From NCBI GenBank assembly GCA_964570075.1, contig CAZMWF010000122.1:1-52507 (forward strand): 52,507 nt of DNA, read 5' to 3'. The position numbers and the translations under genes were made by a program. The notes beneath the pieces were generated by a model that was given only the letters and a program-made list of their open reading frames with translations, was not told where the DNA came from and searched no databases. The stretch is from an uncultured Syntrophaceae bacterium (GTDB lineage Bacteria > Desulfobacterota > BSN033 > UBA1163). This document shows positions 1-52,507 of this stretch, piece after piece (positions within the stretch are counted from its first letter, which is position 1; every line of letters starts with the position of its first letter).

Positions 1-198
1 GACAGGAGTATTTCCGAAACCCATAGAATGCGGATCAATTTATATATTTAACTAATACGAATCGATCCATCGTAGAGATAGGTTTCTGATTAAAACAAAC
101 GAAAGTTAAGATTTCTATGGACCATTTAAGGTAGCCGCACCACGGGTTTCTTCAATACCCCTCTCGGGCTTATCCTCCACCTCTGAGTGAGGGATTAC
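1..198 (+). mobile_element. MITE copy A, with its 5' ~37 bp cut off by the window start
   Basis: Aligns almost base-for-base with copies B, D and F, from GACAGGAGTATTTCCGAAACCCATAGAA to the 3' terminus CTGAGTGAGGGATTAC, which ends at 198. It has no ORF. The window starts inside the repeat. Confidence 0.85.
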
Positions 199-260
199 TC
201 CTTTTCCAATTCTGATCCTTTCCATTTTAAAAGAGATATGGTAAGAAGAATGAATTAAAA

Positions 261-1163
261 TTGTTTTGGAGAGTCATTTTGTCCTGGAGAGCTTTCCTGG
301 CCGTCCTCTTTTGGGGTTTTTCTTTTATCGGGACAAAGATTGTTTTAAGAGAGATTCATCCCTTTACCCTCCTTCCTATTCGTTATGGCCTTGGCTCTCT
401 ATTTTTGCTTTCTATCCAGTTGAGTCAAAATCGGTCTTTTTTTAAAGAATTCTCATCTCGAGATTGGATCTCCATTTTTATCCTCTCTTCAGTTGGAGTT
501 TCAGGGCTTGGCCTTCTTCAAGCCTTTGGACTCCTTTATACCACAGCGATTCATACAGGATGGATTATTGCAATCAATCCCCTCCTCATTACCCTGTCTG
601 CTCGTTTTTTTCTTGGAGAGGCCTTCACCATGAGAAAGATGATCGGAGTCCTTTCTGGTTTTGTAGGAGTCTTTCTTATCATTACAAAAGGGGTCTTTTC
701 CTTTTCTTTTTTTCGATTTACCTCTACCTACGGGGATTTTCTGGTTCTGTTGAGTGCTCTGGCTTGGACCGCATTTACCGTTGGTGGGAAGGGATTTCTA
801 TCCCGTTACGCTCCTATGCCCACGATCACGGCGATCATGCTTTCGGGATGGATCGTTCTTCTTCCATTAGGAGTTTTAAAAGGAGAGTGGGAAAGGCTCT
901 TTTATCTTTCCCTTCCTGCTTGGGGTGGAATTTTTTTTCTGGGTCTTTGTTGCTCAGGACTGGGTTATCTTTTCTGGTATTCTGCTCTTGAAAAAAGAGA
1001 TTCTACCACGGTGGGGGTCTATCTCTATTTTGAACCCCTCGCTACTCTCATAGGAGCCTACTTTCTATTAGGTGAAGAGATTCGATGGGTGACTCTTTTG
1101 GGGGGCGCAATGATTCTCTTCGGAGTCTTCATAGCCACCCAAAATTCAAGAAAAAAATATTGA
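261..1163 (+). CDS. EamA/DMT-family transporter
   Basis: 300-aa ORF that is hydrophobic throughout, with about 10 TM segments in two EamA-like halves (FWGFSFIGTKIVL and LSALAWTAFTVGGK). It starts at TTG, so the 5' end is uncertain. Confidence 0.8.
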   Translation: MFWRVILSWRAFLAVLFWGFSFIGTKIVLREIHPFTLLPIRYGLGSLFLLSIQLSQNRSFFKEFSSRDWISIFILSSVGVSGLGLLQAFGLLYTTAIHTGWIIAINPLLITLSARFFLGEAFTMRKMIGVLSGFVGVFLIITKGVFSFSFFRFTSTYGDFLVLLSALAWTAFTVGGKGFLSRYAPMPTITAIMLSGWIVLLPLGVLKGEWERLFYLSLPAWGGIFFLGLCCSGLGYLFWYSALEKRDSTTVGVYLYFEPLATLIGAYFLLGEEIRWVTLLGGAMILFGVFIATQNSRKKY

Positions 1164-1189
1164 CAATTCGATGGATTTAATGTTATCAA
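1160..1189 (+). promoter_or_regulatory. Sigma-70-like promoter for the cold-shock gene
   Basis: TTGACA (1160-1165), an 18-nt spacer, then an extended -10 TGtTATCAA (TG at 1181-1182, TATCAA at 1184-1189). It lies about 40 nt upstream of the csp start. Confidence 0.5.
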
Positions 1190-1228
1190 AATCGGCTGTA
1201 AGTTTCTTTTAGCAAGGAGGGTACGAGA

Positions 1229-1432
1229 TTGGCTAAGGGAAAGGTAAAGTGGTTTGATGCGAAGAAGGGTTATGGATTCATCAAACAACCCAATGGAGAA
1301 GATGTCTTTGTTCATTATTCAGGAATTGTGGGAGAGGGATTTAAATCCCTTCGCGCCGGAGAGGAGGTAGAGTTCGAGATTTCGGAAGGTCCCAAAGGAC
1401 CGCAAGCCACGAAAGTAGTCAAGACCTCCTAA
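1229..1432 (+). CDS. csp: Cold-shock domain protein (CspA family)
   Basis: 67 aa with [16 protein letters not shown] (RNP1) and VFVHYS (RNP2). TTG start 8 nt after AAGGAGG. Confidence 0.95.
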
Positions 1433-1462
1433 AGGTGAAAAAGAATTTTAATCGAATTTCCG

Positions 1463-1482
1463 TAAACACCTGTGGGTGTTTA
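1463..1482 (+). terminator. Hairpin downstream of csp, a possible weak terminator
   Basis: An 8-bp stem TAAACACC/GGTGTTTA with loop TGTG, 30 nt after the csp stop. It has no clear T-tract, so confidence is low. Confidence 0.3.
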
Positions 1483-1655
1483 AACTTCTATAAATCATAA
1501 CGTTTTGCATCAGGTCGTTAGAAAAGGGTTTTCGTTCTCTTTTCTGAAAAAGATTTTTATTCCTTCTCTTTTCAGGAATTCATCATTTTCCTTCCTTGGA
1601 TTGACATTCCTTACATCGCTCCATCCCTTTTGAAAGAGAGAAAGAAAAAAGGAAA

Positions 1656-3419
1656 ATGAGAGCCTTTAAGACCCTGTGGGAGGATCTTTCTCAAAATCGA
1701 TGGAGAATTGTTATCGGGCTTTTAGCCCTCCTCGTAGTGGATATCCTTCAGCTCTTCATTCCAAGGATTATAAAATTTAGCATCGATGATCTCACCGCAG
1801 GAGAGGTTTCACAAAAGAGGCTTCTTCTTTATGGGATTGAAATTTTTATTCTGGCTTTAGGAATTGGGGGATTTCGATATGTGTGGAGATATTATCTATT
1901 AGGGACGGCTCGAAAGATTGAGAAAGCCCTTCGAGACAGGCTTTTTCTTCATCTTCAAACCCTTTCCCCTTCCTATTTCCTCCGTTCCAAGGTCGGAGAT
2001 TTAATGGCCCATGCGATCAATGACATCGAAGCGGTTCGAATGGCATTGGCATTAGGGATGGTCTTTCTGACCGATACCCTTATCCTTGGAGTGTTCACCC
2101 TTTTCTTTATGATCTACATCCATCCCGAACTGACCCTCTATGCTATTTTACCCATGCCTTTCATCACGTTAATCACCCTATTTTTCAGCCGTTTCCTCCA
2201 CGAGCGATTTGAGACCTTACAAAAAACCTTTGCTCAGCTGACTGAAAGAATCAGAGAATCGATTTCCGCTATTCGAGTCATCCGGGCCTATGTCCAGGAG
2301 GAATGGGAGAAAAGGAGACTCTCCCATTTAAGCCAAGACTATTCGAAGAAGAGTCTTGAGGTCACACAAATCTGGGGGCTCTTTTTCCCCATCCTTCTCT
2401 TTTTATCCAATCTCTCAATGGTCATCGTCCTTTACATGGGAGGAAAATTCACCATCCTTCAAAAGATCTCTCCTGGAGACCTCATCGCCTTCATGAGCTA
2501 TCTTGGCCTTCTTACCTGGCCCATGATGGCTTTAGGATGGGCCATCAACCTGATTCAACGGGGAAAGGTCTCAATGGATCGAGTGAATCGAATCCTGATG
2601 GAAAAACCAGAGATCACCGATCTCCCAGGAGTCCTTCCTTTGAATTCCATTCAAGGGAGGATAGAGATAAAGGGTTTGACCTTTAAAATCGAGAATCACC
2701 AACCTCCTCTTCTCGATATCCTCCACTTAGAGATTCAAAAAGGAGAAAAGATCGTGATCGTGGGAAGGACCGGATCGGGGAAAACTACTCTCTGTCGGCT
2801 TTTAATTCGTCTCCTTGAATCTCCGATGGGTTCTATTTTTTATGATGGGGTAGAGATTCACCAGATTCCCCTCAGCGTATTGAGGAGCTCCATTGGATAT
2901 GTTCCTCAGGAAACCTTTCTCTTTTCAGACACCATTCGAGACAATATTACATTAGGAAGATCGGAAGCCACAGAAGAGGAGATTCAAGAAGTGATCCGGA
3001 TAGCTCAACTGGAAGAAGAGATAAGAAATTTTCCCGAAGGTCTTCAAACGATGCTCGGAGAGAAAGGGATCAACCTTTCAGGGGGACAGGCTCAGAGAGT
3101 GGCTATCGCGAGGGCCCTTCTCTTGAAACCTGAGATCTTTATTTTAGACAACGCCCTTTCTTCGGTGGACCTCCAGACCGAAGAAAGGATCCTCGAAGGA
3201 TTGGAGAGGGTTCTTAAAGGAAAGACCTTCATTCTCATCACCCATCGGGTCGCCCCTCTCAAGAGGGCGGACCGAATCATCGTTCTCGAAAAGGGAAAGG
3301 TCGTAGAGATAGGGGATCACCTGAGTCTTCTTACGATGGATGGAATATATGCAAAGCTTTATCGGGAGAAGGAGATGGAAGAAGAGCTGGAGAGAGAAAG
3401 GAATGGGAAGATGGAATAG
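1656..3419 (+). CDS. ABC exporter, fused permease/ATPase (type I exporter half-transporter)
   Basis: 587 aa with an N-terminal 6-TM domain, Walker A GRTGSGKTT, signature LSGGQAQR and Walker B IFILDNALS. Confidence 0.9.
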   Translation: MRAFKTLWEDLSQNRWRIVIGLLALLVVDILQLFIPRIIKFSIDDLTAGEVSQKRLLLYGIEIFILALGIGGFRYVWRYYLLGTARKIEKALRDRLFLHLQTLSPSYFLRSKVGDLMAHAINDIEAVRMALALGMVFLTDTLILGVFTLFFMIYIHPELTLYAILPMPFITLITLFFSRFLHERFETLQKTFAQLTERIRESISAIRVIRAYVQEEWEKRRLSHLSQDYSKKSLEVTQIWGLFFPILLFLSNLSMVIVLYMGGKFTILQKISPGDLIAFMSYLGLLTWPMMALGWAINLIQRGKVSMDRVNRILMEKPEITDLPGVLPLNSIQGRIEIKGLTFKIENHQPPLLDILHLEIQKGEKIVIVGRTGSGKTTLCRLLIRLLESPMGSIFYDGVEIHQIPLSVLRSSIGYVPQETFLFSDTIRDNITLGRSEATEEEIQEVIRIAQLEEEIRNFPEGLQTMLGEKGINLSGGQAQRVAIARALLLKPEIFILDNALSSVDLQTEERILEGLERVLKGKTFILITHRVAPLKRADRIIVLEKGKVVEIGDHLSLLTMDGIYAKLYREKEMEEELERERNGKME

Positions 3420-3434
3420 GGAAGTGAGGGAAGG

Positions 3435-5552
3435 ATGTATACGGATTATGGTTACATGGAGGAAGGGAAATTAGGAAGACCCTATGATCTCAGGCTGATG
3501 ATGGGGTTGAGGAGATTTCTCTCTCCTTATAAAAAATGGATCGGACTTTCTCTCCTCTTCGTTTTGATGATGACGGCTCTGGATTTATCCATTCCCTATC
3601 TCACTAAAGAAGCCATTGATCGGTATATCCTTGTCTCTGCGAGGGAAGTTTATTTGAGTCAGAAAGGATCCCCCGAGGAAGAGGAATTAATCGAAAGATA
3701 TCGTTGCTTTTTTATTCCCACAAAAGAGAAAGGGCGGTTTTTTCTCTCTCCAGAAGTGGCGAGAAAGATGGACCGAAGGGAGATGTCTCGATTCCAAAAG
3801 GCCGGTCTCCTCACGGAGAAGCGATACACTCCCTTCCACCCCTCCGATGAGAAAGACCTCTCATTCATCTCCAAGTACCCTTCTTTTTTTGAAAAGGGTG
3901 GGCCGCATTGGTTCATTCCTTTCGATCGAGTGAAAGAGATGGAGAAGGAGGATCGAATCCTCCTTCGAAGAAAAGACATCCAAGGGCTTCTCCACTTGGT
4001 CCTTCTCATGCTCGGGATCCTGGCGTTTCATTTTGGGTTAAACTTCTTTCAGGTCTATACGATGGAGATCGCCGGACAGAGAATGATGCATGATTTGAGA
4101 ATGGAGCTCTTTAGCCACCTCCAAACCCTTCCTACCGCTTTCTTTGAGAAGAACCCTGTTGGAAGATTGGTCACTCGACTCACCAATGACATTCAGAATG
4201 TCCATGAGATGTTTACCTCTGTCCTGGTCTACCTTTTTAAAGATCTCATCCTCCTCTTAGGAATTATTTTCCTTCTCCTTTATCTCCATTTAGAATTGGC
4301 CCTCATTTCCTTTATCGTTCTTCCTCTCATCTTCTTTACCACGTTTGTTTTTAGTCATCGAGCCAGGGATGCCTTTCGGGAGATCCGCTTTAAGATTGCC
4401 CAGATGAATGCCTTCCTCCAGGAAAATTTTTCAGGGATTCAGGTGGTTCAGCTCTTTCGACGAGAAGGGCAACAGGCCAGGCGTTTCCAAAAGATCAATG
4501 AGGATCACTGTGAGGCCAATCTCAGGCAGATCTCCATTTATGCCTTTTTTGTTCCTCTGGTAGAAGTGTTGAATTCAGGAGCCATCGGTCTTTTGGTCTG
4601 GTACGGAGGAGGGAAGGTCATTCAGGAGGCGATCAGCCTGGGGGTGCTGGTTGCCTTTCTTTCTTATCTTCGTATGTTTTTTCAACCCATTCGGGATCTC
4701 TCAGAAAAATATAATGTGATGCAATCGGCCATCGCCTCTTTGGAAAGGATCTTTGGCCTTCTTGAGACAGAGGGAAGGGAAAAGACCTTTCCTTCCCCCC
4801 GTGAAGTACCGATAAAGGGACGGATCGATTTTCAGGGGGTTTCTTTTGCCTATGATGAAAGGGAGAGAGTCCTTCACGAAGTCTCCTTCTCGATCAAGGA
4901 AGGTGAGATTGTAGCCATTGTGGGACCAACAGGAGCTGGGAAGACCTCTCTCCTCCTGCTTCTTGAGAGATTTTATGATCCCCAGGAGGGATCGATTTTC
5001 ATAGATGGGATCGATCTTCGACAATGGGATCCAAAAACCCTTCGTTCCCAGATAGGGTTTGTCATGCAGGATCCCTTTCTTTTTTCAGGGAATATCATCG
5101 AAAATATCCGACTCGGCAATGGAGAGGATGTAGAACGGGTCAAAGAAGTAGCTCGGATGGTGAGAGCGGATCCGTTCATTAGAAGGCTTCCGAGAGGATA
5201 TGAGACTCTCGTCGGGGAAGGAGGAGAGAGATTATCGGCGGGAGAACGTCAGCTTCTGGCCTTTGCAAGGGCTTTGTATCAACATCCCAGAATTCTCCTT
5301 TTGGATGAAGCCACCTCCCATGTGGATCCGGAAACCGAACATTGGATTCAAGAAGGATTAAAAGTCCTTTTCAAAAACAGAACGGTCCTGGTCGTGGCTC
5401 ATCGCCTGACGACCATCCACCGTGCGGATCGGATCATTGTCCTTCATAAAGGTCGAGTTCGGGAGATGGGAACCCATCGTGAGTTGATCCAGAAAAAGGG
5501 GCTCTATTTTCGACTCTATCAACTCCAGTTTTCTCATTCCATCAAACATTGA
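3435..5552 (+). CDS. ABC exporter, fused permease/ATPase, the partner half-transporter, with a large TM1-TM2 loop insert
   Basis: 705 aa with Walker A GPTGAGKTS, signature LSAGERQ and Walker B ILLLDEATS. About 120 hydrophilic residues lie between the first two TM helices. Confidence 0.9.
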   Translation: MYTDYGYMEEGKLGRPYDLRLMMGLRRFLSPYKKWIGLSLLFVLMMTALDLSIPYLTKEAIDRYILVSAREVYLSQKGSPEEEELIERYRCFFIPTKEKGRFFLSPEVARKMDRREMSRFQKAGLLTEKRYTPFHPSDEKDLSFISKYPSFFEKGGPHWFIPFDRVKEMEKEDRILLRRKDIQGLLHLVLLMLGILAFHFGLNFFQVYTMEIAGQRMMHDLRMELFSHLQTLPTAFFEKNPVGRLVTRLTNDIQNVHEMFTSVLVYLFKDLILLLGIIFLLLYLHLELALISFIVLPLIFFTTFVFSHRARDAFREIRFKIAQMNAFLQENFSGIQVVQLFRREGQQARRFQKINEDHCEANLRQISIYAFFVPLVEVLNSGAIGLLVWYGGGKVIQEAISLGVLVAFLSYLRMFFQPIRDLSEKYNVMQSAIASLERIFGLLETEGREKTFPSPREVPIKGRIDFQGVSFAYDERERVLHEVSFSIKEGEIVAIVGPTGAGKTSLLLLLERFYDPQEGSIFIDGIDLRQWDPKTLRSQIGFVMQDPFLFSGNIIENIRLGNGEDVERVKEVARMVRADPFIRRLPRGYETLVGEGGERLSAGERQLLAFARALYQHPRILLLDEATSHVDPETEHWIQEGLKVLFKNRTVLVVAHRLTTIHRADRIIVLHKGRVREMGTHRELIQKKGLYFRLYQLQFSHSIKH

Positions 5553-5573
5553 AAGGGTGAATCGACGTTCTTC

Positions 5574-5808
5574 GTAATGCCTCACTGAAGCGGGGAAATC
5601 ATTTTAAGCCCGACAGGAGTATTTCCGAAACCCATAGAACGCGGATGGATTGAATATAAATAGAGTATACGAATCGATCCATTGTTGAAATGGGCTTCTG
5701 ATTAAAACCAACCAAAGTAAGGAGTTCTATGGACCATTTAAGGTAGCCGCACTTTGGGTTTCTCCAATACCCCTCTCGGGCTTATTCCCCATCTGAGTGA
5801 GGGATTAC
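5574..5808 (+). mobile_element. MITE copy B (full length, 235 bp)
   Basis: Termini are GTAATGCCTCAC ... GTGAGGGATTAC. A perfect 8-bp direct repeat CGTTCTTC flanks it at 5566-5573 and 5809-5816. It has no ORF and is about 85-90% identical by eye to copies A, D and F. Confidence 0.9.
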
Positions 5809-5827
5809 CGTTCTTCCTACCTCTGGG

Positions 5828-5857
5828 TTGACAAATGATTCCCCTTCATCCTATATA
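5828..5857 (+). promoter_or_regulatory. Sigma-70-like promoter, possibly producing a leaderless mRNA
   Basis: TTGACA (5828-5833), an 18-nt spacer, then TATATA (5852-5857). The ATG at 5864 lies 6 nt after the -10 and has no Shine-Dalgarno sequence. Confidence 0.5.
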
Positions 5858-5863
5858 GTGAGT

Positions 5864-6073
5864 ATGGAGGAAGAAAAAGAGGGACCCTCAAAGGAGATTT
5901 CATCGGGAGAGAAGAAGCGAGAGATCGACCTCAATGCCCTCTTCCCGGAAAGGGGGTATGATCTCAATCGACTTTTTCCAGATGACGAAACCAAGAGGTT
6001 TCTCTATGAATTGAAGAGAAACAAAAAGGAGATTGAACGATTGATCAAGAGCCTTGATCTTGAGGAGGATTAG
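5864..6073 (+). CDS. Small acidic hypothetical protein, probably coiled-coil
   Basis: 69 aa counted from ATG 5864. The track ORF starts at TTG 5828, which coincides with the -35 hexamer. The sequence is rich in K, E and D. Its TAG stop abuts the ATG of the next ORF. Confidence 0.4.
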   Translation: MEEEKEGPSKEISSGEKKREIDLNALFPERGYDLNRLFPDDETKRFLYELKRNKKEIERLIKSLDLEED

Positions 6074-6298
6074 ATGAGATGCCCTCAATGTGAGACCCTC
6101 CTTCCATTTATTCTCTGTGAGGTATGTGGTGGGGAGACACCGGAAGGAAGCCACTATTGTTGTCAATGTGGTCATCCTCTGAGCAGAGAAGAGACGGAAA
6201 AGAGTCTCTCTGAGAGGATTCCTTGCGTGGATGGGACCTGTATCGGAACAATCAATGAAAAAGGCGTCTGCAGTATTTGTGGAAAGCCTTATCCATAG
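6074..6298 (+). CDS. Zinc-ribbon domain protein
   Basis: 74 aa with CxxC pairs: CPQC, CEVC, CCQC and CSIC. Its start is immediately adjacent to the upstream stop, which suggests translational coupling. Confidence 0.6.
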   Translation: MRCPQCETLLPFILCEVCGGETPEGSHYCCQCGHPLSREETEKSLSERIPCVDGTCIGTINEKGVCSICGKPYP

Positions 6299-6310
6299 AG
6301 GCCTCGCCCA

Positions 6311-6339
6311 TTGACAGGGAAGGGAAGAGTGATTATTTT
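6311..6339 (+). promoter_or_regulatory. Sigma-70-like promoter upstream of lon
   Basis: TTGACA (6311-6316), a 17-nt spacer, then TATTTT (6334-6339). Confidence 0.4.
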
Positions 6340-6377
6340 TGTTAAGGATTCCAATTTGTTTGATAAAGGAGGAAAAG

Positions 6378-8807
6378 ATGATCTTTGTGCCCAAAATGGG
6401 TGCGGATAAGGAAGGGAAAGGAAAAGAGGAAAAGATTGAAGTCCCTTCCGAGCTTCCCGTCCTTCCCTTAAGAGGAACGGTTCTTTACCCTGATTTGATT
6501 TTACCCATTATGGTGGGAAGGAAGAGGTCTGTGAAATTGATCGATGATGCCATGGATTCGAATCGCATCATCGCGGTCGTCACTCAAAAGAGGTCGGAGA
6601 TTGAGGATCCCAAAGAGAGCGATCTCTACTCGGTGGGGGTCGCTGCCTTGATCCTCCGGATGATCCGGGAACTGGACGGAAGTCAGCGGGTCATTGTCCA
6701 GGGAATTTCGAGGATTAAGGTGAAGGAGTATGTCCAGAGGGATCCTTATTATAAGGCCCGGATCGAGGTTCTTGAAGAAGGGGTGGCCCAGGGGGTGGAG
6801 ATAGAGGCCCTGATGATGAATCTTAAACACCTCTTCCAGAGGGCCGTCGAACTGGCTCCCTACCTTACCGCGGATCTGGGGACCATGGTGAACAATGTAA
6901 AGTCCCCTTCCATTTTAGCCGATCTGATTGCCTCAAACCTTAATATCTCCACCAATGAAAAACAAGGAATTCTTGAGACCACCGATGTTCGTGAGAGATT
7001 GACAAAGGTCCATCTCCTTCTGAACAAAGAGGTTCAGATCCTTGAACTGGGCAACAAGATTCAGTCCCAGGTCAAGGAGGATATGGATCGAACTCAGAGG
7101 GAATATTACCTCAGGGAGCAGTTAAAAGCGATTAAGAAAGAACTCGGGGAGTTGGATGAGCACTCTACCGAAATCAAGGAATTGAAAGAGAAGATCAAAA
7201 AGGCAAAGATGCCTCCGGAAGTCGTTGCGGCTGCGGAAAAGGAGTTGGAACGCCTGGCTAAAATTCCTCCTGCCTCCGCTGAATATACGGTGGCGCGAAC
7301 CTATCTGGATTGGTTAGTCGAACTTCCATGGTCAGAGTCCACCGAGGATAATCTTGACATCCATAATGCCCAGAAGATTCTCGATGAGGATCACTATGAC
7401 TTGGAGAAGGTGAAGAAACGAATCTTGGAATATTTGGCGGTTCGGAAACTGAAGGCGGATATGAAAGGGCCCATCCTCTGTTTCGTCGGTCCACCAGGGG
7501 TTGGGAAGACTTCCCTCGGTCGATCCATTGCCCGTGCCATGGGTCGAAAATTTATTCGGATCTCTTTAGGAGGAGTGAGGGACGAGGCGGAGATCCGTGG
7601 ACACCGAAGGACTTATGTTGGAGCCCTTCCTGGCCGGATCATTCAAGGGATCAAGAAAGCGGGTTCCAATAACCCTGTCTTTATGCTTGACGAAGTGGAC
7701 AAGATAGGGATGGATTTCCGAGGAGATCCCTCCTCTGCCCTCCTGGAAGTCCTGGATCCGGAGCAAAACTTCTCTTTTTCGGACCATTATATCGATCTTC
7801 CTTTCGATCTTTCAAAGGTCATGTTTATCACGACCGCCAATATTCTGGATACCATTCCTCCTGCCCTGAGGGATCGGATGGAAACCTTAGAGCTTCCGGG
7901 TTACAGCGAAGATCAGAAGATGATGATTGCCAAGCAATTCCTTATTCCCAAGCAGATTAATGAACACGGATTGACGACTGAGCACATCGAATTTACGGAC
8001 GAAGCCATTCAGCTCATCATTAGTTCCTATACTCGAGAGGCGGGGGTGAGAAATCTCGAGAGGGAGATTGCAGCGATCTGTCGGGGAGTGGCGAAAGATG
8101 TGGCCTCTGGAAATAACAAGGAGAAGGTCGTGATCACGGCTGAAAATATCCATAAATTTTTAGGGCCTGTCAAATTCTTCCCCGAAGTGGCCGAACGGAC
8201 ATCCGAGCCGGGGGTAGCCACGGGCCTGGCCTGGACTCCTACTGGAGGCGATATCATTTTTGTCGAGGCGACCAAAATGAGAGGGGAAAAGGGATTGACC
8301 CTTACCGGTCAATTAGGGGATGTGATGAAAGAGTCAGCTCAGGCCGCCCTCGCTTATGTGCGAAGCAAATCCAAAGAGTTAGGAATTGAGGAGGATTTCT
8401 TCGAGAAGAACGATATCCATATCCATGTTCCGGCAGGGGCCATCCCGAAAGATGGACCTTCCGCTGGAATTACGATGTTTGTTGCCCTGACCTCCCTTTT
8501 AACCAACAAACCCGTGCGGAGCGATGTGGCTATGACTGGGGAAATTACCTTAAGGGGATTGGTCTTACCGGTGGGAGGGATTAAGGAGAAAGTTCTGGCT
8601 GCCATGAGGGCAGGGATCAAGACCATCATCTTACCCAAAAAGAATGAAAAGGATCTGGAAGAGATCCCTGAACATATTCGAAGCCAGATGAATTTTAAAT
8701 TTATTCAGAGGATGGATGAGGCCATTGAGATCGCCCTCAGGCAAGACGAGCCCCGCACGGAAATCCCTCATCATGAACAGCCACTGATGAGTCCCCCTGC
8801 TGGATAA
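6378..8807 (+). CDS. lon: ATP-dependent Lon protease
   Basis: Walker A GPPGVGKTS and the catalytic-Ser region PKDGPSAGITM, with an N-terminal LON substrate-binding domain. AGGAGG lies 5 nt upstream of ATG 6378; the track ORF begins earlier, at TTG 6339. Confidence 0.95.
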   Translation: MIFVPKMGADKEGKGKEEKIEVPSELPVLPLRGTVLYPDLILPIMVGRKRSVKLIDDAMDSNRIIAVVTQKRSEIEDPKESDLYSVGVAALILRMIRELDGSQRVIVQGISRIKVKEYVQRDPYYKARIEVLEEGVAQGVEIEALMMNLKHLFQRAVELAPYLTADLGTMVNNVKSPSILADLIASNLNISTNEKQGILETTDVRERLTKVHLLLNKEVQILELGNKIQSQVKEDMDRTQREYYLREQLKAIKKELGELDEHSTEIKELKEKIKKAKMPPEVVAAAEKELERLAKIPPASAEYTVARTYLDWLVELPWSESTEDNLDIHNAQKILDEDHYDLEKVKKRILEYLAVRKLKADMKGPILCFVGPPGVGKTSLGRSIARAMGRKFIRISLGGVRDEAEIRGHRRTYVGALPGRIIQGIKKAGSNNPVFMLDEVDKIGMDFRGDPSSALLEVLDPEQNFSFSDHYIDLPFDLSKVMFITTANILDTIPPALRDRMETLELPGYSEDQKMMIAKQFLIPKQINEHGLTTEHIEFTDEAIQLIISSYTREAGVRNLEREIAAICRGVAKDVASGNNKEKVVITAENIHKFLGPVKFFPEVAERTSEPGVATGLAWTPTGGDIIFVEATKMRGEKGLTLTGQLGDVMKESAQAALAYVRSKSKELGIEEDFFEKNDIHIHVPAGAIPKDGPSAGITMFVALTSLLTNKPVRSDVAMTGEITLRGLVLPVGGIKEKVLAAMRAGIKTIILPKKNEKDLEEIPEHIRSQMNFKFIQRMDEAIEIALRQDEPRTEIPHHEQPLMSPPAG

Positions 8808-8820
8808 TGGTGGACGCCCT

Positions 8821-10047
8821 GTGGATTTCCCGAAGCTGAGACCTATCCAAATCTTTCCTATCCAGATCTCTGGGCAGATGATGGTTTGTCTCCAGGATCC
8901 CTTGAACCTAAGCGGAAAGGCTTTTTTTCTTCCTCCCCCCCTTTATTTCATCGTCTCCCTGTTTGATGGAGAGCATTCCATTTTAGATATCCAGGCCGAG
9001 TATATGAGACGTTTTGGCTCCCTCCTTTATAGGGAAAAGATTGAGGAGATTATTCAGCAACTCGATGAGAACTTTCTTCTGGAGGGATCGAGGTTTGAGG
9101 AGGCCCTCAAGGCAAAGGAGGAAGAATTTAAAAGGGCTCCCATCAGGGAAGCGGCCTTTTCAGGGAAAAGCTATGAGAAAGACCCTTCAAGGTTGAAAGC
9201 CCAATTGAGTTATTACTTTACAGGCACGGAAGGCCCTGGTCCCTTAAAGGAAGAGAGGGGGCAAAATGGGCTGATAGGAGTGGTCGCTCCCCATATTGAC
9301 TTTCAACGAGGGGGATTCTGTTACGCCTTTGCCCATCGAGAGATCTGGGAAAGGAATTCCTCTGACTGTTTCGTCATTTTTGGAATCTCCCATCAACCTA
9401 TGAAGCAGGCCTTCGCCGCTACTCGAAAAGACTTTGAAACCCCGCTGGGTCGGTTAAAGGTGGATCGAGAACTTTTAGAGGCGATTCAATCTCGATATCC
9501 CTTTGACCTCTTCGTGGACGAGGGAATTCATCGAGGAGAGCACTCGATCGAGTTTCAATGTGTCTTTCTTCGATATCTCTATCCTGAACCGATGGAGATT
9601 CATATGGTTCCCATCCTCTGCGGCTCTTTCCATGAGGCAATCCAGAGACAGATCTCTCCAATGGATCTTCCTGCTATCCGAGCCTTTATCGAGGCAGTAA
9701 AGGAAGCGGTGGCCCATCTTGGAAGAAAGCTCTGCTATCTTGCCAGTGCCGATCTGGCTCATCAAGGTCTTCAATTCGGAGATCGAGAGGGGATAGGAGA
9801 GTATGACCTCAGAGTGTTAAAGGAAGAGGACCATGAGATGTTGGGATATGTGGAAAAAGGAGATGGGGAAGGGTTTTATTCGTTCATTCAACGCGAAGGA
9901 GATCGAAGGAGGATCTGTGGCCTTCCAGCGATCTATCTTCTCCTCAAGGTAATCGAAGCCAAACAGGGAAAGCTTCTTAAATATGGACAGGCCTTTACTC
10001 CGGAGATCCAATCCGTGGTCTCCTTTGCCAGTCTCGCCTTCTATTAA
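8821..10047 (+). CDS. MEMO1-family protein (AmmeMemoRadiSam system protein B-like)
   Basis: 408 aa with APHIDFQRGG, HSIEFQ and ADLAHQG motifs. GTG start. Confidence 0.75.
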   Translation: MDFPKLRPIQIFPIQISGQMMVCLQDPLNLSGKAFFLPPPLYFIVSLFDGEHSILDIQAEYMRRFGSLLYREKIEEIIQQLDENFLLEGSRFEEALKAKEEEFKRAPIREAAFSGKSYEKDPSRLKAQLSYYFTGTEGPGPLKEERGQNGLIGVVAPHIDFQRGGFCYAFAHREIWERNSSDCFVIFGISHQPMKQAFAATRKDFETPLGRLKVDRELLEAIQSRYPFDLFVDEGIHRGEHSIEFQCVFLRYLYPEPMEIHMVPILCGSFHEAIQRQISPMDLPAIRAFIEAVKEAVAHLGRKLCYLASADLAHQGLQFGDREGIGEYDLRVLKEEDHEMLGYVEKGDGEGFYSFIQREGDRRRICGLPAIYLLLKVIEAKQGKLLKYGQAFTPEIQSVVSFASLAFY

Positions 10048-10073
10048 ATAGGGAGGATCAACGTTTTGGGGGA

Positions 10074-10313
10074 TTAGGAAGGCTTTTGCTTTGAGCGATC
10101 AATGGATGGGTAGAGTTCGGAAAGCCTGGTTTCGATCTCCTGAGGAAACTCCACTTGAAGATTGAGGATCTTTTCCCGAATCAGAGCGAGGGTCCCTAAT
10201 CTCTCGCTCACCTCTTTAGGAGTCACACGACTTAACCTTTTAGAGACCTCTTTCATTTCCTCATTGATAAATTCCACCACTTTTAAGATTTCCGAAAGTT
10301 TTTTTTGAGCCAT
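10074..10313 (-). CDS. Small helical hypothetical protein
   Basis: 79-aa ORF downstream of, and co-oriented with, the transglutaminase-like gene. I recognise no motifs. Confidence 0.4.
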   Translation of the reverse strand: MAQKKLSEILKVVEFINEEMKEVSKRLSRVTPKEVSERLGTLALIREKILNLQVEFPQEIETRLSELYPSIDRSKQKPS

Positions 10314-10391
10314 GTGCTCCTCAACTCCTTCAGATTGAATTTAACTTACCTGATTTGATGAGAGATTTCAAGGGAACGAAGGACTCTTTTT

Positions 10392-11090
10392 TTACTCTTT
10401 CCAGACCTCCTCATTTTCAAATTCTGAAAGGCGAAGGGATCCTCTTTCCTCAAAGAGCCGGATCCAATGATTGACCCTTTCTTCTCCGTAAGCCATTTTC
10501 CATCCCGAAACAATCTCTTCTACCGGGACATCCCAGAAGGTTCCCCGGAACGCCACATATTCCATAAATTTTTGTTTTTCTAAGTTGTAAGGTTGAAAAA
10601 GAGAATCCTCCCGACCATTGAATTCGAGGGGAGGGACCCTGTGTTTTTCGCAGAGTTCTTTGTTGAAGGCTGGTGTGGCCTTGACCCATTTCCCCTCAAG
10701 GAAGAGTTCTACAAAACCATGATACACAAAAAGGTTACTCCCCATAAAATCGAGAAGTTGTCGGGTAAGGAGATGATTTCTGACATCCGCCAATCCTAAA
10801 CGGGCAGGGATTCCTGATGCCCTGGCTAAGGCACAGAGAAGAGAGGCCTTAGGAACACAGAAACTTCGTCCCCGCCTCAGGACATAGCTTGCTCGATAGT
10901 GTTCCGGGAGATAGAAAGGGGAGTAAGGATCATATCGAATCCCATCTCGAACTGCCAGGTAGAGCCTGACCGCTTTCTCTATGGGATCCTCATTCTCTCC
11001 GATCACTTCTTTGGCAAACTCTTGGATCAATTTGTGATCGCTATCAATAATGGAGGTCGGCATGAGATATTTAATTATTTCTTTTTCCAT
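10392..11090 (-). CDS. Transglutaminase-like cysteine peptidase superfamily protein
   Basis: 232 aa. The segment RGRSFCVPKASLLCALARASGIPARL resembles the transglutaminase-core catalytic-Cys region. Confidence 0.6.
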   Translation of the reverse strand: MEKEIIKYLMPTSIIDSDHKLIQEFAKEVIGENEDPIEKAVRLYLAVRDGIRYDPYSPFYLPEHYRASYVLRRGRSFCVPKASLLCALARASGIPARLGLADVRNHLLTRQLLDFMGSNLFVYHGFVELFLEGKWVKATPAFNKELCEKHRVPPLEFNGREDSLFQPYNLEKQKFMEYVAFRGTFWDVPVEEIVSGWKMAYGEERVNHWIRLFEERGSLRLSEFENEEVWKE

Positions 11091-11097
11091 CGTTACT

Positions 11098-11127
11098 ACT
11101 ATATAATTTTTTAAAAAATAATTTCAA
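11098..11127 (-). promoter_or_regulatory. Sigma-70-like promoter, apparently leaderless, for the transglutaminase-like gene
   Basis: On the minus strand: TTGAAA (11127-11122), an 18-nt spacer, then TATAGT (11103-11098). Seven nt follow, then ATG at 11090, with no Shine-Dalgarno sequence. Confidence 0.45.
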
Positions 11128-11137
11128 TAGTTAGACC

Positions 11138-11254
11138 GTAATCCCTAACTCAGAAGCGGGGGAATAAGCCCGAGAGGGATGTTGAGCGTTCTATGGGTTT
11201 CGGAAATACTCCTGTCGGGCTTCAATTCATTTCCACTCTTCGACGAGGGGTGAC
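11138..11254 (-). mobile_element. MITE copy C (internally deleted, 117 bp)
   Basis: It keeps both end modules (GTAATCCCTAAC...AAGCCCGAGAGG and CCTGTCGGGCTT...GAGGGGTGAC) but lacks about 118 bp of core. Flanking 8-mers are GTTAGACC (11130-11137) and GTTAGATC (11255-11262), a 7/8 match. The latter contains the ecfT stop codon. Confidence 0.8.
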
Positions 11255-11255
11255 G

Positions 11256-12050
11256 TTAGATCCGATTAGGGAAAATCGCTCCGAGGGTTAACCCAATTCT
11301 CAAATAGAGGATTAAAAGGAGTCCCCCGATAAGACTGAGAAGGATGAAATAATCTATTCTTCTCATACGAGATTCGTAATAGAAGGTCCGTTTTGCTTCG
11401 GGATTAAATCCTTTCGATTCCAAGGCGATCGCCAAAAGATTGGTGTATCGGATAGCATAAATCAAAAGAGGGACGGCTTGAGGGATAAACTTTCGAAATC
11501 GACTAAAAATAGACCCCGATTCTAAATTTAAGCCCCGGGAGATCTGGGCCTGGATGATGGTCGCTCCAGCCCCTACAAAAGTAGGGATGAGTCTCAATGA
11601 GGTCGAGAGAGCAAAGGCTATGGGATAGGGAGTTTTCATTCGAATGAGTCCATGGATGAGTTCTTCGTGCCTCGTCGTCGAAAGAAAGACCAGTCCCGTA
11701 GCGACAAAATTAGAGAGCCGAAGACCCATCGCTAAGCCATACAGGAAGGACTCCTGACTCACTTCGAGTCCTTTCCAGGAGAAGAGAGGGCGTGGTCCTT
11801 TAATGAAGAAAGGCCATATCAAGGTACTGAAGAGGAAAAGCAACAGAAGGACGAACCGGAATCGGTAAAGGTTTAGCATGGCTCGTGAAAAAAAGGCGAG
11901 GGCAAGAATGACCAAACTTATCACCCATAGATAAAGAGGGTGGTTAAAACAGAGAGAATAGATAAAAAGGATGAGGGTTCCAAGAATTTTAGTCAGAGGA
12001 TCCAGACGATGGACTAAGGTTTTTTGGTCAAGATAAAGAAAAAGATTCAT
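11256..12050 (-). CDS. ecfT: ECF transporter transmembrane (T) component
   Basis: 264-aa polytopic membrane protein directly downstream of the duplicated ECF-type ATPase. Its size and position fit CbiQ/EcfT. Confidence 0.7.
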   Translation of the reverse strand: MNLFLYLDQKTLVHRLDPLTKILGTLILFIYSLCFNHPLYLWVISLVILALAFFSRAMLNLYRFRFVLLLLFLFSTLIWPFFIKGPRPLFSWKGLEVSQESFLYGLAMGLRLSNFVATGLVFLSTTRHEELIHGLIRMKTPYPIAFALSTSLRLIPTFVGAGATIIQAQISRGLNLESGSIFSRFRKFIPQAVPLLIYAIRYTNLLAIALESKGFNPEAKRTFYYESRMRRIDYFILLSLIGGLLLILYLRIGLTLGAIFPNRI

Positions 12051-12080
12051 TGGGTTGTCTCTCTCTCGTTTACTTCATCC

Positions 12081-13778
12081 CTATAGATTGAGACGCTCCG
12101 ATTCCTCCCGCAATTCCTGAATCATTTCTTCGATGGTGAGGGCCTTTGTTCCAAGCCAGTTGCTTAACTCGACCAAAGGAGGAGGGCGAAGAGAGGCCTG
12201 AGATAATAAATTTTCATCAGCAAAAACCTCTCGAGTGGGACCGTCGGCAACGATGGAACCCTCTTTAAGAAGGATGACTCGTCTGGCGTATTCACAGGCC
12301 ACCCACATGGAATGGGTAATGATGATAATCGTATGCCCTTTACGATTGAGATACTTGAGCATCTCCATCATATTCCGCTGGCTATGGTAATCCAATCCCG
12401 TGGTCGGTTCATCCAGGATGATGACTTGGGGTCGGGTCGCTAAAACAGAGGCCACAGCTACACGCTGTCTTTCTCCTTTGGTCAAGGTAAAAGGATTTTT
12501 CTCTTCATATCCTCCTAAACCCACGATGTCCAATGCTTCAGTCACTCGGTCATCGATTCGCTTTGGATCCTCTCCTAAGAGTTTGAGACCGAATCCCACC
12601 TCCTCTTTCACTGTTTTGCAAAAAATCTGATGATCCGGGTTTTGAAATACATAGCCCACCAAAGAGGCCAGTTCACGGTGAGTGTATTCAAGGGTGGATT
12701 TTCCCTTGATGAAAACTTTTCCCAGGGTCGGTTTTAGAAGACCATTCAAATGCTTGGCAAGGGTTGTCTTACCTGATCCGTTCTGTCCGAGAAGGGCAAT
12801 AAATTCTCCTTCCCGGATTGAGAGGTCGATCCCTCGAAGGGCTTCGATATGGAAAAAGGGATAGACATATCGTAATCCTTCAACCCTTATGAAGGGAGCC
12901 GTTCCTGAATCTTCCTGGACAAGGGCTTTGGATCTTAATTTTCGACGGTCGATGAGATGGTGTTTTTCAATAAGAGCGATGGCGGTTTGGACATCCAATG
13001 GCGTTCCTTGCCACTTCATCTTTTGAAACAGTTCAAGGGTAGGAAGAGGGCGAATTCCGCAGGATTCAAGTGTAGTCGTTTCGATGAGGATGTCTTTTGG
13101 AAGGCCTTTGGCCACGACTTCTCCCTCCCGCATCAGCCAGAGTTGATCAGCCCGTAGTGCGTATTCGGGATCATGGTCTACAAGGATAAGCATTCGGCCT
13201 TCTCCTCTTAGGTGTTCGCCGATGGAGAGGACTTCTTCACGCCCTTGCGGATCAAGGTCGGTCGTGGGTTCATCCATGACCAGAATCTTGGGTTCTATGG
13301 CCAACACAGACCCGATGGCTAGGCGCTGTTTTTGGCCCCCTGAGAGAGAGGAAGGTTGCCTTTCTCGTAAGTTTTCTAAACCAACCAAGGTGAGATATCG
13401 ATGAATTCGATCTTCTATCTCTGAACGGGGAAGGCCCAGATTCTCTGGGCCAAAGGCCATTTCAAGTTCCACATTAGTAGAGAAGAGTTGGGCTTCAAAA
13501 TCTTGGAGGACAAGACCCACGAGCCTGGCCATTTCTGAAACTTTCTTTCTTTTGACCTCTTCCCCGTAGATGAGGACGCGACCCTCATACTTCCCCCTGA
13601 AAAATTTGGGGACAATTCCATTTAGGCAATAGCATAAAGTCGATTTACCTGCTCCTCCATGACCCATGATCGCAATCAATCTCCCTTCTTCTATTTCCCC
13701 TTCGATGTGTCTTAAGGCAGGTCTATTCATTCCACGGTAGGTAAAGGAGAGGGATTGGATCGAAACAGCGGTACCCAT
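12081..13778 (-). CDS. ecfA: ECF/CbiO-type ABC ATPase with two fused nucleotide-binding domains
   Basis: 565 aa with two Walker A motifs (GHGGAGKST, GQNGSGKTT), two signature motifs (LSGGQKQR, LTKGERQR) and two Walker B motifs (LVMDEPT, IILDEPT). Confidence 0.9.
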   Translation of the reverse strand: MGTAVSIQSLSFTYRGMNRPALRHIEGEIEEGRLIAIMGHGGAGKSTLCYCLNGIVPKFFRGKYEGRVLIYGEEVKRKKVSEMARLVGLVLQDFEAQLFSTNVELEMAFGPENLGLPRSEIEDRIHRYLTLVGLENLRERQPSSLSGGQKQRLAIGSVLAIEPKILVMDEPTTDLDPQGREEVLSIGEHLRGEGRMLILVDHDPEYALRADQLWLMREGEVVAKGLPKDILIETTTLESCGIRPLPTLELFQKMKWQGTPLDVQTAIALIEKHHLIDRRKLRSKALVQEDSGTAPFIRVEGLRYVYPFFHIEALRGIDLSIREGEFIALLGQNGSGKTTLAKHLNGLLKPTLGKVFIKGKSTLEYTHRELASLVGYVFQNPDHQIFCKTVKEEVGFGLKLLGEDPKRIDDRVTEALDIVGLGGYEEKNPFTLTKGERQRVAVASVLATRPQVIILDEPTTGLDYHSQRNMMEMLKYLNRKGHTIIIITHSMWVACEYARRVILLKEGSIVADGPTREVFADENLLSQASLRPPPLVELSNWLGTKALTIEEMIQELREESERLNL

Positions 13779-13787
13779 TTCAAATGT

Positions 13788-14534
13788 CTAAAGCAGGAGG
13801 CTGGCAAAGAGAATGACCAGTGCACCTATCCAACCCATCGTTGTCTCCGGGAGGGAGGTAAAGATTCCGCCCAAGAGGCCAACCAGCGAAGCGAAGGTTA
13901 CAAGCCACGCCCCCAAAGAACCGGCAATCGGTCTTCCAATCTCCTCTTCCTCCATAAGGTCAACCCAGAAGAGTCCGAGTTGATTCTTAATGACACCGGA
14001 TACGGAAGACAACAGGAGGGCTCCTATAAGACTTCCCAGGGTATCATTGAGAGTAATGATTTTAGTCAATACCGCATAGGGAACAATTCCCAGGGCATCT
14101 ACCACGATACTGATCACGACGGCACAAGAGGCGCTGGAAACGAAGGCAATAACGATATAATTCATCCAGTTCCAAAGACTTTTGGGATTCCATTCTCGAG
14201 ATTTCTGTCCAAATGGAAGAAGGGTGGTCCATAAGGCATAAGGGAGATAACCCAGCAAAAAGTTTCCAAAGAATCCAGCCATGGAACCTGGACCAAGGGT
14301 ACCGCCGAAAATATCTCCGATGAGATTCCCAATGGCTGTTCCCCACGCCCCTGCTGGACCAAAGAGCAAACCGAAGGGCATGGGAAAGATATTGGCCACT
14401 CGGACCTCGGTGATTCCCGGGATAAGGGGTATGACGGTTTTAAAGGCAATGAGTGCAGCTCCATAAATAGCCGCACACACAGCGACAAGAATGATCATTC
14501 GGGTATTCTTCCACATTCGAAAAGCTGCCTTCAT
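13788..14534 (-). CDS. ECF transporter substrate-specific (S) component-like membrane protein
   Basis: 248-aa multi-TM protein, the first gene of the S-A-T operon. Its substrate is unknown. Confidence 0.6.
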   Translation of the reverse strand: MKAAFRMWKNTRMIILVAVCAAIYGAALIAFKTVIPLIPGITEVRVANIFPMPFGLLFGPAGAWGTAIGNLIGDIFGGTLGPGSMAGFFGNFLLGYLPYALWTTLLPFGQKSREWNPKSLWNWMNYIVIAFVSSASCAVVISIVVDALGIVPYAVLTKIITLNDTLGSLIGALLLSSVSGVIKNQLGLFWVDLMEEEEIGRPIAGSLGAWLVTFASLVGLLGGIFTSLPETTMGWIGALVILFASLLL

Positions 14535-14582
14535 CGCTTCTTTTCCCTTATTCTTCTCCCGATTCCATATCGTTTTTGGTTA

Positions 14583-14611
14583 AATATATTAAAAAAATGA
14601 TAAGATGTCAA
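14583..14611 (-). promoter_or_regulatory. Sigma-70-like promoter of the ECF operon
   Basis: On the minus strand: TTGACA (14611-14606), a 17-nt spacer, then TATATT (14588-14583). The -35 overlaps the last 3 nt of the target duplication of MITE copy D. Confidence 0.6.
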
Positions 14612-14616
14612 AAAGG

Positions 14617-14850
14617 GTAATCCCTCACTCAGATGGGGAATAAGCCCGAGAGGGGTATTGGAGAAACCCATGATGCGGCTACCTTAAATGGTCCATAGAA
14701 ATCTTAACTTCCGTTTGTTTTAATCAGAAACCCATTTCTACGATAGATCGATTCGTATTCCTTAAACATATAAATTGATCCGCACTCTATGGGTTTCGGA
14801 AATACTCCTGTCGGGCTTAAATTTATTTCCACCCTTCAGTGAGGGATGAC
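14617..14850 (-). mobile_element. MITE copy D (full length, 234 bp)
   Basis: On the + strand the termini read GTAATCCCTCAC ... GTGAGGGATGAC. A perfect 8-bp direct repeat CAAAAAGG flanks it at 14609-14616 and 14851-14858. It has no ORF. Confidence 0.9.
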
Positions 14851-14975
14851 CAAAAAGGATATTGGTTAAAATCTTTTTCAAAACTAAAAGGAGCAGATTC
14901 AAAGTGAGGGTTTATTGAGATTCTTTATGGGATATGATATGAAATTTGATTATAAAGATGATGGAGGAGTTGAAA

Positions 14976-15380
14976 ATGATTCAAGCCATTTCTATAAAAA
15001 GCTCAAAACAGATAGAATTCATTGACATCACTCATCGGGTTCAAGAAGTGGTCGTCAAGACGGGTGTCAAAGAGGGAGTCTGCGTCATCTTTGTCCCTCA
15101 TACCACTGCAGGAGTGACCATCAATGAAAATGCAGATCCCAGTGTCATTCAAGATATCATTATGGGATTAAATAAAATCGTTCCGTTTAAGGATCCATAT
15201 CTTCATCGAGAAGGAAACTCTCCTGCCCATATAAAGTCAAGTTTAGTCGGATGCACACTGAATGTCATGATCGAATCTGGGAGACTCAGTCTTGGAACTT
15301 GGCAAGGGATCTTTTTCTGCGAATTTGACGGCCCGAGAAGTCGGAAGGTCCATGTCAAAGTCATCCCGGATGGGCGATGA
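14976..15380 (+). CDS. yjbQ: YjbQ/UPF0047-family protein (secondary thiamine-phosphate synthase family)
   Basis: Motifs FIDITHRV, PHTTAGVTINENADP and SPAHIKSSL. GGAGG lies 8 nt upstream of ATG 14976; the track ORF starts 30 nt earlier. Confidence 0.85.
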   Translation: MIQAISIKSSKQIEFIDITHRVQEVVVKTGVKEGVCVIFVPHTTAGVTINENADPSVIQDIIMGLNKIVPFKDPYLHREGNSPAHIKSSLVGCTLNVMIESGRLSLGTWQGIFFCEFDGPRSRKVHVKVIPDGR

Positions 15381-15383
15381 ACC

Positions 15384-16154
15384 ATGGACTTCAAAGCATT
15401 GATCGATAGAGCAGCCGAGATATTGGAGAAAGAGCCCCGATTAATTCATCTTCCTTCGGAAGGGAAGGCCGTTTTTGTCGGGGATACCCATGGGGATCTG
15501 GATGCCTCGCAGAAGGTGGTCTCCCATTATCTAAAGAGTCCTTATCGAATTATTTTTCTCGGGGATTATGTCGATCGAGGTGAAGAATCGGAAGCCAATA
15601 TTCTTTTCCTCCTCCAGAAGAAGATAGAACATCCGGACCGGCTCTTTCTCCTTTCAGGGAATCACGAGGGATTTGTGGTCAAAGCCCTCTATCCTGCAGA
15701 CTTCTGGGAATCCCTTTCCCATGAGAAGAGGGGAATTTATGGGAGGGTTTTTTCAAAACTTCCCCTTTCCGCGACGACCGAAAATGGAATTTTAGCCCTT
15801 CATGGGGGGCTGCCCGATCTCAATCGTCTTGAAGAGATCAATCGAATCGAGATTGGAGGAGAGCAGTGGGATAGAATCGTTTGGGGAGATTTCGTGGAGA
15901 AGAGGAATGGATGGCTGGGAAATCTTTGGGGAAGACCCCAATTTGGAGAATCCTATTTTGAGACCTTGATGCAAAGGTATCAAAAAAAGGTGTTGATCCG
16001 CTCCCATCAACCTCATGCCCCCCTATGGATGTTTAAAAAGAAATGCATCACCATCTTTACCTCTTATGCCTATCTTCCCATCCGAACGATCGTCGTCGCT
16101 GATCTGGAGCGCGAGATTCGGGACGGAGGGGATCTTAGCATTGAAAGGATATAG
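15384..16154 (+). CDS. PPP-family metallophosphoesterase (Ser/Thr phosphatase-like)
   Basis: GDTHGD, GDYVDRG and GNHE motifs. Confidence 0.85.
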   Translation: MDFKALIDRAAEILEKEPRLIHLPSEGKAVFVGDTHGDLDASQKVVSHYLKSPYRIIFLGDYVDRGEESEANILFLLQKKIEHPDRLFLLSGNHEGFVVKALYPADFWESLSHEKRGIYGRVFSKLPLSATTENGILALHGGLPDLNRLEEINRIEIGGEQWDRIVWGDFVEKRNGWLGNLWGRPQFGESYFETLMQRYQKKVLIRSHQPHAPLWMFKKKCITIFTSYAYLPIRTIVVADLEREIRDGGDLSIERI

Positions 16155-16181
16155 GATATAGATTGAAGTTGGAGTGAGACG

Positions 16182-16847
16182 ATGCCCAAAATCATCTCCT
16201 TTGATATGGATGGAACATTGGTGGATTCCTCGTTTACAGATTGGGTGTGGATGCATGGCCTTCCTAAACTTTATGCGGAGAAAGTGGGTCTTTCCTTTGA
16301 AGAGGCAAAACTCCATGTGGTAAGGGAGTACGAAAAAGTGGGGGAGGGGGCTATCGAGTGGTATGATATCCAATACTGGCTAAGATTCTTTGGACTCAAT
16401 CATGATTGGAGATCCCTGCTTCAATCCTATGTGGATAAAATTCGGGTTTATGAGGATGTAAATCATCTTCTTGACCGGTTGAAAGACCGCTACGCGTTGA
16501 TCCTGACTTCCAATGCGGGGAAAGAATTTATCGAGATAGAGATGGAAGCCACGGGGCTTGGAAGGTATTTTCGACATGTCTTTTCTGCCACTTCGGATTA
16601 TCGGACGGTCAAGAAGACGGCTGACTTCTACAGACGGGTCTGTAACGTCCTTCAAGTGGAACCCCATGAGATCCTCCACATTGGGGATCACTACGAATTT
16701 GACTATCTGGTCCCTACTTCCGTTGGGATGAAGGCCTTCTTTCTTGACCGGAGTGGTAAAGAAAAAGGGGACCATATCCTTCACTCTCTTAAAGAATTAG
16801 AGAAGAAAATTCTTCTCGAATCAGATGGAAAGGAATATCCCTCCTAA
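16182..16847 (+). CDS. HAD-superfamily hydrolase
   Basis: Motif I FDMDGTL (DxDxT), plus a C-terminal GDHYEFD motif. Confidence 0.8.
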   Translation: MPKIISFDMDGTLVDSSFTDWVWMHGLPKLYAEKVGLSFEEAKLHVVREYEKVGEGAIEWYDIQYWLRFFGLNHDWRSLLQSYVDKIRVYEDVNHLLDRLKDRYALILTSNAGKEFIEIEMEATGLGRYFRHVFSATSDYRTVKKTADFYRRVCNVLQVEPHEILHIGDHYEFDYLVPTSVGMKAFFLDRSGKEKGDHILHSLKELEKKILLESDGKEYPS

Positions 16848-18093
16848 AATTCATTGGGCCTGGGTCCTGCTGGGGGTCAGTTTTATCACCCTCTTTATAA
16901 ATTATAGTATCCGGATCGGAGCCTACTCCATCCTTCTTCCCAAGATGATCAAAGACCTTCATATTAATTTAACCCAAGCAGGAATGATTCGGGGATCCTA
17001 TTTTATGGCCTATATCGTTTTTTCACCATTGATGGGATGGTTAAGTGACCGTATAGGTCCCAGATGGGTCATCAGCTTTTTTTCTCTCATTCTGGGAATA
17101 GGAACTTTTCTGATGGGGAAGGCTTCCAGTCTTTCTATGGCCATCCTCTTTCATGCTATTGTAGGGATAGGATCTTCGGCAATGTGGACCCCTGTGGTGG
17201 GGATGATCCAGAAATGGTTTGGAATGAAGAAACGGGGTTTAGCCCTTGGAATCCTTTCCCCAAGCTACGCCTTGGGGTATGGCTTAATGGGAATGATTCT
17301 TCCCTCTATTGTCTCTACCTATGATTGGAGAATGGGGTGGACCCTTTTGGGTGTTTCATGTCTCCTCCTCGTTTTATTCAATAGTTTTCTTCTTCGAAAT
17401 GATCCCGAGGAGATGAGGCTTCTTCCTTGGGGCGAGACCTCCAAAAGGAGTGAATTTGCCTCTCCCACTTCTCGATTTCGTTATAATGAGATTTTTAAAG
17501 AAAGGGCATTCTGGGTGATCGGATTCTCTTACCTTCTGGTCTCGTTTGGAGCCTATATCCTTACGGATTTAGTCGTCTCCTATGGAGTGATGGAATTAAA
17601 ACTCCCCTACGCCATCTCTTCCCGATTCATTTCGATTCTCGCCTTTACTGGTATTGCTGGAGGATTGTTCTGGATGGCCCTCTCCGATCATTTAGGGAGA
17701 AAGAAATCGCTTCTCATCCTTCATTCCTCCCTCGCCTTAAGTATTTTATGGATCATTTTGGTAAGAGGGGAGGTTTGGTGGTTACAGATGGGAATAGGAT
17801 TCTTTGGTTTTTTCTATAGTCCTGTCTGGCCCATGTATGGAGCCTGTGCTCGTGACTATTTTCCAAAAGAAGTCGTCGGTTCGGTCATTGGCCTCTTGAC
17901 CTTTTTTTATGGGATAGGAGCTATTCTGGGTCCCATCATCGCAGGGAGATTGGCGGATAGTAGTGGAACTTTTCGATGGTCCTTTGCCTTGGCTTCCTTC
18001 TGCTGTTTGATGGCTTCTATAGTCATTGGCCTTCTTAAGGGAAGAAAAAGGGCTTATTCCTCACCTCTGAGTGAGGGGTTACAGGAAGATTGA
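16825..18093 (+). CDS. MFS transporter
   Basis: 422 aa with about 12 TM helices. It overlaps the HAD gene by 23 nt. Its last ~13 codons are encoded by a MITE end fragment. Confidence 0.85.
   Translation: MERNIPPKIHWAWVLLGVSFITLFINYSIRIGAYSILLPKMIKDLHINLTQAGMIRGSYFMAYIVFSPLMGWLSDRIGPRWVISFFSLILGIGTFLMGKASSLSMAILFHAIVGIGSSAMWTPVVGMIQKWFGMKKRGLALGILSPSYALGYGLMGMILPSIVSTYDWRMGWTLLGVSCLLLVLFNSFLLRNDPEEMRLLPWGETSKRSEFASPTSRFRYNEIFKERAFWVIGFSYLLVSFGAYILTDLVVSYGVMELKLPYAISSRFISILAFTGIAGGLFWMALSDHLGRKKSLLILHSSLALSILWIILVRGEVWWLQMGIGFFGFFYSPVWPMYGACARDYFPKEVVGSVIGLLTFFYGIGAILGPIIAGRLADSSGTFRWSFALASFCCLMASIVIGLLKGRKRAYSSPLSEGLQED
18050..18082 (+). mobile_element. Solo MITE 3'-end fragment
   Basis: GGGCTTATTCCTCACCTCTGAGTGAGGGGTTAC matches the 3' end module of the family, including a perfect CCTCAC-N6-GTGAGG hairpin and the GTGAGGGGTTAC terminus. 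The rest of the element is absent. Confidence 0.7.
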
Positions 18094-18117
18094 AAGAGAT
18101 CTTTTCTTTATGATAAT
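18090..18117 (+). promoter_or_regulatory. Sigma-70-like promoter for the response-regulator gene
   Basis: TTGAAA (18090-18095), a 16-nt spacer, then GATAAT (18112-18117). The -35 overlaps the MFS stop codon and starts 7 nt after the solo MITE terminus. Confidence 0.45.
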
Positions 18118-18158
18118 ATTTATTGAGATCAGGAATCTTTCATAAGGAGGGAGAGAGG

Positions 18159-19583
18159 GTGCCCGAAACGAGGATATTGGTCGTAGATGATGAGATGATC
18201 GTTTGTGAAAGTTGTAAACGGATCCTTGAAGATGAAGGATATGAGGTGGAGATTGCTTTAAGCGGGAAAGAAGCCTTTGAAAAGATGCGAGAGAGGCCCT
18301 TTGATATTGTGATTACGGACCTTAAAATGCCAGGGATCGATGGGATGGAGGTATTAAGAACGATCCGGAAGGAATATCCTCAAACTATTGTCATCATGAT
18401 TACAGGCTTCTCCACGGTGGAGACCGCTGTAGAGGCGATGAAATTAGGGGCTTTTGACTACATTCCCAAGCCCTTTACCCCTGACGAAGTCCTGGTCGTA
18501 GTCGGCAAGGCGGTCGAGCAAAAAAGCCTTCTCTTGGAAAATCTTTATCTTCGACAGGAGCTTCAAGAAAAATATGGGTTTGACAATATAGTAGGAAAAA
18601 GCAAAAAGATGCAGGAGATCTATCGAATCATCACAAAGGTTGCGCCAACCGACAGTACGGTTCTCATCTATGGGCAGAGCGGAACCGGAAAGGAGTTAAT
18701 CGCTCGAGCCATCCATTTTAACAGCCCGAGAAGGGAGAAGCCTTTTGTCCCGGTGGACTGCGCCGTTCTCTCCGAGAATCTCCTGGAAAGTGAACTCTTT
18801 GGGCATGTCAGAGGGTCTTTTACTGGAGCAGTAAGCACCAAGCCCGGGCTTTTCGAGGTGGCTGATGGAGGCACCCTCTTCCTTGATGAGATCGGCAATA
18901 TCAGTTTGGCCATTCAGGCCAAGCTCCTCAGAGTTCTTCAGGAGAGAGAATTTCTTCCCGTGGGAGGGACAAAACCGAAAAAAGTGGATATTCGTTTAAT
19001 TGCCGCAACCAATAAGGATCTGGAAAAGATGATTAAAGAAGGTACCTTTCGAGAGGATCTCTATTATCGGCTCAATATCGTTCCTATCTTTCTCCCTCCC
19101 CTTAAAGAACGCCAAGAGGATATCCCCCTGTTGGCGATGCATTTTTTGAAGAAATATTCGGAACAGATGGGGAAGAAGATCAAGGGATTCACTCCGGAAG
19201 CCATGGGAAAATTGCTGAAATATTCATGGCCAGGAAATGTAAGGGAATTGGAGAATGTGATCGAGAGAACCGTGGTGATGACCGATGAGGAGATGGTTCG
19301 AGAGGAACATCTTATCCTTCCAGGTCAATCCGAAAAAGAGGGGATATATAGAAAGATCCCCGAGACGAGTGAAGAACTGAAGGAGATCAAAAAACAACTT
19401 CGAGAAAAGGCCGTTGAAGAGATAGAAAGGGCATTTGTGTTGAATGCCCTGGAAAAAAATCAATGGAATGTGACCAAGGCGGCCGAAGATGTAGGGATGC
19501 TTAGACCCAATTTTCAGGCATTAATGAGGAAATATAATCTGAGGGTAAGGGAAGAGAAGGATAGTGGTGGAATAATGGAATAA
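18159..19583 (+). CDS. Sigma-54-dependent response regulator (NtrC family: REC, AAA+ and HTH domains)
   Basis: REC domain (ILVVDDE, ITDLKMPGIDG), Walker A GQSGTGKE, ESELFGH, GSFTGA (GAFTGA-type loop) and a C-terminal HTH. GTG 18159 lies 8 nt after AAGGAGG; the track ORF starts at TTG 18123. Confidence 0.9.
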   Translation: MPETRILVVDDEMIVCESCKRILEDEGYEVEIALSGKEAFEKMRERPFDIVITDLKMPGIDGMEVLRTIRKEYPQTIVIMITGFSTVETAVEAMKLGAFDYIPKPFTPDEVLVVVGKAVEQKSLLLENLYLRQELQEKYGFDNIVGKSKKMQEIYRIITKVAPTDSTVLIYGQSGTGKELIARAIHFNSPRREKPFVPVDCAVLSENLLESELFGHVRGSFTGAVSTKPGLFEVADGGTLFLDEIGNISLAIQAKLLRVLQEREFLPVGGTKPKKVDIRLIAATNKDLEKMIKEGTFREDLYYRLNIVPIFLPPLKERQEDIPLLAMHFLKKYSEQMGKKIKGFTPEAMGKLLKYSWPGNVRELENVIERTVVMTDEEMVREEHLILPGQSEKEGIYRKIPETSEELKEIKKQLREKAVEEIERAFVLNALEKNQWNVTKAAEDVGMLRPNFQALMRKYNLRVREEKDSGGIME

Positions 19584-19610
19584 TGGAAGAATGGAATATT
19601 GGAATAATGG
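19571..19610 (+). repeat. Five tandem 8-mers (AATAATGG consensus)
   Basis: AATAATGG, AATAATGG, AAGAATGG, AATATTGG, AATAATGG. The repeat spans the stop codon of the response-regulator gene. Confidence 0.85.
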
Positions 19611-19670
19611 GGAAATATATATTTCTTAAAACGATCGTTTAAACCAGTAACCCCACTATTCCAATATTCC
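19593..19670. repeat. 20-bp inverted repeat with a nested palindrome
   Basis: GGAATATTGGAATAATGGGG (19593-19612) pairs with CCCCACTATTCCAATATTCC (19651-19670) at 19 of 20 positions. The 38-nt loop contains the perfect palindrome AAACGATCGTTT. Confidence 0.8.
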
Positions 19671-19689
19671 CAAGAAAGAGCAAATTGTA

Positions 19690-19896
19690 GTGTCAGATTT
19701 CTTCAAATGGTTAATTATCGGCTGGTCTATCGTAGTCGTAGGAATTGCTGCCCTCGGGTTAATTCTTATAGTTAAATATGGAGAGATTAAAAAGATCGAG
19801 ACAGATGATGTAAGCCTCTGTTTTATAATAGCTTTTTTTTGTTGGCTCATTCCGATTATCGCCTTCTCTATCTTGGCCCGAACCTTAGGTTTTTAA
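19690..19896 (+). CDS. Small two-TM membrane protein (hypothetical)
   Basis: 68 aa with two strongly hydrophobic helices. GTG start with a weak RBS. It competes with an antisense ORF at 19656-19850. Confidence 0.35.
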   Translation: MSDFFKWLIIGWSIVVVGIAALGLILIVKYGEIKKIETDDVSLCFIIAFFCWLIPIIAFSILARTLGF

Positions 19897-20085
19897 TGGA
19901 TAAGTGTATAAATATTTTATTTTTTATGAAAACTAATCAATTCAGATAATTAGTGAATTTTTGCTCAAATTAAGAAAAAAATAGTATATTTTTTATATAC
20001 ATTTTGAAGGACGTTATTGCGGGTGGGGTTGGAAAAAATTTAATAATTTCAAATAATTAAATTAATTTCTCTTTTCTTTTTAATT

Positions 20086-20101
20086 TGGCATATGAAATGC
20101 A
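20086..20101 (+). promoter_or_regulatory. Sigma-54 (-24/-12) promoter
   Basis: TGGCATATGAAATGCA has GG and GC at the consensus spacing of TGGCACG-N4-TTGCW. It lies 76 nt upstream of the cytochrome c start, inside a very AT-rich 280-bp intergenic region, and a sigma-54 activator gene is immediately upstream. Confidence 0.65.
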
Positions 20102-20176
20102 ATATTAACGTTAAACCAAAAATGATTTCGGTGGGGTTCAATTATCTTAAATGGTAGAGAAATTCAGGGGGTTATC

Positions 20177-21445
20177 ATGAGAGGAAAAGAAGGTAAACAT
20201 AAACCTTTAATTCTCTTTTTAGTGATTCTTTCTTTCTTCGTCATATGGATTATCTCGATAGATAAGGGATGGGCAAAAAACAGTTTTTGTTTTGAATGTC
20301 ACAAAGATGAAACTTTAAAAAAGCAGGATGAGAGGGGAAGGACGATCTCCCTCTATGTCAATGAAACGGAATTTAAAAATTCAGCCCATGGAAAGCTCTC
20401 TTGTTCTGATTGCCATGTCCATATTAAAGATGATGCTCACGCAGGAGGGGGGAAGAAAAAGGCTGATAAAAAGGTCAACTGCGGTTCTTGCCATAGTGAG
20501 GCAGAGAAGGAATACTTCCAGGGACTCCATTCGAAAATGATCATGAAAGGCACCGAAAGGGCCGCCTATTGCCATGAGTGTCATGGGAAACATGATATTT
20601 TCCCGAGTAAAAATCCTAAATCAAAGACCCACAAGTCTAACATCGATCAAACCTGCAATCGCTGTCACTCCGATATCGAGTTTGTGAGAGAACACGCCTT
20701 GGGTTCGATTATCCCTGGAGAGGAATTCAAAAAGAGTGTTCATGGGAAGTCCGGGGAGGTGACCTGCATCAGTTGCCACGGGAGTCATAATCTTAGGTCT
20801 TTGATCGATCCAAAATCTTCCATCTTTCGATCCAATATTCCTCAGACCTGTGGAGGTTGCCATCCTGAGATTACCCAGCAATTCGTGGAGAGTATCCATG
20901 GGATTTTAGCCGCGAGAGGAAGAACCGATGCTCCAACCTGTACGACCTGTCATGGAATTCATGGGATCAAGGCCAAAGTGGATCCCGATTCTCCTGTTCA
21001 TGAAAGGCGCATCGCTCTGACGACCTGTCCTCAATGCCATGCTGCAGAGAGGATTTCAAAAGAGTATAGGATTACGACCACACCGGTAAAGTCCTATTAC
21101 GAGAGTTTCCATGGTCTCTCCTATAGGGGAGGAGATACCTATTCAGCAAACTGTGCAAGCTGCCATGGCGTTCATGATATTCGGCCTTCGTCAGATCCCA
21201 AATCTTCTGTTCATCCAAGCAATCTCCAGAAGACCTGCGGGAACTGCCATCCCGGGGCTTCTGAGAACTTTGCCAGAGGAAAGATTCATGCCGTTGTGTC
21301 GGTAAAGGCGGAAGAGATAGGGGATAGGATCGTTGGATGGGTAAAGGTGATTTATATCGTATTAATTGTTGTGGTCATAGGTGGAATGGTATTCTTCAAT
21401 TTTACGGATTGGCTTCGAAAGACCATCGAACGAAGACCTAAATAA
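20177..21445 (+). CDS. Membrane-anchored multihaem cytochrome c (11 CxxCH motifs)
   Basis: 11 CxxCH motifs: CFECH, CSDCH, CGSCH, CHECH, CNRCH, CISCH, CGGCH, CTTCH, CPQCH, CASCH and CGNCH. It has an N-terminal signal/anchor and a C-terminal TM helix. GGGGG RBS. Confidence 0.9.
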   Translation: MRGKEGKHKPLILFLVILSFFVIWIISIDKGWAKNSFCFECHKDETLKKQDERGRTISLYVNETEFKNSAHGKLSCSDCHVHIKDDAHAGGGKKKADKKVNCGSCHSEAEKEYFQGLHSKMIMKGTERAAYCHECHGKHDIFPSKNPKSKTHKSNIDQTCNRCHSDIEFVREHALGSIIPGEEFKKSVHGKSGEVTCISCHGSHNLRSLIDPKSSIFRSNIPQTCGGCHPEITQQFVESIHGILAARGRTDAPTCTTCHGIHGIKAKVDPDSPVHERRIALTTCPQCHAAERISKEYRITTTPVKSYYESFHGLSYRGGDTYSANCASCHGVHDIRPSSDPKSSVHPSNLQKTCGNCHPGASENFARGKIHAVVSVKAEEIGDRIVGWVKVIYIVLIVVVIGGMVFFNFTDWLRKTIERRPK

Positions 21446-21461
21446 AGGGGAGTGGGCGAAA

Positions 21462-22298
21462 ATGCAAAAAAGATATCTCCGGATGACCCTCAATGAAAGG
21501 CTTCAGCATTTAAACCTCTTCATCAATTTTACCATCTTAGTCATCACGGGTTTTGCTCTGAGTTTTCCAACCGCCTTTTGGGCCTCTCCCATCACAGAGG
21601 TGCCAGCCGGAATGACCCTTCGAGGATTTCTCCATCGCCTCTCTGGAGTGGCCATTGTCTTCTTAGGTGGGTATCACCTTCTCTATTGCGCTTTTACGAA
21701 GAGAGGAAGGGGAATTATCAGGGATATGATCCCGACCTGGAAAGATGCTTTGGATTTGTGGGAGACGTTGAAAAACAATTTATTTATCAATCGTCCTGCT
21801 AAAGAGATTAAGATGGGTCGTTTTAATTTTAGAGAGAAATTTGAGTACTTTGGGTTGATCTGGGGCACTCTGGTTATGACCATTACGGGATTTATCCTGT
21901 GGTTCGAAGTGGAGTGGTTAAAATATTTCCCCCAATGGACCTATCATCTGGCTCGAACCATCCATTTCTATGAGGCGATCTTGGCGACCCTCACTATTAT
22001 CGTCTGGCACTTTTACTCCGTGATCTTTAACCCTGATGTCTACCCGATGAACTGGGCATGGATCACAGGGGAAATGACGGAGCATGAAATGGAATTGGAA
22101 CATGGTTTGGAGCTCGAACGGCTCAAAGCGGAATCCAAAACCCGACTGGTCGAATTTGGCGAGGCTTATGCAGAAGGAGGAGGAAAGGTGATTCCTCTCC
22201 ATCCGGAAGGAGAGATGAAATCACCCAGATCCATTCGCCGCCTTTACAGCATCGTTCAAAGCCTTAACGAGACCATCAAAAGCTGGAGGGGCGCATAA
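21462..22298 (+). CDS. Membrane b-type cytochrome (FdnI/HydC-like cytochrome b family)
   Basis: 278 aa counted from ATG 21462 (MQKRYL...). It has 4-5 TM helices with conserved His residues (LQHLNL, FLHRLSG, GGYHLLY, IHFYEA, VWHFYS). The track ORF begins earlier and overlaps the cytochrome c gene. Confidence 0.75.
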   Translation: MQKRYLRMTLNERLQHLNLFINFTILVITGFALSFPTAFWASPITEVPAGMTLRGFLHRLSGVAIVFLGGYHLLYCAFTKRGRGIIRDMIPTWKDALDLWETLKNNLFINRPAKEIKMGRFNFREKFEYFGLIWGTLVMTITGFILWFEVEWLKYFPQWTYHLARTIHFYEAILATLTIIVWHFYSVIFNPDVYPMNWAWITGEMTEHEMELEHGLELERLKAESKTRLVEFGEAYAEGGGKVIPLHPEGEMKSPRSIRRLYSIVQSLNETIKSWRGA

Positions 22299-22321
22299 TT
22301 GAAAAAAGGGGGTGAAGGCTT

Positions 22322-22489
22322 ATGTCAGAAAACATTCATGAACGTTATGGACCTTATCCCAAGAGAAAAGGAAAGAAAAAGGTCAGAACGAATGGAGGCC
22401 CTTTCTTGAAAAGAACCTTTGAATGGCTCAAATGGAAGCTGGATCGAGTTGGAGGGATGAACATCTATCGTCCCTGCTTAGAGCATTAA
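22322..22489 (+). CDS. Small basic hypothetical protein (55 aa, below the track cutoff)
   Basis: ATG 22322 is preceded by GGGGGTGA. Translation: MSENIHERYGPYPKRKGKKKVRTNGGPFLKRTFEWLKWKLDRVGGMNIYRPCLEH. The terminator follows. Confidence 0.35.
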   Translation: MSENIHERYGPYPKRKGKKKVRTNGGPFLKRTFEWLKWKLDRVGGMNIYRPCLEH

Positions 22490-22538
22490 GGGAAATCAAA
22501 AGTCCAGAATCTCATCTTATCCTTGAAAAGGATTTTTT

Positions 22539-22610
22539 AGCCCTATATATCCTCTTACTCCCACCATCCAAACCCCACCCAATCTAAGAAGGATATATAG
22601 GGCTTTTTTT
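22539..22610 (+). terminator. Rho-independent terminator with a long C-rich loop
   Basis: A perfect 15-bp stem AGCCCTATATATCCT/AGGATATATAGGGCT, extendable by CTTA/TAAG, followed by a T7 tract. A weak hairpin plus T6 at 22519-22538 immediately precedes it. Confidence 0.75.
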
Positions 22611-22671
22611 AATTCCTCGATGTCCTAAACTCCTCTAAGAAGGTAAGTGCCTCCCCCATTATTGTTCCCCC

Positions 22672-22796
22672 GTATTCCCTAACAAGAGGATGGAAATAAA
22701 TTTTAGCCCGACAGGGGTATTTCCGAAACCTATAGAACGTGGATGCATCCTTCAGGCTTATTCTCCACCTCTGAGTGATGGATTCCATTCTTCCAT
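22672..22796 (+). mobile_element. MITE copy E (internally deleted and decayed, 125 bp)
   Basis: GTATTCCCTAAC...TAGCCCGACAGGGGTATTTCCGAAACCTATAGAACGTGGATG joined to CATCCTTCAGGCTTATTCTCCACCTCTGAGTGATGGATTCC. The flanking 8-mers GTTCCCCC and ATTCTTCC match at only 5 of 8 positions. Confidence 0.7.
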
Positions 22797-22832
22797 TATT
22801 ATTCATTGTAGATCCGGGGAGAACGTGTTAAT

Positions 22833-24266
22833 ATGAAAACACGAAAGAGAGGATGGGGGTTCTTTTTGAGGATTCAAAAAAGGGTTTTCATCCTTTTTTT
22901 TACTTTTCTCTTCTTTCTTGGCCACCTCGATCATGACCAGGTCAGAGCCCTGACCACCACCGAGGAGAAGAAGTTAGGAGAGAAGATTCTTCTCGAAATG
23001 GAAAGAAATGTAGAGTGGGTGAGGGACCTTATCCTCGATCATTATATTCGTCAAATAGGGGAAACCTTAGTTTTCCATGCAGGACCGACTCCCTTTGAAT
23101 TCAAGTTTCATCTCATCAAACACTCCGAACCCAATGCCTATGCGATTCCAGGGGGTCATATTTTTTTGACCACGGGTCTGCTCGCCCTGGCAGAGAATGA
23201 GCAGGAGCTTGCAGGGGTGATCAGTCACGAAATCGCCCATGTGATGGCCCGACACGTGGCCAAGATGATCGAGAGGTCGAAGCGAATCAACATCGCCACC
23301 ATGGCTGCCATCCTGGCTGGAGTACTCGTAGGAGGAGGGGGGAAGACATCAGAAGCTGTGGCTACGACGGCGATGGCCACGGCAGAAGCCCTCGCCTTAA
23401 AATATACTCGGGAGATGGAGATTGAAGCAGATCAAAACAGTCTTCGATACATGATCAAGTCGGGTTATGACCCCCACGGGCTGATGACATTTATGAATAA
23501 GATTTATAAATTGAGCCTCACTTCGTCCCCTAAAATTCCTATCTACCTTTCGACCCATCCCGCTATTGAAGATCGAATCTCTCTCATGGAAAATCTTCTT
23601 CAAACCGTGTCTAAGTCTGAAACCCCCTTTCGAACCGCAGGGAACTATGAGAAGATTCAAGCCAGGGCTCTGGTAGAGGATCGAGAGCCTCGAGTTGCTG
23701 TCATCCATTTTCAGTCCCTGGTGGATGAGGGCTCGAAAAAGGTAGAGGCCTATTATGGCTTGGGACTCGCTTATCGGAAAATGGGGCGATTCGATAAGTC
23801 GATCGAAGCTTTTCAGTCAGGGTTGAGCTATCATCCCCGAGACCCTGATCTTCTCCGGGAGCTTGGGATTGTTTATTTCCTTTCAGGGAAACCCGAGCAG
23901 GCCTTGAGCTATCTGGAGCCCCTCCTTTCGATCTCTAAAGAGCAGGAGGTAGATCCCTTGACCCTCTTTTATTTAGGGAGGGTTTATCAGGAATTAGGGG
24001 ATGTGAATAGGGCAGGGACCCTTTTTCAAAAAGTTCAAAAGAGGCATCCTGAATTCATCGATGTGTATCATAGCCTTGGATCCATTTATGGGAGGCTCGG
24101 ACAGAAGGGGCTTTCCCACTTCTTTTTCGGGAAGTATTTTAAATTGAAGAGGGATAAAAAGAATGCCCTTCTGCATTTCCGAACTGCCTTAGAAGGGCTG
24201 GAACGAGGAAGCATGGAACGGGAGGAGGCACAAAAGGAAATTAAAGAATTGACATCCTCCCCATAA
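22833..24266 (+). CDS. M48-family Zn metalloprotease with C-terminal TPR repeats (BepA-like)
   Basis: HEIAHV (HExxH) and an N-terminal signal-like hydrophobic stretch, with TPR-like repeats in the C-terminal half. The start could instead be TTG 22866. Confidence 0.8.
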   Translation: MKTRKRGWGFFLRIQKRVFILFFTFLFFLGHLDHDQVRALTTTEEKKLGEKILLEMERNVEWVRDLILDHYIRQIGETLVFHAGPTPFEFKFHLIKHSEPNAYAIPGGHIFLTTGLLALAENEQELAGVISHEIAHVMARHVAKMIERSKRINIATMAAILAGVLVGGGGKTSEAVATTAMATAEALALKYTREMEIEADQNSLRYMIKSGYDPHGLMTFMNKIYKLSLTSSPKIPIYLSTHPAIEDRISLMENLLQTVSKSETPFRTAGNYEKIQARALVEDREPRVAVIHFQSLVDEGSKKVEAYYGLGLAYRKMGRFDKSIEAFQSGLSYHPRDPDLLRELGIVYFLSGKPEQALSYLEPLLSISKEQEVDPLTLFYLGRVYQELGDVNRAGTLFQKVQKRHPEFIDVYHSLGSIYGRLGQKGLSHFFFGKYFKLKRDKKNALLHFRTALEGLERGSMEREEAQKEIKELTSSP

Positions 24267-24354
24267 AAAAGTAACTTAATAAAAGAATTTAACCCCACCA
24301 TAGAATTTTGGTAAAGTAGAATAAGAGCGTTGAGGGATCTCAGAAAGCCCTACT

Positions 24355-27063
24355 ATGGAGTCGAAGATGAGGAGGGAGAAAAAGAAAGGTCAAGAGACAG
24401 CAAGAGTAAATCAGGAGCTTTCCATTCTTCATAGCATTACCCAAAGTATCAATGAATCGATCGATCTGGATGAGATTTTAAATAAAAGTCTCGATAAGAT
24501 TGTGGAATTGACCGATGTGAAATCTGCGGGAATCTATCTCCTCGATGAAAATGAACAGGAATTGGTCTATGTCGCCCATCGAGGATTTTCAAAAACCTTT
24601 TCCAAAGGGATGAAACATTTTAAATTAGGAAGAGGAGCGACAGGAAGAGTGGCCCTCTCAGGAGAACCTCTTTTTATCGAAGACTATCCCAATTATCCTG
24701 ATGCGATCCCGTTGGCCATCGAAGAAGGGATAAAATCGCTCGCCGTGATTCCTTTGAAGACCAGCAATAGAATCTATGGGACGTTAAATATTGCCCGCCG
24801 AGAGTTTTACTCCTTCACCCCTTTTAGCAAAAACCTCTTTACCTCCATTGGTCAAATTATTAGCAGTGCTTTGGAGAGGGCCTTCCTTTACTCCGAGAAT
24901 GTGAAACGCCTCGAAGAGCTGAGGACTCTTTACTCGATCGGTCAGGAGATCGCCTCCAAACTCGAATTGAATGTCATCCTCCAGAAGATTATGGAGAAGG
25001 CGATCGAGCTTTTAAGAGCGGAAGCAGGAGCAGTGGCCCTTTGGGATCATCGGAATCAAACTTATCGGTATGTTCTCATCTACGGACTCCCTGACTCCAT
25101 GATAGGGAGGGAGGTCTCTCTCGATTCGAAAGGAGTGATCGGAGAAGTCTTAAAGAAAAAGGTTCCGGTCCATTATGGAAATTACGAACGAAATCCAAAC
25201 CGATTAAAGGAGCTGGACGAGTATCATTTCCAGGAGGTCATTGGGGTTCCCTTGATTGTCAGAGAGATGGTCATCGGGGCCATGACGATCGGAACCTCCA
25301 ATCCCAAGAGACATTTTCGAAAGGAAGAGGTCGAACTCCTTTCAAACTTCGCTCAACAGGCAGGGGTCGCCATTGGGAATGCCCAACTCTACGAGGACTC
25401 TCTATTAAAGATTAAACAGTTAACGACTCTCTACGAGATTGGGAAACAACTCTCTTCGACGCTCGATCTGGATGAACTCCTGAGGAAGGCCCTTATTCTA
25501 CTGAAGGAACAGTGGGGCTATCCTCTCTGCAGTATCCTCTTTTTGGATCGAGAAAGAAATGAACTCTATGTTCGGCAGGTCATCGGAAAGGATCTGGAAG
25601 AGGTGAAACATTTACGGTTTAGAGTGGGGATAGACGGGATTGTGGGGTGGGTAGCCCAACAAGGTGAGCCCCTTTATGTTCCAGACGTCTCAAAAGATTC
25701 AAGATATATTTTAGAACTTCCGGAGGTGAGGTCAGAGGTCGCCTTTCCAATAAAAGTGAGAGACCAGATCATTGGGGTTCTCGATATTGAGAGTTATGAA
25801 AGGATGGCCTTCGACGAAGAATCCCTCAAAACCCTCTCCTCCTTTTGCAGTCAGATAAGCATCTCTATCGAAAATGCCCAACTTTTTTCTGAACTCAAGC
25901 AGACCCTCGTCGAGTTGAAAAGGGCCCAGGAACAGATGATTCAGATTGAGAAATTGAGAGCCATGGGGGAGATGGCCAGCGGAGTGGCTCACGATTTCAA
26001 TAACGTTCTGGCTGTGATTCTCGGAAATATTCAGCTTCTCCTTCATCAATTTCATCAGTTAGGCCCCGAAGAGATCCAGGAGAGATTAAGGGTCATTGAA
26101 AAGGCCTCTAAGGATGGGGCTGAGACGGTTCGACGCATTCAGGAGTTTACAGGGATTAAAAAAGATTACTCCTTCATTTCCTTGGACCTGAATGAGATCC
26201 TCCGAGAGGTCGCCATCATCACTGAACCTCGCTGGAAAGATCAGGCTCAACAGAGGGGAGTTCAAATCCAACTCACTCTCCAATTAGGTGAGATTTCTCC
26301 CATTATGGGAAATCCCTCCGAATTGAGAGAGGTATTGACGAATATGGTCTTCAATGCCGTAGATGCGATGCCTCACGGGGGGAAGATTACCCTTTCCACC
26401 CATCCTCATTCAGAGGATTGGGTGGAACTGAGGGTTTCCGATACTGGGATAGGAATGTCCGAAGAGGTCAAGAGGAGGATATTTGATCCATTCTTTACGA
26501 CCAAAGGAGTGGGTAGTTCGGGTCTGGGCCTAAGTGTCTCCTATGGAATTATTAAACGCCATGGAGGAGAAATTTTAGTGGAGAGCGAGATCGGAAAGGG
26601 AACGACCTTCATCATCCATCTTCCCAAGGGGTATGAAGAGGAGAGGGGAGAGGTGAAAAAAAGAGAGACATGGGCGCCCGATCAGAAACGCCAAGCCCGA
26701 ATTTTGGTGATCGATGATGAGGACCCCGTAAGGGAGATTCTTTCCAAGATGCTCATGTCGAAAGGGCATCAAGTGGCTGTGGCCTCCAATGGGGAGGAAG
26801 GGATTGAACGATTTAAACAGGAAGAGTTCGATCTTGTCTTTACAGACTTAGGGATGCCCAAAATCTCAGGCTGGGAAGTGGGGAAGACGATTAAACGATT
26901 GAATCCAAAGATTCCCGTGGCAATGATTACAGGATGGGGGATGGAATTGAATCGAGAGAAGATGAAGGAGAACGGAATTGACCTGGTCGTCTCGAAACCC
27001 TTTAATTTTGACCAGGTCATTGAAATCGTTTCGGAAGCCTTAGAGTTAAAGGAGAAGATGTAA
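24355..27063 (+). CDS. Hybrid sensor histidine kinase (multiple GAF domains, HisKA, HATPase, REC)
   Basis: 902 aa with repeated GAF-like modules, H-box GVAHDFNNVL, DTGIGM and GLGLSVS, and a C-terminal REC domain (ILVIDDE, FTDLGMPKISG). Confidence 0.9.
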   Translation: MESKMRREKKKGQETARVNQELSILHSITQSINESIDLDEILNKSLDKIVELTDVKSAGIYLLDENEQELVYVAHRGFSKTFSKGMKHFKLGRGATGRVALSGEPLFIEDYPNYPDAIPLAIEEGIKSLAVIPLKTSNRIYGTLNIARREFYSFTPFSKNLFTSIGQIISSALERAFLYSENVKRLEELRTLYSIGQEIASKLELNVILQKIMEKAIELLRAEAGAVALWDHRNQTYRYVLIYGLPDSMIGREVSLDSKGVIGEVLKKKVPVHYGNYERNPNRLKELDEYHFQEVIGVPLIVREMVIGAMTIGTSNPKRHFRKEEVELLSNFAQQAGVAIGNAQLYEDSLLKIKQLTTLYEIGKQLSSTLDLDELLRKALILLKEQWGYPLCSILFLDRERNELYVRQVIGKDLEEVKHLRFRVGIDGIVGWVAQQGEPLYVPDVSKDSRYILELPEVRSEVAFPIKVRDQIIGVLDIESYERMAFDEESLKTLSSFCSQISISIENAQLFSELKQTLVELKRAQEQMIQIEKLRAMGEMASGVAHDFNNVLAVILGNIQLLLHQFHQLGPEEIQERLRVIEKASKDGAETVRRIQEFTGIKKDYSFISLDLNEILREVAIITEPRWKDQAQQRGVQIQLTLQLGEISPIMGNPSELREVLTNMVFNAVDAMPHGGKITLSTHPHSEDWVELRVSDTGIGMSEEVKRRIFDPFFTTKGVGSSGLGLSVSYGIIKRHGGEILVESEIGKGTTFIIHLPKGYEEERGEVKKRETWAPDQKRQARILVIDDEDPVREILSKMLMSKGHQVAVASNGEEGIERFKQEEFDLVFTDLGMPKISGWEVGKTIKRLNPKIPVAMITGWGMELNREKMKENGIDLVVSKPFNFDQVIEIVSEALELKEKM

Positions 27064-27969
27064 TCATCCCCAGCGCCAGAGGGCGATAACGAAAGTGATG
27101 AGGAAGACCAGAATAAGATTCATATAGGCCATGAAGTAGAAGACTTTTTCAGGAGAGGCGGCACTCGGGGATTCTTTCTCTAATATCAACTCCCCTACCA
27201 GAGGTAAAGAAAGGATCTTTTCTTCACCATGGGGTGCAGTTTGAAGAAGATCCGTTAAGTCACTTCCTGCTGGATGTTTCCTCATATGAGTCCCTTCTTT
27301 CCAGAGTGGACTCGCCGTTGCGTCATAAATCTTTCCCTTATAGGCAAAATAGGCAGGTCTTCCCTCCTTTCCATCGAAGAAGGTTAATCCCTTAAGAGAA
27401 AATCTTCCCTCCTCTGAATAAGGAGAAGTGGCCTTTTGCCTTTTCATTTTGGGGCCAAGGATAAAAGTCACAATTCCGGCCGAAGTGACCATGATAGCAA
27501 AAAGGATGATTTTTAGACTCAGGAGGATTCCAAATCGGGTTGTGTAGAAAGTAGACCAACTGGGGATTCGGGAGAGGGTTAAGAGGACTCCGCTAATGGA
27601 GAGCACGAGGATGGCGGTCCATCCGAGGATGAGTTCTCCTTTGGGCAATCCCTTCGCCGCATAGGCCGGTTTCAACAGGAGATGGACATAGAGGATCGTT
27701 CCAAACCAGGTGATGGCCATGAGAAGATGGAGGTAACCTATCATAAGACGGACGACTTTCTGGAAGGGTTTCAGAGGACGGTGTAACCCTTTAGCCTTCA
27801 ATTCCTCCCGGAAGGATTCTCCCTCTCTTGTCAGTTTCCCTCCTGTGCCTTCGAGATGACATCGAAGACACTCCGCTCCTGTTTGTTCCGCATATTCAGG
27901 GGTCGCCCTGGAGAGTTGAGGGAAGAGGAGAAGAAGCAGAGTGACTATGATTATAGCGTTTCTCATCAT
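27064..27969 (-). CDS. Fusion protein: monohaem cytochrome c, CopD-like 4-TM domain and cytochrome b5-like/haem-steroid-binding domain
   Basis: Signal peptide, CLRCH, four TM helices, then GRPAYFAYKGKIYDATASPLWKEGTHMRKHPAGSDLT (a COG4892-like b5 fold), then a final TM helix. Confidence 0.6.
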   Translation of the reverse strand: MMRNAIIIVTLLLLLFPQLSRATPEYAEQTGAECLRCHLEGTGGKLTREGESFREELKAKGLHRPLKPFQKVVRLMIGYLHLLMAITWFGTILYVHLLLKPAYAAKGLPKGELILGWTAILVLSISGVLLTLSRIPSWSTFYTTRFGILLSLKIILFAIMVTSAGIVTFILGPKMKRQKATSPYSEEGRFSLKGLTFFDGKEGRPAYFAYKGKIYDATASPLWKEGTHMRKHPAGSDLTDLLQTAPHGEEKILSLPLVGELILEKESPSAASPEKVFYFMAYMNLILVFLITFVIALWRWG

Positions 27970-27974
27970 CCCAT

Positions 27975-29066
27975 TTAGACCCCAAAGGAGATTCCAACCG
28001 AACGAGCCACTTTAATGAGAGGATGATTCAGAGGAACTCTCCTTGGTCCTCTGGCTACTTCTTTCAAGGGGACATCGATCAGTGATTCTCCTTTCACCCC
28101 AACCATATAGCCAAACTTTTTCTCCCTTACCATTTCCATTGCTCTTACACCCAGTCGTGTGGCCAAGACTCGGTCAAAGGCGGTAGGAGTACCTCCCCGG
28201 AGGAGATGTCCCATGACCACTGTTCTTGTCTCAAGACCAGTGAGCTCCTCGATCTGACGACCCAGGACAAACCCAATTCCCCCAAGTCGAATAGGATCTG
28301 AGCTTTCCTTGACAATCCTCTGAATGACGACCTCCCCCCCTTTGGGTTTTGCCCCTTCTGCTACGACAAGGATACTGAACCTCTTTCCTCTTTTATTTCT
28401 TTCTTTTACCTTATCACTGACGATATCCACCTCGTAAGGAATTTCAGGAATAAGAAGAATGTCCCCCCCTCCAGCAACCCCTGAATAGAGGGCGACCCAT
28501 CCGGATCGATGTCCCATGACCTCCACAATCATCACCCGGTGGTGGGATTGGGCAGTCGTATGAATCCGATCGATTCCTTCTGTAGCGATGGAGAGGGCAG
28601 AGTCGAATCCAAAGGTGATCTCGGTTCCCCTGAGATCGTTATCGATCGTTTTAGGGACTCCAATCACTGGAATTCCGTCCTTAAAAAGTTGATGGGCAAT
28701 GCCCAGAGTCCCGTCTCCTCCTATACAGATCAGAGCATTTATCTCAAGATCTTTCAGATTCTTTATGGCCACCCTGGAGAGGTCTTTAAACTCCAGTTCG
28801 CCGTCTTTCTTAACAGGATATCGATAGGGATTGGCTATCTTGGACGTTCCCAGTATCGTTCCTCCCTGGGTGAGAATTCCCGAGACATCATCGTACTGTA
28901 GAATCCGATACCGATTTTCCACCATTCCGTGATACCCATCCTCAATCCCTATGACCTCAGCCTCTTCCTCAAGAATCGCTTTTTTGGCCACAGCCCGAAT
29001 CACGGCATTGATGCCCGGGCAATCTCCTCCTCCCGTAAGAATCGCAATCCTCTTCCTTTTTCTCAT
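27975..29066 (-). CDS. pfkA: 6-phosphofructokinase
   Basis: GGGDCPGINAVIR, IGGDGTLG and PKTIDND motifs. Confidence 0.9.
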   Translation of the reverse strand: MRKRKRIAILTGGGDCPGINAVIRAVAKKAILEEEAEVIGIEDGYHGMVENRYRILQYDDVSGILTQGGTILGTSKIANPYRYPVKKDGELEFKDLSRVAIKNLKDLEINALICIGGDGTLGIAHQLFKDGIPVIGVPKTIDNDLRGTEITFGFDSALSIATEGIDRIHTTAQSHHRVMIVEVMGHRSGWVALYSGVAGGGDILLIPEIPYEVDIVSDKVKERNKRGKRFSILVVAEGAKPKGGEVVIQRIVKESSDPIRLGGIGFVLGRQIEELTGLETRTVVMGHLLRGGTPTAFDRVLATRLGVRAMEMVREKKFGYMVGVKGESLIDVPLKEVARGPRRVPLNHPLIKVARSVGISFGV

Positions 29067-29073
29067 TGGTTCC

Positions 29074-29631
29074 TCACTCCACGGTAAGATATTTTTTAAT
29101 GGATTGGAATTTCGCTTCGCCGATCCCCTTTACCTCTTTGAGTTCTTCCACCGATCGGAATCCTCTCCGTTTTTGTCGGTAGGCGATGATTTCCTGAGAT
29201 AAGGATTCCCCTATTCCTGGGATGAGTGAAAGGTCTTCAGGTGAAACCCGATTGAGGTCCAGGGGAAGGGAGAAGACCAAAAGTTTATAAGCCTCCATCC
29301 TTCCTATATTGATGGTGATTTCATCGGGCGATCTTTTTTTAATCGTAATTCGAGTTCCTGAGGGTAAGGTCTCAGAGGAAAGTTCCTCAGCGAAGCGAAT
29401 GGATTCTTTAAATCCTCCCGCCTTTTGGACGAGCTCTCTCAGAGTGGGTGGATGGTGAAACAGGTAGATGCCGGGGCGATGAATCTCCCCCTCAATTTCG
29501 ACCGCGATCTCTTGGATCTTCTGTTCGGGAGGGAGGAAAGGAGGATGAAAGAATTTGAAATAAAGAAGGAGCAGGATCAAAAAGGATAAACCCCAAAGGA
29601 TCCACTGCTGACTCAGAGAAAAGGATCTCAA
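29074..29631 (-). CDS. comEA: ComEA-family DNA-binding protein (SLBB domain plus helix-hairpin-helix)
   Basis: N-terminal TM helix, with C-terminal HhH motifs LIPGIGESLSQEI and VKGIGEAKF. Confidence 0.8.
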   Translation of the reverse strand: MRSFSLSQQWILWGLSFLILLLLYFKFFHPPFLPPEQKIQEIAVEIEGEIHRPGIYLFHHPPTLRELVQKAGGFKESIRFAEELSSETLPSGTRITIKKRSPDEITINIGRMEAYKLLVFSLPLDLNRVSPEDLSLIPGIGESLSQEIIAYRQKRRGFRSVEELKEVKGIGEAKFQSIKKYLTVE

Positions 29632-29632
29632 T

Positions 29633-31210
29633 TTAGCGCTCTTCTTCTTTCAAGAGTTTATAGTCGATGGAGTCCACCAGGGCTTGCCAGCTTGCTTCGA
29701 TGATATTTTCGGAGACCCCCACCGTTCCCCAAACCGAGGTCCCATCTCCAGATTCGATCAATACCCTGGTTCGGGCTGCTGTTCCCTCCTTGGAAGAAAG
29801 AATCCTCACCTTATAATCGAGAAGTTTAACGGAACGAAGCTCGGGATAGAATTTCTCCAGGGCCTTTCGAATCGCGTGGTCCAAGGCGTTGACGGGTCCA
29901 TTTCCTACGGCGGCGGTATGTTCAATCCGGTCTCCCACTCGGACCATAATCGTCGCTTCAGAGAAGGGGGGTGCCCCTTCTTCCCTCTTTTCGACAATCA
30001 CTCGAAATCCTAAGAGTTCAAAAAATTTCTTATGTTGCCCTAAAGCCTTCTTCATAAGGATTTCAAAAGAACCTTCGGCTGCCTCAAATTGAAACCCTTC
30101 GTGCTCCAGCCTTTTCAGATGGTCCAGAATCCTTCTGACCCTCGGCTCCTTGCTTTCCAGATCGATTCCGAATTCCACAGCCTTGTAAAGAATATTGGAC
30201 TCCCCCGAAAGGTCGGAAATCAGGACCCTCTGCCTGTTACCTACCTTTTCGGGAGGGATATGTTCGTAGGTGCTTGCATTCTTGCGAATGGCACTGACAT
30301 GAATCCCTCCTTTATGGGCAAAGGCACTTTCCCCCACATAGGGAAGGTTTTTGGGATGGGGGAGGTTGGCTAACTCCGATATAAAACGAGACACTTCGGT
30401 GATTTTTCTAAGCTGTTCGTCAGTGATGCAGTGGATTCCCATCTTCAATTTTAAGTTAGGGAGGATGGAGCATAGGTTGGCATTCCCGCACCTTTCCCCA
30501 TAGCCATTCATCGTTCCCTGGATGAGAGAGATTCCCTCCCGAACGGAAAGGATGGTGTTGGCCACAGCCATTTCTGTATCGTTATGGACGTGAATGCCTA
30601 AAGGAGTGTGGATCTTTTTTTTCACTTCTTGGACGATAGGAAGAAGCTCATAAGGGAGGGTTCCTCCATTGGTATCGCAGAGGACAATCCAGTCCGCCCC
30701 TGCATGCTCTGCGGTACGCAGGGTTTTTAAGGCATAGAGAGGATTGTTTTTGAACCCGTCAAAAAAATGCTCCGCATCGAAGAGAACCTCGGGCACCCAT
30801 TTTTTTAGAAATCGAATGGATTGGTCAATCATTTCGAGATTGGCTTCCAGAGGGATCTGGAGGGCCTCCAAAACATGTTTGTCCCAGGCCTTTCCAAAAA
30901 TGGTCACCGCCTGGGTCCGAGCTTCAAGAAGGCTTTGAAGGTTTGGATCCTCCTCCGGCGGGACTCCTGGCCGGGAGGTGCTTCCGAAAGCGACGATTCG
31001 AGCCTGCTGGAGCGGAATGGATTTAATTTCCTGGAAGAATTGAAGGTCTTTCGGGTTGGATCCCGGCCAACCCCCTTCGATGTAGTGGATCCCTAACTCA
31101 TCCAGTTTTTGGGCAATTCGGATCTTATCTTCGACCGTGAAGGCAATGTCTTCCCCCTGAGACCCATCGCGAAGGGTGGTATCATAAATTTTAAGGTCAT
31201 CCCTCTTCAT
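29633..31210 (-). CDS. cimA: Citramalate synthase / LeuA-family HMGL-like enzyme
   Basis: 525 aa with [12 protein letters not shown]. Its length and C-terminal regulatory domain are typical of CimA-type enzymes. Confidence 0.8.
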
Positions 31211-32445
31211 TTTTCTTCTGTGATGGCCGGTTTGTCGAGTTCAAAGGCATCGTGGAGGGCTCGAACAGCCAATTCCGTATATTTAGAGTCAATGATACAG
31301 GAGATCTTAATCTCCGAGGTAGAAATCATCTGAATGTTGATTCCCTCTTTGGCTAAGGCAGAGAACATCTGAGAGGCCACATTGGAGTGACTTCTCATCC
31401 CGACCCCTACGATAGAGACCTTGGCAATATTTTCGTCCGAGAGAACCTCTTTTCCGCCGATCTCTTTGACCGTTTCTTTTACAATCTGGAGAGCCTTTGG
31501 AAAATCAGGTTTGGGGACGGTGAAGGCCACATCGGCATATCCTTTATCCGTGCTCGAAGTCTGGATGATCATATCGACGACGATATTCGCCTCTGCAATA
31601 GGCTTAAATAATTTAGCCGCTATGCCTGGGATATCGGGAACTCGCATCACCTCAATCTTTGCCTCGTTTTTATTATAAGTAACCCCTGAGACGACTACCC
31701 TTTCCATTTCTTCTTCCTCCTTACAAACAATCGTTCCTGGATTCTCATTGAAGGATGATCGGACATGAATAGGCACATTATATTTTTTGGCAAACTCCAC
31801 CGAACGGATTTGAAGGACTTTTGCTCCAAGACTGGCCATCTCGAGCATTTCGTCATAGGAGATCTTCGAGAGTTTTCTTGCCTTCGGATAGATATTGGGA
31901 TCGGTCGTGTAGATCCCATCCACATCCGTGTAGATTTCACATATATCGGCTTTTAACGCGGCCGCAATAGCGACCGCTGTGGTATCGGAACCCCCTCGCC
32001 CTAAGGTCGTAATATTGCCCTCTTCATCCACCCCCTGGAACCCAGCGACCACCACCACTCGTCCTTCTTTTAAATCTTCAAAAATCTTTTCGGATTCGAT
32101 TCCGGTGATCCGAGCCTTTCCGAAGGCGCTGTCCGTGGCAATCTTTATTTGAAAACCCAGATAGGATTTTGCATCACATCCCATCGATTTAAGCGTGATG
32201 GCGAGCAAGGCCACGGAGACCTGCTCGCCTGTCGAGATGAGGACATCCAATTCCCTCTCATCCGGGGTCGGGGTGACTTCTTGAGCCATGCGGATAAGCT
32301 TATCCGTCTCTCCAGCCATTGCGGAGACGACCACCACGACCTGATTCCCCTCGTTTTTAGTGCGGATGACCCGTTGAGCGACATGTTTAATTCGTTGAAT
32401 ATCGCCTACCGATGTCCCCCCATATTTTTGAACAATCAATGCCAT
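31207..32445 (-). CDS. lysC: Aspartate kinase
   Basis: VQKYGGTSV and GRGGSDTTA motifs, with C-terminal ACT domains. It has a 4-nt overlap with cimA. Confidence 0.95.
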
Positions 32446-32949
32446 TTAGGACCCCCCTTTCGGAAGTGACTCCAAACCCACAAACCTGAGCTCTGACCTC
32501 AATGTGTTCAAAAGTTCTTCGTACCTTTCTCCTTTGGCTACCAGTTCAATCGATCGAGTTTGTTTCCCAGTATAATAAAGAGAGATCGATAAGAGTTCAA
32601 CGGGAAGCAGGGATGGAATTTTATCTGCCCATTCAATGGCGGTAACTCCTTTTCCCTGGAAATACTCTTCCAATCCTAACCCTTCCGCTTCCCTTTCATC
32701 CTTGATTCGATAAAGATCGATATGATAAAAGGGAATCTTTCCGATGTATTCGTTCACCAAAACGAAAGAAGGGCTGGTAAGATAGGACGCCCTTTTCACT
32801 CCCACTCCTGAGGCTAACCCCTTGATCAGTTGGGTTTTCCCTGTTCCTAATTCTCCAACCAGAGCGATGACATCCCCCTCCTGAAGTCGCTTTCCTATCC
32901 TCTTTCCCAAACGAGTGGTTTCAGATGGACTCCTCGAGTGAAGCAACAA
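32446..32949 (-). CDS. tsaE: tRNA t6A biosynthesis ATPase TsaE
   Basis: 167 aa with the GELGTGKT P-loop and HIDLYR motif. Confidence 0.85.
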   Translation of the reverse strand: MLLHSRSPSETTRLGKRIGKRLQEGDVIALVGELGTGKTQLIKGLASGVGVKRASYLTSPSFVLVNEYIGKIPFYHIDLYRIKDEREAEGLGLEEYFQGKGVTAIEWADKIPSLLPVELLSISLYYTGKQTRSIELVAKGERYEELLNTLRSELRFVGLESLPKGGS

Positions 32950-33043
32950 ATCTCCAATCCCTCAGCCTTCTCCCCTTCCTCCCGTGGATAGGCTTGCCAG
33001 ATATCGGCTCTTTCATTAGAGCGAAGAGGTTTTCGTTTTTTAT

Positions 33044-33517
33044 TCAGGCCTTATATTTAAAGTCATCTGGATTGAGGTTTTCGAGCCATTCCTTGAGTTG
33101 ATCCTCTTCTTTCTCCATATCAATGGTTCGTGCTTTTTCAATGACCTGCTCTGAGACGAAGATGGGTGCATCGACGGCCAGGGCGATCGCAATGGCATCG
33201 CTGGGACGCGAGTCGATGATGATTTCTTCCCCTCTTCGATTGAGATAGATGAGGGCATAGTAGGTATTCTCCTTGAGATCGTTGACCACCACCTTCATCA
33301 CCTGAGAGTCCAGTTGTCTGAGAATGCTGTGGATAAGATCGTGAGTCATTGGACGCTGAGAATCAATCTTTTTCAGTTTCATGGCAATCGCATTGGCTTC
33401 AAAAGGTCCGATCCAGATGGGGAGCCCCGTTTTATTAGCCAGATCCATCAGGAGAACCACAAATCCATTCGTCGTGGAGTCGAAGGTTAAAAATTTAACT
33501 TTCATTTCGATTAACAT
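33044..33517 (-). CDS. Bifunctional nuclease (BFN/DUF151) family protein
   Basis: LPIWIGPFEANAI, RPMTHDL and DSRPSDAIAIAL motifs. Confidence 0.8.
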   Translation of the reverse strand: MLIEMKVKFLTFDSTTNGFVVLLMDLANKTGLPIWIGPFEANAIAMKLKKIDSQRPMTHDLIHSILRQLDSQVMKVVVNDLKENTYYALIYLNRRGEEIIIDSRPSDAIAIALAVDAPIFVSEQVIEKARTIDMEKEEDQLKEWLENLNPDDFKYKA

Positions 33518-33535
33518 CCGTCTACTCCTTTCCTT

Positions 33536-34681
33536 TTAACGGAATCGCAAGGAAGCCCCGACTCCCTCGAATTCCTTTAAAATGGGATCCTCGTCAACCC
33601 ATTTGACCTCTCCGTCTTGACGAAGAACCGACCGCATCATTTCTTCTTCCAGAGGAACGACCTTTAAATTCCCTTTACATAAAGGACAGAGAGGAGAGAT
33701 CTGAGCTCCCTCTGGAATGATGGTTAAGATTCCACACCTCTGACATTTTCCACCCTTTAAGGTGAAGGAGTTCAGAAGAAAGAGGGTTTGGATCTGACCC
33801 TGATTCAAGGCCTCCAGGGTTGGACTCAGCCCAAAGGTAGCGAGACCTCCATAAGGAGTCCTTTCTTTGAGCTCCCGAATCTGTTGAGAAATCTCTTCTT
33901 TTTCTTTTTGGAGAAGGCGATCGAAAATCTTTCTTAAGAGTTTGGATCGATCCTCTGTCAGCTCCGCTGAGAAGATATCCGCGATATGGTGTTTCACTCG
34001 TTCTGGAAGGAAATGTTTGAAGTTTGCAAGAATTCGATCCTGACCGATCAGAACGACTCTTTTCCAATTTCCTGAATCGAAAAGGCTTGTCAACTGCTCG
34101 GCTACCTCTTTATGGTGTTTATCCATATGGTCTTTGATGTGACGTTGGAACCTCATCTGGGACCATCCCCCCTGATCATGACGCCCCGGGACATAGCTTT
34201 CGATGGAGAATTCCGTAACCAATCCCTCGAGGGAGATTTCGAAGAGTCTCGCCGATTCGGTATTGACCATGACTGCCAGTGTTTTTTGATATTGCGAAAA
34301 AAGGCGGACCAGGGGTTTGAGGGCAGGGAGATGGTCTAAAATAAATTCATTTTCATAAGGAATGATGGAGGGGTAGGTCAGGAAGGTTTGGGTTCCACTG
34401 CAGGAAAAGAGGGCAACCCCGTTGATTCCCTCATCCATGGTCTGGCGAATCAACCCCTCTACATATCTCTCAATTCGTTTCTGATCTTCCAGATAATATC
34501 GGAGGAGATCTTCTTTCCCTTTCAGTTGTTCCGCCCCTTTTTTTAATTGATTTTTAAGGAAAAGTCTGATTCGTTCGCGTTGTTGCTCATCCTCCCATTT
34601 TGTATTGAGGTAGAGAGAACAGAAGGGATAAGGCCCTTCTTCTATTCGAGCAAGCCTTTTGAGTTCTTTAGACATCTCCAT
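33536..34681 (-). CDS. Bacterial eRF1-like (baeRF-type) protein with a C-terminal zinc ribbon
   Basis: HDQGGWSQMRFQRH resembles the eRF1 M-domain GGQSxxRFxR loop. The C-terminal region carries CQRCG...CPLCKG. Confidence 0.6.
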   Translation of the reverse strand: MEMSKELKRLARIEEGPYPFCSLYLNTKWEDEQQRERIRLFLKNQLKKGAEQLKGKEDLLRYYLEDQKRIERYVEGLIRQTMDEGINGVALFSCSGTQTFLTYPSIIPYENEFILDHLPALKPLVRLFSQYQKTLAVMVNTESARLFEISLEGLVTEFSIESYVPGRHDQGGWSQMRFQRHIKDHMDKHHKEVAEQLTSLFDSGNWKRVVLIGQDRILANFKHFLPERVKHHIADIFSAELTEDRSKLLRKIFDRLLQKEKEEISQQIRELKERTPYGGLATFGLSPTLEALNQGQIQTLFLLNSFTLKGGKCQRCGILTIIPEGAQISPLCPLCKGNLKVVPLEEEMMRSVLRQDGEVKWVDEDPILKEFEGVGASLRFR

Positions 34682-34692
34682 AAAAACCCCTC

Positions 34693-36243
34693 TTAAATCC
34701 CCTCCTGGAGAAGGGAAGGGATCTTCTTGATAAGATCGGTGGCCACCAGAGACTTCTCCCCGAGTTCCCGGGCCACCTCATCTCCTGCTAACCCATGAAG
34801 GTAGACAGCCGCTTGAAGAGAAAGAAGAGGGTCAAAACCTTGGCAGATAAGGCCTCCGATCATCCCGCTAAGCACATCTCCTGTCCCTCCTGAGGCTAAC
34901 CCCGGGTTTCCGGTAGGATTGATATAGACTTCCCCATTGGGGGTTGCGATGAGCGTTCGAAATCCCTTGAGGACTAAGTAGACGCGATGGGAGGTCGAAA
35001 AGGTTCGACTTACTCCTATCCGATTTTCTTGGACTTCCTTAGAAGTGGAGTGAATCAGTCGAGCCATCTCTCCAGGATGGGGTGTAAAGATGATCAATGG
35101 GCTATTCAGGGGAGGAAGTTTGGCCTGGGTCGCCAAGGCATTCAATCCATCCGCATCCAGGATGATGGGGAGATGGAGCGTCTTTATTAATTTCACAATT
35201 AGGGTTTGAGTTTCTGGGTGGGTTCCGATCCCAGGCCCAATGAGAACGGCCTTTTTATTTTCACAGAGTCGAAGAAGAGGGGAGTAGGCTTTAAGACTTA
35301 ACGTCTGTTTCTGGGTTTCGGGGAGGGGTTCGGTCATCACTTCTGTTAATTTCATCTCCATAATTGGGTTCAGACTCTTCGGGATGGCTAAGGTAACCAG
35401 TCCTGCTCCCATCCTGAGGGCGGCTTCGCAAGCCATTGCCGCAGCACCGGTCTTTCCCACGGAACCGGCGATCACCAGGAGATGTCCATAGTCCCCTTTA
35501 TGGGTATCCAACCGTCTGGGGACCGAGAGTCCTTTTTTGATCTCCTCTTTCTCAATGAGGTAGGTTTGAATCTGCTCCTCTTCGATCAGACGTTTGGGGA
35601 AACCGATATCAATCACCTTTAACGTTCCTACATATTCGACCCCAGGGGAGATGAGAAGACCGATTTTAGGAAGACCGAAGGTAAGGGTAAGGGTGGCACG
35701 AACAGAAACCCCCAGAGGCTTTCCTGTGTCCGCACTCAATCCCGAAGGGATATCTACGGCCACAATGGGTTTGTGAAGGGTATTCAGATGCTCAATCACT
35801 TCACGATAGTAACCCCTGACCTCCGCATCGAGACCTGTGCCAAAAATGGCGTCAATAATGAGGTCCGCCTTTTCGATCTCTTTCTTTACCTTCTGATATT
35901 CCTTGGAAGAGGGAACTGAAATGACCTCTCCTTTCATCCGATGGAAGATAGAGTAATTGATTTCTGCATCCCCTCGTAATGCCTTGGGTTCGGTGAGGAG
36001 GAAGACCCTGACAGAAACTCCCCGGTTCATCAGGTATCGAGCAATGACCAATCCATCTCCTCCATTGTTCCCTTTTCCTGAAATAATGGCCACCCTTTTT
36101 TTCTCAATCCCAGGAAAGGTCTTGAGAATCTCTTCTGTGGCGCCCCTTCCTGCATTCTCCATCAGGACGATTCCCGGAATTCGATAGAGCTCGATGGCCT
36201 TTCGGTCCAACTCTTGCATTTGTTCAGCCGTCGTCACCTTCAT
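34693..36243 (-). CDS. nnr: Bifunctional NAD(P)H-hydrate repair enzyme (epimerase/dehydratase)
   Basis: An N-terminal YjeF_N domain (GKGNNGGDG) and a C-terminal kinase-fold dehydratase (GGTGDVLSG). Confidence 0.9.
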   Translation of the reverse strand: MKVTTAEQMQELDRKAIELYRIPGIVLMENAGRGATEEILKTFPGIEKKRVAIISGKGNNGGDGLVIARYLMNRGVSVRVFLLTEPKALRGDAEINYSIFHRMKGEVISVPSSKEYQKVKKEIEKADLIIDAIFGTGLDAEVRGYYREVIEHLNTLHKPIVAVDIPSGLSADTGKPLGVSVRATLTLTFGLPKIGLLISPGVEYVGTLKVIDIGFPKRLIEEEQIQTYLIEKEEIKKGLSVPRRLDTHKGDYGHLLVIAGSVGKTGAAAMACEAALRMGAGLVTLAIPKSLNPIMEMKLTEVMTEPLPETQKQTLSLKAYSPLLRLCENKKAVLIGPGIGTHPETQTLIVKLIKTLHLPIILDADGLNALATQAKLPPLNSPLIIFTPHPGEMARLIHSTSKEVQENRIGVSRTFSTSHRVYLVLKGFRTLIATPNGEVYINPTGNPGLASGGTGDVLSGMIGGLICQGFDPLLSLQAAVYLHGLAGDEVARELGEKSLVATDLIKKIPSLLQEGI

Positions 36244-36623
36244 CCGTTCCCCTCTAATAGGACATGAGCCACGGCATAGGGATAGTCGTGGGAAAGAGTG
36301 AGAAACGTTCTTTCTACCCTATAGGTAAGGAGGATCTCCTTTGCCTTTCGATGCAGGGAGAGAAAAGGTTTCCCCATTGGGTCATTTTCCACCTCTATAT
36401 CTCTCCAGCGAATTCCATTTCGTAGCCCTAATCCCAGGGCCTTCAAAAAGGCCTCCTTGGCCGCGAATCTTATGGCAAAGCATTCAGAAGGGTGATGCTT
36501 CTGCTGACACCAAGAGATCTCTTTCTCTGTATAGACACGGTTGAGGAAAAGGGTTCCCCACCGGGACAGAACCCGTTCCATTCTCTCGATATTGACAATA
36601 TCAATCCCGCTGCCTACGATCAT
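36240..36623 (-). CDS. acpS: Holo-ACP synthase
   Basis: 127 aa with GIDIVNIERM and FAAKEAFLKA. It has a 4-nt overlap with nnr. Confidence 0.9.
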   Translation of the reverse strand: MIVGSGIDIVNIERMERVLSRWGTLFLNRVYTEKEISWCQQKHHPSECFAIRFAAKEAFLKALGLGLRNGIRWRDIEVENDPMGKPFLSLHRKAKEILLTYRVERTFLTLSHDYPYAVAHVLLEGNG

Positions 36624-36664
36624 CCGTAGTGGAGTCAGGGTTCGGAGGCTTGGCTCCGACCGGG

Positions 36665-37384
36665 TTATGTTGTTCGAACGAGAGCGATCATCTCCCTTAC
36701 CGCTTGGTCCAAACCCACCAGGACCGCCCGAGCGATGATGCTGTGGCCAATGTTTAATTCTTCGATCTCCTTGATCTCAGCGATTCGCTTCACGTTGACA
36801 TAATTAAGACCATGGCCTGCGGCGATCTGGAGATTTCGGTGGGAGGCTTCAGCGACGGCATCAAGAATTCTCTTTAACTCTTCATCCTGGAGGGCGTGGG
36901 TTCGGGCATTACAATAATGACCGGTGTGAATTTCTATGGCATTCGCTCCCACCTCTTCCGCAGCCCTGATCTGGTCCTTATTTGGATCGACAAAAAGGCT
37001 GACGGAAATCCCTCCCCGTTGAAGCCGTTGGATTGATTTTTTAAGGGCTCGATGGTTTTTTAAGACATCCAGCCCTCCTTCGGTAGTTAACTCTTCCCTT
37101 CTTTCAGGGACGAGCGTGACGATGTCCGGTTTGGTATTGAGAGCGATACGGATCATTTCTTCCGTAGCCGCCATCTCTAAGTTCAACTGGGTTTGAACCG
37201 TTTCTCTGAGGAGACGGAGATCCCGATCTTGAATGTGACGGCGGTCTTCCCTTAGGTGGCAGACAATCCCATCTGCACCAGCCAGCTCGACGATCACCGC
37301 AGCGGCAACAGGATCAGGGTATTGAACTCCCCGCGCCTGTCTGACGGTGGCGACATGATCGATATTGACCCCTAATCTTGCCAT
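36665..37384 (-). CDS. pdxJ: Pyridoxine 5'-phosphate synthase
   Basis: [24 protein letters not shown] and IEIHTG motifs. Confidence 0.95.
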
Positions 37385-37400
37385 AATCCCTCCCTATCCA

Positions 37401-38753
37401 TTATTGAAGATACCTTTGCGCAATCTCCACAAGTTCTTGAGCATATTGGTGAAGCCTTTCCTCATCCTCTCCTTCCAGCATGATCCTGAGAAGGGGTTCG
37501 GTTCCTGAATAGCGGACCAGAAGCCTTCCAGATTCTCCCAAAGATTTTTCGATCTCCTCCGTCTTCTTCTTGATCTCCGGGATTTCTGAAAGATTCTTTT
37601 TCTCTTTCACCTCCACGTTATATAGAACCTGAGGAAGGGATTCCATCACCTTTGCCAATTCATCCAGATCTTTCTCCTCTCTTTTCATGATGGCCAAGGT
37701 TTGAAGGGCAGTTAGAATTCCATCGCACGTTGTATTGTAGTCCAAAAAGATAGTATGCCCCGAGGGTTCTCCTCCAAGGTTGTAGTTTCCTCGAAGCATC
37801 TCCTCCACAACATAACGATCTCCAACCTGGGTCCGAATCACCTTTCCACCGGCCTTTTTGATCGCCCGGTCTAAACCGAGATTGCTCATGACCGTAGTGA
37901 CCACTGTCCCCCCTTTGAGGCGTCCTTCTTTAAGCATCTGGAGACCACAGATCGCCAGGATCTTATCCCCATCGACCTGTTTCCCATGGCGATCCACAAA
38001 AATAATTCGATCTGCATCTCCATCCAAGGAGATTCCAAGATCAGCCTTTTTTTCAATCACTAACCTGGAGACGGTCTCAGGATAAAGGGCTCCACATTGA
38101 GCATTAATATTCTCTCCATTGGGTTCGATGCCGATAGGGATCACCTCCGCCCCTAATTCCTCAAACACGGTGGGAGCCACCCGATAGGCAGCCCCATTGG
38201 CACAATCCAGGGCAATCCGCACTCCATCGAGGGTGAGGTCTTTCGGGAATGTATTTTTTAAGAAGACGACGTATCGACCGACTGCATCATCGATTCGATG
38301 GGCCTTTCCCACCTCACTCGCCGTGGGTCTCAGGGATTGGAGATGATCCGAAAGGACGAGCTCTTCAATCTGGGCTTCCAGTTCATCTGGGAGTTTGAAA
38401 CCTTCCCGGGAGAAGATTTTGATTCCATTATCGTAATAGGGATTGTGGGAGGCCGAGATGACGACCCCCGCATTAGCCCTCATACTTGTAGTAATGAAGG
38501 CGATGCCAGGGGTGGGTAGGGGGCCGACCAACCAGACATCCGCTCCCATAGAACAGATTCCTGAGGCGAGAGCCGTCTCTAACATGTATCCTGAAAGTCG
38601 GGTATCTTTCCCCACCACGATTCGATGCTGTCCCTTCGCCTTTTTAAACAGAAAAGCAATGGCCCTGCCTAATCGCATGGCCATTTCCCCGGTCATCGGT
38701 TCCGTATTGGCAATCCCTCGGATCCCATCTGTCCCAAATAATTTCCTTTCCAT
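37401..38753 (-). CDS. glmM: Phosphoglucosamine mutase
   Basis: FGTDGIRG, the ISASHNP active-site loop and DGDADR motif. Confidence 0.95.
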
Positions 38754-38795
38754 TTTCTTTCCCTATAGATAGAAATTTAGGGTTCTCTTCATCCC

Positions 38796-39998
38796 TCAAT
38801 CCCTCACCCCTCGAATGGCATCGGCCACCGCAATTGCCTTCTTGGCCTGAGCCACATCGTGGCATCGAACGATATGGGCTCCATGAAGGATTCCCACCAC
38901 GGTACTGGCAAGGGTTCCTTCCAGCCTCTCCTTGGGTTCTGCATTGAGAATCCTTCCGATAAAACTCTTTCGTGAAGTTCCAAGGAGGATGGGTTTCCCG
39001 AGAATTCGAAATTCGGAGAGGTTCTTGATCAGGAGAAGATTATGTTCCAGGGTCTTACCAAAGCCAATCCCGGGGTCAATGATAATCTTTTCTGGATCGA
39101 CCCCTGAGGATTCGGCTCGCTCAATCCCTTCTCGAAGGTATTGGAGGATCTCGGAGAAAAGGGACTCGTAGTGGACGTCCTTTTGCATGGTTTCAGGAGT
39201 TCCCCGAATATGCATCAATACAATAGGCACATCCTCTTGGGAAGCCACCTTGGCGAGCTCGGGATCAAAATGGAGCCCGCTGATATCATTGATCATCTCG
39301 GCACCTGCATCGATTGCAGCCTTAGCCACTTTTGATTTGTAGGTATCAATGGAGATGGGGATATCTAATCTTTTAGCCAGAGATTCAATCACTGGGATGA
39401 CTCTCCGGAGTTCTTCTTCCGTATCAAGGGGCTTTGAACCAGGGCGAGTCGATTCCCCTCCGATATCGATCAGATCCGCTCCTTCTTCTGCCATCTTTAA
39501 TCCATGTTCAATGGCCCTTGAGCGGTCAAAGAAGAGACCCCCATCTGAAAATGAGTCAGGAGTTACATTTAATATTCCCATCAGAAGGGTTCTCTCACCC
39601 AGGAGAAATGTTTTTTTACGGCATCTCAGGGTGAACCGGGTTTTTGAAAGATTTTTTAGTGTTTCGGCTAAGGAGCGGCTGAGGGTTTGAAGGGATGGAT
39701 AGGCTTCTAATTTATGGACCAATCGTTCAAACTGCTTCTGGGTTCCCATCAGAAGGACATCTGTTTTTGAAATACTGCAGTCGAGTGTCCTTCGGTCCAG
39801 GGCAGCGTCCCCATCTAAGGAAAGCATTTCTTGTTTCAGAAGGTTCGCCCATTTAGGGTCAATTCCTTCGACCTTAAGATTGAGATGAAGGGTTTTCCCC
39901 TTCATTAATTCAATCCCCTCGGGATCGACTCCCAATTTTTCCATCAAGGAGCTCGCTTCATGAATGTCCCGGATAGGCACATATCGAATCAAGTCCAT
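38796..39998 (-). CDS. folP: Dihydropteroate synthase with an N-terminal extension of about 135 aa
   Basis: GILNVTPDSFSDGG and IIDPGIGFGK motifs. The start is taken at ATG 39998; GTG 40046 is an alternative but would overlap ftsH by 17 nt. Confidence 0.85.
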   Translation of the reverse strand: MDLIRYVPIRDIHEASSLMEKLGVDPEGIELMKGKTLHLNLKVEGIDPKWANLLKQEMLSLDGDAALDRRTLDCSISKTDVLLMGTQKQFERLVHKLEAYPSLQTLSRSLAETLKNLSKTRFTLRCRKKTFLLGERTLLMGILNVTPDSFSDGGLFFDRSRAIEHGLKMAEEGADLIDIGGESTRPGSKPLDTEEELRRVIPVIESLAKRLDIPISIDTYKSKVAKAAIDAGAEMINDISGLHFDPELAKVASQEDVPIVLMHIRGTPETMQKDVHYESLFSEILQYLREGIERAESSGVDPEKIIIDPGIGFGKTLEHNLLLIKNLSEFRILGKPILLGTSRKSFIGRILNAEPKERLEGTLASTVVGILHGAHIVRCHDVAQAKKAIAVADAIRGVRD

Positions 39999-40029
39999 CT
40001 CACCTTCTTCAAATCGAATCCAGAGGGTC

Positions 40030-41853
40030 CTAAACCATTTCGCCACGAATAATCAGATCGATTTGACGTCCGTCGAGAACCTCTTTCTCAAGCAGGGTGT
40101 TGGCCAATCGGTGAAGGATTTCCAAATTCTGCTGAATGATGTCTTTCGCCTTTTCATAACCTTGATTAACAATCGACCTCACCTCGTTGTCGATTAAGCG
40201 AGCCGTTTCTTCGCTGTAGTCTCGATGCCTGGCAAATTCTCTTCCTAAAAAGATTTCTTCTTCCTTCTTGCCAAAGGTCAAAGGACCGAGCCTCTCGCTC
40301 ATTCCCCATTCACAGACCATTTTCCTGGCCAGTTCCGTAGATCGTTCGATGTCATTGCCTGCTCCGGTGGTTTGAATATGAAGAACCAGTTCTTCTGCCA
40401 CCCTTCCACCCATCATCACGGCAATATTGTTCATTAAGTAGTCCTTAGGATAGGTATGCTTTTCATCAAGGGGGAGCTGCTGGGTGATCCCAAGGGCTCT
40501 TCCTCGAGGGATAATGGTGACCTTATGAATAGGATCCGTCCCTGGAATCATTTTCGCCACGAGGGTATGCCCCGCTTCATGGTAGGCGGTGATTCTTCTC
40601 TCTTCAAAAGGAATGATCATTGATTTCCTTTCCACTCCCATTAACACCTTATCCTTTGCCTGCTCAAAATCGGACATATCGATCCGTTCTTTCCCTAATC
40701 GCGCCGCCAGAAGGGCCGCCTCGTTGACCATATTCTCCAAATCGGCACCTGTAAAACCCGGGGTCCCTCGGGCCAAAAGGGAGAGATCCACATCATCGGC
40801 AAGGGGCGTTTTTTTGGTATGAACCTTCAAGATCTCCTCTCGACCTTTGACATCCGGGATGGGAATCACAATCTGACGATCGAAACGGCCCGGTCTTAGA
40901 AGAGCAGGGTCTAACACATCAGGACGGTTGGTCGCAGCAATCAGGATCACCCCTTCGTTCGACTCAAAACCATCCATCTCCACCAGCAGTTGATTAAGGG
41001 TCTGTTCCCGCTCATCGTGTCCTCCGCCTAATCCTGCCCCACGATGTCTTCCCACCGCGTCAATTTCATCGATAAAGATGATGCATGGGGCATTTCTCTT
41101 TCCCTGGAGGAAGAGGTCGCGAACTCGAGAGGCTCCTACTCCTACGAACATCTCCACAAAGTCCGATCCACTGATACTGAAGAAGGGAACATCTGCCTCC
41201 CCTGCAATCGCCTTGGCAAGCAGTGTCTTGCCGGTTCCAGGGGCGCCGATCAGGAGGATACCTTTTGGAATTCTTCCTCCGAGTTTGGTGAACTTCTTTG
41301 GATCCCTGAGGAATTCAATGATTTCTTGAACCTCTTCCTTTGCCTCTTCCACTCCAGCCACATTGTCGAAAGTGACCTTAGACTGGTCTTTTGTTAAAAT
41401 TTTTGCTCTGCTCTTTCCAAAGGAGAGGGCCTTCCCCCCTCCGATTTGAACCTGTCTCATAAAGAAGATCCAAACTCCTATAAGAATGATCATGGGGAAC
41501 CATTGAATGAGAATATTTTGCCAGATGGGAGACTCTTCTTCCTTTTTGGCATGAATGACGATCTTCTTTTCCCTAAGAATTTTAATCATTTCGGGATCTT
41601 CAGGGGCATAGGTCTTAAATCTCTTTCCGTGGATGTCTTTCCAGGTGATACTTCTTCCTTTGGTTTCTACCTCCAACACCTGATTATTTTCAACGGCAGA
41701 GATGAAATCCGAGTAGTTTCTTTCAACAGTGGTAGGCCGTGGTCTACTGAAAAAATTAAACAGTAGAACCATGATAATAATGATGATGGCCCAAAAAAGG
41801 AGATTTTTATAGAAGGAATTCAAGCGATTTTTCCCCGCTGCAGTTAAGTTCAA
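40030..41853 (-). CDS. ftsH: ATP-dependent zinc metalloprotease FtsH
   Basis: [13 protein letters not shown], the SRH region and the HEAGH zinc motif. It starts at TTG, so the 5' end is uncertain; an alternative TTG lies at 41823. Confidence 0.95.
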
Positions 41854-41979
41854 ATTAACATAATTGTCTTTTTAATTCAATATTCAATACTTAAGCCAAC
41901 GGGGTTGAGAAAAATAGGGTCAAAGCCTCGATTTTAATATAAATATTTGAATTTATTGATGATTTTTATAAGACTACGG

Positions 41980-42945
41980 TTAGCAGAGAGGAGGAGAAAG
42001 AAGAAATTTAGGTATGTTAGATAGCTTGCTATAGAGCAAGCCATAACGCACTCCGTGACAGCTTATCATCACCTCATGGCAATTCATCCTCTCCATTATC
42101 TTATATAGAATCGTAGCTCCAGCCAGGATGACATCTGCCCGCAAAGGAGAAAGTCCTTGGATCGTTTTCCGTTGCTCTTGGGTTTTTGATCGATAAAGGA
42201 GAATCTGTCTTCTTAGGGCTTCTTGAGTCAGTTTGAAATGATGAATTTTTCTTGGATTAAATTCTGAGAGTCCCATTTCCACTTGGGCCAGGGTCGTTGC
42301 TGTTCCTCCAACCGAAACCATGAGATCGGGCTTTTGGAAGGGAGAGGCATTATTGAGGGATTTTTCAATCTCCTCTTCCATCTCTCTCCACTCCTCCGGT
42401 CGGACAGGATCAGAGTGAAGGAACTGTTCCGTGTAGCGGACCGATCCCATAGGAAGACTCAACCAATGGGTCATTTTTTCTCTAAAGCCCAGAACGAGCT
42501 CGGTGCTTCCTCCTCCCACATCGGTTACGAGGATTCTTTTCGCCTCCTCCTTGAGATCCTTCGAAACGGCTAAATAGGAAAGACGAGCCTCTTCTTCCCC
42601 GGAGATGATTTCTATCGTGAGGTGGAGTTTATCTTTAACCTCTTTGAGGAATTCATTGGCATTTCTTGCCTCCCTTAAGGCACTCGTTCCTGCAGCAAAG
42701 ACTCTCTGAATCCCAAGTCTTTGGCAATCTGTAAGATACTCCTTCAACACTTGAAATCCCCTTTCCATCGCTTCCTTCGAAAGGGTTGCGCTCTGATGGA
42801 CCCCTTCTCCTAATCGTACAATCCTTTCTTTTTCGAGCAAGGGGTGGAGCGTTTTCCCATCCCACTCAGATGCCAGAAGAAGAATCGTATTGGTTCCAAT
42901 ATCAATGGCGGCTATCCGATTAGGTGAAGTAGGGGCGGATTTCAC
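41980..42945 (-). CDS. Ppx/GppA-family phosphatase
   Basis: AAIDIGTNT and DVGGGSTE motifs. I chose GTG 42945 as the start because the track ORF (to 43014) would overlap the upstream gene by 95 nt. Confidence 0.75.
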   Translation of the reverse strand: MKSAPTSPNRIAAIDIGTNTILLLASEWDGKTLHPLLEKERIVRLGEGVHQSATLSKEAMERGFQVLKEYLTDCQRLGIQRVFAAGTSALREARNANEFLKEVKDKLHLTIEIISGEEEARLSYLAVSKDLKEEAKRILVTDVGGGSTELVLGFREKMTHWLSLPMGSVRYTEQFLHSDPVRPEEWREMEEEIEKSLNNASPFQKPDLMVSVGGTATTLAQVEMGLSEFNPRKIHHFKLTQEALRRQILLYRSKTQEQRKTIQGLSPLRADVILAGATILYKIMERMNCHEVMISCHGVRYGLLYSKLSNIPKFLLSPPLC

Positions 42946-43936
42946 GGCAGAGTTCCTCTGGATAAATGTTGGAGGTGAGCTCGGATTGAAGCACTTCAAA
43001 AGAGGTGCAGTCATTCAAATAGGAGGGTTGAAATGGGGTTCGTGAAATGATTCGAAGAAGCAGGAGGGGAGAAGATTCATCTAATATACCGTAGAGGGCA
43101 AAGTTGAAACTATTAAGGGATTTTTGGTCGTAGTATTTGAGAGTGGACACAATTCCTCTGGCCAGGATGGCCATTTCCTCTTGGCCAAGGGTAAGGATCG
43201 AAGAGTGATTTTCGATCCAGGCACAGACTTCGTTAAACCCAATGGGCGCAAAGGAGACAAACCAGTGAACATTCCCATGGGTGGCGATAAACCTCTCCCC
43301 AAGCCTCTTTTCTGTCTCTACCAGATCTTTCCAGAATATCGTGTTGTTCCTCTCCTTATAGGAAGCAGTGGCATCCATGAGCCATTCCATTTCATTGGTA
43401 GGGATGGGATCTCCAATCACCTGGAGGTGAGGGTGAAGGATACTACTCCCTCCTGGGAGGAGAAAATTTTGGCTGATCTGCCAATAGCGGAGATCTGGAT
43501 CAAATCGGGTCATCCTTCGAATGATCTCGATGGAGACCAAGAGACCCTGTTCATAGAGGTGAGGAGTGAATTGATCCAGACCGAGGAAATGCTCCTGGCA
43601 TAGGACGACCACACTGCCTGAGGCTCCTGCAGGAAAAAGATTAGGGAACCCCACAGCCTGACCGATGAGGATTCTCCCCTCCGGGGCCACTTCCTCGATG
43701 AATTTGGGGGTTTTGAGGAGAACATTCTCCGGACAGAAGACACACCCCTTGGAGGCCTCGGCCATTCTCGAGAAGTCAAATTTTTCTGTTGGAGGAAGAC
43801 TCCAGGTGATGATTCGGCTTCTTCGCTTGGTAAGAGGATCGACTCGAATCTCTGTTGGAACAGAAATCCGTTTAAATTCATGGAGGGGAGAGAGAAGCTC
43901 CGATTGGAGGTGGTACCGTTCAAATTTAATCTCCAT
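42920..43936 (-). CDS. GalT-like HIT-superfamily nucleotidyltransferase/phosphorylase
   Basis: 338 aa with a Zn-site-like GCVFCPEN and the HxHxQ catalytic motif HPHLQV. Confidence 0.6.
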   Translation of the reverse strand: MEIKFERYHLQSELLSPLHEFKRISVPTEIRVDPLTKRRSRIITWSLPPTEKFDFSRMAEASKGCVFCPENVLLKTPKFIEEVAPEGRILIGQAVGFPNLFPAGASGSVVVLCQEHFLGLDQFTPHLYEQGLLVSIEIIRRMTRFDPDLRYWQISQNFLLPGGSSILHPHLQVIGDPIPTNEMEWLMDATASYKERNNTIFWKDLVETEKRLGERFIATHGNVHWFVSFAPIGFNEVCAWIENHSSILTLGQEEMAILARGIVSTLKYYDQKSLNSFNFALYGILDESSPLLLLRIISRTPFQPSYLNDCTSFEVLQSELTSNIYPEELCREIRPYFT

Positions 43937-43997
43937 CTTTTAATCCAATCCCTTTCTTTTCAAAAAGGTTCGGTTCTTATTTTACCCTTACCAAAAC

Positions 43998-44195
43998 TCA
44001 TCGATTTTCTTCGATAAACCTTCGAATGGAACGATCGTAAGTCCTTTCCCCTTCGGGGGAGAAGAAACACCCGGGGAGTTGTTTCATCTTCCAATGATAG
44101 GCAATACATTCGCAGCACCTTCCTTTTCGTTCGCAGGGTTCATAGGTGCAGGTGCATCGGGCTCTGTTCTTTTCGATATGGCATTCCAATTTCAA
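43998..44195 (-). CDS. Small Cys-rich protein (CxCTYxxCxRKGxCCxC motif)
   Basis: 65 aa with 8 Cys, including ARCTCTYEPCERKGRCCECIAYH. Its TTG start overlaps the upstream TGA stop as TTGA. Confidence 0.55.
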   Translation of the reverse strand: MKLECHIEKNRARCTCTYEPCERKGRCCECIAYHWKMKQLPGCFFSPEGERTYDRSIRRFIEENR

Positions 44196-45223
44196 CTTCT
44201 ATCCCTCCTTTCTTTTTTGGTAGCCCCTCTTCTTTTTGAGGACTGGAGATCGTCCGCGGAGGTGCACTTTTCCATGGAGGCCAATCTTTCAATCACTGAT
44301 GCGGCAAGAAGAGGAACCATCAATTCATGATGACCGATCAGAGTATATCCTTTTCCACCCATGAGCGTTGGTCTTTTTACCACATTCATGGAAGGTCGAT
44401 AGTGATCCATAAAATCCATATTCACCGTGGTGATATTTTTCAATGGATATCCTAAATTCCTTGCCAAGGCGAGGGCCTTTAAAAAGACCTCTGGAAGGAT
44501 GACCGCTGAACCCAGATTGATATAGACTCCTCGTTCCAATCTGGAGACCAGAGAGGCGAAGATTTGAAAGTCTCTAAGGCTTCCTTCTCCGAGACTGGCT
44601 CCATCTGCAGAAGGGCCCATATGATAGATATCGGTCCCGAGGGCGATGTGGACCGTCATAGGAACTCCCAATCTCTCTCCTGCTGCCAACAGAGACAGAT
44701 GGGTATATGGAAATCTTTCAGAAAGGAGCCTTTGGCCGACCGATTCTCCAATCCCTAATCCCTTCTTCACTCCATCAGAAATGGCCTGGTTGATCCATTC
44801 GTGAGTCTCTCTGACCATTCCAAAAGTGCCTCGAGAGAGCTCTTCATCCACCTCTTCAGAGGTATGACCAACCATGGCCATTTCTACATCATGGACGAGG
44901 CACGCTCCATTCATTCCAATTCCTTTCAATACCCCCCGCTCCATCCAATCGATCAGAATGGGATTGAGTCCTACCTTGATGGGGTGGGCTCCCATGCCGA
45001 GGAGGACAATCCGCTTCTGCCTTACGGTCCTGCTAATTCTCTCCACAATCTCGTGAAACGTCTTTCCAGCGAGGAGGTGGGGGAGGGAACTTAAAAAGTC
45101 GTTTAAATTGCCTCCCTGTTTCCAGACCTTTGCAAAGAGGTCTTTTTTGACCTTATGTTTTTTTTGCTGAAGAGAGAGGTAATGAACCTGACGAAGATCC
45201 AGTAGTTTTATCTTCTTATCCAT
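44192..45223 (-). CDS. Deoxyhypusine-synthase-like family protein
   Basis: LLGMGAHPIKVGLNPILIDWMERGVLKGIGMNGACLVHD and the C-terminal IGHHELMVPLLAASV follow the DHS-fold pattern as I recall it. The start is taken at ATG 45223, an 8-nt overlap with gmhA. Confidence 0.45.
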   Translation of the reverse strand: MDKKIKLLDLRQVHYLSLQQKKHKVKKDLFAKVWKQGGNLNDFLSSLPHLLAGKTFHEIVERISRTVRQKRIVLLGMGAHPIKVGLNPILIDWMERGVLKGIGMNGACLVHDVEMAMVGHTSEEVDEELSRGTFGMVRETHEWINQAISDGVKKGLGIGESVGQRLLSERFPYTHLSLLAAGERLGVPMTVHIALGTDIYHMGPSADGASLGEGSLRDFQIFASLVSRLERGVYINLGSAVILPEVFLKALALARNLGYPLKNITTVNMDFMDHYRPSMNVVKRPTLMGGKGYTLIGHHELMVPLLAASVIERLASMEKCTSADDLQSSKRRGATKKERRDRS

Positions 45224-45839
45224 TCCCTTTTTCGTTTTTAAGCCTCTTTGGGGAAGAGGTCTGCTTATTTCCTGAAAAGAGAAGGGTTTCAACCATTTCA
45301 CAAAGGATATGTCCGATCAGGATATGGGTTTCCTGAATTCGAGGGGTGCTCTGGGAAGGAACAATGAGTGAGAGATCAGCTACCTTTGCTACCTCTCCTC
45401 CATCCTTCCCCACCAGTGCTATGGTCTTCATTCCCATTCTCTTTGCCACCTCAAAGGCCTTAAGGATATTGGGCGAATTTCCGCTGGTCGTAATCCCGAT
45501 GGCAATATCCCCTTTCTTACCGAGAGCCAAGAGTTGTCGTGAAAAAACCTCGGAAAAGTCCGTGTCATTGGAAATGCTGGTGAGAATGGAGGTATCCGTG
45601 GTGAGGGCAATGGCCGGAAGAGCGGGACGATCCAGAAGATACCGATTGACAAATTCAGCAGCCAGATGTTGAGCATCAGCGGCACTCCCACCGTTTCCAA
45701 AGAGGAAAAGCTTATTCCCTGATTCAAAACAACGGGCAATCAGATGGATAACCTCGATCAACTTAGGAAGGTTCTTCTCCAGAAACTGGGTCTTTACTTC
45801 CCCACTTTCTTGGAATCGTTTTAGGATCGTCTCTTCCAT
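45216..45839 (-). CDS. gmhA: SIS-domain phosphoheptose isomerase
   Basis: GNGGSAADAQHLAAEF, TTSGNSPN and RIQETHILIGHILCE motifs. Confidence 0.85.
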   Translation of the reverse strand: MEETILKRFQESGEVKTQFLEKNLPKLIEVIHLIARCFESGNKLFLFGNGGSAADAQHLAAEFVNRYLLDRPALPAIALTTDTSILTSISNDTDFSEVFSRQLLALGKKGDIAIGITTSGNSPNILKAFEVAKRMGMKTIALVGKDGGEVAKVADLSLIVPSQSTPRIQETHILIGHILCEMVETLLFSGNKQTSSPKRLKNEKGNG

Positions 45840-45911
45840 TGAGTCGAAATATTATCCTTTCACGTGTTTTTCTGTCAAGTGGACTTATACCCTTTCTGGC
45901 CTAAAATATTC

Positions 45912-46853
45912 TTAGCTTTTCGGGGAGAGATGACGAGGAGGGAGCTTCCATCGATGGTTAAGCCAGGCCCATTGAGTGGGGACTTCTCTGATTCTTTCTT
46001 CGATCACTTTTGTAAAGGCTATCGTGAGCCTTTCCAGATCTTTTTCCATCTCCCCCGTCCTTTCAATTTTCACTGGAGGTCCGATAAGGAGGGTATGGGG
46101 GACTGTCTCCTTTCTTAAAATAAACATAGGTAAGATCGGAGCCCCTGTCTTCAGGGAAAGGAGGGCAGGACCCATGGGAGTATAGGCGGGGTGATGGAAA
46201 AAGGGAACCGAAAGTCCTCCATCTCTCCGCTGCTCATCAGCGACCAGATAGAGGATCTCATTTCGACGAAGTGAATTTAAGGATTTCTTGAGGGAGCTCA
46301 TCTTCGGTCTAACGAAAAAGGGATTCTGTCCCATTCTCTTCTGGTACTTCCCCAGTCTTCTCCAGAGTCTCGGGTAATTTCCTTCATTAATGATCAGATT
46401 GAATGGGTATCCTTCAAGAGAGAGCCTTGCACCCACCAATGTGAACGATCCCAGATGAGCCCCCAAGGCAATCACTCCCCTTCCTTGGGAGAGGGCTTGA
46501 TCCAGTTGTTCCTTCCCTTGAATCTCTATTTTCCGAAGAAACTGATTGAAAGAATGGGAATAGGCATAAACGGTTTCTAAAGGAGTGAGAGCGAATTGAG
46601 CGAAGATCTCTTTGGCCATATTGATTCGCTTCTTTAGGTCCCTCTCTGGCCCGAAAGCCAGAGAGAGGTTCTCCAAAACCCTTCTACGATACTTCTTCAA
46701 TACATGGTAGGAAAAAATGCCTAAAACTTTTGAGAGAGAGGCTAACGCTTTTGGTCTCAAAGGAAGAAGGAGAAGAACCATCAGGGTGAGAAGCCCATTG
46801 AGAAGGAGGTCTCCAATCCAATGTTTGATTCTTTTTTTGGAAGATTTTCTCAT
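45912..46853 (-). CDS. Lipid A biosynthesis (LpxL/HtrB-like) lysophospholipid acyltransferase family protein
   Basis: 313 aa with an N-terminal TM helix. Its size and architecture resemble Kdo2-lipid IVA acyltransferases. This is a family-level call only. Confidence 0.6.
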   Translation of the reverse strand: MRKSSKKRIKHWIGDLLLNGLLTLMVLLLLPLRPKALASLSKVLGIFSYHVLKKYRRRVLENLSLAFGPERDLKKRINMAKEIFAQFALTPLETVYAYSHSFNQFLRKIEIQGKEQLDQALSQGRGVIALGAHLGSFTLVGARLSLEGYPFNLIINEGNYPRLWRRLGKYQKRMGQNPFFVRPKMSSLKKSLNSLRRNEILYLVADEQRRDGGLSVPFFHHPAYTPMGPALLSLKTGAPILPMFILRKETVPHTLLIGPPVKIERTGEMEKDLERLTIAFTKVIEERIREVPTQWAWLNHRWKLPPRHLSPKS

Positions 46854-46880
46854 AAGGATGCTTAATGGAGAATCAATTCA

Positions 46881-46909
46881 ATTTTACCATGATTATTCCT
46901 CCGAGACAA
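46881..46909 (-). promoter_or_regulatory. Sigma-70-like promoter for the acyltransferase-gmhA gene string
   Basis: On the minus strand: TTGTCT (46909-46904), a 17-nt spacer, then an extended -10 TGgTAAAAT (TAAAAT at 46886-46881). Confidence 0.45.
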
Positions 46910-46928
46910 CCTCAGAGGATCGACCAAT

Positions 46929-47177
46929 GTAACCCCTCACCGAAAGGTGAGAAATAAATTTAAGCCCGACAGGAGTATTTCCGAAACCCATAGAATGCGG
47001 ACCAATTTATACGGATGAGGAATACGAATCGATCTATCGTAGAAATGGGTTTCTGATTAAAACAAACCAAAGTAACGATTTCTATGAACCATTTAAGGTT
47101 GCCGCACCTTGGGTTTCTCCAATACCCCTCTCGGGCTTATTCCTCACTTCGGAGTGAGGGATTACGTGAGGGGTTAT
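46929..47177 (+). mobile_element. MITE copy F (full length plus a duplicated 12-bp terminus, 249 bp)
   Basis: GTAACCCCTCAC ... GTGAGGGATTAC followed by GTGAGGGGTTAT. A perfect 8-bp direct repeat CGACCAAT flanks it at 46921-46928 and 47178-47185. Both subterminal hairpins are perfect: CTCACC-GAAA-GGTGAG and CCTCACT-TCGG-AGTGAGG. Confidence 0.9.
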
Positions 47178-47184
47178 CGACCAA

Positions 47185-47213
47185 TTGACCTTTGGAGTTA
47201 TTTTGTTTATCAT
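47185..47213 (+). promoter_or_regulatory. Sigma-70-like promoter for the histidine-kinase/response-regulator operon
   Basis: TTGACC (47185-47190), a 17-nt spacer, then TATCAT (47208-47213). The first T of the -35 is the last nt of the MITE F target duplication. Confidence 0.55.
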
Positions 47214-47255
47214 CATAATTGAAAAAACTTAAGGATCTCAAGGAAAGGATGACTC

Positions 47256-49403
47256 GTGAATATCTTGGCCCTTCCTGCTGCCTTAGCCTTTACAATGAAT
47301 TTAACCCTCTGTCTCATCGTTCTTTCCAGTAAACCCAAAGACCTCACTCACAGACTCTTTGCTGGCTTTGTGCTGTCGTTTGCCACCTGGAATTTGGGTG
47401 AGCTCATCATGATCAATAGTACCCATCCTTCTTATGCCATCTTTGGGGTCAAGATTATCTTTGTAGGTTTAACCCTTGCTCCTTTTTTCTTCTTACAATT
47501 TTCTTTTGTTTTCCCTTTCCCACGAGAAACGGGGTGGCGAAAGGGGTGGAGACGAGGGATTCTCTTTCTCATTCCCGTAGCCCTTTTAACTACCTTTTTT
47601 CTGATCTTTCGGATCGATATTGAGAAGTTTAAAGAATTACGAAATGTGTTCTACTATGGTTTACGTTTTGAAGAACCTCTGGTCTTTTTGGTCTTCTTTG
47701 GATTGATCACCCTCTTTTCAGCCCTCTGCATCTATTGGGGGATCAGGAATCTCATTCACTCGTTCCGCTCTACTCGAATTCCACAATACCGCCTCCAGAT
47801 TAAATACCTGATCTTCGGGATCCTTTCCATGGCCTTGGCAGGAACGATCATTAACCTCGCCAATTATTTTTTAAAATTGGGTTGGCCCGTCTTTTTCTTG
47901 GCAAGCCTCTATTCCATTTTGGTGAGCCTCTTCTTTGCGATTGCGCTCATTAAATATCGACTGTTAGATATCCACCTCCTTATCCGTGGGGGGCTTCTTT
48001 ATTCGGCCGTCTCAGGGTTCGTTTTAGCCATCTATATTCTCATTATCAAAAATATTGGAGAGACGATCTCTCATCGGGCCTATGGAAAGTCACTTTTTGT
48101 AGAGTCTGCTCTTATTCTCCTCTTGGTCTTCATCTTTCGACCTGTGCAGAGGAGGGTGGCGGATTGGATCGATCACTTCTTCTACATGGACAGGATAAGA
48201 TTTCGAACCAAATTGACAGAATTTGGTCGGACCCTTACCGAGTTGTTAGACCTTAAGGAGATTGTCCGAGTGACCTGTGAGACAATCCAGGAGACTTTTC
48301 ATCTGGATAGGGTCCTTTTCTATCTTCTGGATGAAAGAGAAGAATTTAGACCGATCCATGGGACCTTTCAGGAAAAAGAGAAAAAGTATTCTCCCGAGAG
48401 CCCATGGGTCAACCACCTGGCCTCTATCAAAAGGGCTGTGGATCTGAGACATCTCCTTGAGAAAGAAGGGAACATCGAAGAGGTGGAAGAATTGATCGAG
48501 GAAGGATGGCTGGTTGGAGTTCCTATCTTTTTAAAGGAAAGGATCCAGGGATTTCTTCTCTTAGGAGAAAAGAAATCCCAGAAGGAGTATACCACTGAAG
48601 AATTAGAGCTCCTGGAGGCGTTTTCTAATCAGGTAGCCCTTGGGATTTCAAGAGCCCTTATCTATCGGGACATGAGTTTAAAAGATCGGGAGATTATGCA
48701 GGCTGAAAAGATGGTTGCCATTGGAGAGCTTGCCTCGGGAATCGCCCACGAGATCCGAAATCCATTAGGAATCATTACAGCCTCAGCCGAGACCCTTCGG
48801 AAATACAAGGACGAGAAGATTCAAAAAGAGATGACCGATTATATCCTTGAGGAATCCCAGCGAATCAATCAATTGATCAATCAATTCTTGGACCTTGCTC
48901 GGCCCAAGGAGAGAAAATGGGAGAGGTGTGATCTTCGAGAGATTTTGGAGAAGACCCTTCTTCTCCTTTCCCCTCAGGCTCATCGCCTGGGCGTAAAGGT
49001 AGAACAGGAGGTACCCAAAGATCCTCTCTTTCTGATGATTGATCCAGACCAGATCAGACAGGCCTTTATGAATATTGGGGTCAATGCCCTGGAGGCGATG
49101 CCCGATGGAGGGACTCTCAGGATCAAAATATGGGAAAATGGTAAGGGAAAAGTGATTATCCAGTTCAGTGATACAGGGAAAGGAATTCCAAAAGAGATTC
49201 GCGGGAGAATTTTTGATCCCTTCTTTACAACCAAAGAAAGGGGAACCGGTTTAGGACTTCCCATTGCTCAGAGAATCGTCATCGAACATGGAGGGGAGAT
49301 CAACGTAGAGGGGGAAGAGAAAGGAGGCACCACCTTTACGATTAGCCTACCTATCAGAGAGGTCCAAAAGGATGAAGAAAACCATTCTCATCGCAGAGGA
49401 TGA
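47256..49403 (+). CDS. Membrane sensor histidine kinase (multi-TM N-terminus, GAF, HisKA, HATPase)
   Basis: 715 aa with about 7 N-terminal TM helices, H-box GIAHEIRNPL, DTGKGI and GTGLGLPIA. GTG start after AAGGAAAGGA. Confidence 0.9.
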   Translation: MNILALPAALAFTMNLTLCLIVLSSKPKDLTHRLFAGFVLSFATWNLGELIMINSTHPSYAIFGVKIIFVGLTLAPFFFLQFSFVFPFPRETGWRKGWRRGILFLIPVALLTTFFLIFRIDIEKFKELRNVFYYGLRFEEPLVFLVFFGLITLFSALCIYWGIRNLIHSFRSTRIPQYRLQIKYLIFGILSMALAGTIINLANYFLKLGWPVFFLASLYSILVSLFFAIALIKYRLLDIHLLIRGGLLYSAVSGFVLAIYILIIKNIGETISHRAYGKSLFVESALILLLVFIFRPVQRRVADWIDHFFYMDRIRFRTKLTEFGRTLTELLDLKEIVRVTCETIQETFHLDRVLFYLLDEREEFRPIHGTFQEKEKKYSPESPWVNHLASIKRAVDLRHLLEKEGNIEEVEELIEEGWLVGVPIFLKERIQGFLLLGEKKSQKEYTTEELELLEAFSNQVALGISRALIYRDMSLKDREIMQAEKMVAIGELASGIAHEIRNPLGIITASAETLRKYKDEKIQKEMTDYILEESQRINQLINQFLDLARPKERKWERCDLREILEKTLLLLSPQAHRLGVKVEQEVPKDPLFLMIDPDQIRQAFMNIGVNALEAMPDGGTLRIKIWENGKGKVIIQFSDTGKGIPKEIRGRIFDPFFTTKERGTGLGLPIAQRIVIEHGGEINVEGEEKGGTTFTISLPIREVQKDEENHSHRRG

Positions 49404-50814
49404 GGAAAGGATGAGGCGTATCCTGGAAGTCAATCTCCAGGATCGATACCATCTCCTGATGGCGAAGGATGGGGAAGAAGCCCTTCAAATAGTCAAAGAT
49501 AAAGAGAAGGAGATTCATCTCCTGCTCACCGATTTAAGAATGCCCCAGTTGGATGGACTCACCCTTCTCAGGGAGACAAAACAGATTCGACCCGAATTAC
49601 CGGTGGTCCTCTTTACGGCCTATGGAACGGTAGAATCGGCGGTCCATGCGATGAAGGAAGGGGCCTTCGATTATCTGCTTAAACCCATCAAAATGGAAGA
49701 GGTGGAATTGGTCATCGAGAGGGCTCTCCTTCAAACGAGCCTCCTCAGCGAGATCCGTCACCTCAAAGAGGAGATCAAAACCCTCTACGGGGTTGATCAT
49801 ATCATTACCCAGGATCCTAAGATGTTAGAAATCTTAGGGATGATTCGACAGGTCGCCGACAGCAAGGCCACCATCCTTCTGGAAGGGGAGAGTGGTACGG
49901 GAAAAGAATTGGTGGCACGCGCCATCCATCTTAACAGTCAAAGGGCTGGATATCCCTTTATTCCGATCAATTGTTCGGCCATTCCAAAAGACCTCCTCGA
50001 AAGCGAACTCTTCGGCCACGAGAAAGGGGCCTTTACGGGGGCAGCCAAGAGGAAGATCGGAAGTTTTGAATTGGCTCATCAGGGGACTCTCTTTCTGGAT
50101 GAAATAGGGGAGATGCCCAAAGAGCTTCAGGTCAAGATTTTAAGGGCGATTGAAGGATATCGGTTTATGAGAGTAGGTGGAACAGAGGAGATCGATGTAG
50201 ATGTGCGGGTCATTACAGCCACCCATCGAGATTTAAAAAGTCTGGTGGAGTCAGGAGAGTTTCGAGAAGATCTTTACTATCGATTAAATGTGATTTCCTT
50301 CAAACTTCCTCCATTGAGGGAACGAAAAAGGGATATCCCTCTTTTGGTCTCCCACTTTCTCGAGAAATATCGAAAGGAGGCAAAAGGAAGGGTGATGGAG
50401 ATCTCTGAGAGGGCCCTCAAGGCACTGGAACAGTATAGCTGGCCAGGAAATGTAAGAGAACTGGAGAACTGTATTCTGAGAGCGATGCTTTTGGCCCGTT
50501 CTCATCGGATTGAATTGGGAGATCTCCCAGCGGAGATTAGAGGAGAGAGGGTGGAGGGACTCCCCACCGTTCCAAAGGATTATGAAGAGTTGAAGAGGAT
50601 GAAAAAATACCTCAAGAAAAAGGCCGAGGAGGAGGTCGAGCGAGCATTCCTGAGAGAGGCTTTGATTCGAAATCGAGGGAATGTCTCAAAGACAGCGTTG
50701 GATGTCAAAATGGACCGAAGACAGCTTCAAAACTTGATCCAAAAACATCGAATCAATGTCAGGGAGTTCAAGACCCTGACTATTTTTAATCCAAAAGGGT
50801 CGATCGATTCTTAA
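49372..50814 (+). CDS. Sigma-54-dependent response regulator (NtrC family)
   Basis: REC domain (ILIAEDEE, LTDLRMPQLDG), Walker A GESGTGKE, ESELFGHEKGAFTGA and a C-terminal HTH. It overlaps the kinase gene by 32 nt. Confidence 0.9.
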   Translation: MKKTILIAEDEERMRRILEVNLQDRYHLLMAKDGEEALQIVKDKEKEIHLLLTDLRMPQLDGLTLLRETKQIRPELPVVLFTAYGTVESAVHAMKEGAFDYLLKPIKMEEVELVIERALLQTSLLSEIRHLKEEIKTLYGVDHIITQDPKMLEILGMIRQVADSKATILLEGESGTGKELVARAIHLNSQRAGYPFIPINCSAIPKDLLESELFGHEKGAFTGAAKRKIGSFELAHQGTLFLDEIGEMPKELQVKILRAIEGYRFMRVGGTEEIDVDVRVITATHRDLKSLVESGEFREDLYYRLNVISFKLPPLRERKRDIPLLVSHFLEKYRKEAKGRVMEISERALKALEQYSWPGNVRELENCILRAMLLARSHRIELGDLPAEIRGERVEGLPTVPKDYEELKRMKKYLKKKAEEEVERAFLREALIRNRGNVSKTALDVKMDRRQLQNLIQKHRINVREFKTLTIFNPKGSIDS

Positions 50815-50838
50815 TCTTTTTCTATTCGAGAGAGCTTC

Positions 50839-52507
50839 ATGGTTTCGCCCAAAAGAGTTCCTCTTGTTTTCACCCTCTCCACCCTGTTGGTAGTTTTCAT
50901 ATACCGCCTCCAACTCACCCTTGGCCTTTTTAAGAATCCAGTTAAACCTTTTGATTATCATCCCACCATGGATTCCTTTCCTTTTGTCCTTTCTCTCCTC
51001 CTTTATGACTTTCCGCTTCTCCTTTTCGGTTTTCTTCTTTCCTGGGCCATCTCACCCCTTTGGATGAGAGGTTCACGAAGGAAAGGGGGATGGATCCTAA
51101 TCGGTTTGGGACTCATTTTCATTCACGTCCTTCTGGTTTCTTTTCTTCTGATTCACGGAGCTCATCTCCGATTGCTCTTTGAGGCTCAAACAGGTCTAAG
51201 CCTCTGGATCCTTCGGGAAGCCTTCTTGAATGTTTCTTTTACTGAACTTCTCCGATTTATTCATCTTAGAGACCTTCCCTTTCTGGTGGTCCCCTTTTTC
51301 GTGTTTTGGGGTCTTTTTTTCTCTCCTTTCTCGGTTTGGAAGTGGGTTAGGGGAATCTCTTTAGGTGGGATGGTCCTTCTCTTTATGGGTTCTTTACTCG
51401 TGTCTTTACTCCCTCCTCAGAAACCCGTTTCTCCCTTAGAGATTCGCCTCAATCCGGTCTTTTTTCTTTTCTATGATCTTCTGAAAGAGGAGGGTCAGAT
51501 CTCCCATCTCAATGAAAGAACAGAAGAGATTCAAAAAAAATCGACTTTCATGATTCAAGACAAAGGAGCTGAGAGTTCTTTCAAGCCTGTCCGGCTTTTC
51601 CCACCCAGGAAAGAGCATCCTTGGAATATGGTCATCTTTGTTATGGAATCTGTGGGAACTCGATATATCTTTGACCAAAGGGATGGGAATCCCATGCCCA
51701 TGCCTTTTTTCTATCAACTCACCAAGGAAGGGTGGTATCTTAAAAAACATTTTACCCCCTCCAATATTAGCACGAAGGCCCTCTTTTCCATCCTGAGCGG
51801 TCTTTATGATTTTTTTCGCCAAGAAAACTTTGGAACCCGATCCGATGCTACTGTCCCTTCGCTTCAAAAGTTTTTAGGGGAAGGATACGATGCCTTTCTG
51901 GTAACCCCATCCCCCATCCCGTGGTATTTCCCTGAAGCCTTTGTAAGAAATAATGGTCTCAAGGAGATTCATCATTTTGGAAATCTCAATTTTAAAGTCA
52001 GAGAAGAGAAACACGCCCTGGGGCGTTATCTTGGAAGAGATGAGGTCGAGACCTTTGACTTTTTTATCCAGAGAGTGAAGAAAGGGAAAGAACCTTTTTT
52101 AGGGATTTATATCAGTTTTGTAGCCCATCTTCCCTATTTTGATTATGGCGAGGCATTTCGAATTAGAGAGTTGGATGGTAAAATGATAACTCGATATTAT
52201 AATAATCTTTACCTATTGGATCGACTTATCCAAAAGATGGTCGAGGCCTTAAAAGAAACGGGATTATTAGAGCGGACCATCTTGGTCATCCTGGGGGATC
52301 ATGGCCAGGCCTTCGGCCAGCACCACCCAGATAATTTTATGCATCATCGTTACAGTTATAATGAGAATCTTGAGACCCCTGCGTTTCTTTATCAGCCCGT
52401 TTTATTTCCGCCGAGGGAGATCGAATTTCCAACCAGTCATATCGATCTCCTGCCCACCCTGTTGGAGTCTTTGGGAATTTCACATGATCCCTCTCTTTTT
52501 GATGGAG
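50839..52507 (+). CDS. Sulfatase/LTA-synthase-family membrane protein (3' end beyond the window)
   Basis: This ORF is open to the window end and is not in the supplied track. From ATG 50839 it reads MVSPKRVPLVFTLSTLLVVF..., with 4-5 N-terminal TM helices followed by a sulfatase-like domain (NMVIFVMESVG, LVILGDHGQAFG). Confidence 0.75.
   Translation, partial: MVSPKRVPLVFTLSTLLVVFIYRLQLTLGLFKNPVKPFDYHPTMDSFPFVLSLLLYDFPLLLFGFLLSWAISPLWMRGSRRKGGWILIGLGLIFIHVLLVSFLLIHGAHLRLLFEAQTGLSLWILREAFLNVSFTELLRFIHLRDLPFLVVPFFVFWGLFFSPFSVWKWVRGISLGGMVLLFMGSLLVSLLPPQKPVSPLEIRLNPVFFLFYDLLKEEGQISHLNERTEEIQKKSTFMIQDKGAESSFKPVRLFPPRKEHPWNMVIFVMESVGTRYIFDQRDGNPMPMPFFYQLTKEGWYLKKHFTPSNISTKALFSILSGLYDFFRQENFGTRSDATVPSLQKFLGEGYDAFLVTPSPIPWYFPEAFVRNNGLKEIHHFGNLNFKVREEKHALGRYLGRDEVETFDFFIQRVKKGKEPFLGIYISFVAHLPYFDYGEAFRIRELDGKMITRYYNNLYLLDRLIQKMVEALKETGLLERTILVILGDHGQAFGQHHPDNFMHHRYSYNENLETPAFLYQPVLFPPREIEFPTSHIDLLPTLLESLGISHDPSLFDG

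Follow-up and report, generated by a model that had tools for sequence, protein, structure and literature searches.

Repeat copies in the window and their surroundings

The window, the whole stretch of 52,507 nt analysed here, carries seven members of a single repeat family, either copies or fragments, which were defined by repeat finding, alignment and profile searches. They coincide with the members and positions listed in a previous reading made from the sequence alone. Gene calls were made with a dicodon log-odds caller of our own, for which the long ORFs in the related loci described below served as training set; in the window its calls match the ORF list. A Pfam scan covered 41 of the 47 called genes. 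None of the 41 matches a transposase family: 37 match ordinary housekeeping, transport or signalling families and four short ORFs are without match. The repeats and the promoter-like hexamers in their vicinity are listed below. Offsets are counted outward from the element terminus to the start of the hexamer.

1-198, + strand: copy A, long form, with its 5' part lost at the window start and its 3' end toward an EamA transporter gene (279-1163); no hexamer at offset 19
5574-5808, + strand: copy B, long form of 235 nt, target duplication CGTTCTTC at 5566-5573 and 5809-5816
5828-5857, + strand: promoter beside B, TTGACA at 5828-5833 (offset 19, 3' side), 18-nt spacer, TATATA at 5852-5857
11138-11254, - strand: copy C, short form of 117 nt, duplication at 11130-11137 and 11255-11262
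11127-11122, - strand: TTGAAA beside C (offset 10), with TATAGT up to 11098, upstream of a transglutaminase-like gene
14617-14850, - strand: copy D, long form of 234 nt, duplication CCTTTTTG (element orientation) at 14609-14616 and 14851-14858
14583-14611, - strand: promoter-like site beside D, TTGACA at 14611-14606 (offset 5), 17-nt spacer, TATATT at 14588-14583
14904-14915, + strand: GTGAGGGTTTAT, probable remnant of another 3' terminus
18050-18082, + strand: solo 3'-arm fragment, within the last codons of an MFS transporter ORF (16825-18093)
18090-18095 and 18112-18117, + strand: TTGAAA (offset 7) and GATAAT beside the solo fragment, followed by a sigma-54-dependent response-regulator gene
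22672-22786, + strand: copy E, short form of 115 nt, target duplication degenerate
22806-22834, + strand: promoter-like site beside E, TTGTAG at 22806-22811 (TTG at offset 19), 17-nt spacer, TAATAT at 22829-22834
46929-47165, + strand: copy F, long form, extended by a 12-nt duplication of its own terminus, GTGAGGGGTTAT, at 47166-47177
46921-46928 and 47178-47185: target duplication of F, CGACCAAT
46881-46909, - strand: promoter-like site on the 5' side of F, TTGTCT at 46909-46904 (offset 19), 17-nt spacer, TAAAAT at 46886-46881
47185-47213, + strand: promoter-like site on the 3' side of F, TTGACC at 47185-47190 (offset 7 from 47177), TATCAT at 47208-47213

The hexamers and gaps previously noted beside the 3' termini (5 nt for D, 7 nt for F and for the solo fragment, 10 nt for C, 19 nt for B) are all present. 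The layout beside B is the canonical arrangement of the family. An offset of 19 nt is also observed on the 3' side of E, where the hexamer is weak and an M48 peptidase/TPR gene lies downstream, and on the 5' side of F, where the site precedes a lipid A acyltransferase gene (start at 46853). The 3'-side site of F precedes a histidine-kinase gene and represents the second promoter of this divergent pair. The remaining members (A, C, D and the solo fragment) are exceptions to the 19-nt rule. The promoter-like site beside D, which precedes a QueT/ECF-transporter operon, scores 11/12; in the first 20 kb one other site equals this score and none exceeds it. In the related locus L009 the element junction is found at the 14904-14915 site instead of 14850. 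The duplication of C overlaps the stop codon (11256-11258) of a CbiQ gene. The distance from the 3' end to the downstream start codon, previously given as 36-83 nt, amounts to 40-90 nt and varies with the start chosen.

Anatomy and class of the repeat

Element sizes range from 88 to 283 nt, with one mode at about 235 nt (long form) and another at about 115 nt (short form). The short forms, C and E in the window, lack the centre and are deletion derivatives of the long form. The terminal inverted repeats are imperfect and extend over about 55-70 nt; the 5' end starts with GTAAYCCCTCAC and the 3' end finishes with GTGAGGGATTAC, the family ends being also written as the pair GTAAYCCCTCAC...GTGAGGGRTTAC. 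The 12-mer GTGAGGGATTAC and its variants serve as a marker of the repeat end and occur 22 times in the window with at most 2 mismatches, versus 5.2 expected. The long form folds into a hairpin from either strand (-84 and -87 kcal/mol, z-scores of -6 to -7).

Insertion is accompanied by an 8-bp target duplication. It is perfect in 48 of 126 cases family-wide and matches at 7 of 8 positions in 25 more; the mean number of matches is 5.98, versus 2.4-3.2 in shifted registers. The direct repeats of 8 bases around B, C, D and F in the window (CGTTCTTC for B, CCTTTTTG for D and CGACCAAT for F) are thus genuine target duplications. The duplicated 8-mers show no sequence consensus. The T/C-rich target that four window flanks had suggested does not extend to the family, with 3.88 pyrimidines per 8 positions (p=0.37).

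ORFs lying wholly within copy B encode 25-38 aa only. A 75-aa ORF (5358-5585) covers the first 12 nt of this copy. The repeat is a MITE, a non-coding and non-autonomous DNA transposon: it is small, has terminal inverted repeats and a duplication of fixed length, and occurs as dispersed copies with presence/absence polymorphism. Rfam gave no match at the gathering threshold for the window and none at E<=1 around D, and a BLAST search of the element against a plasmid collection gave no match.

Relatives, copy number and samples

Relatives were collected by scanning a 20-mer of the 5' arm against genome and metagenome contigs, which yielded 148 loci totalling 1.2 Mb. All loci were therefore picked via this conserved 20-mer, and the site collection combines several uncultured genomes that are related to each other. 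Most loci originate from a hot-spring MAG named 'Deltaproteobacteria bacterium' (JBBIMX01), from MAG CALIBK01 and from JGI metagenome contigs. Three of them are about 94-95% identical to parts of the window, which indicates that the organism of the window is a close relative. The sequencing runs that contain window DNA are mostly from hot springs and microbial mats; the remainder comprises a few metagenomes labelled as aquatic, sediment or subsurface and two runs assigned to a coded organism. Contigs from four metatranscriptomes are sparse and lie over the lon gene, with none at the promoter beside B.

Profile searches identified 152 paired copies and 68 solo arms, and clustering of the flanks reduced the window and the 148 loci to 133 independent insertion sites. 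In four metagenomes the summed depth of the element is 70-1200 times that of its flanks, which corresponds to hundreds of copies. A hot-spring bacterium and its relatives therefore carry the family in hundreds of copies.

A fixed distance to promoter-like sites

A TTGACA-like hexamer (at least 5/6 matches) begins exactly at offset 19 from the element terminus, that is, after the 8-bp duplication and 11 further nucleotides. It is found there in 31 of 128 3' flanks and 21 of 128 5' flanks, with about one hexamer per offset elsewhere. With both ends pooled, 52 of 256 flanks have the hexamer at this offset, where 1.4 would be expected from the mean background per offset (Poisson P=4e-61). The peak has a width of a single nucleotide, and counts at offsets 21-37 are close to background. 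Offset 10 is slightly raised (5 of 256 flanks versus 1.4 per offset). The range of 5-19 nt first described for the window copies is therefore not the rule: the family has a single sharp mode, at exactly 19 nt and at either end. A preference for the UP-element position of promoters, which the sequence-only reading had proposed among other possibilities, is supported by this result and sharpened to exactly 19 nt from the -35 hexamer. Among inward-pointing hexamers a small peak at offset 20 was observed, and it is accounted for by the same TTGACA, read with a shift of one base.

For TATAAT-like hexamers the maximum is at offsets 41-43, giving spacers of 16-18 nt. The consensus of 68 offset-19 flanks consists of TT at 13-14, a non-T at 18, TTGACA at 19-24 and T-A-A-n-A-T at 42-47. 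A -10 hexamer accompanies 62% of element-adjacent hexamers, versus 5% of gene-internal and 15% of unoccupied intergenic ones where an insertion would have room (p=9e-13). From either end, start codons are reached after a median of 82-87 nt, a length that accommodates the two promoter hexamers with their spacer plus a leader of about 30 nt. The end of the element would thus be placed at about -55 from the predicted transcription start, and the 8-mer that is duplicated would span about -54 to -47. The context of the insertions is also skewed: 63 occupied gaps are co-directional, 44 divergent and 2 convergent, versus 81, 19 and 9 expected from gaps of at least 60 nt (p=9e-10), as fits promoter targeting.

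With a relaxed criterion (TTG or 5/6 matches at offsets 18-20), 83 of the 133 sites have a hexamer on at least one side, versus 4-10% per flank in control offset windows. No hexamer occurs at 18-20 on either side in about 38% of sites, among them A, C, D and the solo fragment. The 19-nt rule is thus a strong preference and not an absolute one, and the sites without hexamer may respond to another signal or have decayed flanks.

In the same elements the flank opposite the promoter carries no sequence signal, so that recognition is one-sided; a symmetric target signal was rejected on the same ground. Integration of this family is position-specific in the sense that the insertion point keeps a constant distance from a landmark flanking the target on one side.

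Target choice and not survival

Some orthologous sites in other loci are empty, for example E026/L057, E090/L090, E132/L023 and E128/L024, and in these a single 8-mer, the 11-nt spacer and the promoter are present. An empty allele exists for D as well: a 10.6-kb contig of metagenome X3 joins window positions 14608 and 14851 and lacks exactly 234+8 nt. Adjacent copies are spaced by 7-9 nt in 11 of 12 pairs, which implies a second insertion into the same 8-mer. Site C is occupied in the window by a short copy on the minus strand and in L082, between the same flanks, by a long copy on the plus strand. Whole arms are exchanged between the two, so that the difference is not due to a crossover within the inverted repeats. 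Finally, contig ends that exit the element in four metagenomes, a check independent of the locus set, show the consensus hexamer 19 nt from both termini. Because of the empty sites, the tandem re-use of one 8-mer, the one-nucleotide-wide peak and the flank consensus of the metagenomes, the position is set by target choice and not by selection.

Two other origins of the constant spacing were weighed. If insertion were random, the surviving copies would be those that spare genes and core promoters, and they would accumulate upstream of -35 boxes in short gaps. The intergenic gaps are short (background median 35-148 nt) and copies are hardly ever found within genes, as this model predicts. However, the integrity of the promoter would permit any offset beyond 19 nt just as well, and the sharpness of the peak is not explained. 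Nor does survival account for tandem copies spaced by exactly one duplication length or for the independent use of one 8-mer in related strains, so that selection alone is very improbable. Even less credit can be given to a mobile promoter, in which TTGACA and the -10 hexamer would belong to the element and move with it. The constant spacing between element end and hexamer would follow directly, but the 8-bp duplication does not include the hexamer, the 11-nt spacer shows no conservation apart from the TT located 5-6 nt upstream of the hexamer, the promoter occurs on one side and at either end, and 8-mer, spacer and promoter already exist in the empty alleles.

Orientation

The promoter adjoins only the 3' end in 44 sites and only the 5' end in 34 (p=0.31), and in divergent gaps the split is 13:13. 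Co-directional gaps behave differently, with 42:21 in favour of the 3' end toward the gene when scored by gene orientation (n=63, p=0.011) and 25:9 by hexamer side (p=0.009). The 2:1 bias therefore exists only where transcription of the upstream gene can enter the element. The earlier proposal that one particular end faces the co-oriented gene in all cases is correct for the co-directional gaps of the window but not for the family, as shown by the 42:21 ratio and by the inverted occupant of site C in L082.

Selection for promoter modulation is not needed to explain the position, and it may contribute to the co-directional bias. In such a model, acting on top of targeting, copies with the 3' end toward the gene would be retained more often in co-directional gaps by virtue of insulation, modulation or handling of read-through. 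Both co-directional ratios and the even split of divergent gaps, which are free of read-through, are consistent with this. On the other hand, no terminator or promoter is predicted inside copies A-D (first 20 kb), the orthologous copy at site C has the opposite orientation, and the numbers are modest with several tests run. An orientation-dependent RNA structure was rejected since both strands fold alike, which also weakens a modulator role. We regard this additional selection as unlikely.

Proposed mechanism and recognition of the promoter

The best overall explanation, and one in which we place considerable confidence, is that of a promoter-ruler MITE, which takes a sigma-70-type promoter as its landmark. 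A staggered 8-bp cut is made 11 bp upstream of the -35 hexamer of an ordinary sigma-70-type promoter. The element end is then located 19 bp upstream of TTGACA, leaving the core promoter and those 19 bp intact, and the promoter can adjoin either element end. The same 8-mer can be hit again, which generates tandem copies and accounts for different or inverted occupants in related strains. The transposase presumably acts in trans and would be positioned by a factor that recognises the promoter. Such targeting may represent a safe-haven strategy, by which the element multiplies while the genes and core promoters of a compact genome remain undamaged.

Two candidates for this factor have to be compared. 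The transposase could be tethered to the promoter-bound RNA polymerase holoenzyme, by sigma region 4 or the alpha C-terminal domains. Alternatively, the transposase or an accessory selector could read the DNA itself, for instance with a helix-turn-helix resembling sigma region 4 that binds TT-N4-TTGACA, the cut being made 11 bp away without polymerase. The TT located 5-6 nt upstream of the hexamer argues for direct reading, since it is present in 65-69% of occupied sites versus 28-35% of 78 unoccupied promoter-like sites (p=5e-4 and 1e-6). Most of the sequence signal resides in the TTGAC core, and four hexamer-bearing flanks point at the 3' end of a gene. For perfect TTGACA hexamers, moreover, the excess of -10 hexamers is not significant (56% versus 35%, p=0.10).

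In contrast, when all free intergenic TTGAC sites with room for an insertion are used for comparison, the occupied ones are richer in an in-register -10 hexamer (59% versus 28%, p=5e-4) and are more often in promoter position (62% versus 35%, p=0.003). Both excesses, like the 62% versus 15% given above for element-adjacent and unoccupied intergenic hexamers, favour the polymerase tether. In sigma-70 promoter consensus tables conservation decreases in the order TTG > A > C > A. The hexamers beside the element show the same order, which may count against direct reading. The upstream edge of the E. coli polymerase footprint lies roughly 55 bp upstream of the transcription start. Insertion at about 55 bp upstream of the predicted start approximates this edge and was counted in favour of the tether. 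We therefore slightly favour the holoenzyme, as a tentative choice whose probability is a little under one half, while direct reading of the DNA remains a serious competitor, at somewhat less than even chances.

Comparison with known systems

Bacterial MITEs include RUP, Nezha and Chunjie. The present family resembles such elements, for example MITEAba12 (PMC6382973), in being small, non-coding, intergenic and present in high copy number, with inverted repeats, target duplications and presence/absence polymorphism. It differs from them in that the duplication has no consensus and that the position is set instead by a -35 hexamer located 11 bp away, on one side of the target.

The Correia elements (CREE) of Neisseria, to which a resemblance had been suggested, are abundant intergenic MITEs located near promoters and able to affect expression. 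They duplicate TA and carry promoter elements and an IHF site inside their own ends. The abundance, the intergenic location and the closeness to promoters are shared. However, the duplication observed here is 8 bp long and not TA, and the -35 and -10 hexamers lie outside it and predate the insertion, as the empty alleles show. The family is therefore not of the Correia type.

Parallels in target choice are found among the retroelements Ty3 of yeast and TRE5-A of Dictyostelium, which integrate in a position-specific manner beside Pol III genes via TFIIIB. They share with this family the fixed distance from a landmark of transcription initiation and a safe haven that spares genes. These are eukaryotic retroelements with a Pol III tether, whereas the element described here is a bacterial DNA transposon associated with sigma-70-type promoters. 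A holoenzyme-tethered transposase would be the bacterial counterpart of Ty3 and TRE5-A, and the copies would mark, to the nucleotide, which sigma-70-type promoters are active in an uncultured thermophile; this is conceivable, with a probability that we place below one half.

Known targets of bacterial transposons are short motifs, DNA structure, dedicated sites (attTn7, REP, attC) and sites defined by guide RNAs. In Tn7 (TnsD/attTn7) and in CRISPR-associated transposons a one-sided selector also fixes the insertion distance (PMC10370016). These systems insert at a single or guide-RNA-defined site in one orientation, duplicate 5 bp and show target immunity (PMC10370016), while the present family occupies hundreds of sites in both orientations, generates an 8-bp duplication and hits the same 8-mer again without target immunity.

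Insertions upstream of promoter regions are also known for IS5, among others upstream of flhDC and bgl. A further example is the silent E. coli operon fucAO (PMC11894529). The insertions of IS5 differ in being rare, selected activation events at CTAA-type targets, with no fixed distance to the -35 hexamer.

In the part of the literature that was covered, no bacterial transposon is reported at a fixed distance from ordinary -35 boxes. What is new here, to our knowledge, is thus the target rule, the element being in kind an ordinary MITE. The rule would explain how a compact genome tolerates hundreds of copies, since coding sequence and the promoter up to about -55 are spared. It offers free promoter annotation for organisms that cannot be cultured, and it makes a long-standing question, whether the transcription machinery guides DNA transposition, testable in bacteria. 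Insertions also sever promoters from factors bound beyond -55, so that regulation may be rewired on a large scale.

Search for the parent transposase

An autonomous partner combining the same ends with a transposase was not found in the window or in the 1.2 Mb of related loci. Several candidates were rejected. The solo 5' arms correspond to truncated or mini copies beside a ribonucleotide reductase gene, a Fur-like ORF (named by eye from its translation) and a tRNA gene. Pairs of the terminal 15-mer located 0.5-6 kb apart represent neighbouring MITEs only. In L136 an IS3-family transposase lies beside a 22-nt MITE-like tip; comparison with L149 places the element end at L136:2953 and the tip at 2823, 130 nt apart, so that the two are unrelated. 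If found, the transposase could be developed into a tool for inserting DNA directly upstream of promoters.

The ends of this family are not accompanied by an IS66-type transposase in the loci analysed. Elements of the IS66 family have ends in GTAA and an 8-bp duplication (ISfinder). The ends of the MITE likewise start with GTAA and its duplication has the same length, a resemblance that concerns the ends alone and makes IS66 a lead for the parent element.

Occupancy of orthologous sites

Site C is occupied differently in two related genomes within shared flanks. In the window, the site (11130-11262, target duplication included) carries a 117-nt copy of the element on the minus strand, while in the orthologous locus L082 the copy is 237 nt long and lies on the plus strand (L082:143-379). 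These copies point to a single target that would have been re-used independently, or to an excision followed by re-insertion.

Site F is occupied by the long form in the window (46929-47177) whereas its orthologue (L033:5795-5908) has a short form whose 5' tip is degraded. Long and short forms likewise replace one another at several further orthologous sites (clusters 2, 4, 7 and 13, grouped by their flanks), and many different deletion junctions are found among the metagenome contigs. Additional terminus-like sequences accompany copies F and D:

47166-47177: GTGAGGGGTTAT, 12 nt that repeat the 3' terminus and separate copy F from its target duplication
14904-14915: GTGAGGGTTTAT, resembling a remnant 3' terminus and separated by 53 nt from the 5' end of copy D

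The duplicate next to copy F is missing in the L033 orthologue. The leftover-like terminus next to copy D is directed toward the UPF0047 gene, and the D region may have been hit more than once by the element.

The D-side flank also appears in another context. L009, a contig of 2080 nt from the hot-spring MAG JBBIMX01 (labelled 'Deltaproteobacteria bacterium'), was compared over its whole length with window positions 11105-11137 and 14903-16824. Here a short copy links the D-side flank (from 14903) to a sequence resembling the 3' flank of copy C. This junction would reflect either deletion of the ECF-transporter operon by recombination between C and D or a chimeric assembly across the repeat.

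Position relative to promoters and genes

The fixed 19-nt spacing between an element end and the TTGACA-like -35 hexamer downstream of it perhaps extends beyond protein-coding genes, since a mini copy (L048:10891-11100) has its 3' end at exactly this distance upstream of a TTGACA preceding a putative tRNA gene (tRNA-like as judged by eye). At another locus (L066, insertion site E113), two divergent hexamers were just 26 nt apart before insertion (9+8+9) and the element lies exactly midway between them, with an offset of 17 on each side. Both promoters may have influenced the position of this insertion.

The solo 3' fragment (18050-18082) provides the final codons of the MFS transporter ORF, whose stop codon (18091-18093) comes just past the fragment. 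In the CbiQ gene, the stop codon is overlapped by the target duplication of copy C (11255-11262). The extreme 3' ends of genes are therefore within reach of insertions. No copy of the element occurs in a stretch of about 20 kb of densely packed genes on one strand (27064-46853), which fits with a scarcity of promoters within operons.

Downstream of copy B (region 5852-6298), the -10 element of the promoter ends 6 nt ahead of the ATG (5864) of a 69-aa ORF, whose mRNA could be leaderless. It is followed by a 74-aa cysteine-rich, zinc-ribbon-like ORF (6074-6298) and then by lon. Neither ORF between this promoter and lon has a Pfam match.

An IS3-family insertion sequence (HTH_Tnp_1 ORF and rve transposase; within L136:2823-4043 and L149:520-1913) is common across thermophile metagenomes. 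In L136 it is 130 nt away from a 22-nt MITE-like tip, itself located 19 nt from a TTGACA, and 2845-2950 is the stretch between the insertion sequence and the tip.
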